NCBI GenBank assembly: GCA_050253415.1
Contig: JBFWJC010000002.1
Coordinates: 128,001 to 192,000 of the forward strand
Direction: 5' to 3'
From: Pedobacter sp.
GTDB taxonomy: Bacteria > Desulfobacterota > Desulfuromonadia > Desulfuromonadales > Syntrophotaleaceae
DNA: 64,000 bases
Part shown: piece after piece, positions 1 through 64,000 of the stretch
How the letters are laid out: every line of letters begins with the position of its first letter
Position numbering within the stretch: position 1 is the stretch's first letter
The notes under the pieces: generated by a model
What the model saw: only the letters and a program-made list of their open reading frames with translations
The model's database searches: none
What the model was told of the DNA's origin: nothing
Program-made: the position numbers and the translations under genes

Positions 1-622
1 GACGCGCCATCTCGTCGGCCGTGGCCAGCATATCGGCGCGGGTTTCTCCCGGTAATCCCAGGATCACATGCACGCATACCCGCAACCCGCGGGCTTTGGC
101 TGCCGTATAAGCTTCGAGAAAACAGGCGTAATCGTGTCCTCGGCGTAACAGGTCGAGGGTGTGGTCATGGCTGCTTTGCAGACCGAGCTCCAGCCAGAAA
201 TAGGTGCGCTTGTGATATTCTTCCAGCAGGTCCAGAACCTCTGGCGGCACGCAATCCGGGCGGGTGCCGACAGCCAGCCCCACCACGCCCTCAACGCCCA
301 GGGCCTCGTCGTACAGGGCGCGCAGCTGCGCGGGTGGCGCGAACGTATTGGAGAACGGCTGGAAATAGGCCAGAAAGTGCTTGGCCTTGTATTTGCGGAT
401 CATGATTTTCTTGCCGAGCTCAAGCTGTTCGGCCACCGGGAATCCGCGGTCGATGCCAACCGAACCGGATCCGTCCGGATCGCAGAACAGGCAGCCGGGC
501 CGATCGCGGGTGGCTCCGCGATTGGGGCAGGAAAAACCCGCATCGATGGATATCTTATGTACGCGTCCGCCGAAGCGTTGTTTCAGGTGCTGGGAAAATG
601 TAAGGTAAGGTTTCTCTTGCAT
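1..622 (-). CDS. TIGR01212/YhcC-family radical SAM protein (5' part; runs off window start)
   Basis: Manual minus-strand translation from 622: MQEKPYLTFSQHLKQRFGGRVHKISIDAGFSCPNRG...GCLFC, the N-terminus and Cys motif typical of this family; not in the ORF track because it is truncated. Confidence 0.85.
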   Translation of the reverse strand, partial: MQEKPYLTFSQHLKQRFGGRVHKISIDAGFSCPNRGATRDRPGCLFCDPDGSGSVGIDRGFPVAEQLELGKKIMIRKYKAKHFLAYFQPFSNTFAPPAQLRALYDEALGVEGVVGLAVGTRPDCVPPEVLDLLEEYHKRTYFWLELGLQSSHDHTLDLLRRGHDYACFLEAYTAAKARGLRVCVHVILGLPGETRADMLATADEMAR

Positions 623-814
623 GGGGGGACTATGCCACCAGTTTGCGCCGAGGGCAAGATGTTTGGTCCTCCCGCGGGGAATCTTCTGCTGCGATTGAAA
701 TCACCTCCTCGCCTGATATAATCCTGACGACTTTAGCGATGCTCTCTTCTTGCCTGTTGATTCCGGCGGGAAGGGCCGTTTTGGATAAGGATAGACGCCA
801 AGGGAGGTAGTATA

Positions 815-1201
815 GTGGCACGTTTGCTGGTGGTTGATGACGAACAGGATATTCGTTACCTGTTTCAATGTGAACTGGAGGAGGAGGGGTACCAGGTCGA
901 TGCGGCCGATTCGGCAGCCGAGGCCGAGCGCTTGTTGCAACAGGGAAGTTATGACCTGGTGGTACTCGATATTCAGATCGGCAGCGACAACGGTCTGGCG
1001 GTATTGCAGGATATCATCAGCCGGCAGAAGGACCTGCCGGTGATTCTGTGTACGGCCTTCAGTTGTTACAAGGAAGATTTTTCATCCTGGCTGGCCGATG
1101 GCTACGTGGTGAAAAGTTCGGATCTGACCGAGTTGAAAAAAGAGATCCAGCGTGTGTTGACCAAACGGGGTAAACTACCCAGCAGCGGGAGGCCGAACTG
1201 A
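815..1201 (+). CDS. Single-domain response regulator (CheY-like receiver)
   Basis: LLVVDDE, DLVVLD (phospho-Asp), PVILCTA, YVVKS motifs; GGGAGG RBS upstream. Confidence 0.9.
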   Translation: MARLLVVDDEQDIRYLFQCELEEEGYQVDAADSAAEAERLLQQGSYDLVVLDIQIGSDNGLAVLQDIISRQKDLPVILCTAFSCYKEDFSSWLADGYVVKSSDLTELKKEIQRVLTKRGKLPSSGRPN

Positions 1202-3720
1202 TGAAAGCCGTTATTATGGCGGGTGGATTCGGAACCCGCATGCAACCCTTGACGATTAACCTGCCCAAACCGATGATTCCGCTGGTCAATCAGCCTATCA
1301 TGAGCCACATCATCGATCTGTTGAAGCAACACGGTATCTCGGACGTGGTCATGCTGTTGTTTCACCAACCCGAGATCATCAAAAACTACTTCGGCGACGG
1401 TAGCGAGTTGGGGGTTCGCATCACCTACGTGACGCCCCTGGAGGATTTTGGCACCGCCGGCGCGGTCAAGGCGGCGGCTCCCTACCTCGACGAGCGGTTC
1501 CTTGTTATCAGCGGCGACCTGCTCACCGATTTCGATCTGACAGCGGTGTTGAAATTCCATGAGCAAAAAAAGGCTCTGGCCACCATTACTTTGACCTCCG
1601 TTGAGGACCCCTTGCAGTTTGGCGTGGTGATTACCGACCAGGAAGGTACGATTACCAAATTCCTGGAAAAACCGGGTTGGGGCGAAGTTTTTTCCGACAC
1701 CATCAATACCGGCATCTATGTTCTGGAGCCCGAAGTTCTGGACATGATTCCCGAGGAGACCAATCGCGACTGGTCCAAGGATATATTCCCGAAGATGATG
1801 GCCGAAGGCCGTCCGTTATACGGCTGCCAGCAGCAAGGTTATTGGGCGGATATAGGCAATACCGATGCGTATCTGGAGACCTGCCGGGATATTTTCCATG
1901 AACGGGCGGTGATCACGCTGCCTGAGCCGACTTTGGCCGATGCCACGCGTCGGATCTACCTCGGCACCGATACCCAGGTGGCGGAAACCGACCTGTCTTT
2001 GCTCGAAGGTATGGTGATGATCGGCGACAACAGTCAGGTGCTGGGTCGCGCGCAGCTCAAGAACTGCATCGTTGGCCGCAACTGCGTGATCGAAGACGAA
2101 GTCGAGTTGGAAAATACGATTCTGTGGGACAACGTCTATGTCAAACGGGGCTGCCGCCTGTCCGGCACCGTGGTCGGTCATCGCGTGCGTTTGGGGCGCG
2201 GGGTGGTGTCGGAAGAGGGCACCGTCATCGGTGACGAAACCGATGTCGGGGACGAGGTTTATTTGCGCAAGGACGTCAAAATCTGGCCGCGCAAGTCCAT
2301 CGAAAGCGGTTCCATCGTCAGCACCAATCTTATATGGGGCGACAAGTGGCGCAAGACCTTGTTCGACGGGGCGTCGGTCAGGGGGCTGAGCAACGTGGAA
2401 TTGTCGCCCGAATTCTGCGCCAAGCTCGGTGCGGCTTATGGCTCGGTATTGCCGCGCGACAGCTATGTGATTACCAGCCGCGATGGTCAGCGCTCGTCCC
2501 GCATGCTCAAGCGCGCCTTTCTGGGCGGGTTGCTGTCCACCGGCGTCAATGTGCGTGATATCAAACAGATTCCCCTGCCGGTCATGAGCTATAAACTTGG
2601 CACTTTCGGCGAGGTGGGCGGCGTGCATTTTCGCCAGTTTCGCGACGATCCGGCGGCTACCGAAATTCTTTTTTACGATGCCGAAGGTTTTGAAATCTCT
2701 TCGGGTACCGCCAAGTCGATCGAAAGGATCTTTTTCAAGGAAAATTTCCGGCGCGTGCACTATGCCGAACCCGGTGAAATTCGCGAACTTCCCCAGCTGA
2801 ACGATTTTTACCGAGAGGGATTCATGCGGGCCCTGGATGCCACAATGATCCGATCCTTTGCGCCCAAAGTGGTGATCGATCTGAATCATTCGCCGGCCGG
2901 CGAACTGCTCCCCGGGTTATTGACCGATCTTGGTTGCGAGGTGATCGAACTGAATTCCCACGTTGAAGCGGGGCGCAGTGCCCTTCAGCCGGAGCAGACT
3001 GCCCGCGCCATGGAGCAGTTGGCCCGCATCGTGGGTTCTCTGGAGGCCACGGCCGGATTCTGGCTCGATCCTTCCGGGGAACAGTTGCGCATGATCGACG
3101 AAGGTGGGGTGCTGCTGTCGGAGATCGAAGCTCTTGGTGTGGTGGTATCTCTGGTCAGCCGCTGTGAGCGCAACGGTACCATAGTGTTGCCGGTTTCGGC
3201 ACCGATGGCCATGGAGAGAGTTGCCCAGGAGGGGGGGCTGGTCTTTCGCTCGGTCAAGAATGATGCCCGAGCATTGCTCGAGGCGGTCTCCGAGCGTGGC
3301 GGGTTGATGACCGCGAGCATGGACGGACGATTTGCCCTGCCGTCTTTCCAGAATCATTTCGATGGCATGTTCGCGGCCGCTAAGATTGTCGAGATGCTTG
3401 GCCGCACCGGTATGACCCTCGGTAATTTGCGACGGACTTTGCCTTCCCGGGCCTATCGGCAGGTTCAGATTCCATGCAGCCGCCAGTTCAAAGGGGGCCT
3501 GATGCGTAAGATGAGTGAGCATTCGGTCAATCTGGATGCTTCGTTCATCGATGGCGTCAAGGTTCGGTTCGATGACGACTGGGTGTTGGTGTTACCCGAC
3601 CAGCACCGCCCGGTTCTGCATGTCATTGCCGATTCCCCTGATGCCCAGCGGGCCGAAAGTCTGCTCAACTGTTACAAGGACAAAGTTGAAACCTGGAAGA
3701 AGGAACTTTTACAATCCTGA
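1201..3720 (+). CDS. Sugar-phosphate nucleotidyltransferase (mannose-1-P guanylyltransferase-like) fused to left-handed beta-helix and phosphomutase-like domains
   Basis: MKAVIMAGGFGTRMQPLT..PKPM NTP-transferase signature, hexapeptide repeats, C-terminal PGM/PMM-like region (LFDGASVRG, DGVKVRF). Confidence 0.85.
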   Translation: MKAVIMAGGFGTRMQPLTINLPKPMIPLVNQPIMSHIIDLLKQHGISDVVMLLFHQPEIIKNYFGDGSELGVRITYVTPLEDFGTAGAVKAAAPYLDERFLVISGDLLTDFDLTAVLKFHEQKKALATITLTSVEDPLQFGVVITDQEGTITKFLEKPGWGEVFSDTINTGIYVLEPEVLDMIPEETNRDWSKDIFPKMMAEGRPLYGCQQQGYWADIGNTDAYLETCRDIFHERAVITLPEPTLADATRRIYLGTDTQVAETDLSLLEGMVMIGDNSQVLGRAQLKNCIVGRNCVIEDEVELENTILWDNVYVKRGCRLSGTVVGHRVRLGRGVVSEEGTVIGDETDVGDEVYLRKDVKIWPRKSIESGSIVSTNLIWGDKWRKTLFDGASVRGLSNVELSPEFCAKLGAAYGSVLPRDSYVITSRDGQRSSRMLKRAFLGGLLSTGVNVRDIKQIPLPVMSYKLGTFGEVGGVHFRQFRDDPAATEILFYDAEGFEISSGTAKSIERIFFKENFRRVHYAEPGEIRELPQLNDFYREGFMRALDATMIRSFAPKVVIDLNHSPAGELLPGLLTDLGCEVIELNSHVEAGRSALQPEQTARAMEQLARIVGSLEATAGFWLDPSGEQLRMIDEGGVLLSEIEALGVVVSLVSRCERNGTIVLPVSAPMAMERVAQEGGLVFRSVKNDARALLEAVSERGGLMTASMDGRFALPSFQNHFDGMFAAAKIVEMLGRTGMTLGNLRRTLPSRAYRQVQIPCSRQFKGGLMRKMSEHSVNLDASFIDGVKVRFDDDWVLVLPDQHRPVLHVIADSPDAQRAESLLNCYKDKVETWKKELLQS

Positions 3721-3742
3721 CAGGAATGCAAAAAGCTGCTCT

Positions 3743-3813
3743 TTCACCGCGGAGAACGCTAAACGTTTTAAGTCATTGGTTTTCTTTGCGATCTCAGCGG
3801 TCTCTGCGGTAAA
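3743..3813. repeat. Imperfect palindromic intergenic repeat
   Basis: TTCACCGCGGAGAACGCT ... AGCGGTCTCTGCGGTAAA arms are largely complementary. Confidence 0.55.
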
Positions 3814-3946
3814 TCGGTATTTTGTATTATTCATGGCCCGGATAAGGACGCGGGACTGGTCTTTCAGGGACGCAATGCTCACCATAACCCAGCTGTGATA
3901 CCTGCAAAGGCAAAAAGGAGGTTGAAAGCATCTGCTGAAAACGCCT

Positions 3947-6040
3947 GTGAAACCCTTGAACATTGCCGTGATATGGCATATGCATCAGCCCGACTACCGG
4001 GATCCCTTGCAGGATGAAGTGCTGCTTCCGTGGGCTTTTCTGCACGCGGTAAAGGATTACGGGGATATGCTGCAGGTCGCCCTTGATCATGGTGCCCGCG
4101 TGACCTTTAACCTGGTTCCTACTCTCGTGGAGCAGTTGCAGGGGTATGCCTCCGGTACCTTGCGTGATCGTTGGATCGACCTCGCAAGCCGGGATCCCGA
4201 GGCCTTCGGTGATGGGGAGCGGGCCTTTCTGGTGGAGGCGTTTTTTTCCGTTCACGCCGAGCGGCACATACAGCCTTATGCCCGCTATCGTGAGTTGGCG
4301 ACGCTGCGTGAGCTGGGGGACGGCTTTGCCTGGCAGCGGTTTTCAGTCCAGGACCTGCGCGATTTGCAGGTCTGGTTTTTACTGGCCTGGGCAGGGCATT
4401 ATCTGCGCCAGGAATCAGCGGTGGTGAAGGATCTCCTGGTTAAAGGCAGGCATTTCGACGAGCAGGATAAACAGCGCTTACTGCAAACCTATCAGCAGGT
4501 TGTGCAGGGGATTCTCACTCGTTACCGGCAGGCTGAAACCGCTGCGTCGGTCGAGTTATCCGTGACGCCGTACGCGCATCCCATTTTGCCTTTGCTATGC
4601 GATACCAGCGAAGCTTCCCAGGCCCGGCCCGGCGTTCATCTGCCCGATACGCCTTTCCGCTTTCCGGAAGATGCCCGGCGTCATACCCGCTTGGGTTTGC
4701 AATGCGCGCGTGATGTTTTTGGCCCTGGCCAGCGTGGCGTCTGGCCGGCTGAAGGCGGATTAAGCGACGCGGCAGTGCGCATTCTGATTGAAGAGGGGGC
4801 GCGCTGGGCGGCCAGTGACGAAGCGCTGTTGGATAAATCATTGCCTGGCGGCCTGGGCGATCGCAGTCGCCTCTACCGATCCTACAGTCTGGCCGGGTTG
4901 CCGCTGTTGTTCAGGGATCGGGAACTGTCGGATCGCATCGGATTTGTGTATGCTTCCTGGCCTGCACGGGATGCGGCGGCTGACCTGCTTGAGCGTCTGC
5001 GGGCGTTGGCAAAGCAGGCGCCGGGCGGTCTGGTGGCTTTGATTCTGGATGGGGAAAACTGCTGGGAACGTTACGAGGACAACGGCTATCCCTTTTTGAA
5101 GGCCTTTTATCAGGGGATTGCAGACGATCCGGTGTTGCAGACCGTTACTGTCAGCGAGGCGCTGGCAGAGCATAAACCCGAGCCCCTGCCACGTTTGGCG
5201 CCCGGCTCCTGGATTAATGGCGATTTTGATGTCTGGATCGGGCATCCGGAGGAAAACCGGGCCTGGGAATGGTTGGGAGAGGCGCGGCGTGCGCTACAGG
5301 AAGTGGATGACGATCTGCGGGCGACAGCCTTGCCGCACCTGTTGAGGGCCGAAGGCAGTGACTGGTTCTGGTGGTTTGGCGAACATCACCAGACCCAGCA
5401 GGCCGGTACCTTCGATCAGCTGTTCCGCCATCACTTGCAGGCTTTGTACCGCGCGGTGAAACGGCCGGTGCCGGGTTATCTCAGTTACCCTTTGCGGGCT
5501 CCGCAACGTCGCAGTCGCGTATGGGAGCCGACCAGCCTGGTGTGCCCGGTTATCGATGGTCAGGTTACCGATTATTTTGAGTGGCTGGGGGCAGGCAGTG
5601 TCGAGTTGGCTGCGGGCGGCGCCATGCACGATACCAGTTTCGATCTGGTGGGATTTTATTACGGGTATGATGAAAAATATTTTTATCTGCGGTTTGATTT
5701 TCGACAACCCATGGAGCGCTTGACCGGAGCGGGGGGGGAACTGTTTCTGCAGGTACAGACCGATTTCCCCTGGGTTGCCCGCCTGGTTGCAGGCTCTCAT
5801 CGCACGGTGGTTCGACGGGCCTCCGGGGAGGGTGGGGCCGTTTACGCTCCGGGAGCTTGTGCATCCGTTGCCGAACTGGCCCTGCCGTTGGACTTGCTGA
5901 AGCTTGCGCCAGGGGATCGCCTGATTCTGAGCTGGCAGTTGCTGTCCTCCGGCCGTGAATTGGCCCACTGGCCTTCTGACGGGCCGTTGACCTTGACCTA
6001 CTTTGGTACCGACCTGGATGTCCGGCAGTGGCCGCTCTGA
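3947..6040 (+). CDS. Glycoside hydrolase family 57 (amylopullulanase-like)
   Basis: WHMHQP, TPYAHPILPLL, GVWPAEG, LDGENCWE, AEGSDWFWW conserved GH57 regions. Confidence 0.9.
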   Translation: MKPLNIAVIWHMHQPDYRDPLQDEVLLPWAFLHAVKDYGDMLQVALDHGARVTFNLVPTLVEQLQGYASGTLRDRWIDLASRDPEAFGDGERAFLVEAFFSVHAERHIQPYARYRELATLRELGDGFAWQRFSVQDLRDLQVWFLLAWAGHYLRQESAVVKDLLVKGRHFDEQDKQRLLQTYQQVVQGILTRYRQAETAASVELSVTPYAHPILPLLCDTSEASQARPGVHLPDTPFRFPEDARRHTRLGLQCARDVFGPGQRGVWPAEGGLSDAAVRILIEEGARWAASDEALLDKSLPGGLGDRSRLYRSYSLAGLPLLFRDRELSDRIGFVYASWPARDAAADLLERLRALAKQAPGGLVALILDGENCWERYEDNGYPFLKAFYQGIADDPVLQTVTVSEALAEHKPEPLPRLAPGSWINGDFDVWIGHPEENRAWEWLGEARRALQEVDDDLRATALPHLLRAEGSDWFWWFGEHHQTQQAGTFDQLFRHHLQALYRAVKRPVPGYLSYPLRAPQRRSRVWEPTSLVCPVIDGQVTDYFEWLGAGSVELAAGGAMHDTSFDLVGFYYGYDEKYFYLRFDFRQPMERLTGAGGELFLQVQTDFPWVARLVAGSHRTVVRRASGEGGAVYAPGACASVAELALPLDLLKLAPGDRLILSWQLLSSGRELAHWPSDGPLTLTYFGTDLDVRQWPL

Positions 6041-6076
6041 GTCCGTGCATGGTTTTGCAGGAAAGGAGTTGTACCC

Positions 6077-7105
6077 TTGTCCGAATTACGTTGGGATCCA
6101 ATTATCGATAATTGGGTTGTGATTGCCAAAGCGCGCGGACGGCGTCCCGTCGATTTCATTACCGAGCGCAGGCACATCGAAAGCATTGCGTGTCCCTTTT
6201 GCTACGGAAACGAGGGAAAGACGCCGGCGGAGGTTTATGCCTTGCGTCCTGACGCAAGCCCGCCGAATCAGCCCGGCTGGCGGGTGCGGGTCATCCCGAA
6301 CAAGTACCCCATGTTGCGTATCGAAGGGCAGCTCGAGTTGCGCGGCGAAGGGTTGTACGATGTCATGAACGGCATCGGCGCGCATGAGGTGATTATCGAG
6401 ACCCCGGATCATGCACGGCATCCTGCCGACCTGCGTGCGGGGGAATTGGCCGACGTGTTTCGCGCTTTTCGCTCCCGCCTCATCGACCTGCGGCGGGACA
6501 AGCGTTTTCGGCACATTGTCATCTACAAGAACCATGGGGTGGAAGCCGGTGCGACCATTCCTCACAACCATAGCCAGTTGCTGGCCTTGCCTATCATTCC
6601 ATCGCAGATGCGCACCGCCCTGCGCTCCAGTCGTGACTACTTTCACCGCAAGGAACGTTGTCTGATGTGCGATCTCCTGGCGCAAGAACTGGCCGACGGC
6701 TCACGTTTGGTCCGGGTTGATAGCGAATTTGCGGTATTTGCCCCGTTTGCCTCGCGGCACCCGTTCAGCTTGCGCATCGTGCCCCGACGCCACAGTCACG
6801 ATTTTGCCTTGTTGACCGATCAGATGTTGCATGCATTGGGAGAGACCATGCACGATGTGATGGTCCGATTACGAACGGTACTTCGCGATCCGCCGTTTAA
6901 TCTGGTGCTGCATAATGCGCCGTCCGCTTTGCCGCGAGCGGGGCGGCCCGATTGCTGGAGCTCGCTCAGTTGCGACTATCACTGGTATTTTGAACTTGTT
7001 CCCAAAATCATGGAGCCGGCCGGATTCGAGTGGGGAACCGGGTTTTTCATCAACCCCACGCCACCTGAAGATGCGGCGCGTTATCTGCGGGAAGCGGTCG
7101 TTTGA
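6077..7105 (+). CDS. galT: GalT-family nucleotidyltransferase (galactose-1-P uridylyltransferase / ADP-glucose phosphorylase-like)
   Basis: SELRWDP, CPFC, RVIPNKYP, GAHEVIIE, HNHSQ (HxHxQ) motif. Confidence 0.85.
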   Translation: MSELRWDPIIDNWVVIAKARGRRPVDFITERRHIESIACPFCYGNEGKTPAEVYALRPDASPPNQPGWRVRVIPNKYPMLRIEGQLELRGEGLYDVMNGIGAHEVIIETPDHARHPADLRAGELADVFRAFRSRLIDLRRDKRFRHIVIYKNHGVEAGATIPHNHSQLLALPIIPSQMRTALRSSRDYFHRKERCLMCDLLAQELADGSRLVRVDSEFAVFAPFASRHPFSLRIVPRRHSHDFALLTDQMLHALGETMHDVMVRLRTVLRDPPFNLVLHNAPSALPRAGRPDCWSSLSCDYHWYFELVPKIMEPAGFEWGTGFFINPTPPEDAARYLREAVV

Positions 7106-7109
7106 TAAT

Positions 7110-7143
7110 CAAGCTATAAGCTTCAAGCTGTAAGCCGTAAGTT
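7110..7143. repeat. Degenerate heptamer tandem repeat (AAGCTNT-like)
   Basis: caagctataagcttcaagctgtaagccgtaagtt, period 7. Confidence 0.5.
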
Positions 7144-7194
7144 ACCAGGCAAGAGCCATTAGTTATCCAGAAAGGTAATTTTATTAATATCGCC

Positions 7195-10100
7195 ATGGCC
7201 GAATCCTACCATTACCTGTTATCGCCGGTCCCCGGTGCCGAGCCGTATTTTCCCCTTTCTTTTCAGATGAGCGCGCTTGCACGACAGCAACTGGAGCTGC
7301 CTCTTTTTCCGGTCGGTGCCTCGCGGCTCTATCGGTTGCGCACGGTGGCCGATCGTTTGCGGCAGCGCCGACCCGACCCATTGTGCAGCGCGGGGCGTCT
7401 TGAGCTGCTTGCGGTACTCAGCGGCGTACTGCGCTATCTGGCACACCGGCATTTGTTGGCGCGGAACTGTAACGCAGCAGTGGATGGGGTTGAAATTGCC
7501 GATCAAACCGTACAGCTTCCGGGGCTGCGGCGCAGTCAGGAGGAATTCGTCCGGCTGTTTCCGGCACAATCAGTTCTGGACGGTATGGAACCCCGGACTT
7601 TTCTATACGGACCTGCAGGCGCCAATGGCCGCCAGCAGACGCTGCTCGAATTGCTGGTGCTGTCGGTGCAGACGGCCAATCCTGCGGCGCAGGTATTCTG
7701 CGATCTGTTTGACGATGGCGAATTGTCGCAACGTGCCCCGTACCGAGCCACCCTTCATGCCCTGGATCGGTGCCTGCGTCAGGCGCCGGCTACCGGACCC
7801 CTGGACCAACCGCTGCTGGAGTTGCTGCTGGCGCCCATCAAGGCCGCACCCGACAGTCTCGAGGGACAAGTACGGTATGTGCGGGCGCATTGGCAGGGGC
7901 TGCTGCCTGCCGATCTGCTGGAAGCCATCGATCGGGGACTGGCAGTGCGCGCGGAAGAGGTGCAGATGCGTGGGGGCGGCCCCGGGGCATTCCGGCTGCC
8001 GGAGTATCCGGCGTCTGTGGCGATGGAGGAGGAACGGTTTTCTTCGGACAGCGACTGGATGTCCGACCTGGTGCTGCTGGCCAAGTCGGTGCACGTCTGG
8101 TTCGACCAGCTGTCCCGTCAGTACGGCCGCCCCGTGACCCGTCTATGCGAGATCCCCGATGAGGAGTTGAACCTTTTGGCGCGTCGCGGTTTTACCGGTC
8201 TGTGGTTGATCGGTATCTGGGAGCGCTCCCCGGCTTCCCGCCAGATCAAGCGTTTGCGTGGCAACCCGGAAGCAGAAGCCTCGGCCTATGCCTTGTTTGA
8301 CTACCGGGTGGCCGATGAGCTCGGCGGTCAGGCGGATCTGGACAATCTGGATTGGCGTTGCAAGCAACGCGGCATCCGCCTGGCTTGCGATGTGGTGCCG
8401 AATCACACCGGTATCGATTCGCGCTGGATGCATGAGCATCCCGACTGGTTTGTGCAGGTGCCGCATCCGCCCTATCCGAGCTACCGGTTCAGCGGTCCCG
8501 ATCTGTCCACCGGCGGATCTGTAAGTCTTTTTCTGGAAGACGGATACTGGGACCACAGCGATGCAGCGGTGGTGTTCAAACGGGTCGATCACCACACCGG
8601 CGAGGTACGCTACATCTACCATGGCAACGACGGTACCCATCTTCCGTGGAACGATACGGCTCAGCTGAATTTTCTGCTGCCTCAGGTGCGCGAAGCCATG
8701 ATCCGCACCATCATCGAGGTGGCGCGCACGTTTCGCGTGATCCGTTTCGATGCCGCCATGACCTTGGCCAAAAAGCATTTCCAGCGTCTCTGGTTCCCCT
8801 TGCCCGGCGGCGGCGCGGGGGTGCCCTCACGGGCGGAACACAGCATGAGCAGCGAGGACTTCGAGCGGCTGTTTCCGCTGGAGTTCTGGCGCGAGGTGGT
8901 CGATCGGGTTGCCGCCGAGGTGCCCGATACCCTGCTGCTGGCCGAGGCTTTCTGGTTGATGGAGAGCTATTTCGTACGCACCCTTGGTATGCACCGGGTG
9001 TATAACAGCGCCTTCATGCACATGATGAAACAGGAAGATAACGGCAAGTACCGCCAGTTGCTCAAAAAGACCCTGGCCTTCAACCCGGAGATCCTCAAAC
9101 GGTTCGTTAATTTCATGAACAACCCTGACGAAGCCACCGCCGTCGAGCAGTTCGGCAAGGGTGACAAATATTTCGGCGTGGCCGTGCTGTTGGCGACGCT
9201 GCCGGGCCTGCCCATGTTCGGGCACGGACAGGTGGAAGGCTTCCGGGAAAAATACGGCATGGAGTTTCGCCGTGCTTACCTGCAGGAAGAGGTGGACCAG
9301 GGATTTGTGGACCATCACGAGAGGTTGATTTGCCCGTTATTGCACAGGCGCGCGCTGTTCAGCGGCGCGGAACATTTTGCCCTGTACGATTTTATGACCG
9401 ACGGTGCGGTGAACGAAGATGTGCTGGCTTACAGCAATCGACGCGGCGACCAGCGGGCGCTGGTGGTGTATCACAACCGCTCCGGGCAAACCGGTGGTTG
9501 GCTGAGAGGTGCCTGCCCCAGTGCCGTCGCAGAGCATGATATTCCTGGCACGCTGGCCGGGGCCCTGGCCTTGCAGACCGGGGGCGGGGGCTTCTACCGT
9601 TTCCGCGATCATTGCAGCGGGCTGCACTATCTGCGTTCCGCCCGGGAATTGGCTGAACAGGGGTTGTTCGTAACCCTGGGTCCCTATGAGGCGCATGTTT
9701 TCCTCGATTTTGTCGAGCTGGTCGATGCTGATGGCAGCTGGCGACGTTTGTGGCAACGGCTCGACGGACGTCCGGTGGCCGATCTCGACGGGGAGTTCCT
9801 CCGGTTGCGTCATGCCGAGCTGTTGCAGTCCCTGGAACAACTGCTTGCTGCCGGTGCGGACTTCCCCCGAATGGATGCCGTGGGGCAGGCTATCGCTTTG
9901 CAGCGGTATGCCGCTTTTCTGCAGTGCTTGCAGCACGATCTCGGTCTGACCGGTGACAGCGAAACGTTGGAAAAGGTTCTACAGCGGCAACTGTTGCTGG
10001 CTGCCGATCTGCCGGATGCAGTAACCCCCTGTATCCGCGACGTATTGTGGTCCTGCCTGGTGCTGTATCCCCTGGCCGGGCCTCACCGTCCCGCCAGCAT

Positions 10101-10485
10101 GAATGACTGGTTGGAACATTCAATATTCGACGAGGTCGTGACCGCTCAGTGGCCTGATGCCAGCGCTGCCGAAAACCGGGCCCTTTTGCAGTTGTTGATT
10201 CAACACCGGGGTTGCGGCGCGGCGGACACCGAAGGCTGGCTGCGAGCATTGCTCGATGAGCGGGATGTCCGGGAGTTTCTGCTGGTGCATCGCTACCAGG
10301 ATTGCGACTGGTTCAATCGCGAGCGGCTGGTGCAGCTGGTAACCGGACTGGTTGTTACCGCGTTCCTGACCGGTGAGGAGCCTGCCGTAGATACGTTTGC
10401 AGGCGATGCACAGACCATCGCTGCTATTCTTGCCAAGGCCGAGCAGGCCGGCTACGATCTGGAAAAATTCCGCAACCTCGTTTAA
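7195..10485 (+). CDS. Alpha-amylase family (GH13) glycosyl hydrolase
   Basis: DVVPNHTG, IRFDAAM, LLAEAFW, FMNNPDE conserved GH13 regions. Confidence 0.85.
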   Translation: MAESYHYLLSPVPGAEPYFPLSFQMSALARQQLELPLFPVGASRLYRLRTVADRLRQRRPDPLCSAGRLELLAVLSGVLRYLAHRHLLARNCNAAVDGVEIADQTVQLPGLRRSQEEFVRLFPAQSVLDGMEPRTFLYGPAGANGRQQTLLELLVLSVQTANPAAQVFCDLFDDGELSQRAPYRATLHALDRCLRQAPATGPLDQPLLELLLAPIKAAPDSLEGQVRYVRAHWQGLLPADLLEAIDRGLAVRAEEVQMRGGGPGAFRLPEYPASVAMEEERFSSDSDWMSDLVLLAKSVHVWFDQLSRQYGRPVTRLCEIPDEELNLLARRGFTGLWLIGIWERSPASRQIKRLRGNPEAEASAYALFDYRVADELGGQADLDNLDWRCKQRGIRLACDVVPNHTGIDSRWMHEHPDWFVQVPHPPYPSYRFSGPDLSTGGSVSLFLEDGYWDHSDAAVVFKRVDHHTGEVRYIYHGNDGTHLPWNDTAQLNFLLPQVREAMIRTIIEVARTFRVIRFDAAMTLAKKHFQRLWFPLPGGGAGVPSRAEHSMSSEDFERLFPLEFWREVVDRVAAEVPDTLLLAEAFWLMESYFVRTLGMHRVYNSAFMHMMKQEDNGKYRQLLKKTLAFNPEILKRFVNFMNNPDEATAVEQFGKGDKYFGVAVLLATLPGLPMFGHGQVEGFREKYGMEFRRAYLQEEVDQGFVDHHERLICPLLHRRALFSGAEHFALYDFMTDGAVNEDVLAYSNRRGDQRALVVYHNRSGQTGGWLRGACPSAVAEHDIPGTLAGALALQTGGGGFYRFRDHCSGLHYLRSARELAEQGLFVTLGPYEAHVFLDFVELVDADGSWRRLWQRLDGRPVADLDGEFLRLRHAELLQSLEQLLAAGADFPRMDAVGQAIALQRYAAFLQCLQHDLGLTGDSETLEKVLQRQLLLAADLPDAVTPCIRDVLWSCLVLYPLAGPHRPASMNDWLEHSIFDEVVTAQWPDASAAENRALLQLLIQHRGCGAADTEGWLRALLDERDVREFLLVHRYQDCDWFNRERLVQLVTGLVVTAFLTGEEPAVDTFAGDAQTIAAILAKAEQAGYDLEKFRNLV

Positions 10486-10538
10486 AGTAGTTTTTTTGCC
10501 GGGTTTCCGGAACCCTTCCGAAACAAAGGAATTGCGTT

Positions 10539-11987
10539 ATGAATATTCTGCTGGCCGCTTCCGAAGTGGCCCCCTTTGCCAAGACCGGCGGGCTGGCCGA
10601 TGTGGCCGGAGCCCTGCCCCGTGAATTGCATCGGATGGGGCATGACGTGCGTATTTTCATGCCCCTGTACCGCAGCGTACGGGAAAAGGATTTTGGCCTC
10701 TGCCCTTTGGCCGAGCTGCCGACGGTGGAGGTCGGTGACGTTCATTATAAGGGCCGCCTGTGGCAGGGGGATTTGCAGGGCGTGCCGGTCTATTTTCTGG
10801 AACAGGATGATTTTTTTGATCGGGATGGCCTGTACGGCACTACGCAGCATGATTATGACGACAATGCGGAGCGGTTCGGGTTTTTTGCCAAGGCTCTGCT
10901 GACGGCACTGCCGCAGATCGGCTTCCAACCCGAGGTGCTGCATCTCAATGACTGGCAGACCGGGCTGGTGCCGGCGTTGCTGCGTTCGGAAGCGAATGCT
11001 TTCTATGCCGATACGGCGACGGTGATGACGATTCACAATCTCGGCTACCAGGGGTTGTTCCCCGAGCAGGCCGTCGCTTCCGTGGGGCTCGATCCTGCAC
11101 TGTTCAACATCGAAGGCCTGGAATACTACGGGCAGATGTCGTTTTTGAAAAGCGGCGTGGTGTATGCCGACCTGATTACCACCGTTTCCGAGACGTATTG
11201 CGCCGAGATTCAGACGCCTGAGATGGGGCATGGTTTTGACGGCATACTGCGCGCTCGCGCCGACCGGTTGTTCGGGGTGCTCAATGGCATCGATGACCAG
11301 CTGTGGGATCCGCAACAGGATCCGGCCTTGCCCTCCTGTTACAGTGCCGAAGACCTGGACGGCAAGGCGGAGAACAAGCGCCAGCTGCAAAAGGCTCTGG
11401 GATTGACGGTTGATGCTGATGTGCCGCTGCTGGCCATGGTTACCCGCCTCGCCAGCCAGAAAGGCCTCGACCTGGTGGAGCAGGCCTGGGATGATCTTCT
11501 GGAACGGGGTGTGCAACTGGTGATTCTCGGATCGGGGGATCAGGACACCATGGACCGATTTGAGAAACTCGGTGCGTTGAGTCCCAATCAGGTGGTGGTG
11601 CGCCTGGGGTTCGACGATCGACTGGCACGGCTGATTTACGCCGGCAGTGATATGTTCCTGATGCCCAGCCATTACGAGCCCTGCGGGCTGGGGCAGCTTA
11701 TTGCCCTGCGTTACGGCAGCGTGCCGGTGGTACGCAAGACCGGTGGTCTGGCCGATACGGTTTTCGACCCGCAGGACCAGGCACCGCAGGCTAACGGGTT
11801 TACCTTCAGCCCGGTTGCGGCTGCCGCCATGCTTGCGGCCATCGATCGGTCCCTGGCCCTGTATCGCATCCCGGAGAAATGGCAGCAGTTGGTGCGTTCG
11901 GGGATGCGGGGGGATTTTTCCTGGCGGCAATCGGCGTTGCGCTATGTCGACCTTTATCAAAAAGCTGTGGAGTTGCACCATGAGTGA
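10539..11987 (+). CDS. glgA: Glycogen synthase
   Basis: SEVAPFAKTGGLADV, HLNDWQ, TIHNLGYQG, MPSHYEPCGL, KTGGL. Confidence 0.95.
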   Translation: MNILLAASEVAPFAKTGGLADVAGALPRELHRMGHDVRIFMPLYRSVREKDFGLCPLAELPTVEVGDVHYKGRLWQGDLQGVPVYFLEQDDFFDRDGLYGTTQHDYDDNAERFGFFAKALLTALPQIGFQPEVLHLNDWQTGLVPALLRSEANAFYADTATVMTIHNLGYQGLFPEQAVASVGLDPALFNIEGLEYYGQMSFLKSGVVYADLITTVSETYCAEIQTPEMGHGFDGILRARADRLFGVLNGIDDQLWDPQQDPALPSCYSAEDLDGKAENKRQLQKALGLTVDADVPLLAMVTRLASQKGLDLVEQAWDDLLERGVQLVILGSGDQDTMDRFEKLGALSPNQVVVRLGFDDRLARLIYAGSDMFLMPSHYEPCGLGQLIALRYGSVPVVRKTGGLADTVFDPQDQAPQANGFTFSPVAAAAMLAAIDRSLALYRIPEKWQQLVRSGMRGDFSWRQSALRYVDLYQKAVELHHE

Positions 11988-12201
11988 CGTGCAGGATCAG
12001 GGCATCCGGGATGCCATGGATGAGCAGGAACCGACTGCCGACGGGCAGGCTGACATGTTCCCCGAGTTTGAAGAGTTGCGCCGGCAGGTTGCCCAGCGCA
12101 TTCGGGACAATCAACGGTTTCTGGATGGGATCTTTGACGAGGACTTCGTCGAGGATGAAGACTTTGACGAGGTAGAGGAAGAGTCTTTTGAGGAGTTGTA
12201 A
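11980..12201 (+). CDS. Small acidic hypothetical protein
   Basis: ATG overlaps the glgA end; MSDVQDQG... with an Asp/Glu-rich tail. Confidence 0.65.
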   Translation: MSDVQDQGIRDAMDEQEPTADGQADMFPEFEELRRQVAQRIRDNQRFLDGIFDEDFVEDEDFDEVEEESFEEL

Positions 12202-12221
12202 ATAGGCTCTATTTAAGTCAG

Positions 12222-12340
12222 AACCATTCTCTCGCTCGTTCGCTGCGCTCACTCAAGCCACAAAGTCCACAGAGGAAGGCAAAATCATTTTTCTTTGTGG
12301 CTTCGTGTCTTGAGCGACTGAAAGGAGCGAGCGCGAGATG
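12222..12340. repeat. Multicopy palindromic intergenic element, copy 1
   Basis: Homologous to 25605-25725 (CGCTCGTTCGCT..GCTCACT.AAGCC.CAAAG ... CGACTGAAAGGAG.GAGCG.GAGA); between convergent genes. Confidence 0.75.
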
Positions 12341-12396
12341 ATGTTAATGATCTTTGTGATGAAAAAGTACCCTTTCAGGTCCTGTCGAGTTCAGTA

Positions 12397-12687
12397 TTAA
12401 TCCTGCTTGAGCTTTTCCAGGTAAGCTTCCCATTCGATCGGCAACAGATGCTGTTTCTGGCTGTTGCACTCCTTGCAGGCCGCTACGCAGTTGCCCTTGG
12501 TGGAGCGTCCCCCTCGTACCAGCGGCACGATGTGGTCCAGGGTCAATTCCCGCGGTTCGACCCGGGCGCCGCAATAGTGGCAAATACCGCTGGCAATGCG
12601 GTTTTTCCACCACTGACTGCGACGCAGATCGCGGGCCTTCTGCCGTTCCTGCCGCATCTGTTCTTCCGATACATCCAACCAATCCAT
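12397..12687 (-). CDS. Small HNH endonuclease-domain protein
   Basis: CHYCG...LTLDHIVP..RGG..GNCVAACKECN. Confidence 0.9.
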   Translation of the reverse strand: MDWLDVSEEQMRQERQKARDLRRSQWWKNRIASGICHYCGARVEPRELTLDHIVPLVRGGRSTKGNCVAACKECNSQKQHLLPIEWEAYLEKLKQD

Positions 12688-12703
12688 TTTTTTCTCTTTT
12701 AAA

Positions 12704-12764
12704 TCAGTGATTAGTGAATAGTGATTAGTATTTGGGATTTTCCAGTCACCAGTTACTAATCACC
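12704..12764. repeat. Inverted heptamer repeat (TAGTGAN / NTCACTA type)
   Basis: cagtgattagtgaatagtgattagta ... cagtcaccagttactaatcacc. Confidence 0.6.
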
Positions 12765-12785
12765 GATTCCAAGCCTCTGTCCGTC

Positions 12786-13577
12786 TTACAGAATCATAAA
12801 CCCGAGCTGTCGGCCGGTCACACCCTGGTCGCGGCGGTAGGAAAAGAACATCTCACGATGACAGCAGGTGCACTCTTCCACTACGCCGATATTTGAAGAC
12901 TTAATGCCGACGTCTTCCAGTTGCAGCAGGCAACTGCGCTTGAGGTCGAGCTGCCATTTGCCCAGAGAGGTTTCCTCGGCAATCTGCGGCCAGCGGCCGC
13001 TTCCCTGGCGGAAGGCATCTCGCACGGTACGATCGACTTCGTAATGGTGGGCGCCGATGCCGGCGCCGATCGCGGCTTGCAGATTTTCGGCCTGACAGCC
13101 GAAGGTTGCATGCATGGCCTCGATGGTTTTGCCCAGCAGGCAATTGGCTGCGCCGCGCCAACCTACGTGGACCGCTGCACCGACTTTAAGTATCGGATCG
13201 TGCAGCAGCACCGGAAAACAATCTGCTACCAGTACGCCAAACATGAAGCCGGGCTGGTTGGTAATGATGGCATCGCTTGCCACTGTCAGAAAATGGGACA
13301 ATTCGTGGTTCGGTTGGTCGACGATCAGTATGTCGGTGCCGTGTACCTGCTTGACGGTCAACAGCTGGTGCGGATGCAGATCAAAAGCCCGAGTCAGGTT
13401 CGAGCGGTTGCCTTCCACATTGTGGCGTGGATCCTCGGTATTGTAGCCCAGGTTCAGTGAGTTGTATGGGGGCCGGCTAATGCCGCCGTTGCGGGTGGTA
13501 AACCCGGCCATAACCGATTCTCCGGTTACCCAGTCGGGTTGCATATAGCTGATCTTGCCTTTGCGTATCAGTTTCAT
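12786..13577 (-). CDS. pgeF: Peptidoglycan editing factor / purine nucleoside phosphorylase YfiH
   Basis: FTTRNGG, SLNLG, QVHG, VADCFPVL, HVGWRG, FFSYRR; adjacent to rluD. Confidence 0.9.
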   Translation of the reverse strand: MKLIRKGKISYMQPDWVTGESVMAGFTTRNGGISRPPYNSLNLGYNTEDPRHNVEGNRSNLTRAFDLHPHQLLTVKQVHGTDILIVDQPNHELSHFLTVASDAIITNQPGFMFGVLVADCFPVLLHDPILKVGAAVHVGWRGAANCLLGKTIEAMHATFGCQAENLQAAIGAGIGAHHYEVDRTVRDAFRQGSGRWPQIAEETSLGKWQLDLKRSCLLQLEDVGIKSSNIGVVEECTCCHREMFFSYRRDQGVTGRQLGFMIL

Positions 13578-13644
13578 AAACCGTGGAATCTCCTGTTTAA
13601 CGCTCCGCCAACGGCAGATGCGGATAATTTCGAATATGCTTCAT

Positions 13645-13756
13645 ACCACGAAGGACACGAAGAGCACGAAGAAAGACTTTAAAAACAAACCGTCATTTGT
13701 TTGGTTGTAACCTGAAACTCGGGTTCTTACTTCGTGTCCTTCGTGATCTTCGTGGT
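13645..13756. repeat. Palindromic element built from 9-bp CACGAAG units
   Basis: ACCACGAAGGACACGAAGAGCACGAAG ... CTTCGTGTCCTTCGTGATCTTCGTGGT. Confidence 0.75.
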
Positions 13757-13798
13757 GAGAAGCCTTAATCTGCTCTGGATAACTATTCGGCAGTGCCT

Positions 13799-14779
13799 TC
13801 ACGCGAAAGGCGGCTGCCCGTATTTTTCCGTAAGATAATCGATAACAGCCCGCATGTCAGGTGGCAGCGGGCTGCCGAATTCAATGTATTCCTGGGTTTC
13901 CGGATGGATAAAACCCAACAGACGGGCATGCAGAGCCTGTCTATTAAGCTCTTTTACCCTTTTGATCAGTTGCGGATCGCTCAGGCTCTTCATGCGTCCG
14001 CTGCCTCCGTAGGCAGGGTCGCCCACCAGGGGATGCTGCTGTTCGGAAAGATGCACCCGGATTTGGTGCGTGCGACCGGTTTCGAGGGTCAGTTCAACCA
14101 GTGTCAGCCGGTCAGCATCAAAGCGGCGCAGGACCCGCCAGTGGGTAACGGCATGTCGTCCGGTACGGCAGGTCGTACTCATCTTCTTGCGATGGGTAGG
14201 ATGCCGCCCGATGGGCTGGTCGATCATGCCCTTGTCTCCAACCATCAGGCCGTGAATCAGGGCAACGTAGCGTCGCGTGATGGAGTGAGCCTTAAACTGT
14301 GCGGCCAGGTTCTGGTGGGCGTTGTCATTTTTGGTGGCCACCATGACACCCGAGGTGTCTTTGTCAAGACGGTGCACAATCCCGGGGCGCAATTCGCCGC
14401 CGATGCCGGAAAGGTCATGGCAGTGATGCAAAAGAGCGTTGACCAGGGTTCCCTGATAATGACCGGGAGCCGGATGAACCACCATGCCGGGCGGTTTGTC
14501 GATGACGATCAGGTGCCGATCTTCGTACAGAACGGTCAACGGAATGTCTTCGGAAATGGCTTCGGCGGGGCTCGGATCCGGTATATTCACGATCAGGGTT
14601 TCGCCACCCTTGAGTTTGCCCCCGGCTTTGGCAGGGGAGCCATCGAGTAATACTTGTCCGTCGTCGATGAGCTTTTTCAGTTGGGAGCGGCTCAATTCCG
14701 GTAATTGCTCAGCCAGAAACCGGTCCAGTCGGTCCGGTTTACGCCCCCGGTCGAAACATAGGGTAAGTTGCTGCACCAT
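13799..14779 (-). CDS. rluD: RluA-family 23S rRNA pseudouridine synthase
   Basis: S4 domain (RLDRFLA..SRSQ), IVHRLDKDTSG, LETGRTHQIRVH. Confidence 0.92.
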   Translation of the reverse strand: MVQQLTLCFDRGRKPDRLDRFLAEQLPELSRSQLKKLIDDGQVLLDGSPAKAGGKLKGGETLIVNIPDPSPAEAISEDIPLTVLYEDRHLIVIDKPPGMVVHPAPGHYQGTLVNALLHHCHDLSGIGGELRPGIVHRLDKDTSGVMVATKNDNAHQNLAAQFKAHSITRRYVALIHGLMVGDKGMIDQPIGRHPTHRKKMSTTCRTGRHAVTHWRVLRRFDADRLTLVELTLETGRTHQIRVHLSEQQHPLVGDPAYGGSGRMKSLSDPQLIKRVKELNRQALHARLLGFIHPETQEYIEFGSPLPPDMRAVIDYLTEKYGQPPFA

Positions 14780-15049
14780 CTACCAGATCGTACTTTTGAT
14801 CCGCCCGGCCTGCTTGACCATGACGTCGACTACCGCCCTGTCGAACAGGTGATCGCGATTGGGGATGTCTTCGGAAATCCGCGCCAGAAAATGTTCACGT
14901 CCCTCCTGCAGCTCATCGCTGAGCAGGTCAAAAAGGGAATCCTTCTCTATGCCTTCCTGTACCTTATGCTGGTTATACAGGGCGATATCCGAAACGATGG
15001 CGCGTGCCAGCCGGAAGGCGAGTTTTGGATTGTCGACGATCCTTGCCAT
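14780..15049 (-). CDS. Conserved hypothetical protein
   Basis: Fills the gap between degQ and rluD; GGAGG RBS; ARAIVSDIALYN motif. Confidence 0.75.
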   Translation of the reverse strand: MARIVDNPKLAFRLARAIVSDIALYNQHKVQEGIEKDSLFDLLSDELQEGREHFLARISEDIPNRDHLFDRAVVDVMVKQAGRIKSTIW

Positions 15050-15139
15050 GGGTTCCTCCCACTAACTTGAGGGTGGCATGGGCGGCTTGTCCCGCCAGCG
15101 GCGGTAAAAAATGATGCGCCCGTGCAATGCATTGGATGG

Positions 15140-16579
15140 TTATTGTGGGGTTGACTCCGTATCCCACGCGGTGACGGGAAGAGCCAGATACAGAGTGGCG
15201 TCTCCTCGCTTGATCAGTAGTCGTACGATCCTGCCCTTGCGTGCCTCGTCCAGAGCCCGGTCAAAGGAGCGCAGATCGGTCAATTTGGTCTTGTTAAGCG
15301 CCAGCATGATGTCGCCGGTGCGAATACCCGCAGCGGCCCCCACGCCTTGGGGATCGACCTCTTTTACCTCAAGGCCGTTGTTCTGTTCCGTGTTGACCAG
15401 GGTCAGTCCCAGCGTTTGGCGTTCCCCGGTGGTGGCGCCGACCATGGCCTGGTTGCGTTGGCGGATGGTGACCTCAACAGTCAACCGCTGGCCATCACGC
15501 AGTAATTTAAGCGGCACGGTCTTGCCTGCGTGCATGCTGACGATCTGCAGTTGCAGATCACTGGCATTGCGGATATTGCGACCGTTAATTTCGAGCAGGA
15601 TGTCGCCACGGCGGATACCGGCCTGCTGTGCCGGGGAGTCCGGCTGCACCTGGTTGACCAATGCGCCCATGGCCCGGTCGAGGCCGAACGAATCCGCCAG
15701 ATCGGGCGACAGGTCCTGTATGCCTACCCCCAGCCAGCCGCGGACCACCTGGCCGGTCGCCATCAACTGATCGGCGATAGCGCGGGCCATGTTGATGGGG
15801 ATGGCGAAGCCGATACCCTGGCCGCTGGCCACGATGGCGGTGTTGATGCCGATCACTTCGCCATAGATATTGAGTAGCGGGCCGCCGGAATTGCCGGGGT
15901 TGATCGAAGCATCGGTCTGGATGAAGTCTTCATAGTCTTCGATGCCGATATCGGTGCGGCTGGTGGCCGACACGACACCCACCGTCAGGGTGCGATCGAG
16001 ACCGAAAGGGTTGCCGATAGCCAGTGCCCACTGTCCGACCTGCAGCGCATCGGAATCACCCAATACCGCGGTGGGAAGAGGCACGCTCGACACGATTTTG
16101 AGTACCGCGACATCGGTGCGCGGGTCGGAGCCGATCAGCTTGCCGTCGTAGACGCGATCATCCGACAATTTAACCTTGATTTCTTCGGCACCCTTGACAA
16201 CATGCTCGTTGGTCAGGATGTAGCCGTCTGAGCTGATGATCACGCCGGAACCGAGGCTGCGGGATTTTTGCTGAGGGAGGCTGCGGCCCTTGAACAGCTC
16301 GTTGAAAAAATCCTCGAACAACGGCCCCAGTTCGGGACCACGGCTTACCTGGGCGGCCTGGATATTGACCACCGAGGGGGTGACTTTTTCAGATACTTCG
16401 ATAAAAGCCGTCTGGGTAGCGAGCAGTTCCGGTGCCGGATTTGGCACCGGCGGTACCTGGGCGCCATGCTTCGTAGCCGGTGTTGGCGGCTCCAGCGTGT
16501 CTTTTTTGCAAGCAGGCAAAATTGCCACAACCAGGCTGCCGAGAAGCAGCGCTATAAAAATACGCCGAAAACGGATCAT
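15140..16579 (-). CDS. degQ: Do/DegQ-family periplasmic serine protease (lipoprotein signal, 2 PDZ)
   Basis: SLGSGVI, LTNEHV, DVAVLK, IQTDASINPGNSGGPL; start taken at MIRFRR. Confidence 0.92.
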   Translation of the reverse strand: MIRFRRIFIALLLGSLVVAILPACKKDTLEPPTPATKHGAQVPPVPNPAPELLATQTAFIEVSEKVTPSVVNIQAAQVSRGPELGPLFEDFFNELFKGRSLPQQKSRSLGSGVIISSDGYILTNEHVVKGAEEIKVKLSDDRVYDGKLIGSDPRTDVAVLKIVSSVPLPTAVLGDSDALQVGQWALAIGNPFGLDRTLTVGVVSATSRTDIGIEDYEDFIQTDASINPGNSGGPLLNIYGEVIGINTAIVASGQGIGFAIPINMARAIADQLMATGQVVRGWLGVGIQDLSPDLADSFGLDRAMGALVNQVQPDSPAQQAGIRRGDILLEINGRNIRNASDLQLQIVSMHAGKTVPLKLLRDGQRLTVEVTIRQRNQAMVGATTGERQTLGLTLVNTEQNNGLEVKEVDPQGVGAAAGIRTGDIMLALNKTKLTDLRSFDRALDEARKGRIVRLLIKRGDATLYLALPVTAWDTESTPQ

Positions 16580-16638
16580 TTTTCGTTCCTTTTCAGGTGG
16601 ATAAATCACCGGCAGCGTAGCGGAAAAACCTGAAACTG

Positions 16639-17382
16639 TCAATCGTTGCGGCATTCGGGGAGCTGTCTTATGAATTGCAGCAGATCGTCGTGGTTGCCAC
16701 GATAGGTAGCCTGGTCGGCAAGTTGGTCATGATCGATCAGGCGCGTATCGACAAGATAGGTGGCGATACCCGCATGATGGGCCGGCAGATCGTACTGGGT
16801 ATCGTTGCCGATCATGATCACCTGCTCCGGTTCGAGATCCAGTCTGGCGAGGATATCGAGAAAAAAATACCGATTCGGTTTACAATAATGGCTGTTTTCG
16901 TAGCTGCTGATATGATGATAGGGGAAATCTGACAATCCGGCGCTGCGCAGACGGGCGTCGATAGCCGGTCGGGGAAAAACCGGATTGGTTGCCAGCGCGA
17001 CCTTCAGATTTTTGTCGAAGCAGGTTTGCAGGATTGCGCGCGATTGAGGGAAGGGTTTCACCAGGTGTGCCAGGGCGGCCAACCCCTCTTTGTAGAAATG
17101 TTGCAGACGTTGATGGAGCTGATGCTTACCGATACCGAGTTGCCGGGCTACCATGGAGAGAAAAAATTGTTCGTTGGTCTGTTCGCCGTCGCGGTTGGAA
17201 AACAGGGCATAGGCTGAACTGATCAGTACCTCGGCAAATACCATGCGGTCGGTAAGATCCTCGAAACAACGCGCCAGGCCATCAACATAACCACTGATAT
17301 AGGGCTCCATTTCGATGTCCAGCAGGGTGCCGTCCAGATCGAACAGGATGCCGTGTATAGGTTCGCAAACCGCAGGTTTCAT
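16639..17382 (-). CDS. HAD-family hydrolase
   Basis: LFDLDGTLLD, LATNP, CKP, MIGND. Confidence 0.88.
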   Translation of the reverse strand: MKPAVCEPIHGILFDLDGTLLDIEMEPYISGYVDGLARCFEDLTDRMVFAEVLISSAYALFSNRDGEQTNEQFFLSMVARQLGIGKHQLHQRLQHFYKEGLAALAHLVKPFPQSRAILQTCFDKNLKVALATNPVFPRPAIDARLRSAGLSDFPYHHISSYENSHYCKPNRYFFLDILARLDLEPEQVIMIGNDTQYDLPAHHAGIATYLVDTRLIDHDQLADQATYRGNHDDLLQFIRQLPECRND

Positions 17383-17581
17383 GGATCACCATCATTGCCA
17401 GGGGGGGAGGTTGACTTATGTATGTTTGACCTTTCAGCCTTTAAATCACTAACATGTTTTTCAAGCATACCATACATGAGACGGTGTCTCGGCGAATCAG
17501 TCCATATCGTGACAAAGGCCTTGACTTGATACTGTACCCAAGGTAAAAAATCTAAGAAAAACAGTGAGGTAAACAAAATCG

Positions 17582-18175
17582 ATGTCCGATATACGTGAAG
17601 AAGTCAAAGACCTGCTCATCGGTCTTAAAATACGCCGTCTGCGCCAGGAACGGCGTATGACCCTGCAGAATCTGTCCGAAGCCACCGGTCTGTCCAAACC
17701 GCTGCTGTCACAAGTCGAAAACGAGCAGGTAATCCCCCCGCTGGCGACCCTGCTGCGCATCGCCAAGGCTCTCAAGGTCGGGTTGCATACCTTTTTCCAG
17801 GAGGAAGGCAGTGTCGAGAAGTGCCTGCTGGTGAGGGCCGGGGAGGGTGGCAGCCAGGATAGCCACAGCAGCCGCAGCCGGCGGCGGACCCCTTATGCCT
17901 ACCAGTCCCTCGGCTACGGCAAAAAACAGCGCAGCCTGGAGCCGTTTTTGATCGAATTCGATGTGCAGCCCTGGCGGGACGATCTGCTGGTCAGTCATGA
18001 AGGCGAGGAGTTTTTGTATATCCTCGAAGGCCAGGTGGAGTTTCACTACGGCGACGAGATTATGGCAGTGGGTCCGGGTGACTCGCTGTATTACGATTCC
18101 AACGAACCCCATGGGTATGTGGCGGTCGGGGACGTTCCGGCGCGGGCGGTGGCGGTCATCTATTCCCAGGAGTAA
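17582..18175 (+). CDS. XRE-family HTH + cupin transcriptional regulator
   Basis: N-terminal HTH (IRRLRQERRMTLQNLSEATGLS), C-terminal cupin (HEGEEF..LEG..GDSLYYDS..PH). Confidence 0.9.
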   Translation: MSDIREEVKDLLIGLKIRRLRQERRMTLQNLSEATGLSKPLLSQVENEQVIPPLATLLRIAKALKVGLHTFFQEEGSVEKCLLVRAGEGGSQDSHSSRSRRRTPYAYQSLGYGKKQRSLEPFLIEFDVQPWRDDLLVSHEGEEFLYILEGQVEFHYGDEIMAVGPGDSLYYDSNEPHGYVAVGDVPARAVAVIYSQE

Positions 18176-18338
18176 AGACCGCAGCTTGACAATCGCGATG
18201 CATTTTCTATGTTTGGATAAATATTCCAAATCCTAAATCGGGGTTGCTATCGGGTCCGAAAGTTTCCTTGGGCGATTTTGATAGCGATAGTGATGAAAGT
18301 AACCTGCAATACATCAGGTTCTGACAGGAGGTAACGGC

Positions 18339-18995
18339 ATGAAACGAATCGGCGTGATTCTATCCGGCTGCGGTGTCTATGACGGCAGCGAGATTCACGA
18401 GGCGGTCCTGGCGTTGCTGGCCATCGAGCGCGCCGGTGCCGAGGCCATATGCATGGCTCCCGATATACAGCAGATGCATGTCATCAACCATTTTAACGGT
18501 CAGACCGAAAGCGGCCAGCAGCGCAGCGTGCTGTCTGAATCGGCGCGTATCGCCCGTGGCAAGGTGGTCGATGTGGCCACCGTCAGTGTTCAGGATATCG
18601 ACGGTCTGGTGATCCCCGGCGGCTACGGCGCGGCCAAAAATCTTTGTGATTTTGCCGTCAAGGGTGCCGCATGCACGGTGCAGCCTGACGTTGAACAATT
18701 GATTAGGGATATGGTCGACAAGGGGAAGCCGGTGGCGGCCATCTGTATCGCCCCGGCCGTGCTGGCCAAGGCTCTGCAGGGCTATGCGCCGCGTTTGACC
18801 ATTGGCAATGATCCGGATACGGTGGCGGCGCTTACGGCCATGGGGGCGCAACACGTCGATTGTCCGGTCGACGATATCGTGGTGGATGAAAAGAACCGGT
18901 TGGTCAGTACGCCGGCCTATATGCTGGCCCAGGATATCGCCGAGGCGGCAACGGGCATCGAAAAAGCGGTGCAGCGGCTTCTGGCCATGATATGA
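18339..18995 (+). CDS. elbB: DJ-1/PfpI-family glyoxalase ElbB
   Basis: LSGCGVYDGSEIHE, ESARIARG, PGGYGAAKNL, ICIAP, TPAYM. Confidence 0.93.
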   Translation: MKRIGVILSGCGVYDGSEIHEAVLALLAIERAGAEAICMAPDIQQMHVINHFNGQTESGQQRSVLSESARIARGKVVDVATVSVQDIDGLVIPGGYGAAKNLCDFAVKGAACTVQPDVEQLIRDMVDKGKPVAAICIAPAVLAKALQGYAPRLTIGNDPDTVAALTAMGAQHVDCPVDDIVVDEKNRLVSTPAYMLAQDIAEAATGIEKAVQRLLAMI

Positions 18996-19020
18996 GCCGG
19001 CAGTGACGGATGAATGGAAT

Positions 19021-19059
19021 ACAACGGGGGCGGACATGATACATGTCCGCCCCCGTTGT
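19021..19059 (+). terminator. Strong hairpin after elbB (probable terminator)
   Basis: Perfect 18-bp inverted repeat ACAACGGGGGCGGACATG-ata-CATGTCCGCCCCCGTTGT. Confidence 0.7.
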
Positions 19060-19271
19060 TGTTGTGTCGTCTTTTTCATCGGGTATGCTTGATGAAACGG
19101 CAAGATGTTGCTCAACTACTGTGAGGGTTGCGTCGGTGACCCTATGCCGATCATGTTTGCCTCGGCAAACATGATATTTTTGGCAAGACCCGAAGAGCTT
19201 GGTGTTTTGCGCGACTATCCTGCCTGAAACCCGGAAACGGTTTTTATCTCATGTTGTGAGGAGTGTGCCCA

Positions 19272-22200
19272 ATGAACGCAGCCGGTTCTGAAAGTTTTCC
19301 GACCACCTTCGAGGAGCGCGATGCGTGCGCAATCATCGGATTTTTTAAAAAGCACGGCCAACCGACCCATGGAAATCTGCAACGGACCATCGAGGCCCTC
19401 ATAAAAATGGGTCATCGCGCCGGTGGTGTCGGCGGCGAGGGCGACGGTTGCGGGGTGTTGACCGATATCCCCAGGCTGTTGTGGCGAGAGGTGTTGGCGC
19501 AGGCCGATTATGCACAGGACCTGGCCGAGGCGCCCGAATTTGCCGTCGGCCACCTGATGCTGCCGCGCAACCTGCCGGCGGCGGAGCTGACGGCTCTGCA
19601 AACCAGGATCCTCGACCTGTTTACGGCACGCGGTTGCCGGGTGCTGATGCACCGTCCCGCCCCGGTGCGCAGCGAGATCCTGTCGGCCAGTGCCCGCGCC
19701 ACCGAGCCGCTGGTCTGGCAGTTGGCGCTGACGGTTCCCGATGCCGAAACCGGGCCGGCGCTGTTGTATGGCCTGCATGTCGCCCTCGAAGGCGAACTGC
19801 AGGTGCAGGTCGCGTCGCTGTCCCAGCGAACCGCCGCTTATAAGGTACATGGCGCTCCGGAGATGCTGGCGCGTTACTATCCCGATCTGAAGCGGCGTGA
19901 CTTTCTGTCTGCGGTGACCATCGGCCACAGCCGTTTTTCCACCAATACTCTGCCCACGGTGTTGCGGGCCCAACCGTTCAGCCTGCTGGGGCATAACGGT
20001 GAAATCAATACCATCGAACGCCTGCGGGAGGAAGCACGCCTGCTCGGCATCGCCCTGCCGGCCGGCGGCAGTGATTCCCAGGATCTCAACCGGCTCCTCG
20101 AAGGGCTCATGCATGGATATGGTTTGACCCTGTTCGAAGCGATGGAAATGGTTTTTCCGCCCATTTTCAGCGAGATGCCCCAGCTGTCGGAGGCGCAGCG
20201 TCAGTTGTTCGGGTTTTTCCGGCGGTTTTTCCCCGCCAGTGCCCAGGGGCCGGCCGCCGTCATCGCCCGAAGTGGCGAACAGGTGGTCTGCAGTGTGGAT
20301 GCCATGGGGCTGCGGCCGCTGTGGTTCGGTGAAACGGAACGGGAATATTTTGTGTCCTCTGAAGTCGGGGTGGTGCCCATGGAGGAAATCCTTTCCGACC
20401 CCAAACCGTTGGCGCCGGGAGAAAAAGTCGGCATGCGCATCCCCCTGCTCCAGGCGGTGGATGTATTAAACAATCAGCAGGTGCGCGATGAGGTGCTGCG
20501 CAGCTTCCAGCGACGCACCGCGTTGTCCTCCCAGGCGCGCATGGTGACGCCTGCCCGCAGTCTGAATGATCGTCGCCCCGCAGCAGCTTCGGTGTTTACC
20601 CGCAGTCGTCATCTGATGCGCGACAACCTGCTGTCGGCCTGCGCCTGGAAAAACAGCGATCTGCGCAGCCTCAAGGAGATGGCTTCCGCCGGCCGCGATC
20701 CGATTGCCTCGCTCGGCTATGATGGTCCGCTGGCTGCGCTGGCGGTCACCCGTCAGAATCTGGCCGATTATCTCAAGGAACAGGTGGCGGTGGTCACCAA
20801 CCCGGCCATCGATCGTGAACGCGAGGCGGAACATTTTAGCACCAGGGTGTTTATGGGGGGCTGTCCGACGCTGAAAGGCCGCCGGCGCAAGGCGGTGGAG
20901 CTTGCGGTTCCGTTGCTGCTCGGGGGCCGCCGCCTGGGACCGGAGAATCAGGACGATGAGGTTGCGGCGGATCACGGCACCACCAGCCTGGAACGTCTGC
21001 TCGGGCATTTCGGTGGCGGGCGGCATCGATTCCGTCGGCTGTCTTGTACCCTGCGGAGCCAGGAAACTGTGTCGGAAGCTCTGGAACGGCTCGGTAATGA
21101 GGCGGCCTCGGCTGTCGCGCAAGGTGCGGTATTGCTGTTGCTCGATGACAGTCAAGGCTTCAGCCCAGGGCATGGTTTTCTCGATCCGTTGCTGGTGGTA
21201 GCCTGGTTGCAGAGCCATCTTATCGACCAGTTGGATGAGCATGGCGAGTGCCTGCGCCGCAGTTGTTCACTGGTGCTGCGTTCAGGAGCCTTGCGCAACC
21301 TGCACGATCTGATCTGTGCCCTGGGTATGGGCGCCGACGCCGTTTGTCCCTATCTCATGTGGGAATTGGCCGACGAACATCTGGGCGGCCTGGCGCGGCT
21401 GGTCGATGTGCTGGGCAAAGGGCTGGAAAAAGTCATGTCGACCATGGGTATCCACGAGATCGGTGGCTACGGGCGGCATTTTGCGGCCATCGGGCTGGCA
21501 CCGGAAGTTGCCGATCTGCTGGGCATCCCCAATTACTGCGGCTCCGCTCAAGGCGGTCTGACCCTGGAGCGGATTGGCGTCGATGGTTGGGAGCGCGGTA
21601 ACGTCGCCCGCAGCCGGCGGCAACAGCCGGTGGCGGAACAGTTCCGGCTTTATCCGCGGATCTGGAAGACCGTCGCGGCGGTGGCCAAGATGGAGGAAAA
21701 TTACGACGAACTGTCGCGCTTGATCCGACGTTTCAAGGATGAACATCCCCTGGCGATCCGCCATCTGCTCGATTTTTCCATCCCCAGTGAGCTGACCGTC
21801 GATCCCCGTGAAGTCGACGCTTCGGTCGGCAGTCACGACCTGCCCATCATCATTTCAGCCATGAGTTTCGGCTCTCAGGGGGAGACGGCCTTTCGCATCT
21901 ACGCCGAAGCTGCCCAGCGGCTTAATATCGTCTGTATGAATGGCGAAGGGGGCGAGATCCCCGACATGCTGGGCAAGTACCGACGCAATCGCGGTCAACA
22001 GCTGGCTTCCGGTCGTTTCGGCGTGCACATGGACCTGCTCAATTCCGCCGATATTCTCGAGATCAAGGTCGGGCAGGGTGCCAAGCCGGGAGAAGGGGGG
22101 CATCTGCCCGGCTTCAAGGTGACCGATAAAATTGCGGAGGCCCGCAACGCAGCGCCGGGGGTGACGCTTATCTCGCCATCCAACAATCATGATATTTATT

Positions 22201-23813
22201 CCATCGAGGATCTGGCCCAGATTATCGAGGAACTGCGTACCGCCAATCCGCGCGCCCGCATCTCCATCAAGGTGCCGGCCGTGGCCGGAATCGGCACCAT
22301 CGCCATGGGCATCGCCAAGGCAGGGGCCGATATTATTACCATCAGCGGCTACGACGGCGGAACCGGCGCGGCTCGCCGGCATGCCATCAAGTTTGTCGGC
22401 ATGCCCGCCGAAATCGGGGTACGGGAGGCCCACCGCGCCCTGGCCGAGTCGGGATTGCGGCACAAGGTTGAAATCTGGGCCGACGGCGGCATGCACAGTG
22501 GTCGCGACGTGGTAAAGATGATTCTGCTGGGGGCCAACCGGGTCGGTTTCGGAACCTTGCCGATGGTGGTCATCGGCTGCACCGCCTGTCGCAGTTGTCA
22601 TCTCGGGACGTGCCATGTCGGCATCGCCACCCAGATCGAAACCGTTGAAGAGGCCCACGCCAAAGGGCTCAAGCGGTTTGTGCCGCGGGTGCTGGAAAAC
22701 GGCATCATATACGAAACAACCTTCTTCCGGGCGTTGGGCGAGGAAATCCGCAATCTGACCGCCCGCCTCGGCTTCCGGCGCACCCAGGACATGGTGGGCA
22801 AGGCCGATTTGCTGGTGCAGAAGCGCAGTCACGATCAACTCGATCTGAGCGGCCTGCTGGCGCCTGTGCCACTCGCGAAAATGCCGCGTTCGGCCGCCGA
22901 TGTACGCATCATCCGCAAACCTCTCAATTACCTCACCTCGCTGATTTCCAGCCTGGTGACCGAATCCTTCGACGGTCCGGAAAGTCGTATCCGCTACGAG
23001 GACCACAGCGCTTCCAGCAGTGACCGGGCCATAGGCACCTACCTGGCCGGGACCATGACCCGCGACCGGGCCGAGGGGCGGCCGGGGGAGGATAAACAGG
23101 TGCTGTTGCATTTCCGGCGCAATGCCATCCCCGGTAACGGACTGGCGGCGTTCAATATCCCGCGTATCAACCTGCGCATCGAAGGCAGCGCACAGGACGG
23201 CGTCGGCAAGGGGGCCCGAGGCGGCAAGATCGTGGTCCTCAAGGGGGAAAATCGCCATGGCCAAAGGGTCGGCGGCGCGGTTGGCAAAGGATTGGCATAC
23301 GGTGCCCAGGGTGGGCTGTTCCTGATCCAGGGGGATGCCGACAGCCGTGCGTGCGTGCGCCTGTCGGGCGCCGAGGTGGTCATCGGCGGCCGCCTGCGCG
23401 GGCCTCTCGACGATGCCTCCGGCAACCTGGCAGGGCAGGCCAATATCAAGGGCTTTGCCTTTGAATACATGACAGCCGGTCACGCCGTGGTGCTGGGCGA
23501 TCCGGGTCCCTGGCTGTGTTCCGGCATGACCGGCGGCAGTATCTATTGTCACCTGGATGAAAGCTTGGGGATGAACCGCGAAGCGCTCAAGCGGCGGTTG
23601 GCCAAAGGCGCACAGGTCGATCTGTACGATCTGGATGCGGACGATATCGAGGTCCTGCGCCGGTTGCTGAGCGCTTATCATCGCGAGTTGCTCTATTCCC
23701 ACCAGGACGAAGAGGCCGCCTGGGTGGCCCTTGCCAAGGAGGAGTGTCGTTCACGGTTTGTGCGCATATCGCCGGTCGGTATGGTGGTCGCAGTGCCGGT
23801 GTCGACGGAATAA
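19272..23813 (+). CDS. gltB: Glutamate synthase large subunit-like protein
   Basis: ERDAC (N-terminal nucleophile Cys), HSRFSTNT, GHNGEINT, EIKVGQGAKPGEGGHLPG, CRSCHLGTC Fe-S motif, FEYMTAG. Confidence 0.93.
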   Translation: MNAAGSESFPTTFEERDACAIIGFFKKHGQPTHGNLQRTIEALIKMGHRAGGVGGEGDGCGVLTDIPRLLWREVLAQADYAQDLAEAPEFAVGHLMLPRNLPAAELTALQTRILDLFTARGCRVLMHRPAPVRSEILSASARATEPLVWQLALTVPDAETGPALLYGLHVALEGELQVQVASLSQRTAAYKVHGAPEMLARYYPDLKRRDFLSAVTIGHSRFSTNTLPTVLRAQPFSLLGHNGEINTIERLREEARLLGIALPAGGSDSQDLNRLLEGLMHGYGLTLFEAMEMVFPPIFSEMPQLSEAQRQLFGFFRRFFPASAQGPAAVIARSGEQVVCSVDAMGLRPLWFGETEREYFVSSEVGVVPMEEILSDPKPLAPGEKVGMRIPLLQAVDVLNNQQVRDEVLRSFQRRTALSSQARMVTPARSLNDRRPAAASVFTRSRHLMRDNLLSACAWKNSDLRSLKEMASAGRDPIASLGYDGPLAALAVTRQNLADYLKEQVAVVTNPAIDREREAEHFSTRVFMGGCPTLKGRRRKAVELAVPLLLGGRRLGPENQDDEVAADHGTTSLERLLGHFGGGRHRFRRLSCTLRSQETVSEALERLGNEAASAVAQGAVLLLLDDSQGFSPGHGFLDPLLVVAWLQSHLIDQLDEHGECLRRSCSLVLRSGALRNLHDLICALGMGADAVCPYLMWELADEHLGGLARLVDVLGKGLEKVMSTMGIHEIGGYGRHFAAIGLAPEVADLLGIPNYCGSAQGGLTLERIGVDGWERGNVARSRRQQPVAEQFRLYPRIWKTVAAVAKMEENYDELSRLIRRFKDEHPLAIRHLLDFSIPSELTVDPREVDASVGSHDLPIIISAMSFGSQGETAFRIYAEAAQRLNIVCMNGEGGEIPDMLGKYRRNRGQQLASGRFGVHMDLLNSADILEIKVGQGAKPGEGGHLPGFKVTDKIAEARNAAPGVTLISPSNNHDIYSIEDLAQIIEELRTANPRARISIKVPAVAGIGTIAMGIAKAGADIITISGYDGGTGAARRHAIKFVGMPAEIGVREAHRALAESGLRHKVEIWADGGMHSGRDVVKMILLGANRVGFGTLPMVVIGCTACRSCHLGTCHVGIATQIETVEEAHAKGLKRFVPRVLENGIIYETTFFRALGEEIRNLTARLGFRRTQDMVGKADLLVQKRSHDQLDLSGLLAPVPLAKMPRSAADVRIIRKPLNYLTSLISSLVTESFDGPESRIRYEDHSASSSDRAIGTYLAGTMTRDRAEGRPGEDKQVLLHFRRNAIPGNGLAAFNIPRINLRIEGSAQDGVGKGARGGKIVVLKGENRHGQRVGGAVGKGLAYGAQGGLFLIQGDADSRACVRLSGAEVVIGGRLRGPLDDASGNLAGQANIKGFAFEYMTAGHAVVLGDPGPWLCSGMTGGSIYCHLDESLGMNREALKRRLAKGAQVDLYDLDADDIEVLRRLLSAYHRELLYSHQDEEAAWVALAKEECRSRFVRISPVGMVVAVPVSTE

Positions 23814-23821
23814 GGTTAAAA

Positions 23822-23983
23822 CAGTGACTGGTAATTAGTGACTGGTGACTGGTGAATGGTGAATGGTGAATGGTGAATGGTGAATGGTGAATGGTGAATG
23901 GTGAATGGTGAATGGTGAATGGTGAATGGTGAATGGTTCGGTTTTTGCTAATTACTAATCACTAATCACCTGTCACCCATCAC
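23822..23983. repeat. Heptamer tandem array (TGGTGAA)x12 with degenerate flanks and an inverted heptamer block
   Basis: 12 perfect units at 23850-23933; CTAATTACTAATCACTAATCACCTGTCACCCATCAC follows in the opposite orientation. Confidence 0.95.
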
Positions 23984-24024
23984 CGCCTTTATGCTTTTGC
24001 AGTAACGGATGGAGGAATGGTCCT

Positions 24025-25026
24025 ATGCCCGTACGCGAAGATATCCACGATCAGATTATCCTTGGTTCCGGACCGGCCGGTTATACGGCCGCCATCTATA
24101 CCGCGCGCAGCAATTGCTGTCCGCTGCTGATTTCCGGCCTGGAGCCGGGCGGCCAGCTGACCGGAACCACCCTGGTGGAGAACTTCCCCGGTTTTCCCGA
24201 TGGGGTTGATGGGCCGGAATTGATGGAAGCGATGCGCAAGCAGGCTGAAAGGTTCGGTACGGTCTTCGCTTCCGGTGAAGTGAGCCGTGTCGATCTGTCC
24301 GAGCACCCCTATAAAATCTGGGTGGGGGATGAACTGTACCGTTGCCGTTCCCTGATCGTCTGTACCGGTGCTTCGCCGCGCATGCTCGGGCTGCCCAACG
24401 AAAAGGCACTGTACGGGCGTGGCGTATCGGTTTGCGCCACCTGCGACGGGTTTTTCTACCGGGGCAAGGAGGTGGTGGTGGTCGGCGGTGGCGATACCGC
24501 TTTGGAGGATGCGCTGTTTCTGGCCCGCTTTGCCACCAAGGTCACGGTGGTGCATCGGCGCAATGCCCTGCGGGCGAGCCCGCCGTTGCAGCAGCGGGCC
24601 AAGGAACATGCCAAGATCTCCTTCGTCTGGGACACGGTGGTTACGGCCATCCTTGGGGACCAGGATAAAGGGGTACATGGTGTGACCCTGCAGCACCTGC
24701 CGACCGGTAAAGAAGAGGATTACGCTTGCGACGGGATTTTCATCGCCATCGGACATGTGCCCAATACCGCCTTGTTCAAAGGGCAGCTTGATCTGGACGA
24801 CTGGGGCTATATCCTGACCCGCAACGGTACCGAAACCAACCTCCCCGGCGTATTTGCCGCCGGTGACGTGCAGGATCCCTTTTTCCGCCAGGCTATCAGC
24901 GCCGCCGGCACCGGTTGCATGGCCGCCATGCAGTCGCAGCGTTTTCTGGAATGCCTTGAAGACGCCGATTGCAAGAAGTGTCAGGCGCTGCAAAAGCGCC
25001 ACCTGGCTGACGAGGAGCCGAGCTGA
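24025..25026 (+). CDS. trxB: Thioredoxin-disulfide reductase
   Basis: GSGPAGYTAAIY, GVSVCATCDG, VVGGGDTA, FAAGDV. Confidence 0.95.
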   Translation: MPVREDIHDQIILGSGPAGYTAAIYTARSNCCPLLISGLEPGGQLTGTTLVENFPGFPDGVDGPELMEAMRKQAERFGTVFASGEVSRVDLSEHPYKIWVGDELYRCRSLIVCTGASPRMLGLPNEKALYGRGVSVCATCDGFFYRGKEVVVVGGGDTALEDALFLARFATKVTVVHRRNALRASPPLQQRAKEHAKISFVWDTVVTAILGDQDKGVHGVTLQHLPTGKEEDYACDGIFIAIGHVPNTALFKGQLDLDDWGYILTRNGTETNLPGVFAAGDVQDPFFRQAISAAGTGCMAAMQSQRFLECLEDADCKKCQALQKRHLADEEPS

Positions 25027-25156
25027 ATCCATGCTGGACTTTCGTGGCGGGGAGATTTAAGCTCGGCTAGTCACTAGTCACTAGTGACTAGTCACGGGGT
25101 AAAAAATTGTGGGTGCAATGCGTAACTAAATATCATTTTATTCGGGAGGGAAGCAC

Positions 25157-25522
25157 ATGGATATCACCAAAACCATCGCCCAGTTGAAGCAGGAACCGGG
25201 TTTCGCTGAAAATGTCGGCATGTTGCTGGTGCACAACGGAGTGGTACGCGGCTGGTCGCGGGGCGATGGCAAGACGGTGTCGGCCGTAACGGTCAAAGTG
25301 GATCACGCCAGGGTAGAGGCATTGCGGCAGGAATATGAAAAGAAACCGGGCATCTTCCGGGTGCTCATCGAGGCATGTGAAGGTACCCTGAAGCCCGGTG
25401 ATGATCTGTTATTCATCGTTGTGGCCGGGGCCTTGCGCGAGGATGTCAAACCGGTGCTGGCTGAAGTTCTCGATCGGGTCAAAGACGAAGCCGTGAGCAA
25501 GTCGGAAGCCAAAGTCGACTAG
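25157..25522 (+). CDS. moaE: Molybdopterin synthase catalytic subunit MoaE-like
   Basis: HNGVVRG, G.LKPGDDLLFIVVAG..R; GGGAGG RBS. Confidence 0.8.
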   Translation: MDITKTIAQLKQEPGFAENVGMLLVHNGVVRGWSRGDGKTVSAVTVKVDHARVEALRQEYEKKPGIFRVLIEACEGTLKPGDDLLFIVVAGALREDVKPVLAEVLDRVKDEAVSKSEAKVD

Positions 25523-25604
25523 ACCTTTAAGTGCTGTGATGCAGCCACAGCGGCTCAACTGGCGCTGTTTGAATAGCTCACGCAAAGTATTTAAAATCAA
25601 TTAT

Positions 25605-25725
25605 AACCATTATCACGCTCGTTCGCTTTGCTCACTTAAGCCGCAAAGACCGCAAAGGAGGCCAAGCCGGTTTTCTTAGTGTCTTTGCGGCTTGAACGAC
25701 TGAAAGGAGTGAGCGTGAGATGGTT
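25605..25725. repeat. Multicopy palindromic intergenic element, copy 2
   Basis: Homologous to 12222-12340; between convergent moaE and sucB. Confidence 0.75.
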
Positions 25726-25842
25726 TTTATTGGGTGCGGCTATCCCGTGGTTTCAAGGTATTTGAAGTTGCAGCGGAGAAAAAGTATCTATCCCAGCAGC
25801 CGTTGTCAGGTATAAATTTTCTTCGGTTACTGCCTGCCGCCC

Positions 25843-27009
25843 CTACTCCAGCAATAATTCCTCCGGTTCTTCCACCAATTCCACCACCCGTTTTAAGAAG
25901 CTGACCGCTTCGTGTCCATCGATCAACCGGTGGTCGTAGCTCAACGCCAGGTACATCATCGGCCGGGCGACGATCTGATCCTCGCGTACCACCGCGCGTT
26001 GTTGGATGGCGTGCATGCCGAGGATAGCGCTTTGCGGCGGGTTTAACAGCGGGGTGCTGAGCAGGGAGCCGTATACCCCGCCGTTGCTGATGGAGAAGGT
26101 GCCACCCTGCAGGTCAGACAACGCCAGGCGATGCTTGCGGGCTTTGTCGGCCAGTTCGGCGATCCGTTTTTCTATATCGGCAAAGTGCAGCCGGTCGGCG
26201 TCCCGCAGCGGCGGAACCACCAGGCCCTGCTCGGTGGCCACGGCGATGCCGATATCGTAGAAATCCTGGTAGACGATAGCGTCTTCTTCCATCCGGGCGT
26301 TGATGATGGGGAATTCGCGTAAGGCCTCTACGCACGCTTTAACGAAGAACGACATCAGTCCCAGCTTGATCCCATGCCTCTCTAAAAACCGCTCCCCATG
26401 ATGAGTGCGTAATTCCATAACCCGAGACAGGTCCGCTTCGTTGAAGCTGGTGGCCATGGCGGTTTGCTGGCGAGCCTCAAGCAGTCGTCTGGCTATGGTC
26501 TGACGCAGGGGGGAAAGCGGTTCGCGCCTGCTCAGACGCTCTTCTGAGGCCTGTTGGGCATGGGTGTTCTCCGCGGGGGGGAACGGTGCGCCGGGCTGGG
26601 GCGGCGCACTATCGGCCGGCTGCGTCTCTTTGCGAGGGGGTGCTGTCGGCTTGGTATCCGATCCTTCGTCTTCAGGAGCCGGGGGCGCGGTCTGCATTTC
26701 GACCGGCTTGGTTTTGCCGGGTTCAGAAGTCTTTTGTGCAGGGACCTCCTCTGCGGGCGCGACTTCCTGCACATTGTCGGCGGTTTCCTCCAGGTTGGCG
26801 ATGATCGTTCCGACCGGTACGGTTTCGCCTTCCTCGATGAGGATGCTGATAGTTCCGTCTTTTTCAGCGAATAACTCCAGAGTGATCTTGTCCGTTTCCA
26901 GTTCGCATAAAAGATCGTCCTTGCTAACCGGTGCGCCGTTCTGGCAGTGCCATTTGGCCAGTTTGGCTTCGATGATCGATTCGCCGATTTCGGGGATACG
27001 GATTTCCAT
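25843..27009 (-). CDS. sucB: 2-oxoglutarate dehydrogenase E2 (dihydrolipoamide succinyltransferase)
   Basis: Lipoyl ETDK motif, [18 protein letters not shown]; start at MEIRIPE. Confidence 0.92.
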
Positions 27010-27031
27010 ACAGTTTTCCTCGCGTAGGTGT

Positions 27032-29752
27032 TCAGGCCGTCGTTTCGGATGCCGGTGTGGTTGCCAGGGCTGATTCGATAATGTGCTGCTGTTCCAGCTT
27101 GAATTGACGGTGGGAGCCGCCGGCCGGGGCTGATGCCTCCGGACGTCCACAATAATCCGGCCGTCGGTCCAGAATTCTGGCCAGGTGGGGTGCGATAAAA
27201 GACCAGGCGCCCATGTTGCGCGGTTCTTCCTGGACCCACACCAAACGGCGTGCCCCGGCAAGGGGCTGCATAATCTCTGTCAGCAGGTCCTCGCGCAACG
27301 GATAAAGTTGCTCGATACGGATGATCGCTACGTCGTCACGCTGCTGCTTTTGTCTCTCAGCCTGCAGTTCATGGTAGATCTTGCCGCTGCACAGCAGCAC
27401 GGTGTCGACCTGTCCCGAGGTTTGCGGGTCGGCTATGATTTCGTAAAAATGGCCACTGCTCAAGGCCTCCAGGGGGCTGCGGCAACTGGGGTGGCGCAGC
27501 AGGCTTTTCGGGGTGAAAATGACCAGGGGCTTACGGAAAGGCAACTTCAGTTGGCGGCGCAACAGGTGGAAATACTGGCCCGGGGTGGTCGGTTGCGCCA
27601 CCAGCAGGTTGTTGTCGGCACAGCTTTGTAAAAACCGCTCGATGCGGGCGCTCGAGTGCTCCGGACCCTGGCCTTCGTAGCCATGCGGTAACAGCATGAC
27701 CAGACCACTGACCCGGTTCCATTTGCGCTGGCCGCTGGTAATGAACTGGTCGATAATGACCTGCGCACCATTGGCAAAATCCCCGAATTGCGCTTCCCAC
27801 AGAGTCAGACCTTCGGGCCGCTCCAGCGAGTAGCCGTATTCAAATCCAAGGATGGCGGCTTCCGACAGGCTGCTGTCGTAGGCGTAGAAGTCGGCAGGCT
27901 GGTTGGCCAGGGCCTCCATCGGCACATAGCTTTCGCCGGTATGAATATCAATCTGCGTCAGGTGCCGCTGACTAAAGGTGCCGCGACGGCAATCCTGTCC
28001 GGTCAAACGCACGCTGTGTCCCTGATCGATCAGGCTGCCAAACGCCAGGGCTTCGGCGGTGGCCCAGTCCAGTTCGCCGTCATCTTCCAGCACCGAAGCC
28101 TTGCGTTTGTCGAGCAGTTTGCGGATACGTGGATCGGGAACAAAATGATCCGGCAGCCATGCCAGTTTTTCAGCCAACGCCTGCAGCTTTTCCCGGGATA
28201 CAGCCGTGTCGGGGGCGGTGGGTGAATAGTCGCGCTCGATGTTTTCCCATTTGCCGTGAAACCCCCGGTCCACCGGGTGTTGCCGGCGTTGCAGGGCGGC
28301 TTCCAGTTCTTCCTGCAGTTGCTCGGCCTGTTGCTGCATACGACTTTTATCCAGCCCCTCTTCCAGCAATTGGTCGCGGTAGATTTCATGCACCGGCGGG
28401 CGCTGCTTGATGGCCTCGTACATGAGCGGCTGGGTGAAATAGGGTTCATCTCCTTCGTTGTGACCATGCCTGCGGTAGCAGATGATTTCCAGCAGTACGT
28501 CGCGGCCGAACCGATGCCGATACTCGAGCGCCAATTCCACAGCATGAATGGCCGCTTCCGGATTCTCGCCATGCACATGGAAAATCGGCACCATGAGCAT
28601 TTTGGCAACGTCCGTGGCGTATCGGGTTGAACGGGCGTCGGCCGGTACTGTGGTAAAGCCGATCTGGTTGTTGAGCACGATATGCAGGGTTCCACCGGTG
28701 CTGAACCCTTCCAGCTGCGACAGGTTGAGGGTCTCGGGCACCATCCCCTGGCCGGAAAAAGCCGCGTCGCCATGGATCAGTATCGGTAACACGCGTTTGG
28801 TCCCGTCGTTGCCGAAGGTATCCTGGCGTGCCCGGGATTTACCCTCCACCACCGGGTTGACCGCTTCCAGGTGACTGGGGTTGGAGGCCATGGTCAGATG
28901 CACGATGCGGTCGTCAGGCAGGGTCAGGTCCGCGGAAAAGCCCTTGTGGTACTTGACGTCCCCCTCGCCGACAAAGCTGAACTCGGCGTTGTCGGCGAAC
29001 TCTGCGAAGATATTTTCCAGCGGTTTGGCAAAAATATTCGCCAGTACATTGAGGCGTCCCCGGTGCGGCATGCCGAGCAGCACATCCCGCGCACCCAATG
29101 CGGCCGCCCGGCGCACGGATCTTTCCAGGACCGGAATCAGTACCTCGCCGCCTTCCAGGGAAAAACGCTTCTGCCCGGGGAATTGGCGATGCAGAAAACG
29201 CTCGAACAGGGCGGCCTGTTGCAATTTACGCAGGATACTGTAGCGCTCCTCGCTTGACAGGTCAGGCCGGTTGTTGCCGCGTTCCAGTCGCTCCTGCAGC
29301 CATAGCCGTTCCGTCGGTTCGACGATGTGCATGTATTCGACGCCCGTGGCGTGACAGTAGGTTTCTTTAAGAGTAGCGAGGATGTCCCTGAGGGTTGCGG
29401 TGCCCTTATCGAATCCCTTCGCGTGAAAAGAGCGGTCCAGGTCGTCGTTGTCGAGGTCGAAGGTGGAAAGGGATAGCAGCGGATGATCGGTTTTGCAGGG
29501 GGATAGCGGGTCGGTGCAGGCCAGCAGATGACCAAGTTCGCGGTAACGGTTGATGAGGGCATCGACCGCAGACTGTTTGAAGCTGACTTCAGGCGTCAGG
29601 CATGCCAGGGGGGGCATCGGGGCCGATTGCCGCCCGGTGTCGAAACCGTCGAAAAAAGCTTGCCAGTCGGCAGGCAGTTGTTCGGGGTTTTCCTGCCACT
29701 GGCGGTACAGGGCTTCGATCCAGGTCGGACTGAGGTTGGCGATAAACGGCAT
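27032..29752 (-). CDS. sucA: 2-oxoglutarate dehydrogenase E1
   Basis: [45 protein letters not shown]. Confidence 0.95.
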
Positions 29753-29875
29753 ACTATCCCTCCTGTTATCACACCGAACCATCATGCCGCATCGTGGGCA
29801 GGGGCCGACATGTTGTCGATAACCCCGTCATTATAACAACCTGGGAATATTGAGCAATGTTTTCTCGACCAGGTC

Positions 29876-29910
29876 TTATCGGCGGCTCTCCCGAAGAGAG
29901 CCGCCGATAA
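29876..29910 (-). terminator. Hairpin downstream of carbonic anhydrase
   Basis: TTATCGGCGGCTCTC-ccgaa-GAGAGCCGCCGATAA, 15-bp stem. Confidence 0.65.
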
Positions 29911-29916
29911 CTGGAA

Positions 29917-30726
29917 TCAGTGTTTTTCGCCGTGTTTTTCGCCGGCCATGGCGTCGACAGCTTTGTTCGGAGCCGCCTCGACCTTGGTAAGAATCTTGCC
30001 GGTCTGGGCTTCGTCGAGCCATGCAACTTTGCCGGTGGCGACGTCGTAGATGGCGCCGACCACTTTGACCTTGCCGCTCTTGACCAGTTCGCGGGTGGCC
30101 GGGCTGGTCATGAAAAGATCTTCGATCCCTTGCCAGACGTTCTCCTCGATGGCGTAGGGAATGACCTTGTCGCCATGAGCTTCAGGGTGCGCGGCGATAG
30201 CTTTTTCGACCGCCGGCTGAATATTGTCCACCAAGGGCGGAATGTTGCGTTCCAGAGCGTGACCGGTGCCGTGAACAGCGTGGGTCACTGCGGTGACGGC
30301 GCCGCACTGGGTATGACCGAGCACCACCAGTACCGGGGTGTTGACGTGAGCCAGACCGTATTCGATGGAACCGGCTTCGTCGGTGTCGACCACGTTGCCC
30401 GCGACCCGGATCACAAAAATATCCATGACGCCGGCATCGAAGATGGCTTCGACCGGCACCCGCGAATCGGAACAGGTGATGACCGTGGCGTAGGCATAAT
30501 CTCCCTGGTTCTGGCTGCCTGCCAGGATCAAACGCTTTGCATCGCTATGGGGATGGATCGATTTGCCTGCTACGAAACGGGCATTGCCTTCCTTGAGCAT
30601 GACCACGGTTTCGTCGGGGCTGGGCTTGGCAGCTTTGCTGGAAGCCAGGGCCGGAGTCAGCATCAGGGCGGTGGCGAAAAGGGCCAGCACGCACAGGCGA
30701 AGGGTGAAACGGTTGGTGCGGTACAT
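29917..30726 (-). CDS. Beta-class carbonic anhydrase with signal peptide
   Basis: TCSDSRV, RVAGN, GHTQCGAV; hydrophobic N-terminus ending ALA. Confidence 0.92.
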   Translation of the reverse strand: MYRTNRFTLRLCVLALFATALMLTPALASSKAAKPSPDETVVMLKEGNARFVAGKSIHPHSDAKRLILAGSQNQGDYAYATVITCSDSRVPVEAIFDAGVMDIFVIRVAGNVVDTDEAGSIEYGLAHVNTPVLVVLGHTQCGAVTAVTHAVHGTGHALERNIPPLVDNIQPAVEKAIAAHPEAHGDKVIPYAIEENVWQGIEDLFMTSPATRELVKSGKVKVVGAIYDVATGKVAWLDEAQTGKILTKVEAAPNKAVDAMAGEKHGEKH

Positions 30727-30875
30727 ATACAATTCCTCCTATAAAAAGGTGTGAAAAATTGTTGCACAATTTAGCACCATTTGCGGCGGATGAAAATGGT
30801 CAAATGACCCGTAAACATCATGTTTGAGGTGGCGAAGGATATTATTTAATTCAGAATAGATCTGTTATACTAAGC

Positions 30876-31043
30876 CTAGGATCCTGTCGGACCAGCCATG
30901 AGCCGGCTGCAAATTCGACTGTTTGGCCCATATTTCAGCTCCTTTTCGGCCCATAGTTACAACTATGAACCTTCAAATGAGCTGAAATCTGTTCTCAAAC
31001 ATCCAAGTTTTGCTTCGGCCCGTATAGTCCGACAGGCACCTAG
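30876..31043. mobile_element. MITE-like element (about 168 bp) bounded by CTAG
   Basis: Terminal inverted repeats CTAGGATCCTGTCGGAC / GTCCGACAGGCACCTAG (15/17); internal hairpin ATTTCAGCTC...GAGCTGAAAT; no ORF. Confidence 0.65.
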
Positions 31044-31076
31044 TGCTTATAGCAGGTCGTAGCTCACTCTGGTGAT

Positions 31077-32333
31077 ATGGCCTCCAACTCATCGGTAACC
31101 TCCATGCCAAGAGGGTATATGAACCCTTCAGATTGTCTGCCGGAAAACAAATCCCTGGGTGACAAACAAGATCCGGGAATCGTCAATCAACCGGACGAGG
31201 CACATGCTGCCATCAACGAATTCCTTTCGCTGCTCAGTCATGAGTTGCGTACGCCGCTGGCCGGCACCATGGGAATGTTGGATCTTGTGTTGGCCGGAGA
31301 CCTGGCGGCCGACCAGCGCAGCGCACTGACTCTGGCGAATGCCTCGGCCCGGGCTATGTTGCGCATGGTTGAAGACATGCATGATCTTGCCCGCATTGAA
31401 ACGGGGCGATTTGCTTTGGAAAGCAGCCCTTTCGAAGTTCGACCCTGGGCTGACGAAATGGTCCAGGAGATTGCCAGCGCCGGCAGGGTCAATTTTTCGG
31501 TCGAGGTCGATGAGCAGGTGCCGGAGATTTTGGTTGGCGACGGGGATCGCATCGCCCACCTGGTCATGGGCCAGGTTGATTTGTTTCTCAAGCACAACAG
31601 AAGCCAGAATCTTTGTCTTACCCTCACTCTGGAAACTCAAGCGAGCGGTGATTACCTGCTGGTGACAATAGGCGAGACGGGCGCCATGCTTGCAGAGAGT
31701 GAGCGCGTGGATCTTCTGCAATGTTGCGGTAAGTTAACCCATGTTCCCCTGCTCACCTTTCGGCAAATTGGGCTCAAACAGGCGGTGGTAAGCAATCTGG
31801 CCGCTTCCCTGGGTGGTGCTTTATGGCCGGCACAAGAATCCGTTGATCGAAATATTCAGGCATTGGCCGTCCCCATTCAGCTTCCGGCGGGGTACGACAG
31901 GGTCGGGGTTGAGCCGCAGGTTGCAGAAGAACTTTTGTACAACGAAGGTGACGCCTCCCAGGCACATATTCTGCTGGTGGAAGATGATGATGCCATACGC
32001 AGATTGGTCGAACTGCTCCTGCAGCAGCGCGGTTGGCGCGTTACTGCCGTGGCGGATGGTCTCCATGCTCTGGAAGTATTGCAAAATAACCAATTTGATC
32101 TGGTACTGATGGATATCCGCATGCCGCGCCTCGATGGCCTTGAAACGACCCGTAGAATTCGCCGTCGAGAACAGAGCCTCGGCATGTCGCCGTTGCCGAT
32201 TGTCGGCATGACCGCCCATGCCGCCATGCAGGATCGCACCATGTGCCTGGAGGCAGGGATGGACGATCATCTCAGCAAGCCCATTGCTTCGAATCGTCTT
32301 TATGCCATGGTCGAAAAATATCTGGCTGGTTAG
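31077..32333 (+). CDS. Hybrid HisKA-receiver protein with degenerate ATPase domain (start uncertain, possibly 31119)
   Basis: LSHELRTPL H-box; receiver ILLVEDD/DLVLMDIRMP/MTAHA/SKP. Confidence 0.85.
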   Translation: MASNSSVTSMPRGYMNPSDCLPENKSLGDKQDPGIVNQPDEAHAAINEFLSLLSHELRTPLAGTMGMLDLVLAGDLAADQRSALTLANASARAMLRMVEDMHDLARIETGRFALESSPFEVRPWADEMVQEIASAGRVNFSVEVDEQVPEILVGDGDRIAHLVMGQVDLFLKHNRSQNLCLTLTLETQASGDYLLVTIGETGAMLAESERVDLLQCCGKLTHVPLLTFRQIGLKQAVVSNLAASLGGALWPAQESVDRNIQALAVPIQLPAGYDRVGVEPQVAEELLYNEGDASQAHILLVEDDDAIRRLVELLLQQRGWRVTAVADGLHALEVLQNNQFDLVLMDIRMPRLDGLETTRRIRRREQSLGMSPLPIVGMTAHAAMQDRTMCLEAGMDDHLSKPIASNRLYAMVEKYLAG

Positions 32334-32634
32334 TGCCCTGTGCGGCTGCCCCCCGTCTTATGATTCGGACGCGCATTAAAGCTATCAGCGGTGGGTCGAC
32401 TTTACTTAATGCGTGGCCAGGTTTGCCTTGCCTGTTTTGGTAGCGCCGGGAATGTCAACAAATGATGTGAGGCGACTGACCTTAAGGTATGGGTTTCTGG
32501 TCGTTTAGAAGACCCTGGTGCTTGGTCGGTATGTCTTTTTCTAACCGTTCGAGATCAGGAAAACGCCGTTTACGGCAATGATTTTTGCAGGCCGATTTTT
32601 TTCATAGTCTGAAAAAAATCGGCCGAAAAAAAAC

Positions 32635-32662
32635 TTGACATACACGCAAACGTCAGTATAAT
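32635..32662 (+). promoter_or_regulatory. Consensus sigma70 promoter of the tRNA gene
   Basis: TTGACA-16 bp-TATAAT with an A-tract upstream. Confidence 0.85.
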
Positions 32663-32724
32663 CCAGCCCATCGCTACACGAGATTCCTGGTTTCTTCAGG
32701 AAGCACGCTCGGGTGTGATAGTAT

Positions 32725-32755
32725 TCCCTGGTAGCTCAGTTGGTAGAGCGAGTGA
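32725..32755 (+). pseudogene. 5' half of a tRNA (probably tRNA-Asn) interrupted at the anticodon arm; left prophage junction
   Basis: TCCCTGG-TA-GCTC-AGTTGGTA-GAGC-G-AGTGA gives acceptor 5' strand, D arm and anticodon 5' strand; no T-arm or 3' acceptor follows. Asn is inferred from the U1-C2-C3 start only. Confidence 0.8.
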
Positions 32756-32770
32756 TCGCCTAAAAATAAT

Positions 32771-32806
32771 AAAAGCCCGCAGGTTGTTGAATCTGCGGGC
32801 TTTTTT
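32771..32806. terminator. Bidirectional intrinsic terminator at the prophage left end
   Basis: AAAAGCCCGCAG-gttgttgaat-CTGCGGGCTTTTTT, with A/T tracts on both sides. Confidence 0.85.
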
Positions 32807-32901
32807 GCGTCTTTTTGGCTACAAGGCAGTTTTTGTCTTTGCGGTTAAATCGTCTTTTCTGTTGTAAAAACAGTAAGTTACAATTTGTAGACCTGTGCCG
32901 T

Positions 32902-34380
32902 TTAGCTGCTTTTGGTGGGTGCTTTTGGGCCTTTTTTGGCTGCTGGCAAGTGGATCCTGGCGGTGTGTTCCCCGGCGGCGTTCCTCGGGAACGGGTAGGT
33001 TATGAGCGCGTAGCTGCTGTATAGGCTGACCTTGGTTATGGCGACGGACAGGACTTTGCGCTGCTCCGTTTCGCTGAGCAGGTCGAACTCTTCCCGGGTG
33101 ATGGACAGGGCATCCCAGTCGGGTTGATCCGGTCGGGTGGCTTCGATCTTGCGCCGACGCTCGCGCAGTGCGCCGATGGATGCTTCAATGTCCTGCATTT
33201 TTGCCCGGGCGTCTTCCATGCGCAGGATCCCGTCTGCGATGGCAGCGACCAGGTTATTCTTGCGCTGTTGTTCCTGGTGTTCTTCGCGGTCGATGGCTGC
33301 GAGCTGCTCTGAGGTGGTGTCCTGGCTCTGGGAGGCATGCCACCATGTTTTAAGTTTATCGGTGCTGCTCAGCGTACCGAAAAGGTTGGTGAGCACGCGC
33401 TCGTTGAGGGTGTGCTGTGGGATCATTCTGGACCGGTCGCATGCTCCTGCCGTGTTTTTGGAGCGGCAGCCATAGTAATCGATGCGCGTGCCGTCGTTGC
33501 GGGTGCGACTGTTGCGCCAGGTCTTGACGGTGAGATCGCAATAGCCGCAGCGCAGCAGGTCCAGGTTGGACAAGAGGGCCGCGGCTTCGCGTTTGACGCC
33601 GTTGGTCTTGCGGGTGCGTCGACTGGATCGGATGCGATCGGCTTGCTCGGCGTCCATGACGGGAGTCCAGGACCCTGCGACGATGTCGCCTGTCTCCGGG
33701 TCTTTACGCAGCGCTTGATAAAAGAGCAGTCTATCGTCGGATATGATGCGGCGGATGGAGATCTCCGCACGGCCGAGTTGTTCGGCGATGGCTTTGGCAC
33801 TGTTGGTTTCGGCCAGTTGCCAGATATGTTGACATTCGGCGAGTTGGTCGGTGTCAATCTCTACTTCGCCGGTGTTGCGATCGTAGCGGTATGGGGGTGG
33901 CGCTTTTCCGCCAAGCCATTTACCGGCGCGCAGTGCTTCGCGGCGGCCTTCTGCCATGCGGGCCTGCAGCACCTTCATTTCGACGGAGGAAAAACCGCCC
34001 TCCATCAGCAGGAGCATCCAGTCGCTGTGCTGCTTGGGGTCGAGGCTGCGTGATGGTGTTGCCAGTTTGACGCCGTGTTCGGCGCAGAGATTGAGCCAGC
34101 TGAGATAGTCGGCGAGGGTGTCGTCGCGGCTCAGGCGTGATAGTTCGATGACCAGGATCATGCCTATCTTGCCGGCACGTACGTCAGACTCAAGGCGTGC
34201 GCGTTCGCGCAGATCTTCGACCTTACCCTTGGCAGCACTGGCATGGCCGTCGTCATAGACTTCGACCTGCCATCCCTGCGATGAGGCGTAGGCCGGCAGC
34301 TGCTCGCGTTGGACGGTGAGCCGGTGGGATGGTTTGTTTTTGTCTTCGCGGGATTTGCGTATGTAGACTGCTGCGATCAT
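32902..34380 (-). CDS. Large serine recombinase (phage integrase)
   Basis: YIRKS catalytic Ser, ELSRLSR, GKWLGG..PPPY recombinase domain, LRCGYC...YYGC Zn ribbon, coiled coil. Confidence 0.92.
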   Translation of the reverse strand: MIAAVYIRKSREDKNKPSHRLTVQREQLPAYASSQGWQVEVYDDGHASAAKGKVEDLRERARLESDVRAGKIGMILVIELSRLSRDDTLADYLSWLNLCAEHGVKLATPSRSLDPKQHSDWMLLLMEGGFSSVEMKVLQARMAEGRREALRAGKWLGGKAPPPYRYDRNTGEVEIDTDQLAECQHIWQLAETNSAKAIAEQLGRAEISIRRIISDDRLLFYQALRKDPETGDIVAGSWTPVMDAEQADRIRSSRRTRKTNGVKREAAALLSNLDLLRCGYCDLTVKTWRNSRTRNDGTRIDYYGCRSKNTAGACDRSRMIPQHTLNERVLTNLFGTLSSTDKLKTWWHASQSQDTTSEQLAAIDREEHQEQQRKNNLVAAIADGILRMEDARAKMQDIEASIGALRERRRKIEATRPDQPDWDALSITREEFDLLSETEQRKVLSVAITKVSLYSSYALITYPFPRNAAGEHTARIHLPAAKKGPKAPTKSS

Positions 34381-34434
34381 GCGGGTAGAGTACCACCATA
34401 AAAAAACGAATTGATTAGGCTTGAAACAAAGGGC

Positions 34435-35175
34435 CTAACCAACATATATCTCATTTATTTCCCGGCAAAGTCCGTCAACATCAGGAAATAGAGTGTAATG
34501 GCTAACACCAAATTTTTTAAGGAACTTTCTAATGTTTTGGATTGAATCATCAGGTATTTCAATCTTTCTAACATATTCTGGAAACTCGACTTCTATCGGC
34601 AAGACAGAGGCACCATGTACAGTAAAAAGCCCTCTCTGCGCTACTATTCTTTCGTTTATTGATGGTGGATATATCACTACAGGTGAATCAATTGGACAAT
34701 TTTCTATATCGTCATTGTTTTGATTAACTATATCTATGTAGCTTGTTTTATTAAATTCTTTGCTCCATGTCGCTTCTATGTTTGGAACGCCAACAGAGAC
34801 ATCATTTAACATATATGGGTTTAAGATCCATACACATGGGGACTTAAACGTTTCTGCCGACGTTGCAAAAAATAAAGCTACTCCTAGGCTTTCTGTCCAA
34901 TCCAAAAGCCTTGTTGGTAAACCATGGTGCCTCATTGTGTAGGCGATATTCCAACAATATGAATCACTGTTGAATTTCCTATATTTGGACGCAAAATTTG
35001 CAAAAATACTTATTTCTTTATCCTTTTTTATTTCTTTTCTGAAAAGTGTTGGCTCAAGCTTCCAGCTTCCATTGCTATGTCCTCTGTAGATAAGAGAAGG
35101 GCCGGTTTCTTCCCATCCAAGTGACTTTTCTGCTTCTTCTATTTTCTCAAATATTTTTATGACAGAGGCATGCAT
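34435..35175 (-). CDS. FRG domain-containing protein (AT-rich moron)
   Basis: IYRGH, L.PTLFR, RHHGLPTRLLDWT, NERIVAQRGLF, TLFPDVDG. Confidence 0.88.
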   Translation of the reverse strand: MHASVIKIFEKIEEAEKSLGWEETGPSLIYRGHSNGSWKLEPTLFRKEIKKDKEISIFANFASKYRKFNSDSYCWNIAYTMRHHGLPTRLLDWTESLGVALFFATSAETFKSPCVWILNPYMLNDVSVGVPNIEATWSKEFNKTSYIDIVNQNNDDIENCPIDSPVVIYPPSINERIVAQRGLFTVHGASVLPIEVEFPEYVRKIEIPDDSIQNIRKFLKKFGVSHYTLFPDVDGLCREINEIYVG

Positions 35176-35223
35176 AAAGGCCCCTTCTCCTTGTTCAGAA
35201 AAAAATGTAACTGCAGGACTAAA

Positions 35224-35559
35224 TCAATTATCAATATAAACCCGCTCAACGGGGAATTTGGTCGCTGGAAACTCAACGGTCATTTTGACCCTGTCGCCTT
35301 GTTTCATGCGTCCGCCATTGACCTCTTTGCAGACTTTTTTGTTGTCGCCGGTCACTCCGCAGACATCGACATTAAGCAGGGAGGATTGCGCGCCCGCTCT
35401 GGCCAGGGTGATGGTGATGTTGGCGGCGCTGGCTCCGTAGCCGTTGCGGTACATCTTATTGACCTTGACGCGCCAGACGTCGTTGCGATGGGCGAGGGCC
35501 GTGGTGGCTATGAGCAACAGGCTTGCTATGAGTATCAGTTTTTTCAATGTACCCTCCAA
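35224..35559 (-). CDS. Small exported hypothetical protein
   Basis: Signal peptide (KKLILIASLLLIATTALA), two Cys. Confidence 0.7.
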   Translation of the reverse strand: MEGTLKKLILIASLLLIATTALAHRNDVWRVKVNKMYRNGYGASAANITITLARAGAQSSLLNVDVCGVTGDNKKVCKEVNGGRMKQGDRVKMTVEFPATKFPVERVYIDN

Positions 35560-35569
35560 ATTATGTCGG

Positions 35570-35902
35570 TTATTGGCATCTTGTCACGCCGAGGACCTTC
35601 CAGCTTTCTCCACGTACGACTGAGCCATAGTCGATTATTTCAACCCGGATGGGCTGACCGGATATCCCATGTTCCGCCAGGACAAGACAAAAGTAATCGG
35701 CGTAACCGTCACGTTGGGACCCATTGTCAAAAACCCCGATTTTCAGGATGGAATCTGTCGCCCAAAGGGCATCTTTTACCTGGGGCTCCTGGTCGCTTTT
35801 TAGGTAGCGCACGACCTCTTGTTGCTGTCTGCTTTGATCGGCATGAACAACTGCGGCCACGGTGAATAAAAGAGATGCTGCAATAAAAACAAGTCGATAC
35901 AT
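35570..35902 (-). CDS. Small exported hypothetical protein
   Basis: Signal peptide (MYRLVFIAASLLFTVAAVVHA), AAGGAG RBS, two Cys. Confidence 0.75.
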   Translation of the reverse strand: MYRLVFIAASLLFTVAAVVHADQSRQQQEVVRYLKSDQEPQVKDALWATDSILKIGVFDNGSQRDGYADYFCLVLAEHGISGQPIRVEIIDYGSVVRGESWKVLGVTRCQ

Positions 35903-36287
35903 TTGTCCGATCTCCTTTTTTTTACCCTTCGCGTAAACAGTGTAACCTATGAACTTCCAATGAGTTTTATTTTTAATGAATCGTTCGTTCAGGCATATTA
36001 GTATGGCCGATTACGGTGAAGCCCGTTTTTTGTTTACCATGGCTTTTGATGCCAGGTATCCGGCTTTGGCCGATGCCATGATTGCCGGTTTGAGTTGGTC
36101 CTGGGTGTGGAGATAGTAGTAGAGCAGTTGTTCTTCGTCCCCCGTTTTTTTTTGCATAAACCCCTCCAAACAATGTTTTATAAATATGTAATTAATCACA
36201 TTTGGAGAGGTTAACTTATTTGTTGCACTCCGGCAACAAATATACCTTTTGTGGTATATTTTCCGCTTTTTATACGGTTTTTTGTAT

Positions 36288-36701
36288 ATGTCAGAGCTCG
36301 GATTAACAATTAAGCGGGTGAGATTATCCCGAAAGATATCCCAATCTGCGCTGGCCATTGCGGTAGGGGTGGCTCAGCCGCACATCTCGGAGATCGAGAC
36401 GGGGGACTGGGCTCCTCCACGTGATGTTTTGATACGTATTGCCAGGGAGCTGCAGGCGCCGGAGATTCTACTCGAGGCACTGCGTCACTCGCCTATTTTG
36501 CATGAGGTTTTGTCGATGCTCGGCGTCGATCAGCGCGACCCGTCACCGCATGTGTTGATCGACCTGATCCGCAAGGAGTTGACGCTGCTTGAGGGTGATA
36601 TTGCTTCTCAGGGTGCCGATCCTCAGACGCGGTCCGCCGGGTTGATCGAGATGTGTCGTATGTTGACGCTGATTTTGGCGGCCCGGTCTCATTCTGGCTA
36701 G
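36288..36701 (+). CDS. XRE-family HTH regulator
   Basis: IKRVRLSRKISQSALAIAVGVAQPHISEIETG. Confidence 0.75.
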   Translation: MSELGLTIKRVRLSRKISQSALAIAVGVAQPHISEIETGDWAPPRDVLIRIARELQAPEILLEALRHSPILHEVLSMLGVDQRDPSPHVLIDLIRKELTLLEGDIASQGADPQTRSAGLIEMCRMLTLILAARSHSG

Positions 36702-36703
36702 TT

Positions 36704-37129
36704 TTACCCCTCTGTTTTGCTCATCTTTTGCGCGATGACACGCATGCTGGCCTGCACAAGCATGTCGCGCTGATCTTCTGCCGTCATCTGGTTATAGAGA
36801 TTGACCAGTAATGCGGCACCCTCCGATAGTTCCACTCCCTTTGCGTTGTATCCATCCAGGCTTTCTGCGACAAGTTCGGCGAGTTCTGGCGGCAGAAGGG
36901 GTTGTTTTTCCTCTTTTGGTCGCACCTCTCCTTCGCCGGTTTTTAGCCATGCATAATTTACCTTTGTCATAGCTGCTACTTGCGCAATGGCCCCATCGGG
37001 AACTTTCCCACGGTCACGCCATCGGCTAATCGTACTTTGATTTTTACCAAGGAAATCAGCTAGTTCCGTTGCTTTATCCACCCCGCAAGCCAGCATCATC
37101 CTTTTGATAATATCTTCAAAAATTGACAT
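36704..37129 (-). CDS. Phage CI-like repressor (HTH only, no S24 peptidase domain)
   Basis: ELADFLGKNQSTISRWRDRGKVP...VNYAWLKTGEG; divergent from the early operon. Confidence 0.85.
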   Translation of the reverse strand: MSIFEDIIKRMMLACGVDKATELADFLGKNQSTISRWRDRGKVPDGAIAQVAAMTKVNYAWLKTGEGEVRPKEEKQPLLPPELAELVAESLDGYNAKGVELSEGAALLVNLYNQMTAEDQRDMLVQASMRVIAQKMSKTEG

Positions 37130-37144
37130 AAGTAATTTTTCTTG

Positions 37145-37173
37145 TTGACAGTATTACAAAAGTCATTTATTGT
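37145..37173 (+). promoter_or_regulatory. Rightward early promoter (PR-like)
   Basis: TTGACA-17 bp-TATTGT in the repressor/cro intergenic region. Confidence 0.6.
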
Positions 37174-37323
37174 CATCACAGGCGTTAGGAGAAACCAAGC
37201 AAAACTAACGTGACAAAGGATTTCGGTGGACCTTTGCAGGTCAAACACAATCGTTTTTAGGGTTTTTGCAAAATCCCTAAAGATAGTCACTGCTGACATT
37301 AACAACAAGTAAGGAATTTCGCA

Positions 37324-37545
37324 ATGGAAAATTCGGGCACCGTACAGGTCGACACTGTCGCCACCGCTGATGCGGTCCGGGCCAGATACGGCTCGGTGTT
37401 GGAGTTCTGCCGGCAGGCAAGTATCCCCACGGACACGTTTTACAGGGCTGTTAAGGGGACTCGTGGTCATACGCGTAAAAAGAGTGCTCCGGCTTTGGTT
37501 GTGGAGCGTTTGAGGGCCGAGGGGCTGTTGGTTCTCAAGCATTGA
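37324..37545 (+). CDS. Cro/Ner-like small DNA-binding protein
   Basis: First gene divergent from the repressor; RYGSVLEFCRQASIPTDTFYRAVKG HTH-like. Confidence 0.65.
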   Translation: MENSGTVQVDTVATADAVRARYGSVLEFCRQASIPTDTFYRAVKGTRGHTRKKSAPALVVERLRAEGLLVLKH

Positions 37546-37598
37546 GCTTAGCAGGTTTTTTTGAAGTTTATTTTAGGGAGTTTTGACGGGGGCTAATC

Positions 37599-38084
37599 AT
37601 GGAAACAAGTCACAGGAGTCAACCGGAAGAGACGTTGAGGGAGTTTTTGTCCTCGTGGTGCAAGGACGGAGGTAAGGCTGCCGGGATAAATCTCAAGCGG
37701 CAGGCGGAACTTTTGGGGTTGCCGGAGAGTACGTTTGGTAACGCGATCAATCCGCACCTGAAGGCTATGGAGTACAAGCTTTCGTGGTTGATCCCTCATA
37801 TGTTGATCCTCAACAGTCTTGAGCCGATGAACTACCTGGCGTCTTGTGTCGGCATGGTGATGTTTAAGCTTCCGGATGCTCCTGGTGGGATCTCTGAGTT
37901 GCATAAGGAACTGGCTCTGTCGATCAAGGAGTTTGGCGATGTGGTGATGGAGACGGGCGAGGCGCTTAAGGATAACCGTCTGCAGCGTCACGAGGTGATC
38001 AAGATCGAGAAGGAGATAGACGAGGTTGTGCGTCAGTTGATGGGTTTTAGGCAAAAGCTCAAAGACAACATGGAGCGTTTGTGA
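37599..38084 (+). CDS. Phage regulatory CII-like protein
   Basis: Position after cro; AELLG..STFGNAINP HTH and KEFGDV...ALKDNRL...E..KI helical C-terminus. Confidence 0.7.
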   Translation: METSHRSQPEETLREFLSSWCKDGGKAAGINLKRQAELLGLPESTFGNAINPHLKAMEYKLSWLIPHMLILNSLEPMNYLASCVGMVMFKLPDAPGGISELHKELALSIKEFGDVVMETGEALKDNRLQRHEVIKIEKEIDEVVRQLMGFRQKLKDNMERL

Positions 38085-38233
38085 TGGCCCAGCGCCCGTA
38101 CCAGATCACGCGAGAGCAGCTGACGGACGAGGAGTGGCATCACATGTCTAAGGTGATGTTTCCGGTCCTGTTGGAGGCCAAGCGCAAGGCTCAGGCGATT
38201 ATGGCGCAGCGCAAGCGCGAGCAAGCGAACTAA
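38084..38233 (+). CDS. Small hypothetical phage protein (49 aa)
   Basis: MAQRPYQITREQLTDEEW...; start/stop overlaps with both neighbours. Confidence 0.6.
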   Translation: MAQRPYQITREQLTDEEWHHMSKVMFPVLLEAKRKAQAIMAQRKREQAN

Positions 38234-38547
38234 TGAAGCATGTCCGGGCGTATTTTAAGCCTTTTGTGGATGCTTTTAACCGTCTTGCAGACGCGGGTGA
38301 TGAAGAGTTTGAGGCCATGGCGACGGAGTTGGCGCTTGCGGGGTGTCCGTTTAAGCAGCTGACGATCGGGCAGGTCATGGCGTTGATGGAGCATGGCAGC
38401 CTTAAGTATTGGATTTCTACCAAAGGGGGTCAGGATGATCGGTTTCGGTTTGGTTCGGAAATTATTGGAGCGCCGCAAGGTAAAGAGTCGGTTGAACAAA
38501 CTGATGTTGATCCCGACGAATTCACGCCAGCCTTTAATTGTCCCTGA
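38233..38547 (+). CDS. Hypothetical phage protein
   Basis: TAATG coupling to the upstream ORF. Confidence 0.6.
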   Translation: MKHVRAYFKPFVDAFNRLADAGDEEFEAMATELALAGCPFKQLTIGQVMALMEHGSLKYWISTKGGQDDRFRFGSEIIGAPQGKESVEQTDVDPDEFTPAFNCP

Positions 38548-39372
38548 TTTTTGCCCTGTGTGTAGCCGGTCTATACAGGGCCCTGTGTACAGACACAGGG
38601 AGATCACGCCGCAGGGCTCGCGGATCATCCTTGTTTGTCACCTTTGTGAGAGCCTTGGATATACGGACAGTGTTATCACCGCCGCTGCGCAAAGACAGGC
38701 AGCGGGTCACCAAAGTCGCCCAGGACAAGCCCACCTGGTCGGCTCCCACCAAGCCCCGGGCTAGTTCCTCCTTGCTGCCAGGCGGGTCGCCAGCCCGCCG
38801 GGAATTTTTACCGACTATTTCCGGGCCTCCCCTCCCGGTCCTGCTTAAAAGGGGCAAACGAGCCCGGAGAATCTTACTCCGGATCTCCGGGCTCGGACAA
38901 CCATCGGAGGGTATGGTGGATGTCACATGAGCTCTTATATCTGTTCCTGGTGCGGGGCTTATATAGGCCGCGCCGATACTCCGGAGGACAGTCATGGTTG
39001 TTGTAAGTCGTGTTTTACAAAAATCTTGGCAGAGGATGATCTTATTGCTGTGCCGGCTGGTTTTCCCCTGTCCCCCCTCGGGATGGCGGTGGCCAATGCG
39101 TGTTGATCATGCTCTCCACAGGGTTACGGCTTGGGTTGTAGCGTTTACCGTGTTGATGGTCGTCGGCCAGATAATGAGGGGGTTGTGTGGCGCGTAGCAA
39201 ATTTATAGGGGATATGCATAAAGCTGAGGCCAAAGTCAGGGCGGCTTTGGCTGGAGAGGTTCGGACGTTGACTCGGGAAGAGATAGACGAGATCGCGCCG
39301 ACTCTGCAGCCGCCGATTGTCGAAAAGCGCTGCCTTGAATATGGATATGTCGATGAGTGAGAGGCTAACGCC

Positions 39373-39606
39373 ATGATCTACCGAGACTGTAAGACCTGTA
39401 AGCACAAAGGACGCTGTTCGTCTGAGTCGGACCATTGCCGCGAGTCTATGTTTGCCCATGGTAATCGTGTACCAGCTCCAGAATGTGGTGAGTATAGCCC
39501 GCGTTTTACTCGTGGTGTTGATGGCGTTATTGATCCTGCTCCCTCCCCGCGCCCCTCCCAATACGGGGACATCACCAGTATTAATCATGGAGGTTCGGCA
39601 TGTTGA
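39373..39606 (+). CDS. Small Cys-rich hypothetical protein
   Basis: CKTCKH..C; overlaps the next start. Confidence 0.45.
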   Translation: MIYRDCKTCKHKGRCSSESDHCRESMFAHGNRVPAPECGEYSPRFTRGVDGVIDPAPSPRPSQYGDITSINHGGSAC

Positions 39607-40205
39607 GTGTTCGTCTTGAGGGCCTTGATAAGGCTATGCGGATATTTGACGAACGAATCGTCAGTCGTGCAGCAAGCCAGACAATCAATGAGACGGTCCG
39701 TGGTGTTTGCACATCTACCAACAAAGAGATCCGCCAAGAGTGGAACGTCAAGTCTGCCGATCTCTCCAAAAAGTTACGGGCTATAAAGATGGCCCGAGCC
39801 ACAGACCTGGAAGGGATCGTCGAGGCACGCAGCACATCATTGAGCCTCAGTTATTTTGGTGCCAAGTCATATAGCGGCACCATGGTGCAGACAAGAACTG
39901 TTGGTAAGCGGTTGAAGCGGTCAAGCAGTCGAAGTGGTGTCTACGTGCAAATCAAGAGAGGCGAAGGCCAGACTCACAAGAAGAATGCCTTTATGACCGC
40001 AGTCAAGGCAGGCAAGGGGGGTGGCTATCACATCGGTGTGTTTGAGCGTGTGGGTAAATCACGTTTGCCCATCGTTGAACGTAAGGTCATCACCGTTGCC
40101 AGCATGTTCAACCAGGAGCCAGTGCAGCGCGTGGCAATCAAGACGATTGATGATGTCTTCCCCCGCAGGTTCAACCATCACATCGACAGGCTCATGTCAA
40201 AGTGA
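39600..40205 (+). CDS. Lambda gpZ-like minor tail/tail-completion protein
   Basis: Basic 201-aa protein with RAASQTIN, NAFM, GVFERVGKSRLPI motifs; GGAGG RBS. Confidence 0.7.
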   Translation: MLSVRLEGLDKAMRIFDERIVSRAASQTINETVRGVCTSTNKEIRQEWNVKSADLSKKLRAIKMARATDLEGIVEARSTSLSLSYFGAKSYSGTMVQTRTVGKRLKRSSSRSGVYVQIKRGEGQTHKKNAFMTAVKAGKGGGYHIGVFERVGKSRLPIVERKVITVASMFNQEPVQRVAIKTIDDVFPRRFNHHIDRLMSK

Positions 40206-40209
40206 TCAT

Positions 40210-40275
40210 GGGTCCTTCCAGGGGTCTGGCGCCATACGGGCAGCAAAGCCCCGGGCTTTGAGTCCATTTAAATTT
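40210..40275 (+). other. Candidate cos (packaging) site
   Basis: GGGTCCT (identical to lambda cosQ) ...TACG/GGCAGCAAAGCC followed by an AT-rich tract, spacing similar to lambda cosQ-cosN. Confidence 0.5.
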
Positions 40276-40313
40276 TTGGTTTTCGGTGAAATATTGAATA
40301 GGTTTGGGTAAAA

Positions 40314-40748
40314 ATGGCGAGTTTTCAGGAGGTTGCAAAAGTTGATACGGTGCGCGGTCGGGTTTCCTGGCTGCCGCCGGACGTGGTGGCCGAGTTGTCG
40401 GACCGGTTTTTCGATGCGCAAACCTGTACGGACTGGTTCCTTGCTCGCTGTTATCCGCAGGGGCCAGCATGTCCTCGCTGCGGGTCGGCGATCACCGGAG
40501 AGCGTGCTATCGACCGGTGGCGATCGCTGCAGCGCCTGACCTGCACGAGTTGCCAACGCAAAATCAAAGCGACCACCGGGACGCTGCTGCAGGAGGCGCA
40601 CCTCGATCCGCGCCAGCTGTTTGTGTTGCTGTCCATGCTCGGTCTCGGTGCTGATCCTGCTGCTGTCGCCCGTGTGATCGGTGTGACTGCGGCCACGGTT
40701 TTGGCATGGCGCGATAAAGTTGTCGCCCTGGCGGAGGTCGGCCTGTGA
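40314..40748 (+). CDS. IS1595-type Zn-ribbon + HTH protein without a DDE domain
   Basis: YPQGPACPRCGS...CTSCQRKIKATTGTLL, then VARVIGVTAATVLAWR. Confidence 0.7.
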   Translation: MASFQEVAKVDTVRGRVSWLPPDVVAELSDRFFDAQTCTDWFLARCYPQGPACPRCGSAITGERAIDRWRSLQRLTCTSCQRKIKATTGTLLQEAHLDPRQLFVLLSMLGLGADPAAVARVIGVTAATVLAWRDKVVALAEVGL

Positions 40749-42451
40749 GCGATACGCCCGACAAAGTTATTGACCTGGCCGCGCAAGTCGAGGCCAGGTT
40801 GCGACAAGAGGCCGCCGAGCTCGCCGCGGCAGAGGCGGAGCAAGTCGATCAAGACTCCACCGCCGGCGGTCCCGACGATCCGCGATTTGTCATGCAGTGC
40901 CTGGCCAACAACGAGCGTGGCGACGGGATTCTGTTCACCGCCCTGCAGCGTGGCCAGTTTGTCTACAACAAGACAAACGCTCTCTGGTATAGCTGGGCCG
41001 GTCATCACTGGGAAGTCGACAAGCTCAACCTGGCCACCACCGGCGTTGAATCCGTCGCGCTCAAGTATCTCGATCAGGCGGCCATGGTGCGGGCCGAACT
41101 CGATGAGTTGCGCAATGAGCTCGGCGCTCTGGAGACCCAAGCCGAAACCTGCCGCGCCGCCAAAGATCAGGCTGGTGCAGATGCCGCAACTGGTAAAGCC
41201 AAACGGCTCGCCAACCAGGTTGACGCGGCCGACCGAAAACTCAAAGGCCTTAACAAACGGGTCGAGCGCCTGCGCACCGTGCGCGGCGCATCCAACTGCC
41301 TCACCTGGGCCCACTGCGTCGAGCGGCCACTCGCCATCGTCGGCGATGAGATCGACAAAAAGCCCATGCTGCTCGCATGCAAAAACGGCGTCATCGACCT
41401 CGAGACAGGTCGCCTTCACCCAGGCAATCCATCCGACTACCTGGTGCGCGCCATCCCCGTCGAATATTACGGTATCGAACACGTCAACGAAGACTGGGAG
41501 AGGTTCCAGCGCGACATCCACCAGGACGACGAAGACTTTATCGGATTTGTGCGCCGTTACTTTGGCTACAGCATCACCGGCCTGACCAAAGAGCAGCACC
41601 TCGCCTGCTTTATCGGCGAAGGCGCCAACGGCAAAGGGACTATGTTCGAGACCCTCCACGAAGTCCTTGGAGAGCTCGCCTGGTCCATCGACCCAGAGAT
41701 GATCCTCGAGCAAAAAAACGCCAAAAGCTCCGCAGGCCCATCACCGGATATCGTCTCCCTATATGGCCGCCGCCTTGTCATCGCCTCCGAGACAGACCCA
41801 AACCGCCGCATCAGCGGAGCCAAAGTCAAACGCCTCACAGGATCCGACACACTTACCGGACGCGCCCCGCACGACAAGTACGAAATCAACTTTATCCCGA
41901 CCCATACCCTTGCCGCCATAACCAACCACGCGCCCAGGGGATTAGCCGCCGACTTTGCCCTTTTCCGGCGCCTGCTCTACCTCAACTACCCGCTGCGCTA
42001 CGTCGCAGACCCAGAACTCGAAGCCCGCAGCGACCCGCAAAACGCCGGCATCTATCGCCAACGCGACCCAGATCTGCCAGCCAAGCTGCTCGCCAATAAA
42101 CCCGGCATCCTCGCCTGGCTGGTTCGCGGATGCCTCGAATGGCAACGCGACGGACTCAAGCCACCGGAACAACTCCGCGCCGCCGCCGAAGAGATCCGCC
42201 GCAACGAAGACCACCTCGCCAGATTTATCGACGACAACTGCGAGCGCGTGGATGCAGACCGGCGCATCATGTTCAAAGCCCTGTACGCCAACTTTGACCA
42301 ATGGTTCGCCGACAACGTCGATGAAGACAAACGCTACCGCCCAGGCAAAAAAGCCATCGGCGATCAGCTGCGCCGCAAAGGCTACCGCGTCGAAAACAGC
42401 GGCGGGCAGGTCTACGTCTACGGCCTCACCATCGAAGGATGCTACGCATGA
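40745..42451 (+). CDS. P4/D5-family SF3 helicase (phage/plasmid primase C-terminal type)
   Basis: LACKNGVIDL, GEGANGKGT Walker A, GRRLVIASE, VKRLTGSD, TNHAP. Confidence 0.9.
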   Translation: MSDTPDKVIDLAAQVEARLRQEAAELAAAEAEQVDQDSTAGGPDDPRFVMQCLANNERGDGILFTALQRGQFVYNKTNALWYSWAGHHWEVDKLNLATTGVESVALKYLDQAAMVRAELDELRNELGALETQAETCRAAKDQAGADAATGKAKRLANQVDAADRKLKGLNKRVERLRTVRGASNCLTWAHCVERPLAIVGDEIDKKPMLLACKNGVIDLETGRLHPGNPSDYLVRAIPVEYYGIEHVNEDWERFQRDIHQDDEDFIGFVRRYFGYSITGLTKEQHLACFIGEGANGKGTMFETLHEVLGELAWSIDPEMILEQKNAKSSAGPSPDIVSLYGRRLVIASETDPNRRISGAKVKRLTGSDTLTGRAPHDKYEINFIPTHTLAAITNHAPRGLAADFALFRRLLYLNYPLRYVADPELEARSDPQNAGIYRQRDPDLPAKLLANKPGILAWLVRGCLEWQRDGLKPPEQLRAAAEEIRRNEDHLARFIDDNCERVDADRRIMFKALYANFDQWFADNVDEDKRYRPGKKAIGDQLRRKGYRVENSGGQVYVYGLTIEGCYA

Positions 42452-42496
42452 TGACCGTTTTCGCGCTGGACAGGTCCGAACAGGGGGCAAGGGGCC

Positions 42497-42798
42497 ATGA
42501 TCATATGATTATCGAAAAGACGTCAAATAATCATCATCATGGTTGTAACTATCCGGAAACACACAGGAATGATGCCGAATATGATCATATGATGATAATC
42601 CACAGAACTAGCTCTTCGCGTGCGCGTGCGCGCGCGTTAAGTATAAGCACTCCGTTATAGTCTGATTATTTTTTTATATTTCAAAGTTACTAGGAAAATA
42701 ATCATATCGTCATAATCGACCAAAAAAGAAAAGAAAAACAAACACTTAAAACCATGATGATGATTTTGAAGGAAAAAACACGATAATCATCATCATGG
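42497..42798. other. Probable phage replication origin
   Basis: AT-rich non-coding stretch between helicase and primase with repeated ATCATCATCATGG / TGATCATATGAT motifs in both orientations. Confidence 0.6.
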
Positions 42799-44250
42799 AT
42801 GGATAAAAAGATGACCGTCCTCGATCTCGCCCAAAACCGCATATCCGGACTCAAAAAGAAAACCGCCAAAGAATGGGCCGGGCCTTGCCCTGTTTGCGGA
42901 GGTACCGACCGGTTCCTTGTTTGGACCCACCGCGACGCCTGGCACTGCCGTGGCTGCGACAAAAGCGGCGACGCTATCGAGTTTTTGCGCATGGTCGATG
43001 GACTGTCCTGCCCCGACGCCCACGAAGCCCTTGGCAAGCCATGCGACTCGTCCAGCTGCGGTGCCCGTGACAAATGTCGCCTCGGTGATGGCAAAACCGG
43101 TGCCACTCGCCGCGATCCGCTGCGTGTGACACCCTCTGTCAAACCCGAGCGCACCGACGACTGGACCCCGTCCACCGCCACCGACCCCGCCGCACAGTGG
43201 GCCGAAAAAGCCGAAGCCCTCACCACCTGGGCCCATGAGCAACTACTCGCCAACGCCGACCAGCTTGCTTTCCTCGCCGCGCGCGGTCTGCCCATCGAAG
43301 CCGTCAAACAATTCCGCCTCGGCTGGGTGCCCAAAGACCTCTACCGCGAACGTGGCGCCTGGGGCCTGTCCACCGACGAGATCAGCGAGCGCACCGGAAA
43401 GCCCAAAAAACTGTGGATACCCCAAGGCATCCTGATCCCCTTTACCGCCGACGCCCAGCTACACCGCATCCGTATCCGCCGCCACAAAGTCGAAGGAGAC
43501 CAGCCCCGTTATTACTGGCTGCCCGGCAGCGGCAACGACGTCGTGCTCATCAACCCCACGGCCCGCGCCTTTGTCGTCGTCGAATCCGACCTCGACGGGC
43601 TCGCCGTGGTGCATGCCGCCAGCGACCTGGTCGGCAGCGTACCCCTTGGCACCTGCAGCGCAAAACCCAAAGAGCACGCCAACGAGATCCTAAGCCGCGC
43701 CCTCAGCATCCTCGTCGCCCTCGATTTTGACAGCCCCGACGCCAAAGGGCAGCGCCCGGGCTCAAAAGCCTGGCCATGGTGGCGCGAGCACTTCCCACGC
43801 GCCGATCGCTGGCCCGTCCCAGCCGGTAAAGACCCCGGCGACTACGTCAAAGACCACGGCGGCGATCTGCGCGCCTGGGTCGAAGCCGGCCTGCGCAAAT
43901 TCTGCCCGGCCCTCACCATCCAACCGCCACCGACCGCCACAAACCATGTGGAAAAACCGGAAGAGGCCGCGGCCGATCACCTGACCGACGATGAGCCAGT
44001 GACCCTTCCGACCCATCACAAAGGCATCAGCGCCGGCGGTCATGACTACATCATCGCACACCAGGCCGACCATGCCCCCATGCTGATGGACGCCTACCCC
44101 GGCGTTCCGGTTTTTACCCTGGCCGAGATCGAGCAGCTTAAAGGGATGACAAAACAACAGGCGGAAATAGTTTTGTTGGCCAAGAAGGCATTAGGCGCCG
44201 ACACCGAAGTGCTCGAGACACGGCCATTAAAAAAGACGGAACCTCAATAA
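42799..44250 (+). CDS. Primase (Zn-binding domain + Toprim)
   Basis: GPCPVCGGTDRF..WHCRGC, VVVESDLD, VALDFD, GKDPGD. Confidence 0.85.
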   Translation: MDKKMTVLDLAQNRISGLKKKTAKEWAGPCPVCGGTDRFLVWTHRDAWHCRGCDKSGDAIEFLRMVDGLSCPDAHEALGKPCDSSSCGARDKCRLGDGKTGATRRDPLRVTPSVKPERTDDWTPSTATDPAAQWAEKAEALTTWAHEQLLANADQLAFLAARGLPIEAVKQFRLGWVPKDLYRERGAWGLSTDEISERTGKPKKLWIPQGILIPFTADAQLHRIRIRRHKVEGDQPRYYWLPGSGNDVVLINPTARAFVVVESDLDGLAVVHAASDLVGSVPLGTCSAKPKEHANEILSRALSILVALDFDSPDAKGQRPGSKAWPWWREHFPRADRWPVPAGKDPGDYVKDHGGDLRAWVEAGLRKFCPALTIQPPPTATNHVEKPEEAAADHLTDDEPVTLPTHHKGISAGGHDYIIAHQADHAPMLMDAYPGVPVFTLAEIEQLKGMTKQQAEIVLLAKKALGADTEVLETRPLKKTEPQ

Positions 44251-44312
44251 GCGACACATCAGAGCCCGACATGTTATTGGGCCGATCAAAAGCAAGCCAA
44301 CGAACAAAGGAG

Positions 44313-44699
44313 ATGAGGATGGACGAACAACAAAACAGCAAAGTCCAGGTGGAAGTAGGGCGCATGTCCCTGGCCACCCTGGCAGGAGGGGCAGCCGTCG
44401 AGAAATTCGACGCCGAGCTCGAACGCGTACTGCAAAACATCGCCGACATCAATACCACTGGCGGAGACCGGAGTATCACACTTAAAGTCACGCTTAAACC
44501 GGACGCCGAAAGATCCTTCTGCCGGGTGAGCGTCCAGGTTAGCAGCCGCCTGCAGCCTGAAGAACCCTTCGGCACTCAGATGTTCCTCGGTCGCGAAGGA
44601 GGCCGCACCGTCGCTTTTGAGCACAACCCCGAACAGCTAAAACTTGGTTACCATCCCCACGAAGTCAAACCACAAGCCATTCGCCTCGGAGGCAAATAA
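44313..44699 (+). CDS. Conserved phage protein
   Basis: LAGGAAVEKFDAELERVLQNIADINT...RSITLKVTLKPD; AAGGAG RBS. Confidence 0.75.
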   Translation: MRMDEQQNSKVQVEVGRMSLATLAGGAAVEKFDAELERVLQNIADINTTGGDRSITLKVTLKPDAERSFCRVSVQVSSRLQPEEPFGTQMFLGREGGRTVAFEHNPEQLKLGYHPHEVKPQAIRLGGK

Positions 44700-44700
44700 C

Positions 44701-45414
44701 ATGTTGGAAAAATTTCTTAACCGACTCATAGAGCTTAAACGACCCGAAACCGTCGAGATCGATGGACGTCAATACACCACCGCCAAACTGTACCCCGTCG
44801 AAGATCCGACCCCGGCCGCGATCACGGTGCATACCTTGGCCAGTCTTGCCACCTACATCAAAGATCATCCCGCCGATCTTCCTCCGGTCGATCAGCTGAT
44901 CCTGTCCGTCGACTCGCCGGTGCGCGTTGATCTGCTCAGCCATGGTGCCGGATACTTCAACCAGCGCCGCCACTGCGCCGCCGCAACCGTGTTGCCCGAT
45001 GAATTCCCCTTCGGTTGCTACATGCCACAGGAAGAATTCGTCATCGCCATGATGACCCGCTTCGTCCGCGACAAAATGGTCGACGATATCATGGCCGTGG
45101 CCGGAAATCTGAGCGCCGACACCAATCTGGCCATCGAAGACGACGGCGTTTCCCAACGTCTCAACGTCAAGGCCGGTATCTCACGCAAAAGCGAAGTCGT
45201 CGTCGAAAACCCCGTCACTCTGCGCCCCTACCGCACATTCATCGAAGTCGAACAGCCCGAATGCCAGCTGGTGCTGCGCTTCAAAAAAGACCGCGAAGGT
45301 GTCCCCCAGTGCGCCCTGTTTGAAGCCGATGGAGGCCTGTGGAAGAACAAAGCCGCCGACAATATCGCAACCTGGCTGCGGCAAAACGTACCCGGAGTAA
45401 GCGTCCTGGCCTGA
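44701..45414 (+). CDS. Conserved phage protein (partner of the upstream ORF)
   Basis: DDGVSQ, NPVTLRPYRTF.EVEQP, ALFEADGG.WK; GGAGG RBS. Confidence 0.8.
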   Translation: MLEKFLNRLIELKRPETVEIDGRQYTTAKLYPVEDPTPAAITVHTLASLATYIKDHPADLPPVDQLILSVDSPVRVDLLSHGAGYFNQRRHCAAATVLPDEFPFGCYMPQEEFVIAMMTRFVRDKMVDDIMAVAGNLSADTNLAIEDDGVSQRLNVKAGISRKSEVVVENPVTLRPYRTFIEVEQPECQLVLRFKKDREGVPQCALFEADGGLWKNKAADNIATWLRQNVPGVSVLA

Positions 45415-45468
45415 CATTGCCCGATGCCCGGGGTCACTACGGCCCCGGGTAAAATCACGGAGAAAACC

Positions 45469-45939
45469 ATGAGACCACTCACCCGCACCGAATGCCAAGG
45501 CCCGTTTGTCCTGTCGCTGATCTGCGCCCTTGCCAATGGCCTGCAGCAAGCCGAACCCGTCAAGCACAGCGCCCGCGTAAACCGCCTGGCCAAAGTCGAA
45601 GAGACCGCCATGCGCGCCATCGACTTTTATCCGGATGCCGAACTGACGCCCCAGGTGCAGGAGTTGGCCGCCGAGTTTTTCGACCGGGTGGAAAAAATAT
45701 TCGTAGAGACTGTTGCGCCGCCTTTGGTCATGGATGAAAAACGCCAGAGCCAGATCGCCGCCCTGATCAGCACCAGCGTCGATGATTGCCGCAGCACCAT
45801 CGCCCTGATGGACGATGCAAGTTTACTGCAGGCTGTGCTGGACCATATGGATAAAAACAACATCGACGGAAAAACCCGCCGACAGGTCATCGCGCGAAGG
45901 ATCCGGGCGATCAATAAGCAGGCCAGCCAATGTGCATGA
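45469..45939 (+). CDS. Hypothetical phage protein
   Basis: GGAG RBS; phage-like codon usage. Confidence 0.65.
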   Translation: MRPLTRTECQGPFVLSLICALANGLQQAEPVKHSARVNRLAKVEETAMRAIDFYPDAELTPQVQELAAEFFDRVEKIFVETVAPPLVMDEKRQSQIAALISTSVDDCRSTIALMDDASLLQAVLDHMDKNNIDGKTRRQVIARRIRAINKQASQCA

Positions 45940-46058
45940 ACCGCCAGCCACTAAGCCCGAAAGTTTGCCCCATCTGCGGCGGATATCTCGCCACCATCGG
46001 CAACAAGACCCGCGAGTGCGAGCAATGCGGATACCGCCGCAAGGAGAAAACCAAATGA
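45936..46058 (+). CDS. Small Zn-ribbon protein (40 aa)
   Basis: MNRQPLSPKVCPICGG...ECEQCGY; ATGA overlaps at both ends. Confidence 0.6.
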   Translation: MNRQPLSPKVCPICGGYLATIGNKTRECEQCGYRRKEKTK

Positions 46059-46639
46059 CCAACCCAGCCGCCACCCCGCAACCCATGTCCCGCCAAGGTC
46101 GTCAAAACGTCCTGCCCGAAGTCATCAAAGACCTCGAAGCCCGCACCGCCGTCGGCATTACCAAATACGGCACCCAACTGCAAACCCACAACGGCCGTGA
46201 CGCCCTGATCGATGCCTACCAGGAATCCCTCGACCAGGTGCAATATCTCAAACAGGTACTCATGGAGCGCGACAACCCCGCACCCGAATACAACTGGCCC
46301 GAGACCATCTTTGTCCGGCAAAACACCACCGCCCAGCAACTCGACCATATCCTCAGCGAGGTCGACGAAATCAACCAGATCGGGCCCCATATCGATCCAG
46401 ACGGTAGCCCCAACGACCCGATCCTGCGACACCTGCACATGAAGGTCGCCGACCTGCACCACAGCATCGAGACCTACTGGCGCAAACTAGAGATTGAGCG
46501 CGGGCCCGAATACGTCTCCGCCGTGTTCCAAGCCGTCGAGGATGAAAGCAGGGTGCGCGGATATTACGACCTGGATCCCATCGAAGAACCGCTGCCATGC
46601 CTTGCCGGACCGTTTGGGTTGATGCCCCAGGGAGTTTGA
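46055..46639 (+). CDS. Hypothetical phage protein
   Basis: AAGGAG RBS; R..VGITKYGT.L...NGRDALIDAYQESLD motif. Confidence 0.7.
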   Translation: MTNPAATPQPMSRQGRQNVLPEVIKDLEARTAVGITKYGTQLQTHNGRDALIDAYQESLDQVQYLKQVLMERDNPAPEYNWPETIFVRQNTTAQQLDHILSEVDEINQIGPHIDPDGSPNDPILRHLHMKVADLHHSIETYWRKLEIERGPEYVSAVFQAVEDESRVRGYYDLDPIEEPLPCLAGPFGLMPQGV

Positions 46640-46644
46640 CAGGT

Positions 46645-46833
46645 ATGGCCACAGATCCGGCCCGCGCCAAAAAGCGCACCCTGGCCCAGTGGCGCCACGA
46701 GCAACGCCAATCCTGCCGAGCCAGACCATGCTCCGCCGTCGCCGAAATGCTCGCAACCGGCAAGACCGCCGGCCAGATCCGCTGCGTGATCTGCGTGTGG
46801 GAAGGCCAGATCAAAAAGATAGCGCCGCAGTAA
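46645..46833 (+). CDS. Small hypothetical protein
   Basis: GGAG RBS; last gene before the cassette array. Confidence 0.5.
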   Translation: MATDPARAKKRTLAQWRHEQRQSCRARPCSAVAEMLATGKTAGQIRCVICVWEGQIKKIAPQ

Positions 46834-46863
46834 AAGCGATTTGACTGTGAGATAGCTGCGGCA

Positions 46864-46888
46864 TCCCGCCGCCGTGGTGGCGGCGGGA
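46864..46888 (+). terminator. GC-rich hairpin immediately before the cassette array
   Basis: TCCCGCCGCC-gtggt-GGCGGCGGGA, weak U-tract. Confidence 0.45.
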
Positions 46889-46893
46889 AGATT

Positions 46894-46995
46894 TTGAAAC
46901 GCCAAGGTAAGACGCGCCGCACTTCCGACGGCGCACCACTAAATTTAACGCGAACCTGCCAGCTATTGCGCGTCGTCTTGACCGGCTGGTTGTGC
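46894..46995 (-). other. attC-like site 1
   Basis: + strand: TTGAAAC-GCCAA-GGTAAGAC ... GTCTTGACC-GGCTG-GTTGTGC; one extra base in the right inner box. Confidence 0.8.
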
Positions 46996-47013
46996 CCGCC
47001 TACGGAGGAGTGA

Positions 47014-47253
47014 ATGAAGATCTGGTTTGTAGGAAAGCCGATTGTTGTTGATGGAGAAGAACTTGGCTGGATGCCGGAAGGGGCTTTTGAGACAGAAGAG
47101 GAGGCGGCGAAGGTTGCCACAGATGCCGAATTTATCGTACTGGCCGAGGTTGGAGGAAGATTTCCAGAAAAAGCCACAGATGCCGAAAAGCTGTATTACC
47201 CGAAACTGGAGCGGTGGGAGGATAGCGCCCTTTACAAGATGCGGAATCAGTAA
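47014..47253 (+). CDS. Cassette 1 hypothetical protein
   Basis: GGAGGAG RBS; flanked by GTTGTGC / GAACAAC. Confidence 0.75.
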   Translation: MKIWFVGKPIVVDGEELGWMPEGAFETEEEAAKVATDAEFIVLAEVGGRFPEKATDAEKLYYPKLERWEDSALYKMRNQ

Positions 47254-47255
47254 GG

Positions 47256-47330
47256 GAACAACGCCTGCCGATCAGCGGTGAACGAAGGAGCGCAGCGGAT
47301 GAGTTATCCGCTGCATGGGCCTTGTTAAAC
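47256..47330 (-). other. attC-like site 2
   Basis: GAACAAC...GATCAGCGG...GCGCAGC...CCGCTGCATG...GTTAAAC. Confidence 0.78.
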
Positions 47331-47350
47331 AGCCATAAGGAAATGGTCAA

Positions 47351-47737
47351 ATGACACGATTTAAATTTAGAGCATGGGACTCCGTGAACAAGGAAATGCT
47401 TGACGCAAATACTGGATGTTTTTTCTACGAAGAAGACAACGGTTTCCATTGTGGATACCTGGCTGGTGTCAACGCTCCTGCTGATGTTGCGGGGGATTGG
47501 GTTGAATGCCCTGTGATGCAATGGACCGGGATCCGTGACAAAAACGGCATCGAGATTTACGAGGGTGACATTGTAAACCTTGACACTCTTTGCAAATACG
47601 AAGGCGGTGGGACTATTTGGAGAATTAAGCCGCACAAGGTTGTTTTTGAACGCCAGAGATGGCTCCCGGATAGACTGTCGGAGTCTGAAATTATTGGCAA
47701 CATCTACGAACACCCTGAGCTGGTCGGGGCAGTTTAA
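47351..47737 (+). CDS. Cassette 2: YopX-family protein
   Basis: KFRAWD, MQWTGIRDKNG.EIYEGDIV, EIIGNIYEHPEL. Confidence 0.88.
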   Translation: MTRFKFRAWDSVNKEMLDANTGCFFYEEDNGFHCGYLAGVNAPADVAGDWVECPVMQWTGIRDKNGIEIYEGDIVNLDTLCKYEGGGTIWRIKPHKVVFERQRWLPDRLSESEIIGNIYEHPELVGAV

Positions 47738-47865
47738 CGCTTGAGATCACGGGATTGCGGAGGAAACTATGACAATTGATATGGATATGCCATTTGGCGA
47801 GTTTGCACGGAAACACCTTGATACCGGCGCGGGTAGCAATTCCGCTGTGGATCGACTGGTTAAAT
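47732..47865 (-). other. attC-like site 3 (contains RBS and start of cassette 3 gene)
   Basis: GTTTAAC-GCTTGA-GATCACGGGATTGC ... GCAATTCCGCTGTGGATC-GACTG-GTTAAAT. Confidence 0.8.
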
Positions 47866-48164
47866 CGCCGCCGGTAGTCTGCCTGTGCGGATCTACTCGT
47901 TTTTTCGATGCGTTCAGAGACGCGAATCGCGCCGAAACGATGGAGGGAAAGATCGTGCTTGCTCCCGGAGTGTTTGGCCATTGCGGCGATCCATTGACTG
48001 ACGACGATAAGTTGCGGCTAGATATTTTGCACTATTGGAAAATTGACCTGGCCGACGAGGTGCTTGTGCTCAATGTTGGCGGGTACATTGGCAGCAGCAC
48101 CCAAAACGAAATCGAGTATGCCAAGCGAACCGGGAAACCTGTGCGCTTTCTTGAGGCGATTTAA
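47769..48164 (+). CDS. Cassette 3: nucleoside 2-deoxyribosyltransferase-like fold protein
   Basis: VCLCGSTRF, KIDLADEVLVLNVGGYIGSST..EIEYAK..GKPV. Confidence 0.7.
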   Translation: MTIDMDMPFGEFARKHLDTGAGSNSAVDRLVKSPPVVCLCGSTRFFDAFRDANRAETMEGKIVLAPGVFGHCGDPLTDDDKLRLDILHYWKIDLADEVLVLNVGGYIGSSTQNEIEYAKRTGKPVRFLEAI

Positions 48165-48218
48165 CGACTTAGTATGAGCGCGCCTGCGTAGCAGGTCCGC
48201 TCGATGCGCTGGTTCTAA
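48159..48218 (-). other. attC-like site 4
   Basis: ATTTAAC...TATGAGCG-CGCCTGCGTAGCAGGTC-CGCTCGATG-CGCTG-GTTCTAA. Confidence 0.82.
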
Positions 48219-48252
48219 AGGGTTTTCGCGCTCGGCGAAGCCGATAGGGGGT

Positions 48253-49110
48253 TTGATTGTGGGTTTATTTGAGACAACAGAAGAAGAACTGTACCAGATC
48301 GCCATAAGTCGGCCGCTTGAAGAGAAGATTGATCAGGCAATCTCTCTTATCCAGGCGACTGAAGGCCAAGCGTTGAAATTATCTGATGATGGCTTTTACG
48401 TCTGCTTTTCTGGGGGGAAAGACAGCATTGTCATGGCTCGGTTGTTTGAGATGGCCGGTGTTAAATTTGGCCTACATTACAACAATGTGACAATCGATCC
48501 TCCCGAACTGGTTCGGTTTATCAAGGAAGAATATCCCCATGCGGAATGGCATTCTGTCGGCAAGCACCTGATCAACTACATGGCCGAAGACAAGGTTTGC
48601 GGTCCCCCAACGCGGCTAATTCGCTGGTGTTGCGAGATTTACAAAGAGCAAGGTGGGGTTGATAAATTCCGGGCAATAGGGGTGAGGGCCGAAGAGTCCG
48701 CCAGGCGGAAGGGGTTGTGGAAGCAGATTACCACTGACAGGAAAACGAAGATGCCGATTTTATGCCCCATTTTGTATTGGACACATGCCGACATCTGGGC
48801 ATTCATCAAGCAGCATGACATGCCGTATTGCTGCTTGTATGACGAGGGTTTTGACCGCCTGGGCTGTGTCGGGTGCCCAATGGGAGGACCAAAAGGGCAA
48901 GCCCGCGATTTCGCCCGCTGGCCGAAATATGAAGCGATGTGGAAGCGTGGATTCAGGAAGTATTTTGACAAGTACAAGGGCGTTCCGAAGCGCAACGGGG
49001 AGCCTCGGGCAATCGAAAAATTCCCAACCGTAGACGACCTGTGGAATTGGTGGATAAGCGGCAAAGCCTATGAAGGCGACAATCCGGATTGCCAACTGTG
49101 GCTGTGGTAG
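48253..49110 (+). CDS. Cassette 4: PAPS-reductase-family (PP-loop) protein
   Basis: CFSGGKDS, RWCCEIYKE, GVRAEES..R, PILYWT..DIW, RLGCVGCP. Confidence 0.88.
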   Translation: MIVGLFETTEEELYQIAISRPLEEKIDQAISLIQATEGQALKLSDDGFYVCFSGGKDSIVMARLFEMAGVKFGLHYNNVTIDPPELVRFIKEEYPHAEWHSVGKHLINYMAEDKVCGPPTRLIRWCCEIYKEQGGVDKFRAIGVRAEESARRKGLWKQITTDRKTKMPILCPILYWTHADIWAFIKQHDMPYCCLYDEGFDRLGCVGCPMGGPKGQARDFARWPKYEAMWKRGFRKYFDKYKGVPKRNGEPRAIEKFPTVDDLWNWWISGKAYEGDNPDCQLWLW

Positions 49111-49128
49111 GTTTTGCGCGAAAAGACT

Positions 49129-49230
49129 TTAGAACGATCATGGTCAGCGACGGTGTGAGAACGGACGCGCCGCACCGACCTAAACGAGAATCGCCGCAGG
49201 TCTTCCGTTCGCTGGACCTGCTGGTTAGAT
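49129..49230 (-). other. attC-like site 5
   Basis: TTAGAAC-GATCAT-GGTCAGCGACGG ... CCGTTCGCTGGACC-TGCTG-GTTAGAT; two unpaired bases (T, G) on the right arm. Confidence 0.85.
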
Positions 49231-49250
49231 TTCTTTCTATAGAGGAACTT

Positions 49251-49451
49251 ATGAAACCTAAATGCCCACATTGCGATCACCAGTTTGATGACGACCAAGT
49301 TTGGCACGGAAGCAACAACTGCGAATTCCCAACCGAGCGCGACGGTGATACGGGGGAATTCGACTGCCCGATCTGCGGGAAGCCGCTGTATGTTCGTATT
49401 GAATTCACCCCCGCATGGTACTTCACCGACGATAACGGCATTGAAATCTAA
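49251..49451 (+). CDS. Cassette 5: small Zn-finger protein
   Basis: MKPKCPHC...DCPICG; GAGG RBS. Confidence 0.75.
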   Translation: MKPKCPHCDHQFDDDQVWHGSNNCEFPTERDGDTGEFDCPICGKPLYVRIEFTPAWYFTDDNGIEI

Positions 49452-49531
49452 TAACAAAGATCAGCGGCGAAGGAGGCCGTAGCCTATGAAACTGAAGCGT
49501 TTATTTCGTCCGCTGTATTGGCTGGTTATGC
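49446..49531 (-). other. attC-like site 6 (left box ATCTAAT is degenerate; contains RBS and start of cassette 6 gene)
   Basis: ATCTAAT-AACAAA-GATCAGCGGCGAA ... TTCGTCCGCTGTATT-GGCTG-GTTATGC. Confidence 0.78.
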
Positions 49532-49695
49532 GCTGCACTGGAACTATTTATTTGGAACCTGGCCTTAGAGTAACCACTTCTGGCTGGGTGATTATTTCTG
49601 ACGGGAAATCGAAAGATGCTTTGCCTATCAGCCTCGTCTCGCAAGAGATTGTGGATAAGGTGGAAGCCAGTTTGGCAAGTTGGGGTTACACATAA
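49486..49695 (+). CDS. Cassette 6 hypothetical protein
   Basis: AGGAGG RBS inside the attC; stop TAA lies in the ACATAAC box. Confidence 0.65.
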   Translation: MKLKRLFRPLYWLVMRCTGTIYLEPGLRVTTSGWVIISDGKSKDALPISLVSQEIVDKVEASLASWGYT

Positions 49696-49744
49696 CGACT
49701 AGCTGACCGAGAGCGCAGCGATTCGGTCGAGCGGCTTGTTGTAA
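49690..49744 (-). other. attC-like site 7 (55 bp)
   Basis: ACATAAC-GACTA-GCTGACCG-AGAGCGCAGCGATT-CGGTCGAGC-GGCTT-GTTGTAA. Confidence 0.88.
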
Positions 49745-49756
49745 TGCGAGGGACCT

Positions 49757-50020
49757 ATGAAAAAGAACCGATTGGCCGCAAAGGAGTGGCGCGAAGAAGA
49801 TCAACGGAAAAAGAAGCAAGCTGAAGACATTGAGTACGCCACAAGCAAAACATACGACGCAGAAAAGCGCATCCGTGGCTTGAGTGCAACAATCGAGTAT
49901 GCCGGGCATCCAGAAATCGCAGAAAAGGTAGAGTCTGCGAGGTTGCTATTAGCAGAATCTTACGAAAATCTGCAAGCAATACAACGACTAGCTGACCGAG
50001 AGCGCAGCGATTCGGTCTAG
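49757..50020 (+). CDS. Cassette 7 hypothetical coiled-coil protein
   Basis: GAGG RBS; reads into attC8. Confidence 0.7.
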   Translation: MKKNRLAAKEWREEDQRKKKQAEDIEYATSKTYDAEKRIRGLSATIEYAGHPEIAEKVESARLLLAESYENLQAIQRLADRERSDSV

Positions 50021-50033
50021 CGGCTTGTTAGAC
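49979..50033 (-). other. attC-like site 8 (55 bp, near-identical to site 7)
   Basis: ATACAAC-GACTA-GCTGACCG-AGAGCGCAGCGATT-CGGTCTAGC-GGCTT-GTTAGAC. Confidence 0.88.
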
Positions 50034-50048
50034 ATTAAATAAAGGAGC

Positions 50049-50243
50049 ATGAAAATGTTGATTACGTTTAAAGCAAGATGCCCTGAGTGCGGAGTGGATG
50101 GAAAACACACAGTGGAAATAGGACAAGACCTGCACCCGAAGAAGGTACTTCTTTGCGACACGGAAGTTGGAGGATGCGACTGTTATTTCGCAGCATTTAT
50201 AAACATAAGGGCCGAAGCTGAAACGGCAAAGATAGATGTCTAA
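50049..50243 (+). CDS. Cassette 8: small Cys-rich protein
   Basis: AAGGAG RBS; CPEC...LCD..GGC; stop lies in the GTCTAAC box. Confidence 0.75.
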   Translation: MKMLITFKARCPECGVDGKHTVEIGQDLHPKKVLLCDTEVGGCDCYFAAFINIRAEAETAKIDV

Positions 50244-50351
50244 CAGAGGTAACAATGGAAAATTTTCCACTTATCACCACGATTAAAGCCAAAAAGTGGA
50301 AAACAGCCGTCAACAAATGACAACAGCCAAATGACAAAGGACACCCCCTGA

Positions 50352-51101
50352 ATGTTCCAGCGCGCCCAACAACTCATCGACGTTGCCAGCCAGCACCAAA
50401 AAGCCGAACTGGTCACACTGCACAACGCCGTGCTCGAACGCATGGAAGCCTACAAGAAGGCCAGCACCGCCGCCAACAAGCGCGACTGGGCCGCCGCCAA
50501 AAAAGGCCTGCAGGAGTGCATCGACCAACTCTTGCCGGTGTACTTCCCCGAGCTGTCCGCCGCCGACCCGGAGGTGTTCGACACCCAAAAAGCCGCCCTC
50601 GCCTGGCTGCACAACCACTTCGGCAAACCGTACCCGTCCGCCGGCAAGTTCAGCCAGGATATCCGTGACGGGCTGTGCCTGCAGCAGCAGAACAAAACCA
50701 TCCTGCGCAAGGATCTCAAAAAATACGCCGAGGTCATCGGCCATGACAAGCAGGCCGCCGCCGCCTCGGCCAGCCAAGCCGAAAAACGCGAAAAGCTCGA
50801 AATCGAAAAGCTGGAGCTGGATGTCGAAAAACGCCGGATGGAAAACCGCAAGGAGGACAAAAACTGGATCGCCCGCGACACCGTCTTCGAACGCGAAGGC
50901 GCCCTTGTCGGTCAGATCATGGGCGAAGCCCGCCATCACCTCGGCCGCGCCGTACCCGCCGTGATCCATGCCGCCAAAGGCGACCCCGAGCGCACCCCGG
51001 AGATCAAAAAAATTATCGAAGAAGCCCTGTTCGACGCCTTCCGCTCCCTGTATGAATCCGGCGAAGTCGACATGACCTTTTTGCAAGAAGAAGAGGACTG
51101 A
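50352..51101 (+). CDS. Probable terminase small subunit
   Basis: Coupled (TGATG) to the large terminase; central coiled coil EKREKLEIEKLELDVEKRRME as in Nu1-like proteins. Confidence 0.6.
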   Translation: MFQRAQQLIDVASQHQKAELVTLHNAVLERMEAYKKASTAANKRDWAAAKKGLQECIDQLLPVYFPELSAADPEVFDTQKAALAWLHNHFGKPYPSAGKFSQDIRDGLCLQQQNKTILRKDLKKYAEVIGHDKQAAAASASQAEKREKLEIEKLELDVEKRRMENRKEDKNWIARDTVFEREGALVGQIMGEARHHLGRAVPAVIHAAKGDPERTPEIKKIIEEALFDAFRSLYESGEVDMTFLQEEED

Positions 51102-53077
51102 TGCAAACCGCCCTGGCCGCCGACATCTTTGCCCAGCCCCTGCCCGAGTTTTTCCCCGAGCAGCTGCGCCACGCCTGCAGCGGTAAACGCATCCGCTACA
51201 CGCTGCCGCGCTCCGTGCGCGAACGCATGCAAATACCCGAAGACATCACCGTCAGCCAATGGGCCGAAAAATACCGCCGCGTCACCGCCATCGACGCCGA
51301 GCCAGGCCGCTGGCGCATCGACCGCGTCCCCCACACCAAAAAACTCATGGACATGATCAGCCTGCCGTGGGTCAAGGAATTCTGGCTGTGCATGGTCGAG
51401 CGCGCCGCCAAAACCCAGATAGTGCTCAACGCCGCCTGCCGTCAGATCGACCGCGGCATAGACTCCGGCAACGTATTTTGGCTCATGCCAAGCGAAGCCG
51501 ACGCCAAAAAAGCCCTCAGCGAACGCATCATACCCGTACTCAAAGAGAGCCCCCGCATGGCTCGGCTGCTGTCGCGCTACGCCGACGACACCACCAGCAC
51601 CAAGATCCGCTTTAAACACGGACCGCGCCTGTTTCCCGCCTGGTCCAACAGCCCCGGCTCCATCGCCTCGTTTTACGGCAAGCTCAACATCGGCGATGAG
51701 ATCGACAAATACGGCGACCGCTCCGGCGGCGAAACCGACCCCATTACCCTGCTCAAAAAACGCGGCCGCGACAGCGACGAATCCAAATTCCTGTTTGCCA
51801 GCACCCCCGCCGGTAAATTTATATACAAAGGCACCATGGCCTGCCAGCAAGTCTGGACCTACAAAAACCGCTGCCCCCATTGCGGTGAATACATCCTGAT
51901 GGACGCCGATCATTTCATGCTACCCGAAGGCGCCACCCAGGAGACCATCAAACACGGCGAGCACCCCGTCACCTACGCCTGCAACGACTGCGGCGTAGAA
52001 TGGGACGAAACCGACCGCAAAACCGCCTACCAAAACGGCGACTGGTTCGCCATCAAAGGCGCCGATGTCGAGCGGCCCACCACCATCGGAGCCTGGTTGC
52101 CGGCCTTCCCGCTGCCCAACATCCCCATGGCCGAGATCGGCGCCGCCATCGCCCGCGCCAACACCGGAGATCTCGCCGGTAAGATGGACCTCGCCCACGG
52201 CTATAAAGCCGTCGACTACGAAGCCGAAAACAAAGACCGGCAAGAAGACGCCATCCTGCTGCTGCGCGACGACCGCCCGGCAGGCATGATCCCCACCGAA
52301 GCCAACGGCCTCGAAATATCCATCGACACCCAGGATAACGGCTTCTGGTATCGCATCCGCGCCTGGCGTTACGGCCTCGATCTCAAAAGCTGGCTTGTCA
52401 AAGCCGGATATGTGCCCAGTGCCAACGCCGCCGACTTTGCCGCCCTCGATGATCTCATCGCGGCCGAATACCCCGACACCAACGGCGAGCCCCACCGCAT
52501 TATGGCCGGCATCATCGACAGCGCCGGGCATCGCACCAGCGAAGTCTACGCCTGGTGCCGCCGCACCGGAATCATACCAGCCAAAGGTGCCCAAGGCCGC
52601 AAGACCCAGCCCGTCACCGTCAGCCGCATCGACCGTTTCCCCGGTGACAACAAACCGATCCCCGGCGGCCTCAACCTCTACCATATCGACACGCATTTTC
52701 ACAAAGACCAACTCGCCAACAAACTGCAGATCGACCCCTCCGATCCCGGCGCCCTGGTGCTGCACAGCGGCTATAGCCTTGACCAGCTCACAGCCCTGCA
52801 CCGCGATCCAAACGGTAAACAAGCCCACAACCTGGAGGAATACGCCCGCCAGATGTGCGTCGAATACCGCGACGAGCGCGGCCTGTGGCAATGCCCCGAC
52901 GGCAAAGCCAATCACCTGTGGGATTGTGAAAACAACGGCCTCGCCCTGGTCATGTACCTGGGTTGGCAGCACAAAGGCAGCGTAAAAAAGAAGCCCGCCA
53001 CCAACGGACTCAAACCCAAAGACACCGCACCAGCCGCCACCAGCCGCGACCTTCCGGCATGGTATCGCAACCGCTAA
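51101..53077 (+). CDS. Terminase large subunit, lambda GpA family
   Basis: TVSQWAEKYR, GDEIDKY, FASTP, CPHCG/CNDCG, IDTQ, IDSAG, NHLWDC. Confidence 0.9.
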   Translation: MQTALAADIFAQPLPEFFPEQLRHACSGKRIRYTLPRSVRERMQIPEDITVSQWAEKYRRVTAIDAEPGRWRIDRVPHTKKLMDMISLPWVKEFWLCMVERAAKTQIVLNAACRQIDRGIDSGNVFWLMPSEADAKKALSERIIPVLKESPRMARLLSRYADDTTSTKIRFKHGPRLFPAWSNSPGSIASFYGKLNIGDEIDKYGDRSGGETDPITLLKKRGRDSDESKFLFASTPAGKFIYKGTMACQQVWTYKNRCPHCGEYILMDADHFMLPEGATQETIKHGEHPVTYACNDCGVEWDETDRKTAYQNGDWFAIKGADVERPTTIGAWLPAFPLPNIPMAEIGAAIARANTGDLAGKMDLAHGYKAVDYEAENKDRQEDAILLLRDDRPAGMIPTEANGLEISIDTQDNGFWYRIRAWRYGLDLKSWLVKAGYVPSANAADFAALDDLIAAEYPDTNGEPHRIMAGIIDSAGHRTSEVYAWCRRTGIIPAKGAQGRKTQPVTVSRIDRFPGDNKPIPGGLNLYHIDTHFHKDQLANKLQIDPSDPGALVLHSGYSLDQLTALHRDPNGKQAHNLEEYARQMCVEYRDERGLWQCPDGKANHLWDCENNGLALVMYLGWQHKGSVKKKPATNGLKPKDTAPAATSRDLPAWYRNR

Positions 53078-53087
53078 GGAGACCACC

Positions 53088-53306
53088 ATGACACCACCGC
53101 AAATATACCGCCGCAAAGACATGCTCACCGTCGCCCAATTCGCCAAAGTCATCGGCATGAGCCGTAGTTTTGCCTATCAACTGGTCGAGCGCGGACCGCA
53201 AGAAGGCGGCGTTCTGGCGTTTCGTTATGGCAAGACAAAAGGGCTTAGGGTGCCGGCGGAAGAGGTGACGCGATATCAGCAGGAGAGAAAGGTTGTTGAG
53301 GTATAA
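53088..53306 (+). CDS. Small winged-HTH (excisionase/HTH_17-like) protein
   Basis: MLTVAQFAKVIGMSRSFAYQLVERG...LRVPAEEV; AAGGAG RBS. Confidence 0.8.
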   Translation: MTPPQIYRRKDMLTVAQFAKVIGMSRSFAYQLVERGPQEGGVLAFRYGKTKGLRVPAEEVTRYQQERKVVEV

Positions 53307-53360
53307 CGGATTTGAGGTGTGCGGCGAGCGTAGCGAGTCCACACCAGCGAAGGGTTATGA
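53301..53360 (-). other. attC-like site 9 (solo cassette)
   Basis: GTATAAC-GGATTT-GAGGTGTG...GAGCGTAGCGA...CACACCAGC-GAAGG-GTTATGA. Confidence 0.75.
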
Positions 53361-54187
53361 TGCCCATGCAGAAACAGCGAATCATACGGGTTTTTCCGAG
53401 ACGGACAGCGGCCACGCCAGATGATGATCTGGTGAGGATCGCCACAACGCCCGGCCTCTTTGACGAAGCCGATGAAGTGCATGTGTCGGTGACGTTTACT
53501 TGGGATTTACCCCTTGTCGAAAAACTGGCGAAAGCCTGGGAGCCGGTGGCTCCTGTGACGATCGGAGGCCCGGCGACGGGAGAAGCTGGGGGGGATTTTA
53601 CCCCTGGCTTGTACGTCAAAAAAGGCTACGTACTCACCTCTCGCGGCTGCCCGAACAACTGCTGGTTTTGTTCCGTGCCAAAACGTGAAGGCCCGTTGCG
53701 GGAATTGCCGATCACCGAAGGCTGGAACGTCCTCGATGACAACTTGTTGGCATGCTCTGACGATCATGTCCGGAGAGTGTTCGAGATGCTGTATGGCCAG
53801 AAGAAAAACGGACGGATTCAATTTACTGGCGGACTGGAAGCTGCCCGCCTCAAACCCTGGCACGTTGAAGCCCTGCGGGGATTGAGGCCGAAACAGATGT
53901 TCTTTGCGTACGACACGCCCGACGATCTGGAACCGCTGCAGGACGCTGGTAGGATGCTGTTGGATGCTGGCTTTACGATCACAAGTCACGCCCTTCGGGC
54001 CTATGTGTTGTGCGGCTGGCCGAAGGATAGTTTTGAGGCGGCAGGCCGCAGGATGCAACAAACGATAGACGCCGGTTTCATGCCGATGGCGATGCTTTAC
54101 CGTGGCGTAGCCGGCAAACGTGATACGGAGTGGATGCGCTGGCAACGGGAATGGGCGAGACCAGCCATAATTGCCAAGGCATCATAA
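53357..54187 (+). CDS. Cassette 9: radical SAM protein
   Basis: TSRGCPNNCWFC (CxxxCxxC), LDDNLLA; flanked by GTTATGA / TCATAAC. Confidence 0.85.
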   Translation: MMPMQKQRIIRVFPRRTAATPDDDLVRIATTPGLFDEADEVHVSVTFTWDLPLVEKLAKAWEPVAPVTIGGPATGEAGGDFTPGLYVKKGYVLTSRGCPNNCWFCSVPKREGPLRELPITEGWNVLDDNLLACSDDHVRRVFEMLYGQKKNGRIQFTGGLEAARLKPWHVEALRGLRPKQMFFAYDTPDDLEPLQDAGRMLLDAGFTITSHALRAYVLCGWPKDSFEAAGRRMQQTIDAGFMPMAMLYRGVAGKRDTEWMRWQREWARPAIIAKAS

Positions 54188-54262
54188 CATCCTTTAACCA
54201 GCCCACAATGACAGTTACCCATATAATTATTTTAGGCAAAACCGCAAAAACCTAAAAAAGTT

Positions 54263-54291
54263 GTCCACCACGTCCACCACGTCCACCACGT
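54263..54291 (+). repeat. (GTCCACCAC)x3 upstream of the head operon
   Basis: Three perfect 9-bp direct repeats about 40 bp before the gpW-like start. Confidence 0.85.
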
Positions 54292-54329
54292 ACATGACAA
54301 CCCCCACCCATGCGCCGTAATCTCGGCGC

Positions 54330-54575
54330 ATGGCTATTACCCCACTATACACATCCTCCGAGCTCGATGCCCTGATCGCCGCCTATAAGCAGGCCGAGAT
54401 GTCGCTCGCGTCCGGCGTCGCGGAATACACCATCGACGTAGGTGGTGGTCGCCGTACCGTGCGCCGCCGCGATCTGGCCGAGGTGCGCCAGGCCCTGCAA
54501 TACTACCAGGGGCAGCGCGTGCAACTCGCTACCGGCTCCGGCCCCCAAACCCTGGTGGGGAGACCGGTACGATGA
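54330..54575 (+). CDS. gpW-like head-tail joining protein
   Basis: 81 aa between terminase and portal; EYTID..GRRTVRRRDL. Confidence 0.75.
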   Translation: MAITPLYTSSELDALIAAYKQAEMSLASGVAEYTIDVGGGRRTVRRRDLAEVRQALQYYQGQRVQLATGSGPQTLVGRPVR

Positions 54576-56107
54576 GTGGTTGCCGCGTAGGGCGCAGCTA
54601 TCCCGCCGGCCGGTACCACGGCGGTCTTATCCCAAGCATCCAGGGCGCTTCCATTCGTCGCAGCTCCGGCGGCTACAGCGGAACTCTCTCCAACTGGTCG
54701 CCATCGCGCATGACCTGGCCCGAAGAAGGCCGCAACCGCGAAACCACCGTCGACCGCGCCAACGACCTCGCCGCCAACCATCCCCACGCCGCAAGCCTTG
54801 TCGACTCCATCACCGTCAACGCCGTCGGTCCCGGGCTGTGGCCGCAAAGCAAGCCACATTACGAGCGCCTTGGCTTGTCCGAGAGCTGGGCCACAGAGTT
54901 TGCCGGCGCCGCCGAGTGGGAATTGGAACAGTGGAACCGTGAAGCCGACGCCCGCGAAGTCACCGACTTTTACGGCAAACAGTTTCAAAACCTCTGGTCG
55001 ATGCTCGTCAACGGCGAATTTATCAACCTGCCTCTGATGCTCGATGATCCAGGACGCCGTTACCGACTCGCCCTGCAGGATATCGACCCCGTGCGCCTTC
55101 GTACCCCCATGGCCCTGTTCGGCGCCGCCGATATCCGCGACGGTATCCGACTCGGCGACCGTGGCCAGGCCAAAGGCTACTTCCTCGCAGATCCCGACGA
55201 CGGCCGCATTGTAAGCAGCCTCGACATGCGCCACTATCGCGAGCTACCCGCACGTATCGGCCACCGCCCGGTGGTCATGCACCGCTTCCACGCCAAAACC
55301 CCCGAGCAGGTGCGCGGCGTCAGCGTGCTGGCACCGGCCATGAAGTTCTTCCGCGATGTCTCCGACTACCTCGATTACGAGCTGGTCGGCGCCATCGTCG
55401 CCAGCAGCTTCCCGGTCTTCATCGAAAAAAACACCACTTACGATGCCACCCAATTGCCCGGTGTCGAGTCCGTACAAAACGCCACCGGCGATACCACCCA
55501 TTACCGCAACTACAGCCCCGGCCAGGTGCTGTACGGCAACGGCGCCGAAAAGCCCCATATCCTCAAAAGCGACCGCCCCGGCAACTCCTTCCCGGCGTTT
55601 ATCGAGACCATCCTGCGCGCCGTCGGTGCTGCCGCCGGCATGCCCTACGAGATCATCAGTAAAGACTTTTCCAAAACCAACTACTCCAGCGCCCGCGCCG
55701 CCCTGCAAGAAGCCTGGCGCGTGTTTGAGCTCTATCAGGATTGGCTGGTCGGCGGATTTTGTCAACCGGTGTGGGAGATGTTACTGGAAGAAGCCTTCCT
55801 GCGCGGTCGCCTGCCGATCCCCAAGGGCGCACCCGACTTTTACGCCGCCCGCGCCGAATATTGCGCCGCAACCTGGGTCGGCCCCGAGCGTACCAACGTC
55901 GATCCCGTCAAAGAGATGGTCGCCGACATCATGGGCCTTAACGCCAACGTGACCACCCAAGCCGATATCGCCGCCAAAAAAGGCAAAGACTGGGAGCAGC
56001 AGTTCAGACAGCGCTCCCGCGAGCGTCAGCTGGCAAGAGACCTAGACCTTAATCCGGATCCGCCGAGCACCAAAAAAGCCAAAGATCCGGCCACCGTATT
56101 GGAGTAG
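54572..56107 (+). CDS. Portal protein, lambda family
   Basis: EQVRGVSVLAP, GMPYE..SKDFS..NYSSARA, VDPVKE. Confidence 0.92.
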   Translation: MSGCRVGRSYPAGRYHGGLIPSIQGASIRRSSGGYSGTLSNWSPSRMTWPEEGRNRETTVDRANDLAANHPHAASLVDSITVNAVGPGLWPQSKPHYERLGLSESWATEFAGAAEWELEQWNREADAREVTDFYGKQFQNLWSMLVNGEFINLPLMLDDPGRRYRLALQDIDPVRLRTPMALFGAADIRDGIRLGDRGQAKGYFLADPDDGRIVSSLDMRHYRELPARIGHRPVVMHRFHAKTPEQVRGVSVLAPAMKFFRDVSDYLDYELVGAIVASSFPVFIEKNTTYDATQLPGVESVQNATGDTTHYRNYSPGQVLYGNGAEKPHILKSDRPGNSFPAFIETILRAVGAAAGMPYEIISKDFSKTNYSSARAALQEAWRVFELYQDWLVGGFCQPVWEMLLEEAFLRGRLPIPKGAPDFYAARAEYCAATWVGPERTNVDPVKEMVADIMGLNANVTTQADIAAKKGKDWEQQFRQRSRERQLARDLDLNPDPPSTKKAKDPATVLE

Positions 56108-56110
56108 CGC

Positions 56111-57427
56111 ATGCGCAACCTGCGAATCGCTGAAATGCTATTTAACCGTCCGCTGATGATCTCAGAGTCAAAGCTCAATGTGATTCTGCATATCCTCGGC
56201 CCCCGCCTCAATCTTGACCTTGGCGGCCTGCCGTCGCAACAACTGGCCGAGATCAGCGACCAGGACCGCGCCCGCGCAGGCTATCAGGTCAAAGGCAACA
56301 TCGGCATTGTCGGCATCCACGGCCCCCTCATGCACCGCCGTCTGGCCTCTCAATTCCCCAGCGGAGGCCCGACGACCTACGGCGAGATCCGCCGCGCCTT
56401 TGACATGGCCATGGCCGATGATGCCGTAGAGTCCATTATTTTGGATATCGACTCTCCCGGTGGTGAAGTCAGCGGCGTCTTTGACCTGGCGGATCACATC
56501 TATCAGGCCCGCAGCAGCAAGCCGAGCACCGCCATACTTAACGAGTCGGCCTTCTCCGCAGGTTATCTATTGGCCAGCAGCGCCGGACGCATTGTGATGC
56601 CCCGTACCGGCGGCGCCGGATCCATCGGGGTCATTGCCACCCATGCCGATTTTTCACGGGCGGAAGACGCCGCAGGAATCACCGTAACCCATGTTATCGC
56701 CGGCGCCAAAAAAGCCGATTTTTCCCCGCACCATCCTTTAAGCGAATCGGCTCTTGCCTCACTGCAAGCCATGGTAGACGACAGCTACGAAATGTTTGTC
56801 GATACCGTCGCCAGGAATCGAGGCATGACAACCAAGGCTGTGCGCGATACCGAAGCCGGTATTTTTGAAGGCAAAAAAGCCGTCGCAGCACGCCTTGCCG
56901 ACGAAATTTCCGCAGTAGATAAAGCCATCGCCCAGGCCGGTATGGCCAGAGGCAAAACCATGCTCCCCACTTCGGCCAGAGCCGTCGCGGGAAAGGAGAA
57001 CCGCGCCATGACACTTTTGGAACTCAGAGAAAAACACCCCGATCTGGTAGCCCAGATCGAAACCGAAGCCAGCGCCGGCATGATTACCCAGGCCGCCGCC
57101 GACACCGCCCGCGCCGAAGCCGTCACCGCTGAAAGCACCCGCGTTATGAGCCTGGTGCAAGCCGCCATCGGCGAAGAAGGTGCCGGGAAGATCCGCGCCG
57201 CCGCCGACAAAGGCCTCACCGCCGATGACCTGCAGGCCCTTGGCGTCAGCCTTGCCCCTGTCGCCACCGGCGATGCCGACCTTGCCACCCGTAATGCCAT
57301 GCTTGAAGGCATAACAGGCGCCGCTCCGGCCGCGTTGCGCACCGGCAACGCCGTCACCGGCGAAGCCGCCGAAGAGCAAGTCGTTACCAACGCTATCCTT
57401 GCCGGGGCCGCCGGTCGCCGCCAGTAA
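56111..57427 (+). CDS. S49-family prohead protease/scaffold (gpC/Nu3-like)
   Basis: LDIDSPGGEV, AFSAGYLLAS, GSIGV; Ala-rich C-terminus. Confidence 0.9.
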   Translation: MRNLRIAEMLFNRPLMISESKLNVILHILGPRLNLDLGGLPSQQLAEISDQDRARAGYQVKGNIGIVGIHGPLMHRRLASQFPSGGPTTYGEIRRAFDMAMADDAVESIILDIDSPGGEVSGVFDLADHIYQARSSKPSTAILNESAFSAGYLLASSAGRIVMPRTGGAGSIGVIATHADFSRAEDAAGITVTHVIAGAKKADFSPHHPLSESALASLQAMVDDSYEMFVDTVARNRGMTTKAVRDTEAGIFEGKKAVAARLADEISAVDKAIAQAGMARGKTMLPTSARAVAGKENRAMTLLELREKHPDLVAQIETEASAGMITQAAADTARAEAVTAESTRVMSLVQAAIGEEGAGKIRAAADKGLTADDLQALGVSLAPVATGDADLATRNAMLEGITGAAPAALRTGNAVTGEAAEEQVVTNAILAGAAGRRQ

Positions 57428-57453
57428 TCCAACCATACTAGAGGAGTACCGCC

Positions 57454-57804
57454 ATGGAAACCTACACCCCCGATAACCTGCTGGCCGGCGCCTATCCGGT
57501 GGTGACCGACGAAGTCACCGTCGTTACCGGCCAGACCCTGACCCGCGGCGCCGTACTCGGCAAGATCACCGCCAGCGGCAAATACGCCCTGTGCGACAGC
57601 GCCGCCGTTGATGGCAGCCAGTCCCCTGTCTGCATCCTCGCCGAAAACTGTGACGCATCCGCCGCCGATAAAACCAGCGTGCCCGTTTACCTCAGCGGAG
57701 AGTTTGCGGAGACCTCGCTGACCTTCGGTGGCACCGACACCGCCGACACCCACCGGGCCGCCCTGCGCGACCTCAACATTTATCTCAAGAAGACCGTGGC
57801 CTGA
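57454..57804 (+). CDS. Head decoration protein (gpD-like)
   Basis: RGAVLGKITASGKY...DGSQ.P..IL; position before capsid. Confidence 0.85.
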   Translation: METYTPDNLLAGAYPVVTDEVTVVTGQTLTRGAVLGKITASGKYALCDSAAVDGSQSPVCILAENCDASAADKTSVPVYLSGEFAETSLTFGGTDTADTHRAALRDLNIYLKKTVA

Positions 57805-57833
57805 CCCGGTCCGTCAATAAAGGAGACTGACTT

Positions 57834-58877
57834 ATGGCTATCGATCTTTTTGCCACGCGTACCATGCTGCCCGCCGTCGAACAGATGAAGCGGCCCAAAA
57901 CCTTCCTGCTCGACCTGTTCTTCCCCGGTGCGCGCACCTTCGGCACCGAAACCGTCGATGTCGATATCGTCAAAGGCAAGCGCCGCATGGCGCCGTTTGT
58001 CGCACCGGTTGTCGAAGGCAAGGTCGTCACCAAGCGCGGCTACACCACCAGCACTTTTAAGCCGCCCTACGTCAAGCCTAAATTCCCGACCACCGCCCAG
58101 CAGTTGCTCAACCGCGCGCCGGGCGAGTCACTGTATGCCGGGCAAAAGTCGCCCCAGCAGCGCGCCTCCGAGCAGCTTGGCAAAGATCTCGCCGAGCTCG
58201 ATGAAATGATCACCCGTCGCGAAGAGTGGATGGCCGCCCAGGCGCTGGACTCCGGCACCATCACCGTCAGCGGCGACGGCGTCGAAACCGCCGTCGATTT
58301 CGGCATGGCCGCCACCCATAAAATCACCCTCACCGGTGGAGATCTGTGGAGCGACACCGTCAACAGCAACCCCATCGCCGACCTCACCACCTTTGCGCTG
58401 TTGTGCGCCAAAGACGCCGGTGTGGTGCCCAACACCGTCGTGCTCGGCACCGATACCAGCCAGGCGTTTATGGCGCACCCCAAAGTGCAGGCGCTGCTCG
58501 ACCTTAAAGACGCCAACCTGATCCGCATCAACCCACGCGAGCTGCCCGAGGGCGCCAGCTACATCGGCACCATCACCGCGCCCAACCTCAACGTCGATGT
58601 GTTCACCTACGCCGAATGGTACGTCGACGACAACGATGTCGAGCAGCCCATGGTTCCTGTCGACAAATGCTGGATGGGATCCACCCGCACCGCCAACACC
58701 AAACTGTACGGTGCCATTCAGGATCTCGACGCCATCGAATCCGGTCTGATCGAAGCCGAGCGTTATCCTAAATCCTGGGTGACTCCTGACCCAAGCCAGC
58801 GCTTTTTGATGCTGCAGTCTGCGCCCCTGGTCGGATTTCTCCAACCCGACGCCTTCGTCAGCGCCAAGGTCATCTAA
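57834..58877 (+). CDS. Major capsid protein (gpE family)
   Basis: FLLDLFF, MAPFVAP, RREEWMAAQAL, QSAPL. Confidence 0.92.
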   Translation: MAIDLFATRTMLPAVEQMKRPKTFLLDLFFPGARTFGTETVDVDIVKGKRRMAPFVAPVVEGKVVTKRGYTTSTFKPPYVKPKFPTTAQQLLNRAPGESLYAGQKSPQQRASEQLGKDLAELDEMITRREEWMAAQALDSGTITVSGDGVETAVDFGMAATHKITLTGGDLWSDTVNSNPIADLTTFALLCAKDAGVVPNTVVLGTDTSQAFMAHPKVQALLDLKDANLIRINPRELPEGASYIGTITAPNLNVDVFTYAEWYVDDNDVEQPMVPVDKCWMGSTRTANTKLYGAIQDLDAIESGLIEAERYPKSWVTPDPSQRFLMLQSAPLVGFLQPDAFVSAKVI

Positions 58878-58956
58878 TCGCGATAGTTAACCGCTAAGCG
58901 CAATAAGGAAAACCTGTTCAGGGTTTTACCCTGGACCGGTTGCGAAAGGCCAAGAC

Positions 58957-59304
58957 ATGAAAATCACCGCAATAAACACCATCAAATACAAAGGGCAATA
59001 TATCGCCCCGGGCGAGACCTTCGACGCGGATAAAAAGATAGCCACCGACTTGCTCAAACAAGGTGTTGCCACTGCCTGCGCCGTGGATACCACCGCAGCC
59101 GCCGCCGAAAAATCCGCCGCCGCGCAAGAGGCCGCCATGATCGAAAAGATCAAAGCCGTCAAAAACCAAGGCGAATTGGCCGAGCTGATCCCTGACAACG
59201 AGACGCGTCCCGCCATCCTCGCTGCCGGTGAAGCTCGCTGGAAAGAGCTCGGCGAATCTCTTGGCGACACGGGAGAGGCCGGCGCAGAGACTGCCGGCGC
59301 TTAA
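58957..59304 (+). CDS. Hypothetical virion/packaging accessory protein (gpFI position)
   Basis: Position after capsid; PGETFDAD..A..LLKQG.A. Confidence 0.65.
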   Translation: MKITAINTIKYKGQYIAPGETFDADKKIATDLLKQGVATACAVDTTAAAAEKSAAAQEAAMIEKIKAVKNQGELAELIPDNETRPAILAAGEARWKELGESLGDTGEAGAETAGA

Positions 59305-59385
59305 TATCACCTAACCCCCAACAGCGCGGGGCCGCCATAGGCGGTCCTCATCTCCACGCCTGGCCCCGCGCGATTTAGTGACCCG

Positions 59386-59592
59386 ATGACACCAGAGATG
59401 CTGCAAATAGCCGTATTGGCCCTGATCGGGTTGCTGAGTATAGCCACCACGATTATCGGTTTTTTTGTCGCCCGCACCATGTCCAAGGTCGACGCTAACC
59501 AAACCATCCTGTTCGAGCGCCAAACGGCATTGGAGCGCCAGTTTTTTGAGCTGCTCGGGGAGCACAAGGCCAGGCATGAGGGGAATAAATGA
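59386..59592 (+). CDS. Small membrane protein (holin candidate)
   Basis: One N-terminal TM helix plus short coiled coil; overlaps the lysin start. Confidence 0.55.
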   Translation: MTPEMLQIAVLALIGLLSIATTIIGFFVARTMSKVDANQTILFERQTALERQFFELLGEHKARHEGNK

Positions 59593-60200
59593 CCACCAAC
59601 CGCGAAACCAAATACGACGACATCATCAAAGACGCCGTGCTGCGCCACTTTCCAGAACTGCTCACCGACTTTGGCCCGTTTGGCTGGCTGTGGATCTGCG
59701 CGCAGATCTGGCAGGAATCGCGGTTTGACCCCAACGCCGTCTCACCCGTCGGCGCCATGGGCCTGATGCAACTCATGCCCGCCACCGCCAAAGAGCTTGG
59801 CGTCACCGACCCCTTTGACCCGGAGCAAAACATCAACGGCGGCGTTTTTTACCTCGCCGACCAATACCGGCACATGGACGAGATACCGACCTACGCCGAG
59901 CGGATACGCTTTGCCCTGGCAAGCTACAACGGCGGCCGAGGCAATATCAATTTAACCCTGGTATTCGGTCGCGACGCCGAAGGCCTGCCGCCAAGCTTCA
60001 AGCGCTGGCGTCTCGGCGGCCGCCTGCCAGGGCGCTGGCAGACCTGGAGCTTTGCCTCCTCGTTTTTGTCCGATTCCCGCATGCCGCGCATCGACTACAA
60101 GCAGATCCGCGACTACGTCGCCAAGATCGAAACCCGGTATCTGCACTATCTGCATGAGGCGCTTGACGGCCAAGGGCAGGTGCTCCATGCCGGACACTGA
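59589..60200 (+). CDS. Lytic transglycosylase (SLT) endolysin
   Basis: WQESRFDPNAVSPVGAMGLMQLMP, ALASYNGG. Confidence 0.9.
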   Translation: MTTNRETKYDDIIKDAVLRHFPELLTDFGPFGWLWICAQIWQESRFDPNAVSPVGAMGLMQLMPATAKELGVTDPFDPEQNINGGVFYLADQYRHMDEIPTYAERIRFALASYNGGRGNINLTLVFGRDAEGLPPSFKRWRLGGRLPGRWQTWSFASSFLSDSRMPRIDYKQIRDYVAKIETRYLHYLHEALDGQGQVLHAGH

Positions 60201-60310
60201 CCCTGCAACCTGGGGCCGCTGCTCCAATAGCCTGACAGGCTCTTGCCCATCCGCAGGCAAGGGCGCCCTTAAATGCGCCGCCACCATTTGCCCGGGGAGA
60301 GAGATTGAGG

Positions 60311-60841
60311 ATGACCCAAGCCGACCTGACAAAACGCGCAAAGACCGGTGATGTACTGCTGGTCAAATCCGACGGCACCATCGGCAAACTCATCCGCTGC
60401 CTGACCGGCGAGAGTTATAGCCATGTGGCTGTGCTGGTGTGGGTGCCTGGTCAATACGGCTTTGAGTTGCTCGTCTATGAATTCGTCGAGGGCGTTGGAC
60501 ACCAGACCATGAGCCTGGCGGATTGGATGGACCGGCGTCAGGACCAGACCCTGTTTTATGGTGTGGCGCCCGATCCCGTGCATCAGTATCCGACCAAGGC
60601 CCGCGCCGCTGCCGAATACTATCGCACAGCTCCGCTGCTCAAACGCTCCTACGGTTATTTGAGCCTCGCCAAAGTGTGGCTTAGCCAGTTGTTTGAGTGC
60701 CGGATACCCGTGCGGCAAAAAGTCTGCTCCACCTTCGCACAAGAAGTCTGGCGGCTGGCCGGTTACGACGCCATTGGCCGCACCGCCGACCCCGGCGACA
60801 TCGCTCAACACTGTGATCCCCTTTACCCCCTGTGGAGGTAA
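60311..60841 (+). CDS. Permuted NlpC/P60 (YiiX/YaeF-like) papain-fold protein
   Basis: GDVLL, YSHVAV (His before Cys), C-terminal VCST. Confidence 0.7.
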   Translation: MTQADLTKRAKTGDVLLVKSDGTIGKLIRCLTGESYSHVAVLVWVPGQYGFELLVYEFVEGVGHQTMSLADWMDRRQDQTLFYGVAPDPVHQYPTKARAAAEYYRTAPLLKRSYGYLSLAKVWLSQLFECRIPVRQKVCSTFAQEVWRLAGYDAIGRTADPGDIAQHCDPLYPLWR

Positions 60842-60847
60842 TACCCC

Positions 60848-61363
60848 ATGAAATCGAGACTTCCTTTTTTGGCCCTGATTCTTCTGTTCGCTTTGACCAT
60901 GCTGGTGGTCGGTTGCTGCACGTCTCCGACCGCCGATCCCGTCGGTGCTGCGTTCGACCGTCATGAAACAGGCCTGCATCTCGCCGTCAATGTCGGTGTC
61001 GGCCAGCTACTCACCGCGCACCCCGAGTGGGCCCTCCCCGCGGCGCAGATCGCCGAGGCCGTCGCCGTCGAGCTGGAGACCGAAGGGCTGGTCAGCCTCG
61101 AGCGCCTGCAGCAAGAGGTCACCGACCGTATCGACTGGGAGGGGCTGCCGCCCGCCGAGCAGAGCCTGATACTCAGCGTGGTCGATACCGCCGCCGAGGC
61201 CATATCCAGGCGACTGGATGAATCCGGCCTGACCGATCCCAACGAGCGCAAGATCCGCGTCGCCAAAGTGCTGCGCTGGATCTCCGAAACAGCCCGCGCC
61301 CGATCAGGCACCGCCGCCGTCAAAAATGCCGCCCGTGGGAAGAGCTATCAGGTGCTCGCGTGA
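60848..61363 (+). CDS. Putative lipoprotein
   Basis: Signal peptide ending LVVG-C; GGAGG RBS. Confidence 0.7.
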   Translation: MKSRLPFLALILLFALTMLVVGCCTSPTADPVGAAFDRHETGLHLAVNVGVGQLLTAHPEWALPAAQIAEAVAVELETEGLVSLERLQQEVTDRIDWEGLPPAEQSLILSVVDTAAEAISRRLDESGLTDPNERKIRVAKVLRWISETARARSGTAAVKNAARGKSYQVLA

Positions 61364-61650
61364 TTGATACCGGTGAAGTCCTCGATTGCGCCATGGACGA
61401 CTGGGGCGAACTGCTGCCCGTCGGTGGCGTTGAAAAGATGGTTATTTTCGAAGAACCGGGAGAGACCATGTCCCCGCTTACCGGAGAGATCGTGACCACG
61501 GCCCCACAGATATCAGGGCCGACGGCTGATCTTGGGTCCGTCGAACGGGGTACCGAGGTCGTGCGCGGAGGGATCACCTACTATGTTGTGTCCCCGCCAC
61601 GTAATGACGGTATGGGTGACACAACTCTGATCTTAAGCAAGGATCCGTAA
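61360..61650 (+). CDS. Head-tail joining protein (gpFII-like)
   Basis: 96 aa ending YYVV...DGMGDTTLIL. Confidence 0.7.
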   Translation: MIDTGEVLDCAMDDWGELLPVGGVEKMVIFEEPGETMSPLTGEIVTTAPQISGPTADLGSVERGTEVVRGGITYYVVSPPRNDGMGDTTLILSKDP

Positions 61651-62109
61651 ATGGCCAAGTCAACCATCCGCCAGCAGCTTGTCGAAAAAGTTACGGCGCG
61701 GCTGCAAACCATTCTGCAAGCCAACGATTACAATACCGATCTTGGTTTGCGCGTCCGTGTGTCACCGACAGACCAGTTCAAGCCGCCGGAAACGGAGGGT
61801 AAATCGTATTGTCTCGATCTGTTTTTCCCGACGTCCGGCTCGGATATATCCGAGGTGACCAAACGCTGGGATCATTCTCTCGACGTTGACATCGATGTTT
61901 ATGGATTTGGTCCGGTAACGGAAGCAGACATTTCAAACATGATTGCCGATGTGTTCGCCGCCGTCGGCACAGACCCCGGGTGGGACGGTTTAGCGATAAA
62001 GTCACGCACCCCGCAGGTTAACCCCGAGCTTGCCCGGCGTGAGCGCCTGGTCGGCTGCGCCAATATTGCGTTCAAGATCGAATATATGACCCCCGAATGG
62101 CAAATCTAA
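61651..62109 (+). CDS. Tail terminator (gpU-like)
   Basis: Position before the tail tube; DPGWDGLA..., FKIEY. Confidence 0.65.
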   Translation: MAKSTIRQQLVEKVTARLQTILQANDYNTDLGLRVRVSPTDQFKPPETEGKSYCLDLFFPTSGSDISEVTKRWDHSLDVDIDVYGFGPVTEADISNMIADVFAAVGTDPGWDGLAIKSRTPQVNPELARRERLVGCANIAFKIEYMTPEWQI

Positions 62110-62128
62110 TCCAGGCTAGGAGCGAACT

Positions 62129-63244
62129 ATGGGTTATCAAAAGCAAGAAACCACCGTTTATGTCAAAGAACAGACCGCCAAAGGGGCAATCGCCGTTGTG
62201 GGTGACGCCGACGCCATCCAGATAACCGACAAAACAACCCTTGTGAAACCGCAGGCCGCCGAGGTTGAGTCGCCTGTGTTGCGGCCACGTGGATCGCGCC
62301 TGCCTCCTAAAAAATATGCCATAGGCAAATGGGGTATCGGTGATCACGGCGTGATTTGGCACGGCAGCGGAACCCCCGGCACGCCTCCGGAGTTCGGTGT
62401 ACTTCTTAAAAATCTCCTCGGTACCGAGGTGACAAACGCTGCAGGTACCGTCGAGGCCGGTAGTGGGGCCGTGGGTGGTTTCGACTCAGCCCTGGACCTG
62501 ACGGTCGGCCAGGCCGTGCGCGTAGCCATTGGTGCTGGTTACGAAATCCGCCTTATCTCCGGTAAATCCGGGTCAGGTACCTATACCTACACCGTTGATC
62601 GCGATTTTGCCCAGGCGCCTGCCGACAGTGCCGAGATCTGCGCCGGGGTCAGTTACATCATCGGCACCACAGACAAGTGGTTGACCGTCGACCAATACGA
62701 AGACAAAAACCGCTATCTGGCAAGCGATGTTCGCTGCCGGTCACTCAAGTGGAGCTTGGGAGCCAAGGATATTGTCGCCGGGGTTTTCGGACTTAAAGCT
62801 TTGACCTGCGAAGAGTCGGACGTTCCGGCGGGGGATCCCAACAACTTTGTCTGGGATGACCGCCTGCCCTTTGTCGGGGCAAGCTGCACCATGCTGATCG
62901 GTGGATCTTCCGTTAACGTCAAGTCCCTCGAATTCGACATTGAAGTGCCGAAAGAAGTCTCCTACGTCAACGACAACGGCTTATCCGATCTGCCCGGAGA
63001 CTCCAACATCAATGCCAGCGGCACGGTCGTCCGCGAAATGCTCGGTGTATCTCCATTGAGTGCGTTCTTTTCCGGGACCCTGGCCGATGTCGTATGGCAG
63101 CAGACCAGTTCAGACGGCGACATAGGGTTTGTTCAGTTTTCCGACGTGCAGAACGGCAGGGCGGATGCCCAGGATGAAGACGACGACCTGCAATGGTCTG
63201 TACCCTTCACGATCACCGGCGGGATCTGCATCGGGTTTTTCTGA
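62129..63244 (+). CDS. Tail tube (major tail) protein
   Basis: Position, size, beta-rich; GTPPEFGVLLK..LG. Confidence 0.7.
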   Translation: MGYQKQETTVYVKEQTAKGAIAVVGDADAIQITDKTTLVKPQAAEVESPVLRPRGSRLPPKKYAIGKWGIGDHGVIWHGSGTPGTPPEFGVLLKNLLGTEVTNAAGTVEAGSGAVGGFDSALDLTVGQAVRVAIGAGYEIRLISGKSGSGTYTYTVDRDFAQAPADSAEICAGVSYIIGTTDKWLTVDQYEDKNRYLASDVRCRSLKWSLGAKDIVAGVFGLKALTCEESDVPAGDPNNFVWDDRLPFVGASCTMLIGGSSVNVKSLEFDIEVPKEVSYVNDNGLSDLPGDSNINASGTVVREMLGVSPLSAFFSGTLADVVWQQTSSDGDIGFVQFSDVQNGRADAQDEDDDLQWSVPFTITGGICIGFF

Positions 63245-63576
63245 TGACCAAAGAAGAGTTCCTGTCATTGCTCCCGGGCATCCGCCGCGCCGCAAAAAAA
63301 CTCGGCTACGCGATCGGCTTGCACGGAAGCCTGGCGCGTGATTTCGACCTGATCGCAGCGCCTTGGACCGAAGACGCCGCCACGCCTGACGCATTGGCTG
63401 AAGCCGTTTTTGAGGCGGCCGGCGGCGTCCGTTGGCGAGTCTGGTGGAACCATGGCAAACCAAAGCCGCACGGCCGAAAGGCATACGCTTTTGATTGGGA
63501 CAAGAGCAACCACGAAAACCGGGACTACTGTGACCTAAGCGTAATGCCGAGGTACACCAGCCCAACCAAGGAATAA
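63244..63576 (+). CDS. Hypothetical protein with a minimal nucleotidyltransferase-like motif
   Basis: TGATG coupling; GYAIGLHGSLARDFDLIAAPW. Confidence 0.7.
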   Translation: MTKEEFLSLLPGIRRAAKKLGYAIGLHGSLARDFDLIAAPWTEDAATPDALAEAVFEAAGGVRWRVWWNHGKPKPHGRKAYAFDWDKSNHENRDYCDLSVMPRYTSPTKE

Positions 63577-63579
63577 ACC

Positions 63580-63690
63580 ATGCGCAAACTTTTTAAATAC
63601 ATCGGTTACCTGCTGCGCTACCCGCGCGGCTTTATCCGCGTCTGGCGCGAAAACTACCGCAAGCAAAAGGTCGCCGATGGCCAGAGATAA
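63580..63690 (+). CDS. Small basic ORF (36 aa)
   Basis: AAGGA RBS; MRKLFKYIGYLLRYPRGF... Confidence 0.4.
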   Translation: MRKLFKYIGYLLRYPRGFIRVWRENYRKQKVADGQR

Positions 63691-64000
63691 AAAAATATCG
63701 CTGATTATCAGCGCCAAAAACAAAGCCAAAGGTGTCTTTACCTCGGTCAAAAAAGGCCTGTCCGATATCGGTGGCCTGGCGAAAAAGATTTTTTCGCCGA
63801 CCGGCCTGATCCTCGGTGGTCTCGGTGCGCTTGGCCTGGGTAAGCTGGCAGGCTCGTTTATCGAAACCGCCAGCAGCTTCGAGGGTCTTGAGGCAAGCTT
63901 GACCACCACCCTCGGCAGCCTCGACAAGGCGCGACAGGCGATCGCCTACGCCAACAAAGAGGCGGCCGCCTCGCCCTATACCGTGCTGGAATACGGCGAA
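63677..64000 (+). CDS. Tape measure protein (5' part)
   Basis: Manual translation MARDKKISLIISAKNKAKGVF...FIETASSFEGLEASLTTTLGSLDKA...ASPYTV. Confidence 0.85.
   Translation, partial: MARDKKISLIISAKNKAKGVFTSVKKGLSDIGGLAKKIFSPTGLILGGLGALGLGKLAGSFIETASSFEGLEASLTTTLGSLDKARQAIAYANKEAAASPYTVLEYGE

Follow-up and report, generated by a model that had tools for sequence, protein, structure and literature searches.

In lambdoid phages, illegitimate or homologous recombination probably does the shuffling of the nin-region and moron modules. Integrons and CALINs are also known from phage genomes, and Qi, Rajabal, Ghaly, Tetu and Gillings have recombined phage attC sites with IntI1 (2023, PMC9892861); in the sections of that paper available to us, the complete integrons are fragments of the host or, on P1, class 1 integrons, and the supplementary tables hold 17 CALINs. 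A CALIN, as IntegronFinder uses the term, comprises at least two attC sites with no nearby integron integrase (PMC7923331, PMC9892861). IIC-attC introns insert after the bottom-strand hairpin (PMC7923331), and cassette insertion outside att sites (attG) is the subject of a preprint (10.1101/2022.09.11.507474). Here we describe an attI-like site and eight cassettes (46894-50310) within a window of 64,000 nucleotides, the whole stretch of DNA analysed, which very probably constitute an integrase-less integron platform in a temperate phage. What is new is that the platform has a fixed place in a lineage of phages, that its cassettes are inverted and that its attI-like site resembles the host's.

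The array is flanked by genes for a serine integrase, a repressor, a D5-type helicase/primase, a gpA-type large terminase, a portal, a protease and a capsid protein (Table 1), all phage-type, in keeping with the earlier note, which had placed it inside a prophage. The block is compositionally foreign: its GC content is 0.50-0.51 and its GC skew positive, while the flanks have 0.56-0.62 and a negative skew. Eight plus-strand ORFs span 47014-50243, and the imperfect palindromes of 55-134 bp that the note had seen before eight small genes are all present, one just before each ORF. In 8/8 array sites, as in a ninth site described below, the palindromes begin ...AAC and end GTT... (outer R boxes). 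The hairpin at the left edge may terminate transcription of the phage gene before it; it is not among the predictions of a consensus terminator scan. At the right edge, the phage gene that follows the attI-like site begins after a gap of only 41 nt, and its 249-aa product is without a Pfam or PHROG family. No TIGR02249 match occurs in the window, as the note had claimed for an integron integrase, and those on the prophage contig (C2) all lie outside it. The large serine integrase, which matches a phage integrase family, is not an IntI.

Table 1 Coordinates of the array, its cassettes and neighbouring phage features (positions in the window)
Feature	Position	Strand	Remarks
Prophage large serine integrase	32902-34380	-	phrog_95 integrase, E 1.5e-60; marks left part of prophage
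Phage replication genes, D5-type helicase/primase and DnaG-type primase	40745-44250	+	PF08706, PF01807, phrog_1156; upstream of array
GC-rich hairpin, then TTTT run	46865-46887	+	directly left of array; read from sequence
attC site 1	46894-46995	-	R1 33.9 bits, E 6e-06, full length; R2 54.4 bits; last site read from attI
Cassette ORF 1	47014-47253	+	79 aa, no family
attC site 2	47256-47330	-	R1 16.3 bits, E 0.16; R2 37.4 bits (R2 includes site 2)
Cassette ORF 2, YopX family	47351-47737	+	PF09643 E 4.9e-19; phrog_98 E 1.9e-28
attC site 3	47732-47865	-	134 bp; R1 20.5 bits, E 0.014; ORF 3 start in its variable loop
Cassette ORF 3	47769-48164	+	131 aa, no family
attC site 4	48159-48218	-	R1 26.4 bits, E 4.6e-4
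Cassette ORF 4, PAPS-reductase-like protein	48253-49110	+	PF01507 E 2.6e-22; phrog_424 E 2.9e-38
attC site 5	49129-49230	-	most host-like; R1 54.9 bits, E 3e-11
Cassette ORF 5, zinc-ribbon-like	49251-49451	+	66 aa; sub-threshold weak zinc-ribbon matches only
attC site 6	49449-49531	-	R1 33.4 bits, E 8e-06
Cassette ORF 6	49486-49695	+	69 aa, no family; start inside site 6
attC site 7	49690-49744	-	near copy of site 8; R1 26.8 bits; public-run contigs break here
Cassette ORF 7	49757-50020	+	87 aa, no family; overlapped by 74-aa minus-strand ORF
attC site 8	49979-50033	-	R1 26.7 bits
Cassette ORF 8, Cys-rich	50049-50243	+	64 aa; overlapped by 80-aa minus-strand ORF
attI-like site	50238-50310	-	right end of array; junction 7-mer GTCTAAC (50238-50244), 12-mer GGAAAATTTTCC (50257-50268), further TTTTCCAC half-repeat
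249-aa protein, small-terminase position	50352-51101	+	placed by synteny; relatives have intI directly upstream
Large terminase, gpA type	51101-53077	+	PF05876, PF20454, phrog_15
Solitary ninth attC	53301-53360	-	R1 17.2 bits, E 0.094; R2 23.9 bits, E 2.4e-4 (not in R2 training)
Ninth cassette, radical-SAM-like ORF	53357-54188	+	phrog_9298 E 4.3e-17; PF04055 weak; ends at boundary 7-mer TCATAAC (54182-54188)

The palindromes are attC sites. A covariance model (R1) made from 14 of the 15 attC sites beside the host intI, the omitted one being a near duplicate, was searched against both strands of the 64-kb window and recovers 8/8 array sites at full length, all on the minus strand, with scores of 16.3-54.9 bits and E<0.001 in six of the eight; sites 2 and 3 are the weak ones with this host-only model. 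At E<=10 it returns two matches besides these, one of which is the ninth site. The training set of a second model (R2) includes site 2 and excludes the ninth. Of the checks proposed earlier, a covariance search on both strands thus came out clearly, with a match in sequence and structure for all eight. Single-stranded folding counts against the reading, as the folds of individual sites lie near those of shuffled sequences (z -0.5 to -3.5). The strand asymmetry of attC sites resides in extra-helical bases on the bottom strand, with a canonical G/T rule, and by eye one extra C occurs in the top-strand 5' arm of sites 4, 7 and 8 and of the host sites. One point of the first reading needs correcting: the attC top strand is the window's minus strand and the recombinogenic bottom strand its plus strand; therefore the array reads right to left, and each cassette consists of a gene and the site to its left.

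The 7-mers that bracket each gene had been described as reverse complements, and all of them were located in the sequence; for the fifth pair, the model's box TAATAAC sits 4 nt to the right of the ATCTAAT chosen before. With the count restricted to the four positions that vary in a 7-mer (32 over eight cassettes), bracketing pairs are complementary at 26/32 in the register of the model and at 29/32 in the earlier one, and 3 of 40,320 partner permutations score at least 26. The two ends of one site, said to match worse, agree at 10/32 only. The host integron, as a control, gives 52/56 for bracketing pairs and 0-3/4 within single sites. In integron cassettes R' takes its outer part from the cassette next to it, which makes the two 7-mers on either side of a cassette complementary. 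Such complementarity is explained if the cassettes entered singly, each at the G/TT of attI, through an integron integrase that works on the folded bottom strand, here the window's plus strand. The core of the first reading, IntI-type cassettes in a prophage with no integrase in view and a recombinase acting in trans, is supported in every test made here.

The cassette ORFs lie on the attC bottom strand, opposite to normal cassettes, whose ORF is on the top strand and expressed from Pc at attI. By longest ORF, a crude test that gives an ambiguous answer for ORFs 7 and 8, coding is on the top strand in 35/35 host cassette intervals and on the bottom strand in 38/47 intervals of the phage lineage (9/47 opposite), including 7/8 in the window array, and in the ninth cassette interval. 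Pfam matches on the plus strand back bottom-strand coding for ORFs 2 and 4; the coding strand of ORFs 7 and 8 is less certain because of their minus-strand overlaps. The ORFs point toward attI, co-directional with the phage genes, and would therefore be transcribed in a phage operon reaching the terminase genes rather than from Pc.

The array is probably not headless: by alignment, its right end is homologous to the host attI. The 12-mer GGAAAATTTTCC has five copies in the 4.1-Mb genome, each at the head of a cassette array: two at attI beside intI, one at each of two other chromosomal array heads, and one at window position 50257. Aligned with three host attIs, the site shares 50 columns invariant across the four sequences, and in local alignments it scores 47/38/46, where shuffled sequences reach 25 at most. 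The attI core is palindromic and its orientation is not fixed by similarity alone; for one host attI of the three, the plus strand gives the slightly higher alignment score (40 vs 38). The phage copy is without 34 nt holding one of the two repeats, and its activity may therefore be low or lost. A search of host and prophage for intI, as the note had advised, yielded none in the prophage and an intact host gene at C1:1750302-1751246, scoring about 447.6-447.9 bits against TIGR02249 (cut-off 265 bits). The genome is a metagenome bin from landfill, and the link between the C2 prophage and the C1 intI rests on binning and on shared attC and attI types; C2 also carries host-type attC arrays. The present prophage would have lost or replaced its own intI, and as its attI-like site resembles the host's attI, the chromosomal IntI is the likely recombinase. 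It gives the recombinase in trans of the earlier proposal a concrete candidate, one that may act on the array to this day. No recombination event was seen, and public contigs give a single arrangement with no alternative joints in the array, which speaks neither for nor against IntI-dependent excision and integration.

Judged by their family matches, the cargo consists of phage accessory genes, namely YopX, PAPS-reductase-like, small zinc-ribbon and radical-SAM-like proteins, and the cassettes of relatives include DNA methyltransferases. None of the cassette proteins has a paralogue in the host arrays, an absence in which exchange with the host cassette pool finds no support. The ninth cassette sits apart, with its attC placed after the terminase module and before the portal gene. 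Its boundary 7-mer TCATAAC was found where predicted in advance, at the only plus-strand copy in the window. About 75 nt to the right of this cassette lies a triple tandem GTCCACCAC. The first cassette of a related locus (L029) is 73.6% identical in nucleotides to the ninth cassette, with homology stopping at 54188 and the GTTATGA/TCATAAC brackets shared, and the L029 copy adjoins an intI remnant. Similarly, the PAPS-reductase cassette is 85% identical in nucleotides to a second locus (L015) over window positions 48195-49136 only, where it has different neighbours. The proposed comparison of relatives at cassette boundaries succeeds for 2/9 cassettes, which recur elsewhere with homology ending as predicted; for the other 7/9, nucleotide comparison with 25 loci gave no match.

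In several related phages the integrase is in place. The IntI of L016 (415.8 bits with TIGR02249) ends 10 nt before a homologue of the 249-aa gene; the order intI, small-terminase-position gene, TerL is found in L019-L022, L025 and L027 and in full in the G190 prophage (IntI copy 418.1 bits), and in L026 intI is followed directly by TerL. In these relatives, which with their contigs are kin and not independent samples, attC matches lie on the strand opposite to intI and the phage genes in 18/18, 30/30, 16/16 and 13/13 cases. The phage lineage would keep the platform just upstream of its terminase genes, where several members still encode IntI. In our trees the IntIs linked to terminase genes can come out as a single group, separate from chromosomal IntIs, with moderate support (74/99; 76% of bootstrap trees).

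A passive passenger, a fragment of a bacterial chromosomal integron (attI with its cassettes) acquired in a single event of illegitimate recombination or imprecise excision and without a role in phage biology, is an unlikely source of this arrangement. Although the attI-like site resembles that of the host, the composition of the block is unlike that of the remaining phage DNA, and Vibrio phages have captured pieces of a host chromosomal integron (Qi et al. 2023, PMC9892861, in its available sections), arrays occur at the same place in phages with TerL only 31-53% identical. The inverted ORFs, set against 35/35 host intervals, the phage-type cargo, the absence of cassettes with host paralogues and the moderately supported IntI group argue in the same direction. 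The integrase-less platform thus remains our preferred reading. A wider proposal, plausible but on the doubtful side, is that the phage lineage owns an integron suited to phage life, in which intI heads the packaging operon, ORFs are reversed, cassettes from a pool of phage accessory and DNA-modification genes are traded between phages, and members without intI borrow the host IntI via a host-like attI. Transcription would then read through the reversed cassettes and attI into intI and the terminase genes. If this is true, integrons would be a general device shuffling phage accessory genes and not only bacterial adaptive genes, and reversed cassettes, with the attC bottom strand followed by the gene, could bear on cassette origin.

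There is little chance that part of the locus is an assembly artefact of the metagenome bin, with wrong cassette order or copy number at the duplicated attC sites or a chimeric phage-integron join. The source is a landfill metagenome and Logan contigs break at the near-identical sites 49690-49744 and 49979-50033, yet independent contigs of one run (X1) cover, without any difference, 44500-49723, 49699-50012, 49988-51294 and 51265 onward, and between them they span the repeats as well as the junctions of phage with array and of attI with terminase. A further run (X2) has identical pieces, and relatives from other samples share the architecture. Close to refuted is the notion that the palindromes are terminators, REP-like repeats or phage module-boundary sequences resembling attC, for although they lie between genes, have modest individual fold z-scores and include at their left edge a GC-rich hairpin with a T run, the host-attC-only model finds 8/8 on one strand, the bracket rule belongs specifically to crossover by IntI at G/TT, an attI-like head is present, relatives have intI beside their arrays, and a terminator scan yields no more sites than shuffled sequence.

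The platform shares features with several described systems. Like the lambdoid nin region and morons, it holds small variable accessory genes between replication and packaging genes, but its boundaries are attC sites. With sedentary chromosomal integrons, including that of the host (C1:1750302-1759659 and beyond), it has in common an attC geometry that one covariance model recognises in both, the bracket rule, an attI core that is homologous, and a cassette for each gene; it differs in having no adjacent intI, and the host arrays have top-strand ORFs, lower GC and other genes. The ninth cassette, alone among phage genes, matches what is expected of an insertion at a secondary site (attG, 10.1101/2022.09.11.507474). 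The plus-strand group II intron of L016, which starts right after attC, resembles group IIC-attC introns (PMC7923331) in following a bottom-strand attC hairpin, but is co-directional with the cassette ORFs and not against them, because cassettes in this lineage are inverted. As in the phages of PMC9892861, attC arrays with or without intI occur in phage or prophage DNA, and DNA methyltransferase cassettes are found there too; where that paper's available sections discuss cassette orientation it is typical, in contrast to the systematically inverted ORFs here, and the fixed place of the platform, the grouped terminase-linked IntIs and the host-like attI in a member without intI set the present lineage apart from what those sections describe. 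The array lacks the adjoining intI of a complete integron and, as its eight attC sites have no intI with them in the window, falls under the definition of a CALIN. It differs from a CALIN in its attI-like head, which brings it closer to a platform missing its integrase than to a detached array fragment.

The prophage region is a real integron-type cassette array, a CALIN with an attI-like head. Eight small plus-strand ORFs occupy 46894-50244, each preceded by an imperfect palindrome (55-134 bp, from ...AAC to GTT...). The block has a GC content of 0.50-0.51 and a positive GC skew, set in flanks of 0.56-0.62 with a negative skew that carry phage genes (table). The integron-type array that the earlier note had proposed for this prophage is supported by matches to an attC model trained on host sites, by the mutual complementarity of the 7-mers on either side of a cassette (the bracket rule), by the attI-like head and by intI in relatives.

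Phage genes flanking the cassette array (window coordinates)
Feature	Position	Remark
Large serine integrase	32902-34380	phage flank
Repressor		phage flank
D5-type helicase/primase and DnaG-type primase	40745-44250	phage flank
249-aa protein, small-terminase position	50352-51101	after array; no family match
gpA-type large terminase (TerL)	51101-53077	phage flank
Portal, protease, decoration and major head proteins		phage flank

A tail-completion (gpZ-like) gene at 39600-40205 is oddly placed, just upstream of the replication genes and far from the head genes (51-59 kb). Since a promoter and terminator scan of 45800-51200 gave counts not above those of shuffled sequence, we make no promoter claim. 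The public sequencing data are contigs from three DNA runs of one landfill-metagenome study, of which one is probably the source and another has the same arrangement at low depth. The landfill-run contigs bridge every junction with no differences from the window; no alternative joints in the array occur among them, which says nothing on activity or expression.

The covariance model R1 was trained on 14 of the 15 attC sites beside the host intI (alignment A1 omits host site 8, which nearly duplicates site 1), with the structure, AAC/GTT pairs and an inner box with bulges, supplied by hand. Run unfiltered over both strands of the entire window, R1 recovers all eight palindromes at full length on the minus strand (54.9 to 16.3 bits, E 3e-11 to 0.16), bearing them out as attC-like sites. 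Because all eight matches fall on the minus strand, this is the attC top strand and the recombinogenic bottom strand is the window plus strand. Only two other matches reach E ≤ 10 in the window, one at 53301-53360 (minus, E 0.094) and a partial one at 7576-7635 (plus, E 3.3). On visual inspection, the extra base is seen in the top-strand 5′ arm of sites 4, 7 and 8 and of the host sites. The longer attC sites (window 47732-47865 and 49449-49531; 6033-6165 of the viral contig L015) hold the ribosome-binding site and start codon of the next ORF within the variable loop.

All the bracketing 7-mers listed in the earlier note are present. In the register of the covariance model the pairs are complementary at 26 of 32 variable positions (four per 7-mer), a value reached by 3 of the 40,320 partner permutations; taking the fifth pair in the note's register gives 29/32 by our own count. 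The two ends of a single site match at only 10/32 positions, worse than the bracketing pairs, as had been claimed. Minimum free energy folds of single sites were unremarkable against 100 mononucleotide shuffles (z -0.5 to -3.5); these scores are too weak to decide, and we therefore rely on the covariance models.

A search of the host genome bin (G000; 18 contigs, 4.1 Mb) for intI, suggested along with the array, found one full integron integrase at C1:1750302-1751246 (447.6 bits against TIGR02249, cut-off 265). To its right lie attI and a cassette array reaching the contig end, in which 15 attC sites were delimited; this array follows the same bracket rule (52/56 positions). Its first cassette after attI (C1:1751431-1751933) is duplicated further along, at C1:1755534-1756031. 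Across the bin R1 gives 54 attC matches at E ≤ 0.01, in at least 10 places on contigs C1, C2, C3, C4, C5, C8 and C16, among them an array at C2:109869-118946, 9-18 kb left of the window start. An integron-integrase fragment at C2:470321-470557 (L013; model positions 228-306, 95.7 bits), whose open frame spans just 111 aa, is separated by about 1 kb from two attC matches (C2:471387-473668), and together they look like a decayed second integron. A tblastn search of the host genome with the eight array-cassette proteins found no paralogues, except a weak 26% PAPS-reductase match on C5.

Read on the minus strand, the array has its head at about 50240-50310, where the palindromic 12-mer GGAAAATTTTCC lies at 50257-50268. 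Five copies of this 12-mer exist in the 4.1-Mb genome: two in the attI beside intI, one each left of the arrays that run from C1:336185 and C3:106995 onward, and the one in the prophage. The attI-core copies at C1:335857 (L010, ~9858) and C3:106504 (L011, ~9505) lie beside housekeeping genes (a peptidase M16 and a DsbA-like thioredoxin), have no intI nearby and are solo attI platforms in the chromosome, heading cassette arrays. Aligned on its minus strand with the three chromosomal attIs, the phage region shares 50 invariant columns with them, and a 34-nt gap on the phage side takes out one of the two repeat units. Local alignment scores against the three host attIs were 47, 38 and 46 for the minus strand and 38, 40 and 36 for the plus strand (shuffle maximum 25), both orientations lying well above the shuffles because the core and its flanks are dyad-symmetric; the orientation of attI rests mainly on the strand of the attC sites, on the GTT situated 12 nt from the core and on where intI lies in relatives. 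We infer that the 50238-50310 region may act as attI. The three intI-bearing loci that were read (L016, L029 and L067) have another short motif in common where cassette and attI meet, so that the host-like attI of the window is an exception within its lineage. A 17-mer scan of IMG/VR found no other viral contig bearing the attI of the window; its matches in 16 loci (L040-L055), none with an attC match at E ≤ 0.01, were taken as chance. In G196, a genome of the same genus, comparison by eye revealed no likeness between the region beside the chromosomal intI and the end of the prophage array.

A group of related phages and prophages keeps the cassette platform in a fixed position beside the terminase genes. 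Homologues of the 249-aa protein (74-78% identity) were found in four IMG/VR contigs; the protein and a five-sequence alignment used as queries against genome contigs gave no relatives. In L015 and L016 attC matches lie upstream of the homologue, all on the minus strand. The gap between array and homologue in L016 is occupied by an ORF (6023-6991) that shares 47% identity with the host IntI and reaches 415.8 bits with TIGR02249, and L014 has the C-terminus of the same intI gene at the same place. A scan with the L016 IntI gave 17 loci, in six of which (L019-L022, L025 and L027) intI is followed by the 249-aa homologue and then gpA-type TerL; in L026 TerL directly follows intI. The attC strand is opposite to intI in every match (18/18, 30/30, and 16/16 in L035, L036 and L038), while L037 and L039 have no attC match at E ≤ 0.01. 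In L020, a homologue of the window's 274-aa protein (45815-46639) is present as two halves (3635-3874 and 5402-5644) flanking a small integron of one attC, one ORF and intI; because this gene is split around the integron, the platform lies one gene further left than in the window.

Among 233 genomes of the same order, 13, counting G000, have a 249-aa homologue. Six were fetched: G196, G190 and G126 carry arrays upstream of the homologue on the opposite strand, and G159 and G172 have no attC match. In the sixth, G114 (L069; C1:1429000-1442000), two attC at 1148-1550 separate the small-terminase-position gene from TerL instead of preceding the pair, again on the strand opposite the genes. In the G190 prophage intI (418.1 bits) immediately precedes the homologue, and a second, chromosomal IntI is found elsewhere in that genome; the only IntI of G196 is ~300 kb from the prophage. 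Relatives with the platform derive from at least four bacterial genomes, all of one order, and from several metagenomes; none of the relatives compared is a phage with an empty platform. In a tree of IntI sequences (24 rows, two Xer proteins as outgroup, the truncated L028 IntI dropped), the nine terminase-linked IntIs can be set apart from the rest by a single branch, which is moderately supported (74/99; 76% of bootstrap trees). The IntI of the G190 prophage groups with that of L016 (99/98) and not with the chromosomal IntI of G190; that of the window host forms a pair with the chromosomal copy in G159.

The comparison of related prophages at cassette boundaries, which the earlier note had advised, recovered two cassettes elsewhere with the same brackets; in blastn of window 45800-54400 against 25 related loci these were the only matches within cassettes. 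The PAPS-reductase cassette (48195-49136) matches L015 4817-5761 at 85%, with the same GTTCTAA/TTAGAAC brackets and different neighbours on both sides. The second is a ninth, solitary cassette (53301-54188), of which 53378-54188 matches L029 7158-7974 at 73.6%, with GTTATGA/TCATAAC brackets in both copies; the L029 copy opens the main array as its first cassette, adjoining a truncated intI. Its right boundary had been predicted beforehand from its attC as TCATAAC, whose sole plus-strand copy in the window lies at 54182-54188 and overlaps the stop codon. A second model, R2, built from 30 phage-lineage attC matches with the ninth site outside the training set, scores this attC at 23.9 bits (E 2.4e-4). 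Three tandem copies of GTCCACCAC at 54263-54289, about 75 nt beyond this right boundary, might belong to a secondary integration site as its repeats or have no connection with one. Judged from these sequences, the same cassettes appear to move between positions and between phages.

Compared with bacterial cassettes, those of the phage lineage are reversed. In 35/35 host intervals the attC top strand carries the longest ORF, whereas the bottom strand carries it in 38 of 47 phage-lineage intervals (window, L015, L016, L021, L024, L029, L036, L038, L066, L067 and L071; intervals <120 nt or >1500 nt left out), and the Fisher P of 7e-15 overstates independence because the counts come from related sequences. 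In the window this holds for seven of the eight array intervals and for the ninth cassette, with ORFs 7 and 8 each having an overlapping antisense ORF of similar length. The ORF strand is backed by plus-strand family matches, in the window to YopX, a PAPS-reductase-like protein and a radical-SAM-like ORF, and in relatives to a C5 methyltransferase, an N6/N4 methyltransferase and another PAPS-reductase domain. An independent pointer to the inversion is a group II intron on the plus strand of L016 (2910-4810; RF02001 at 128.7 bits, RF00029, RVT_1 and GIIM; RT/maturase ORF 3337-4683), which begins directly after an attC and runs in the direction of the cassette ORFs.

Integrons are known mainly as bacterial stockpiles of resistance and defence genes, and reports of them in phages are few. 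In Qi et al. 2023 (PMC9892861), a screen of 10,705 phage genomes yielded 3 complete integrons, one In0 and 17 CALINs, and phage attC sites recombine with IntI1; phage integrons and CALINs are therefore a kind already known. An incomplete literature search, with the Qi et al. supplements outside it, found no paper on linkage of intI to terminase, on systematically inverted phage cassettes or on a phage platform that lacks intI and has a host-type attI. The platform offers a mechanism, defined and open to testing, by which part of the mosaic accessory region in phages could arise, and this prophage would be a natural case of a mobile element using the host IntI via a matching attI. The bottom-strand preference sets cassette orientation for expression from Pc (PMC13108822), a logic that cannot apply to the inverted phage cassettes, which would instead be expressed from the phage side; such a reversed set may help with the question of cassette origin. 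IIC-attC introns are described as inserting after the bottom-strand hairpin and running against cassette transcription (PMC7923331), whereas the L016 intron is co-directional with the cassette ORFs.

Follow-up and report, generated by a model that had tools for sequence, protein, structure and literature searches.

Do the gene cassettes of this prophage run against the polarity of their own recombination sites, and if so, what kind of integron do they belong to? A lambda-like prophage makes up the 64,000-nt stretch of DNA analysed here (the window); it belongs to a bacterial metagenome-assembled genome (MAG). A first-pass annotation had placed a cassette array at 46894-50244, and this range agrees exactly with the first attC match (46894) and the terminal crossover box (50238-50244) found here (Table 1). 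With eight minus-strand attC sites within 3.2 kb and no intI nearby, the array is a CALIN, for which PMC4889954 gives the attC criterion as at least two sites on the same strand, with under 4 kb separating them.

The host MAG also carries a classical chromosomal integron on contig 1, with an intI, an attI and 15 attCs. In a profile search of the genome, this intI scored 447.6 bits with TIGR02249 (cut-off 265) and was the only match above the cut-off; the window contains no integron integrase. Since the genome was binned from a metagenome, intI (contig 1) and the prophage (contig 2) are tied together by that binning and by the shared attI copies described below. The hairpin that stands just upstream of the array (Table 1) may act in the phage operon as a terminator or as a target for antitermination, and is absent from the output of a simple terminator scan. 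No signal stood out in a promoter/terminator scan, which returned two promoter-like sites against 4.6 expected.

Table 1. Features of the cassette array, the solitary ninth cassette and their surroundings (positions in the window; bits and E are for the covariance model R1 unless a family is named)
Feature	Position	Strand	Remarks
Perfect hairpin, GC-rich, then short T run	46864-46888	+	Inverted repeat: 10-nt arms, 100% complementary, 5 nt apart
attC site 0	46894-46995	-	32.5 bits, E 1.7e-5; L'' GGTCAAGA with extra C
ORF1, 79 aa	47014-47253	+	No family match; minus-strand ORF there only 14 aa
attC site 1	47256-47330	-	15.8 bits, E 0.22; weakest site
ORF2, YopX family	47351-47737	+	PF09643 69 bits; phrog_98
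attC site 2	47732-47865	-	20.4 bits; 96-nt loop
ORF3, 131 aa	47769-48164	+	Body related to phage gene in L111
attC site 3	48159-48218	-	23.7 bits; L'' CATCGAGC
ORF4, PAPS-reductase-like	48253-49110	+	PF01507 80 bits; phrog_424
attC site 4	49129-49230	-	52.0 bits, E 2.5e-10, top score; L'' GGTCCAGC
ORF5, 66 aa, zinc-ribbon-like	49251-49451	+	Weak zinc-ribbon matches, all below cut-offs
attC site 5	49449-49531	-	33.4 bits
ORF6, 69 aa	49486-49695	+	
attC site 6	49690-49744	-	25.9 bits
ORF7, 87 aa	49757-50020	+	
attC site 7	49979-50033	-	26.2 bits
ORF8, 64 aa, cassette nearest attI	50049-50243	+	Stop codon in terminal box
Terminal crossover box and attI-like stretch	50238-50320	-	Box is GTCTAAC on plus
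Conserved phage gene, small-terminase position	50352-51101	+	
Large terminase gpA	51101-53077	+	
attC of solitary ninth cassette	53301-53360	-	17.2 bits, E 0.1
Radical-SAM-like ORF of ninth cassette	53357-54190	+	phrog_9298; ends in box CATAAC

Polarity of the attC sites

For a covariance model, R1, 14 attC sites were taken from the host integron; the model derives from this one genome, and its top strand is set by the adjacent host intI and attI. When the whole 64-kb window was searched with filters off and matches to E ≤ 10 were listed, 13 were returned. Nine fell within the two cassette regions, all on minus (binomial p = 0.004), and no plus-strand match was found in either region; the remaining four (E 3.3-8.2) fell elsewhere in the window. 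The first-pass annotation had taken plus for the attC bottom strand, and with 9/9 sites on minus the model does not assign the top strand to plus. As a strand control, R1 was run on 16 unrelated chromosomal integron loci with intI set on plus. Of the 49 matches, which came from 11 of these loci, 46 were on minus; of the other three, two came from a single inverted-integrase locus and one was a stray match. For the training locus, scores did not exceed 12.7 bits on the reverse strand versus 25.9-98.3 bits on the true strand.

In the R1 alignments the R'', L'', L' and R' boxes are in register at all nine sites. The five L'' boxes said to carry an extra C at position 4 do so (those of sites 0, 3 and 4, plus GATCCAC and GCTCGACC), and an extra A takes its place at two further sites. 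The unpaired base lies on the plus-strand 3' arm, as annotated, with a single extra base clear in seven of the eight array sites; site 1 (47256) has no clean single-base bulge. GCG[ACT]AGC mini-hairpin words, read in the first pass as a bottom-strand mark, occur five times on plus and never on minus in the window's nine sites, and three times on the bottom strand and once on the top strand of 51 host sites. Sites 6 and 7 are near-copies (47 nt, 98% identical).

It is scarcely credible that these are not integron sites but phage intergenic hairpins or terminators that resemble attC by chance. attC sites are short imperfect palindromes, and two of the nine matches have E > 0.01, but the sites were detected by a model of bona fide integron sites, with E down to 2.5e-10 and boxes and bulges in register, and a true IntI adjoins the same type of array in related phages (see below).

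Direction of the cassette genes

All nine cassette ORFs of the window lie on plus and all nine attCs on minus, as the first-pass annotation had claimed for the array, which runs from right to left while every gene runs from left to right. The unit-filling plus-strand ORFs carry Shine-Dalgarno-like motifs and include the YopX, PAPS reductase and radical SAM family matches; a Pfam match was found for 0/7 minus-strand ORFs tested. None of the nine genes is sense to the attC top strand, the direction readable from Pc. Antisense and sense cassettes number 9 and 0 in the window versus 4 and 35 in the host arrays (Fisher p = 4e-7, for counts that are not phylogenetically independent).

ORF2 has its stop codon inside the left box of attC site 2. 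The loop of this site encodes the beginning of ORF3, comprising ribosome-binding site, start codon and ~30 initial codons, and ORF6 likewise takes its start codon and ribosome-binding site from the loop of site 5. The same ORF3 leader is found inside an attC in the viral contig L112, where the arms co-vary and the attC-plus-leader is joined to a different gene body. The ORF4 PAPS cassette is common to phage contig L011 (85% DNA identity), and the identity ends at the next left box. ORF7 overruns the predicted cassette boundary by 36 nt because the box there is CAAC and not TAAC.

The classical reading, in which plus is the top strand, each gene is followed by its attC and the R1 strand call is an artefact, is very improbable. 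It would fit the observations that an attC closely follows every plus-strand ORF, with the stop codon in its first box, and that conserved gene blocks begin with the right box of the attC that lies upstream; GTTRRRY fits the right-hand boxes on plus and the left-hand boxes on minus about equally. But every crossover would then sever ORF3 and ORF6 from their start codons, and the attC downstream of the PAPS gene is not conserved with the gene. R1 and its controls, and the extra bases on the plus-strand 3' arm, also speak against it, and both the side on which intI and attI lie in related phages, which fits a minus top strand only, and the orientation of a group II intron (see below) agree with them.

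Array ends and the host attI

The array was said to end in a full attC on the left and a bare box on the right, and this is what we find, with an attI-like stretch beside the box. Site 0, the last of the array and the farthest from attI, is complete, and its crossover box is AA|C at 46899|46900. The attI-like stretch carries a TTTTCCAC/GTGGAAAA-type motif twice and is colinear, in minus orientation, with part of the host attI. It is without the crossover-proximal repeat of the host attI, and it differs from the short conserved attI of intI-bearing relatives. The 12-mer GGAAAATTTTCC occurs five times in the 4.1-Mb genome, four times at host attI copies and once at the end of the window array. 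The resemblance to the host attI suggests that the host IntI, whose gene lies on another contig, may be able to act on the window array in trans.

In a rival explanation, the host IntI built the array in situ, at a host-type attI acquired by the prophage and from any cassettes in the cell, the reversed genes being those kept by selection since only these would be expressed from phage promoters. The otherwise exclusive association of GGAAAATTTTCC with host attI copies favours such an origin, as does the combination of an intact host intI, four further orphan arrays headed by attI in the host genome and a prophage that has no intI. Yet the window cassettes have no copy elsewhere in the host genome, the array sharing none with the host's own sense-oriented arrays, while two of them are common to related phages. 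With R1, the window attCs score 15.8-52 bits, like those of phage relatives (16-55) and unlike the host sites (mostly 44-98), and the same polarity is found in relatives that bear their own intI. We consider assembly in situ unlikely.

Related phages with their own integron integrase

Position 5023-5991 of L012 encodes an integron integrase (TIGR02249 415.8 bits, cut-off 265), whose end is followed after 9 nt by a homologue of the window gene at 50352-51101. Relatives of this integrase were found in 17 IMG/VR loci, and the position of intI in the relatives is directly upstream of the same homologue, just upstream of the terminase genes. The attC matches lie on minus and upstream of intI in 19/19 cases in seven of the 17 loci, in 7/7 cases in L011 and L012, and in 11/11 cases in L112, L113 and L114. 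Intact plus-strand intI genes are present in the records of L113 (409.6 bits) and L114 (327.3 bits), and L025 and the L112 record each have a truncated intI. An intI adjoins the array in L012 and in the L113 and L114 records, and none does in the window. The attCs of the relatives are on the strand opposite intI, the regular geometry, and the cargo is co-directional with intI; in L025 the first cassette meets attI by the 3' end of its gene. A quick tree groups the phage IntIs in a single clade (12 rows, SH-aLRT 99), and phage and host IntI are 47% identical.

In the phage-type arrays, the longer ORF is antisense to attC in 32/37 units; in the other five, the sense ORF is slightly longer. This compares with 4/39 in the host (Fisher p 1e-11) and 11/37 in other chromosomal integrons (Fisher p 1e-6), none of these counts being phylogenetically independent. 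Among the viral contigs compared, 12 or more related or similar ones have the same polarity at this locus, with different cassettes, and many of these bear a true IntI of a single clade by the terminase genes. The cargo is phage-typical, and includes DNA methylases, PAPS reductase, YopX and radical SAM proteins.

The strand assignment can also be made independently of R1. On the plus strand of L014 there is a group II intron (Rfam RF02001 128.7 bits, RF00029 42.1 bits) with RVT_1 and GIIM domains, which starts with GTGTG straight after an attC hairpin, at TTGT/T. As IIC-attC introns are described in PMC7923331 as targeting this type of site on the attC bottom strand, the intron marks plus as the bottom strand.

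Passive uptake by the phage of a reversed piece of a bacterial array, which would leave the polarity functionally meaningless, is improbable. Illegitimate recombination has been considered as an entry route of integron parts into phages (PMC9892861), and the G+C of the array is below that of the flanking phage genes, with a GC skew inverted relative to them. However, a flip would have moved the genes to minus too, yet they are on plus; what is inverted is gene versus attC within each unit. The repetition of the layout at one locus with different cassettes, the phage-typical cargo and the movement of single units between phages, which is partly seen, are likewise at odds with passive uptake.

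A probable phage-borne integron without its integrase

We conclude that the region is probably the cassette array from a phage-borne integron whose integrase has been lost. A lineage of lambda-like temperate phages would maintain an integron directly upstream of its terminase genes, with the attC bottom strands on the phage coding strand and the cargo genes inverted within the cassettes, in the order attC, ribosome-binding site and gene, with the stop codon falling in the crossover box that follows. The cassette genes would be transcribed towards attI, intI and the terminase genes by read-through of the phage operon and not from Pc; new cassettes would enter at the attI end, and the cassette pool of such phages would be separate from that of the bacterial host. 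Like the first-pass annotation, we infer that these cassettes are expressed from the phage operon and would be silent in a host integron.

That relatives share the back-to-front layout beside their own integrase suggests a phage-adapted form of the gene-capture system. Comparative support for the phage-adapted cassette class put forward in the first pass is strong, coming from the 12 or more contigs, the intI clade by the terminase genes, the phage-typical cargo and the lack of sharing with the host. The broader idea of a distinct phage-resident integron class, defined by its own IntI clade by the terminase genes, an attC 5' of the gene, portable leaders, lytic-coupled shuffling and a closed pool, is plausible but tentative. 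If true, an attC loop can hold a ribosome-binding site, a start codon and even a portable N-terminal leader, and array, attI and intI would be read as one phage operon, so that cassette shuffling would be switched on with lytic replication. Such a class would supply a cassette pool made up of counter-defence and accessory genes of phages and not open to bacterial integrons.

Some observations run against the main reading, a phage-borne integron that lost its integrase, under which each gene should travel with the attC on its left. For the shared PAPS gene (85% identical), the attC bodies on the left can be aligned over part of their length only, and for the radical-SAM gene (73.6% identical) they cannot be aligned at all. 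L112 pairs the attC and leader of site 2 with another gene body, conserved blocks begin at a right box and stop at the left box that follows it, and the predicted boundary is crossed by ORF7. The attI-like end of the window, with its missing repeat and its dissimilarity to the attI of intI-bearing relatives, belongs on the same list.

Comparison with known systems

Integrons in phages have already been published (Qi, Rajabal, Ghaly, Tetu & Gillings 2023, Front Microbiol, PMC9892861). The accessible text of that paper describes, as here, attC arrays with or without intI, in temperate and virulent phages, including a prophage whose integron has tail, capsid and terminase genes on its flanks; DNA methyltransferases are frequent among the cargo, as in the relatives studied here. 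The same text does not discuss gene direction versus attC ('antisense' and 'opposite' occur zero times), nor does it report a phage lineage that has an IntI clade of its own at one fixed locus. We found no published description of mirrored cargo.

Regular chromosomal integrons, including the host's, share with the phage type the integrase family, the attC anatomy and the intI-attI-attC geometry. They differ in that host cargo is sense in 35/39 cassettes, whereas it is antisense in 9/9 in the window and 32/37 in phage-type arrays, and in that the phage-type attC precedes its gene and can contain the translation start. The inverted-integrase group, for example in Treponema (PMC3607928, PMC4889954, PMC13323075), resembles the phage type in having intI co-directional with the cassette genes. 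As described in those sources, its intI is flipped, lying on the attC strand and transcribed towards attI. In the phage type, in contrast, intI is opposite attC (19/19 attC matches of the relatives) and reads away from attI; the flipped elements are the genes within the cassettes. One of our control loci, L043, is of the Treponema-like type. The L014 intron resembles group IIC-attC introns in its position at TTGT/T just 3' of an attC hairpin, but in classical arrays, according to the accessible part of PMC7923331, these oppose the cassette genes, whereas the L014 intron shares their strand.

The solitary ninth cassette

The ninth cassette is a single insertion at a GTT site that has an HTH gene on one side and the head genes on the other, and has the same polarity as the eight in the array. 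No empty insertion site was found for comparison. Its placement between a GTT-type half-site and its own attC is like that of the attG secondary-site insertions described in the accessible text of bioRxiv 10.1101/2022.09.11.507474; here the recipient is a phage genome and the cargo is reversed. The radical-SAM gene is also that of the first cassette beside attI in L025 (73.6% identity to L025:6158-6974). That this cassette stands first in the L025 array but alone at a GTT site in the window, and that the PAPS cassette is shared with L011, speaks for the mobility of these units.

Prophage setting of the cassette array

The window is positions 128001–192000 of contig 2 in a genome bin of 4.1 Mb in 18 contigs, and its DNA is contained in landfill-metagenome runs, with no RNA run listed for it. 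Bacterial genes (glutamate synthase, 2-oxoglutarate dehydrogenase, carbonic anhydrase) fill it from position 1 to approximately 32.9 kb. A lambda-like prophage begins at a large serine recombinase gene (32902–34380) and continues rightward, with genes for a CI-type repressor, a D5-type primase-helicase, a primase, a lambda-family portal, an S49 protease, an E-type major capsid protein and the gpA large terminase. The cassette array lies at 46.9–50.3 kb, where the G+C content is 0.46–0.54 compared with approximately 0.60 in the flanks, and the sign of the GC skew is opposite to that of the flanking DNA. A scan of the window with Rfam, which has no attC model, returned no families at the gathering score, and when 7.5 kb was used to query GenBank phages with blastn no relative was found, the seven short matches being at chance level. 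Contigs from three DNA runs of one study that cover the array contain no differences, and none is joined at a cassette boundary; such joints as were found have sides of 21–52 nt and probably stem from repeats or from other organisms.

Features of the window, the host genome (G000) and related viral loci
Feature	Location	Strand	Remarks
gpA large terminase gene	window 51101–53077		prophage part of the window
Solitary ninth cassette	window 53301–54190	attC minus, gene plus	radical-SAM-like gene; ends in box CATAAC; beyond the first-pass coordinates
Host integron integrase gene	G000 contig 1, 1750302–1751246	minus	TIGR02249, 447.6 bits (cut-off 265)
Host attI-like copy	G000 contig 1, 335784–335885		
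Host attI-like copy	G000 contig 1, 7562–7585		
Host attI-like copy	G000 contig 2, 119437–119564		
Host attI-like copy	G000 contig 3, 106416–106531		
Group II intron with reverse transcriptase/maturase	L014, 3896–5787 (same contig as L012)	plus	within a phage integron array
Decaying phage-type intI	L025, 7001–7558		5′-truncated, residues 146–313; beside an array of nine detected attCs
Decaying phage-type intI	L112 record, 10745–11096		internally deleted, fragments; beside an array of six detected attCs

Orientation of the attC sites

The host integron on contig 1, used as an internal standard, consists of intI, attI and then a plus-strand array that reaches the contig end, and 15 attC sites were located in this array. 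A covariance model, R1, was built from 14 distinct host attC sites aligned top-strand, with the R-box and L-box pairs and a single bulged column set by hand. It took the place of our own box-and-bulge scanner, which was too insensitive. When the whole window was searched with filters off, R1 returned 13 matches at E ≤ 10. Eight correspond to the sites in the first-pass annotation (starts 46894, 47256, 47732, 48159, 49129, 49449, 49690 and 49979; 15.8–52.0 bits; E 0.22 to 2.5e-10), and a further match is at 53301–53360 (17.2 bits). The minus strand carries every one of these nine, and neither cassette region contains a plus-strand match, which bears out the first-pass proposal that the array runs right to left. 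The remaining four matches (E 3.3–8.2) fall elsewhere in the window.

The R1 alignments also contain all five L'' boxes with an extra C that had been named as evidence for this polarity. Two further sites have an extra A instead of C, and site 47256 is without a clean bulge. Mini-hairpin words of the form GCG[ACT]AGC, earlier described as making the plus strand bottom-strand-like, occur five times on plus and never on minus in the nine window sites. At the training locus, the true strand scored 25.9–98.3 bits and the reverse strand at most 12.7 bits. The control set for R1 was 16 unrelated chromosomal integron loci, all oriented with intI on plus; 11 had matches and five did not, and 46 of the 49 matches were on the minus strand. 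Two exceptions are in one locus (L043), where the sites are downstream of intI and on the same strand, making this an integron of the inverted-integrase type. The third is a stray in another control locus (L046). The strand call of R1 is meaningful.

Direction of the cassette genes

Every unit in the window, meaning an attC and its ORF, contains a plus-strand ORF and a Shine–Dalgarno-like motif, and the stop codon is mostly within the next left box. Protein family matches were found only on the plus strand, namely YopX (ORF2; 69 bits), PAPS reductase (ORF4; 80 bits, phrog_424) and radical SAM (ninth cassette; phrog_9298), while seven of seven minus-strand ORFs tested had no match in Pfam. When the longest ORF in each whole unit was used, 9/9 window cassettes were antisense to attC, as had been claimed for all of the cassette ORFs at 46894–50244. 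With 25-nt margins, six of seven were antisense, the seventh being an artefact because ORF7 is cut by the margin. Sense intervals make up 35/39 of those in host arrays outside the window (Fisher p = 4e-7 versus the window). Host cargo departs from the sense direction mainly in two cassettes that each include a 349-aa ORF antisense to attC, in contig 1 (338630–340933) and contig 16 (955–3763). Antisense units account for 23/28 in the phage relatives, or 32/37 with the window included, and for 11/37 in other chromosomal integrons, which are in G+C-rich loci where the longest-ORF test is noisy.

A near-identical pair of window attCs, 49690–49744 and 49979–50033 (47 nt, 98%), precedes unrelated small genes. 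The box of the first is TAAC and stops ORF6. The box of the second is CAAC, and ORF7 therefore reads on into the attC.

Phage relatives that carry intI

The gene to the right of the array (50352–51101) has four relatives in IMG/VR that share 74–78% identity. In one of these viral loci, L012, an integron integrase gene is located 9 nt upstream of the homologue, in the same orientation (TIGR02249, 415.8 bits; cut-off 265), and the IntI is 47% identical to that of the host. A short attI region and cassettes are found to the left of this intI. Relatives of the L012 IntI were found at 17 IMG/VR loci, one of which is the contig of L012 and another the contig of L010. In the seven IntI loci that include upstream flank, 19/19 attC matches are on minus, upstream of intI. 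L011 and L012 yielded seven matches, all on minus (the two in L012 being the same sites as in L014). In L112, L113 and L114, which were found via cassette genes, 11/11 are on minus. The intI gene is intact on plus in two underlying records (409.6 and 327.3 bits), missing from the record behind L011 (completeness rating 100%), and decaying in L025 and the L112 record, both near-complete phage genomes.

The regular integron geometry has intI on one strand and attC on the other (PMC13323075, PMC4889954). As attC sites are on minus upstream of a plus-strand intI in the relatives, this geometry has been kept. The genes that fill the relatives' units are co-directional with intI, and approximately 55 nt between the crossover box (…TAA/C on plus) and the start of intI is conserved and common to the intI-bearing relatives. 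In a quick tree of 53 IntI rows, rooted only at the midpoint, phage IntIs, together with one from a 3.6-kb MAG contig, make up a 12-row clade (SH-aLRT 99), and the host IntI falls far outside the phage clade. The IntIs of two viral loci, L114 and L024, are outside the 12-row clade, on long branches. Among genome contigs, the 3.6-kb MAG contig is the one close relative of the phage IntIs, all others sharing at most 56% identity. This Desulfuromonas contig (L031) includes a minus-strand attC followed by a plus-strand ORF at 1328–1416, downstream of intI; thus, this cassette polarity occurs on the terminase side too.

A full group II intron found in the array of L014 provides an independent polarity marker. 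Its ORF includes reverse transcriptase and maturase domains, its Rfam D1–D4 and domain V matches score 128.7, 39.5 and 42.1 bits, and its 5′ end, GTGTG, begins directly after an attC hairpin, at TTGT/T. IIC-attC introns insert at TTGT/T after the attC bottom-strand stem-loop, in the orientation opposite to the cassette genes (PMC7923331). By this insertion rule, an intron on plus would make plus the bottom strand, which matches the R1 result. While classical IIC-attC introns are opposite to the cassette genes, the L014 intron runs in the direction of the cargo.

Cassette mobility and block boundaries

The PAPS reductase cassette of the window is 85% identical to part of L011 (3817–4761). The identity spans the gene and ends just past the following attC's left box, where crossover would be expected with plus as the bottom strand. 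In the solitary ninth cassette, the radical-SAM gene shares 73.6% identity with that of the first cassette in L025, where attI directly adjoins the gene's 3′ end. The ninth cassette is located between an HTH gene (53088–53306) and head genes, at an apparent split GTT secondary site. Array contents differ among relatives with flanks that are 70–81% identical, and no alignable empty site for either window insertion was found in the viral loci L010–L013. R1, with default filters, found no attC in 30 of the 33 viral loci in which the radical-SAM gene or ORF3 has a relative. These are ordinary phage genes, in cassettes only sometimes.

Where genes are shared, the attC bodies on their left show poor conservation. 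In site 2 (47732–47865), the loop encodes, along with a ribosome-binding site and a start codon, a leader of approximately 26–30 residues that starts MTIDMDMPF, the first residues of ORF3. In L112 (1964–2095), this leader is within an attC that has co-varying arms and is fused in frame to a gene body unrelated to that of ORF3, and in L113 (2001–2396) the same N-terminus heads an ordinary gene. With poorly conserved left attCs and one leader on differing gene bodies, each conserved block opens at a right box and closes at the left box that follows. Inverted repeats of approximately 20 nt that extend the R boxes are found at the ends of the PAPS reductase block (48213–48233 and 49115–49135), and similar repeats of approximately 12 nt at those of the radical-SAM block. 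Either attCs evolve much faster than the genes, or exchange occurs at the other box as well.

Cargo direction and cassette pools

Orientation specificity in insertion is regarded as a means for Pc to read promoterless cargo (PMC13108822, PMC3607928). As the recombination geometry is kept and the cargo systematically flipped, it appears to be the carrier's expression context, and not the recombination machinery, that sets cassette gene direction.

Transcription of phage late regions is unidirectional. In a regular integron placed in such a region, either intI or the cargo would necessarily face the wrong way. We propose that the phage lineage has retained intI and the recombination geometry, with the cargo flipped within the cassettes. 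The cassette genes would then be co-read with the phage operon toward attI, intI and the terminase genes. The window has no intI, apparently through loss, and the host IntI may act in trans.

The window cassettes have no copy in the host genome, and the R1 scores of their attCs resemble those of the phage relatives and not those of host sites. Judged from these comparisons, the phage and host cassette pools look separate. The flipped cargo also points to a second cassette pool, probably of different making. If confirmed, phages would gain site-specific swapping of accessory and anti-restriction genes, and there would be an explanation for why bacterial and phage pools may not mix. It would also give a way into the unsolved question of how cassettes originate, on which the unusual traits seen here bear (attC 5′ of the gene, a start codon within attC, a group II intron on the cargo strand), and a warning that integron surveys assuming sense cargo misread viral arrays. 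Integrons and CALINs in phages have been published (Qi 2023, PMC9892861). The direction of genes relative to attC, analysed here for the window array and its relatives, is not treated in the available text of that study. A search of the openly accessible literature turned up no account of phage integrons with reversed cargo.

attI-like sequences in the window and the host

On the minus strand, window positions 50245–50320 are a colinear match to part of the host attI region. The 12-mer GGAAAATTTTCC has five copies in the genome, four at host attI copies and one at the end of the window array. The window match is without the repeat nearest the crossover and its core motif is a palindrome, and it is therefore termed attI-like rather than attI.

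Four other attI-like copies that lack intI are present in the host, with 84–93% identity over 102–128 nt and, in addition, one 24-nt piece. None of these places has an integron-integrase match, and each copy heads its own sense-oriented attC array. A fragment of intI (95.7 bits, residues 228–306) is present in host contig 2 (470321–470557); approximately 1 kb further on are two attC matches on the plus strand, at 471387 and 473578.

Follow-up and report, generated by a model that had tools for sequence, protein, structure and literature searches.

Genes and setting of the island

The window analysed here, a stretch of 64,000 nucleotides, contains a lambda-like prophage in which short genes alternate with hairpin-forming sites at 46.9-50.3 kb, with one separate cassette at 53.3-54.2 kb. 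This island lies between the replication genes and the terminase, and its flanks encode members of the CI/CII, D5 primase-helicase, gpA terminase, portal and capsid E families. The GC content of the island is 0.50 with a positive GC skew, and that of the flanks 0.56-0.66 with a negative skew. The prophage has a serine recombinase of its own (32902-34380). A TIGR02249 search found no intI in the 64-kb window; a full-length intI of the host is located on another contig (G000:C1:1750302-1751246; 447.6 bits, cut-off 265). A scan for promoters and terminators at 46.4-50.5 kb gave none that exceeded shuffles, and the contigs of the three runs that cover the stretch wholly or partly held no excised circles, empty sites, joints or array variants.

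All genes of the island are on the plus strand. They comprise, from left to right, an ORF of 79 amino acids (aa) without a family (47014..47253), the ATG of which is located 19 nt past the first site and 5 nt after a GGAGG Shine-Dalgarno (SD) sequence; a YopX family ORF (47351..47737; PF09643, E 4.9e-19; phrog_98, E 1.9e-28); a DUF4406-like ORF of 131 aa (47769..48164); a PAPS-reductase family ORF (48259..49110; PF01507, E 2.6e-22; phrog_424, E 2.9e-38) that starts at GTG 48259 or TTG 48253, around 40 nt past the fourth site; a Cys-rich, zinc-ribbon-like ORF of 66 aa (49251..49451); an ORF of 69 aa (49486..49695) from a family of small phage proteins with a GWV(V/I)xSDG motif; an ORF of 87 aa (49757..50020) that passes through the CAAC box of the eighth site, its last 14 codons being attC; and a zinc-ribbon-like ORF of 62-64 aa (50055..50243). 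The separate cassette carries a radical-SAM ORF (53357..54187; phrog_9298, E 3.6e-17), with ATG 53357 or 53360 as its start. The YopX, PAPS-reductase and radical-SAM ORFs thus match phage families.

Identification of the attC sites

The sites were searched with a host-specific covariance model, R1, made from nine attCs with a known top strand, all from the array that neighbours the host intI. Its structure was written by hand, because the RNAalifold consensus of four short sites was poor. Within the 64 kb, R1 recovered eight sites, S1 to S8, with E-values from 2.8e-11 to 0.4 (15-55 bits). S1 (46894..46995, 102 nt; 34.1 bits, E 6.4e-06) forms the distal end of the array, goes with the 79-aa ORF on its right and has its extra bases on the 3' arm of the plus strand. 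Two matches are weak, namely S2 (47256..47330, 75 nt; 15.2 bits, E 0.4), which conforms to the box rule given below, and S3 (47732..47865, 134 nt; 16.4 bits, E 0.19; attC3 of the preliminary description), which belongs to a subfamily of long attCs and has its conserved arms in common with loci L191, L192 and L195 and the viral contigs L201-L204. S4 (48159..48218, 60 nt) scored 21.8 bits (E 0.0085) and S5 (49129..49230, 102 nt) 55.4 bits (E 2.8e-11); in the latter the loop, too, resembles that of host chromosomal attCs. These are followed by S6 (49449..49531, 83 nt; 28.2 bits, E 0.0002; formerly attC6) and by S7 (49690..49744, 55 nt; 24.5 bits) and S8 (49979..50033, 55 nt; 23.1 bits), which are near-identical (46/47 in blastn). 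The site of the single cassette downstream of the terminase, S10 (53301..53360, 60 nt; formerly attC9), has a weakly determined orientation, with R1 scores of 8.2 bits for the minus and 0.9 bits for the plus strand. Between its GTTATGA box and TCATAAC at 54182 the complementarity is perfect, and a comparable minus-strand attC is found after TerL in L195. R1 gave three further matches in the 64 kb, all weak (E 3.5-7.9) and all outside the array; those at 32758-32817 and 42584-42682 were rejected as a terminator-like hairpin and AT-rich DNA, respectively.

The terminal boxes (..AAC and GTT..) are present in all nine sites. Between the 3' box of one site and the 5' box of the following one, the variable letters are complementary at a mean of 3.25 of 4 positions; the mean is 1.44 when the sites compared are not adjacent and 1.25 when both boxes belong to the same site. 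This regularity, which is compatible with both array orientations, is by its pattern the footprint of cassette-wise insertion. Moreover, the arm alignments reveal an imperfect hairpin with extra bases on one arm only, and the R1 alignments place the bulged positions as in the host attCs. Judged by these features, the sites of the array are genuine attCs rather than hairpins formed by chance. A strict scan for RYYYAAC..GTTRRRY combined with minimum free energy (MFE) folding recovered none of them because the boxes are degenerate, and MFE folds of the free strands often leave the boxes unpaired. A scan by arm alignment was used as a screen only, since it was noisy (around 17 hits outside arrays in 64 kb) and missed short sites.

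Orientation and cassette limits

R1 matched S1 to S8 on the minus strand only, with no plus-strand match. The extra bases lie on the bottom-strand arm, so that the plus strand fits the bottom-strand configuration as defined, together with the attC hairpin, in Nivina 2016 (PMC5027507). The right end of the array is formed by a reversed attI-like site of the host integron type (50238..50304, minus strand) and lacks an attC. This site contains the junction box GTCTAAC, a 12-mer palindrome (50257-50268), a GGTGATA motif and a GTGGAAAA repeat, and it scored 47 when aligned locally with the host attI in reverse complement (shuffles 15.9 +/- 2.5, maximum 31). Five copies of the palindrome exist in 4.1 Mb, and each of them opens an array, with the GTT crossover 12-13 nt away.

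Given the minus-strand matches and the reversed attI, the plus strand reads as the attC bottom strand, with the crossover at TAA|C and the attC belonging to the cassette of the downstream gene. On this evidence the cassette of each gene has as its 5' end the attC that precedes the gene, and the zinc-ribbon-like ORF next to the attI occupies the first cassette. The preliminary description, which took each attC as the 3' end of the upstream cassette, is contradicted on this point by the strand of the R1 matches, the arm with the extra bases and the reversed attI. All eight genes of the prophage array are antisense to their attC, and an ORF on the attC top strand, as in a canonical sense cassette, is found for none of the eight. 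In the chromosomal arrays of the host only one of 29 is antisense, the longest ORF being sense to the attC in 28 of the 29 intervals.

The mobile unit would then consist, on the plus strand, of the C of the AAC box, the attC, a short leader, the gene, its stop codon and the ..AA at the crossover (TAA|C). The array runs on the minus strand and its genes are all on the plus strand, which is the strand of the phage genes. Transcription would be rightward from phage promoters, and the cassettes would be moved by the IntI of the host, encoded on the other contig. Since the attC sits at the 5' end of the cassette of the downstream gene, no gene is cut by a recombination point, and the gene ends exactly at the crossover because the TAA of the box is the G|TTA core at the first bases of a cassette, read in reverse.

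Probable start codons inside attC sites

It had been proposed that the attC sites double as translation-initiation and coding sequence. The elements named for S3 were recovered by reading the sequence: GGAGG at 47759-47763 and the ATG at 47769 lie within the loop, and 97 nt of the site, around 32 codons ending in ..SNSAVDRLVK, are coding, with the closest in-frame upstream stop of the 131-aa ORF being a TGA at 47742. The same holds for S6, in which AGGAGG (49471-49476) and the ATG at 49486 are internal, giving MKLKRLFRPLYWLVM; residues 8-16 of the 69-aa protein are encoded by the 3' arm of S6 and its GTTATGC box. In S10 the ATG at 53357-53359 overlaps the GTTATGA box (53354-53360), as described. 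The generalization that every cassette carries its ribosome binding site (RBS) within the hairpin did not hold, as an SD and start within the loop are confined to two of the nine sites (two of eight without S10). In one site of the nine the start is located at the GTT box, and in the remaining six SD and start follow 13-40 nt downstream of the site. The initiation region would therefore be placed just after the attC (six cassettes), at the GTT box (one) or in the variable attC loop (DUF4406 and the 69-aa ORF), in each case so close to or inside the attC because little room remains. In the two in-loop cases the loop and the 3' arm would be translated as the N-terminus of the protein.

The support differs between the three cases. 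For the 69-aa protein a full HMMER search yielded 16 relatives at E<=1e-3 (a word-index search returned only the protein itself), and an N-terminus of the same length is found in 10 of the 11 that were aligned, the other being short. In these ten, and also in the viral loci L170-L177, around 32 residues precede the GW motif, as in the long form, which is likely the true form of the protein. The alternative ATG (49528, in the GTTATGC box) lacks an SD. For DUF4406, where the start of most of the 6015 relatives is 3-5 codons ahead of the VVCLCGS core, the N-terminal extension is not conserved across the family and therefore may be tolerated rather than needed. A start inside S3 nevertheless appears forced, because no ATG, GTG or TTG occurs between the end of the site (47865) and the conserved core. 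In two unrelated DUF4406 cassettes (L022 and L093) an SD and ATG are likewise found in the attC loop and in frame. Close homologs of the radical-SAM protein (276 aa) begin with MMPMQ or MMPHV, which makes a start at the GTTATGA box plausible. Considered as a reading of sequence, the dual role is thus well supported for S6, forced for S3 and plausible for the GTTATGA box, and we infer that the embedded SD and ATG elements are the starts that are actually used.

Stop codons and translational coupling

The ORFs with stops at 47735, 48162, 49693, 50241, 53304 and 54185 end in the TAA of an AAC box; the boxes concerned include GTTTAAC (YopX), ATTTAAC (DUF4406), GTCTAAC (the zinc-ribbon-like ORF beside the attI) and TCATAAC (radical-SAM). 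The statement that the stop codons of cassettes 2, 3, 5, 6, 8 and 9 are formed by the box TAA is exact for five of the six. The exception is the 66-aa ORF, whose stop is the leading TAA of the tandem TAA-TAA-C (49449) and lies one codon ahead of the box TAA.

The preliminary description also suggested that an upstream terminating ribosome opens the hairpin. Stop and embedded start are separated by 31 nt at S3 (47738-47768) and by 34 nt at S6 (49452-49485), and the distances elsewhere are 34-140 nt; none of them approaches the overlap or few-nt spacing of stop and start by which coupling is recognized. Folded as RNA, the sites do not exceed shuffles in stability (z -0.1 to -1.4), and with the mRNA blocked up to +15 of the upstream stop the predicted accessibility of the SD remained virtually the same (0.002 to 0.003 and 0.000 to 0.001). 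The SDs of both embedded-start genes are strong (GGAGG and AGGAGG at 5 and 9 nt, respectively), and predicted accessibility is low for embedded (0.001) and non-embedded SDs alike. Modelling thus provides no support for coupling, which may nevertheless occur. Each cassette would rather initiate on its own SD, independent of an upstream ribosome.

Weighing of alternative explanations

Very probably, then, the island and the cassette at 53.3-54.2 kb constitute an integrase-less integron-type array (CALIN) with a copy of attI, residing in a lambda-like prophage, with the array on the minus and the genes on the plus strand, each attC at the 5' end of the cassette of its own gene and some attCs embedding the start codon. 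At least two attC sites, no intI nearby and phage genes on both sides, the features of a CALIN in a phage, are all found here. That the repeats merely resemble attC and represent a phage intergenic repeat, terminators or targets of a phage recombinase seems most improbable. The window indeed lacks intI, the prophage encodes a serine recombinase and distant relatives have the same slot filled, but a model of host attCs reaches 55 bits within the array, the genome has a full-length intI that scores far above the cut-off, a host-type attI copy abuts the array and the hybrid boxes carry the footprint of cassette-wise insertion. Hardly more credible is the usual orientation, in which the attC closes the upstream cassette and supplies the next gene with its RBS, start and N-terminal codons, with a ribosome that terminates at the TAA of the AAC box opening the hairpin. 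The stops in the AAC box, 31-34 nt ahead of the embedded starts, agree with such an arrangement, and so does the finding that attC stem-loops in class 1 integrons hinder ribosomes, which is relieved via termination-reinitiation at short attC ORFs (reviewed in PMC8876359); the box complementarity suits either orientation. This orientation is opposed by the fact that the host model matches each of the eight sites exclusively on the minus strand, by the extra bases on the bottom-strand arm and by an array that ends in a reversed attI instead of an attC. Moreover, under this orientation each recombination event would cut through the DUF4406 and 69-aa genes. Both have strong SDs of their own, the folds are no stabler than shuffles, and a parked upstream ribosome is not predicted to free the SD.

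A third possibility keeps the orientation and leaves the embedded ATGs unused, the 69-aa protein being made from ATG 49528 and the DUF4406 protein from GTG 47847 or a non-canonical codon, so that the in-loop SD and ATG would be by-products of the loop sequence. We consider this unlikely, yet the least so of the three. The start of most DUF4406 relatives shortly before the core, the ATG in the GTTATGC box of L022 that gives such a short form, the one short relative of the 69-aa protein and the low predicted SD accessibility are in its favour, although the non-embedded SDs have an equally low predicted value. Both ATG 49528 and GTG 47847 lack an SD, and the latter is itself located inside the attC. 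The long N-terminus in nearly all aligned relatives of the 69-aa protein and in the viral loci also argues for the embedded starts, as does the in-frame SD and ATG in every member of the long attC subfamily despite divergent loops.

Related prophages and the long attC subfamily

The long attC subfamily has eight members (S3, L191, L192, L195 and L201-L204), of which those other than S3 come from related prophages and viral contigs. In all eight an SD and ATG are in frame with an ORF of at least 78 aa, and both the loops and the downstream proteins differ. In 12 stretches around TerL relatives (38-54% identity), R1 detected 16 attCs in six, all on the strand opposite to TerL; 15 of them are located 0.3-3.3 kb upstream of TerL and one just after it. 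A search of genome contigs for TerL relatives yielded no confirmed locus, and the relatives used were obtained in a separate genome search. Their cassette ORFs mostly lack a family, with no convincing Pfam match for 18 ORFs and PHROGs matches for three of 17. Among viral DUF4406 loci the host-specific R1 found an attC in one of 80, and the arm-alignment screen flagged 17 of 148 DUF4406 loci, of which L093 and L022 were checked by eye in full, plus 14 upstream regions. As far as these searches can recognize cassettes, most DUF4406 genes lie outside them.

A wider reading, which we put forward tentatively and hold to be possible rather than probable, is that a temperate phage lineage keeps an attI-type dock immediately upstream of the terminase genes and swaps cassettes from a phage-specific, 'attC-first' pool via the host integrase, the long attC subfamily acting as a portable initiation module (SD, ATG and leader codons) fused to unrelated genes. 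The genes of such cassettes are antisense to their attC and would therefore be silent from Pc when in a chromosomal integron and expressed from phage promoters.

Comparison with known integron systems

Qi et al. 2023 (PMC9892861) described CALINs and cassette arrays with an attI in the genomes of phages, including the Shewanella prophage M16-3, in which a host-type attI is found at the start of the CALIN and the flanks carry tail, capsid and terminase genes. The present array resembles those as an integrase-less attC cluster in a (pro)phage with attCs of the host type. Unlike in the account given there, every gene is antisense here, some attCs hold the SD, the start and N-terminal codons, and arrays with this location and orientation recur in prophages with a TerL that is only 38-54% identical; the words 'antisense' and 'opposite' are absent from the main text of that paper.

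As summarized in a review (PMC8876359), translation is aided by short ORFs in recombination sites, namely ORF-11 of attI1 and one inside attC (Hanau-Bercot; Jacquier 2009), the stop of ORF-11 being located in positions 3-5 of GTTRRRY. These share with the present cases an SD and start inside an integron recombination site, and translation through the site that counters the stem-loop. As described in that review, they are top-strand leaders that assist a separate downstream gene by termination-reinitiation, whereas here the embedded start would be that of the gene itself, on the bottom strand and leading straight into the protein.

The conserved box TAA/TTA doubles as a stop codon here as in ordinary cassettes, in which stop codons occur inside the inverse core or core site; the difference is that here the TAA is read in reverse from that core. 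Toxin-antitoxin cassettes are often reversed. Pc-independent expression has been reported for toxin-antitoxin cassettes with their own promoter and for antisense promoters in gene-less cassettes (PMC9892861; bioRxiv 10.1101/2023.11.21.568050). In these, too, the expression of cassette content does not depend on the direction of the array or goes against it, but they are a minority within sense arrays, whereas in the prophage array all eight are antisense and expression would be driven by the phage. A literature search, covering few subscription journals, found no description, for either phage arrays or antisense cassettes, of an initiation region located in an attC.

Implications

The usual view of attCs is that they close a cassette at its 3' end and do not code. 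In this array one stretch of DNA would both fold as a recombination hairpin and serve as RBS and coding sequence, which represents a compact and directly testable dual constraint. When the orientation is assumed, cassette limits and gene starts are mis-assigned, and under the usual assumption two genes seem split by recombination points. If the wider reading is true, integron recombination would provide phages with a route to swap accessory genes such as those for YopX, PAPS-reductase, radical-SAM and DUF4406 proteins, and the swapped cassettes would come from a pool that is built for expression by the phage and not by the host integron.

The prophage and its island

The window corresponds to bases 128001-192000 of host contig C2. 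Chromosomal genes fill it from base 1 to about 32.8 kb, and a lambda-like prophage starts at 32.9 kb, with genes for a serine recombinase, CI/CII-type regulators, a D5-type primase-helicase, a lambda-type portal, a protease, a decoration protein, capsid E and the gpA terminase (51101-53077). Where it starts, on the serine recombinase side, a broken stretch (32722-32757) resembles by eye the 5' part of a tRNA gene; ARAGORN found no whole tRNA there. A 3.5-kb island (46.9-50.3 kb) follows the replication genes and precedes the terminase. It has a GC content of 0.50 and a positive GC skew, against 0.56-0.66 and a negative skew in the flanks, and consists of eight small plus-strand ORFs with hairpin repeats between them that begin with ..AAC and end with GTT... 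Beyond the terminase there is one more repeat, the ninth, with a radical-SAM gene (53.3-54.2 kb). A GC-rich hairpin with a short T run behind it (46866-46893) separates the last early gene of the phage from the first repeat; a consensus terminator scan did not call it as a terminator.

The repeats as attC sites

The host genome encodes one full integron integrase (C1:1750302-1751246, C1 etc. being its contigs; TIGR02249, 447.6 bits, cut-off 265). An attI region adjoins it, as does a cassette array that extends to the contig end. A covariance model was made solely from nine attCs of this array; both the model and the attI motif used here are host-derived. When all 64 kb were searched on both strands with filters off, the eight island repeats were recovered with 55.4 to 15.2 bits (E 2.8e-11 to 0.4), besides only three weak matches (E 3.5-7.9), two of which were dismissed as attC after inspection of the sequence. 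The outer four letters of the 3' box complement the 5' box of the next site (3.25/4) far better than that of their own site (1.25/4) or of non-adjacent sites (1.44/4), and such complementarity between neighbours is the trace expected from cassette-by-cassette insertion. Judged by these features, the island repeats are attC sites. Two of them (49690-49744 and 49979-50033) are nearly identical (46/47 in a blastn alignment); their single G/T difference creates a TAG terminating an 87-aa ORF, the last 14 codons of which are attC because the ORF reads through the CAAC box.

Genome-wide, matches at E<=0.01 comprised 45 sites in about nine arrays (C1:336-342 kb, C1:3.8-7.1 kb, C8:108-117 kb, C16, C3:107-108 kb, C5:16-18 kb, C2:110-119 kb, C2:471 kb), yet there is only one full intI. 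A partial intI-like match (C2:470321-470557) adjoins one attC, and one array lies 9-18 kb ahead of the window start. In the array beside intI (L089, on C1) the first cassette after the attI is duplicated farther along (427-1811 and 4527 onward), and at 4527 the sequence past GTTGGAC repeats that past attI.

Orientation of the array

The model matched all eight island sites on the minus strand and none on the plus strand. According to one published description (PMC5027507), the recombining bottom strand is the one whose 5'-AAC lies in the arm across from the extrahelical bases, and the crossover falls within that AAC. The extra bases lie in the 3' arm on the plus strand of the window and in the 5' arm in the array beside intI. 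At its right end the island has no attC; there, a box GTCTAAC precedes a copy of the host attI in reverse orientation (local alignment score 47; shuffles 15.9 +/- 2.5, maximum 31). The 12-mer palindrome of this copy occurs five times in 4.1 Mb, namely twice in the attI beside intI, twice heading other arrays and once in the island. Every occurrence is located 12-13 nt from the GTT crossover with GGTGATA on the far side, which fixes the attI direction. The copy (50238-50304) combines the palindrome and the GGTGATA motif with a GTGGAAAA repeat and lies directly upstream of the gene (249 aa) in front of the terminase; at least four such copies exist in the host genome, each at the head of an array.

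Given the minus-strand matches, the arm with the extra bases and the reversed attI, the order is therefore attI then cassettes, running right to left. The plus strand of the window is the bottom strand, with the predicted crossover AA|C at the stop codons, and each attC belongs to the cassette of the ORF on its right. As worked out by hand, the box complementarity fits both orientations, and it was not counted as orientation evidence. For the ninth site (53301-53360) the model gave 8.2 bits on the minus versus 0.9 bits on the plus strand; the minus orientation is also favoured by the lack of an attC after the radical-SAM gene and, in a relative, by a comparable attC on the minus strand behind TerL. 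The radical-SAM cassette (53301-54188) stands alone, behind the terminase and an HTH gene of 72 aa, the latter ending in the TAA of the cassette's left box. Neither an attC nor an attI follows the right junction of the cassette, TCATAAC, which would fit insertion at a secondary site.

Genes antisense to their attCs

The plus-strand ORFs are real genes, as they encode a YopX protein (PF09643, 4.9e-19; phrog_98), a PAPS reductase (PF01507, 2.6e-22; phrog_424), a radical SAM protein (phrog_9298), a DUF4406-like protein with 6015 relatives and a 69-aa member of a small protein family. The longest ORF between adjacent attCs is sense in 28/29 intervals of the host chromosomal arrays and in 0/8 of the prophage array. 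The proposal that stops coincide with the TAA of the AAC box held for six ORFs; in one further ORF the TAA comes one codon earlier.

Putative initiation regions within attC sites

As the preliminary description stated, GGAGG (47759-47763) and ATG 47769 lie inside attC3 (47732-47865), AGGAGG (49471-49476) and ATG 49486 inside attC6 (49449-49531), and ATG 53357 overlaps GTTATGA. The resulting N-terminal extensions fared differently among homologues: most aligned relatives of the 69-aa protein have an N-terminus of its length, and the DUF4406 extension is not conserved as protein. For the former, 16 relatives were obtained with HMMER among 1.84 billion representatives (E<=1e-3). The N-terminus is as long as the form from 49486 in 10 of the 11 aligned relatives, several of which start MK.KR.., and in eight viral loci (L170-L177) the GWV(V/I)xSDG motif is preceded by about 32 residues, the same as in the long form. 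The loop and 3' arm of attC6 therefore code a conserved part of this protein.

Relatives of the DUF4406 protein start mostly 3-5 codons ahead of the VVCLCGS core. The window holds no ATG, GTG or TTG between attC3 and this core, so the gene start must be within attC3, where ATG 47769 is the only candidate with an SD (spacing 5 nt). An in-frame SD and ATG in the attC loop were also found in two unrelated DUF4406 cassettes, on a 65-kb viral contig (L022) and a metagenome contig (L093). It is the unlike lengths of these extensions, and in one the different frame relative to the GTT box, that argue against conservation as protein. For the radical-SAM gene, close homologues of 276 aa start MMPMQ or MMPHV (by gene calls), in agreement with ATG 53357.

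It had further been suggested that an upstream terminating ribosome could open the hairpin. A review (PMC8876359) describes that attC stem-loops impede ribosomes and that short ORFs in attC or attI aid downstream cassettes via termination-reinitiation, which gives the idea a precedent. Both embedded-start genes have strong SDs, with stop-to-start gaps of 31 and 34 nt. Folded as RNA, five sites with flanks showed no gain in stability over shuffles (z -0.11 to -1.40). Predicted accessibility of the embedded SDs was 0.001, equally low for most non-embedded SDs, and unchanged when the mRNA was blocked to +15 of the upstream stop. Coupling thus found no support in anything computed; these equilibrium models of naked RNA neither prove nor exclude it.

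Recurrence in related phages

A search of 232 genomes of the order located TerL relatives (38-54% identity) in 19 genomes other than the host's. Around these relatives 12 stretches were retrieved; six of them contain 16 attCs in all according to the model, each on the strand opposite TerL, with 15 lying 0.3-3.3 kb upstream and one just after it; the other six, some of them short contigs, gave no match to this host-specific model. In five of the 16 sites the loop contains an SD and a start codon that is in frame with the ORF downstream (starts picked by eye from SD spacing); with 2/9 in the window this makes 7/25, a count of non-independent events as the relatives are kin. In one related prophage (L195:12169-12630), the minus-strand attC located just past TerL precedes a DUF4406-like gene. 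This gene is of the family found in the attC3 cassette but sits in the other slot, and an SD and ATG of its own lie downstream of the attC.

Together with attC3, three of the five sites form a long attC subfamily of 100-135 nt in which the arms are conserved and the loops diverge; in the host genome it occurs once, in the prophage. When IMG/VR was searched for an 18-letter pattern taken from the 5' arm, five matches came up: four further members, two nearly identical, and one chance match. In all eight members an SD and ATG lie 8-20 nt past the 5' arm, in the reading frame of an ORF that spans at least 78 aa, and the downstream proteins differ between members.

Phage-borne integrons and CALINs (attC clusters without integrase) have been published, and one prophage CALIN is described with a host-type attI at its head and flanking terminase genes (Qi et al. 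2023). A literature search returned no array with all genes antisense to their attCs, no attCs holding a gene's own initiation region and N-terminal codons, and no such array conserved at one slot of a phage lineage.
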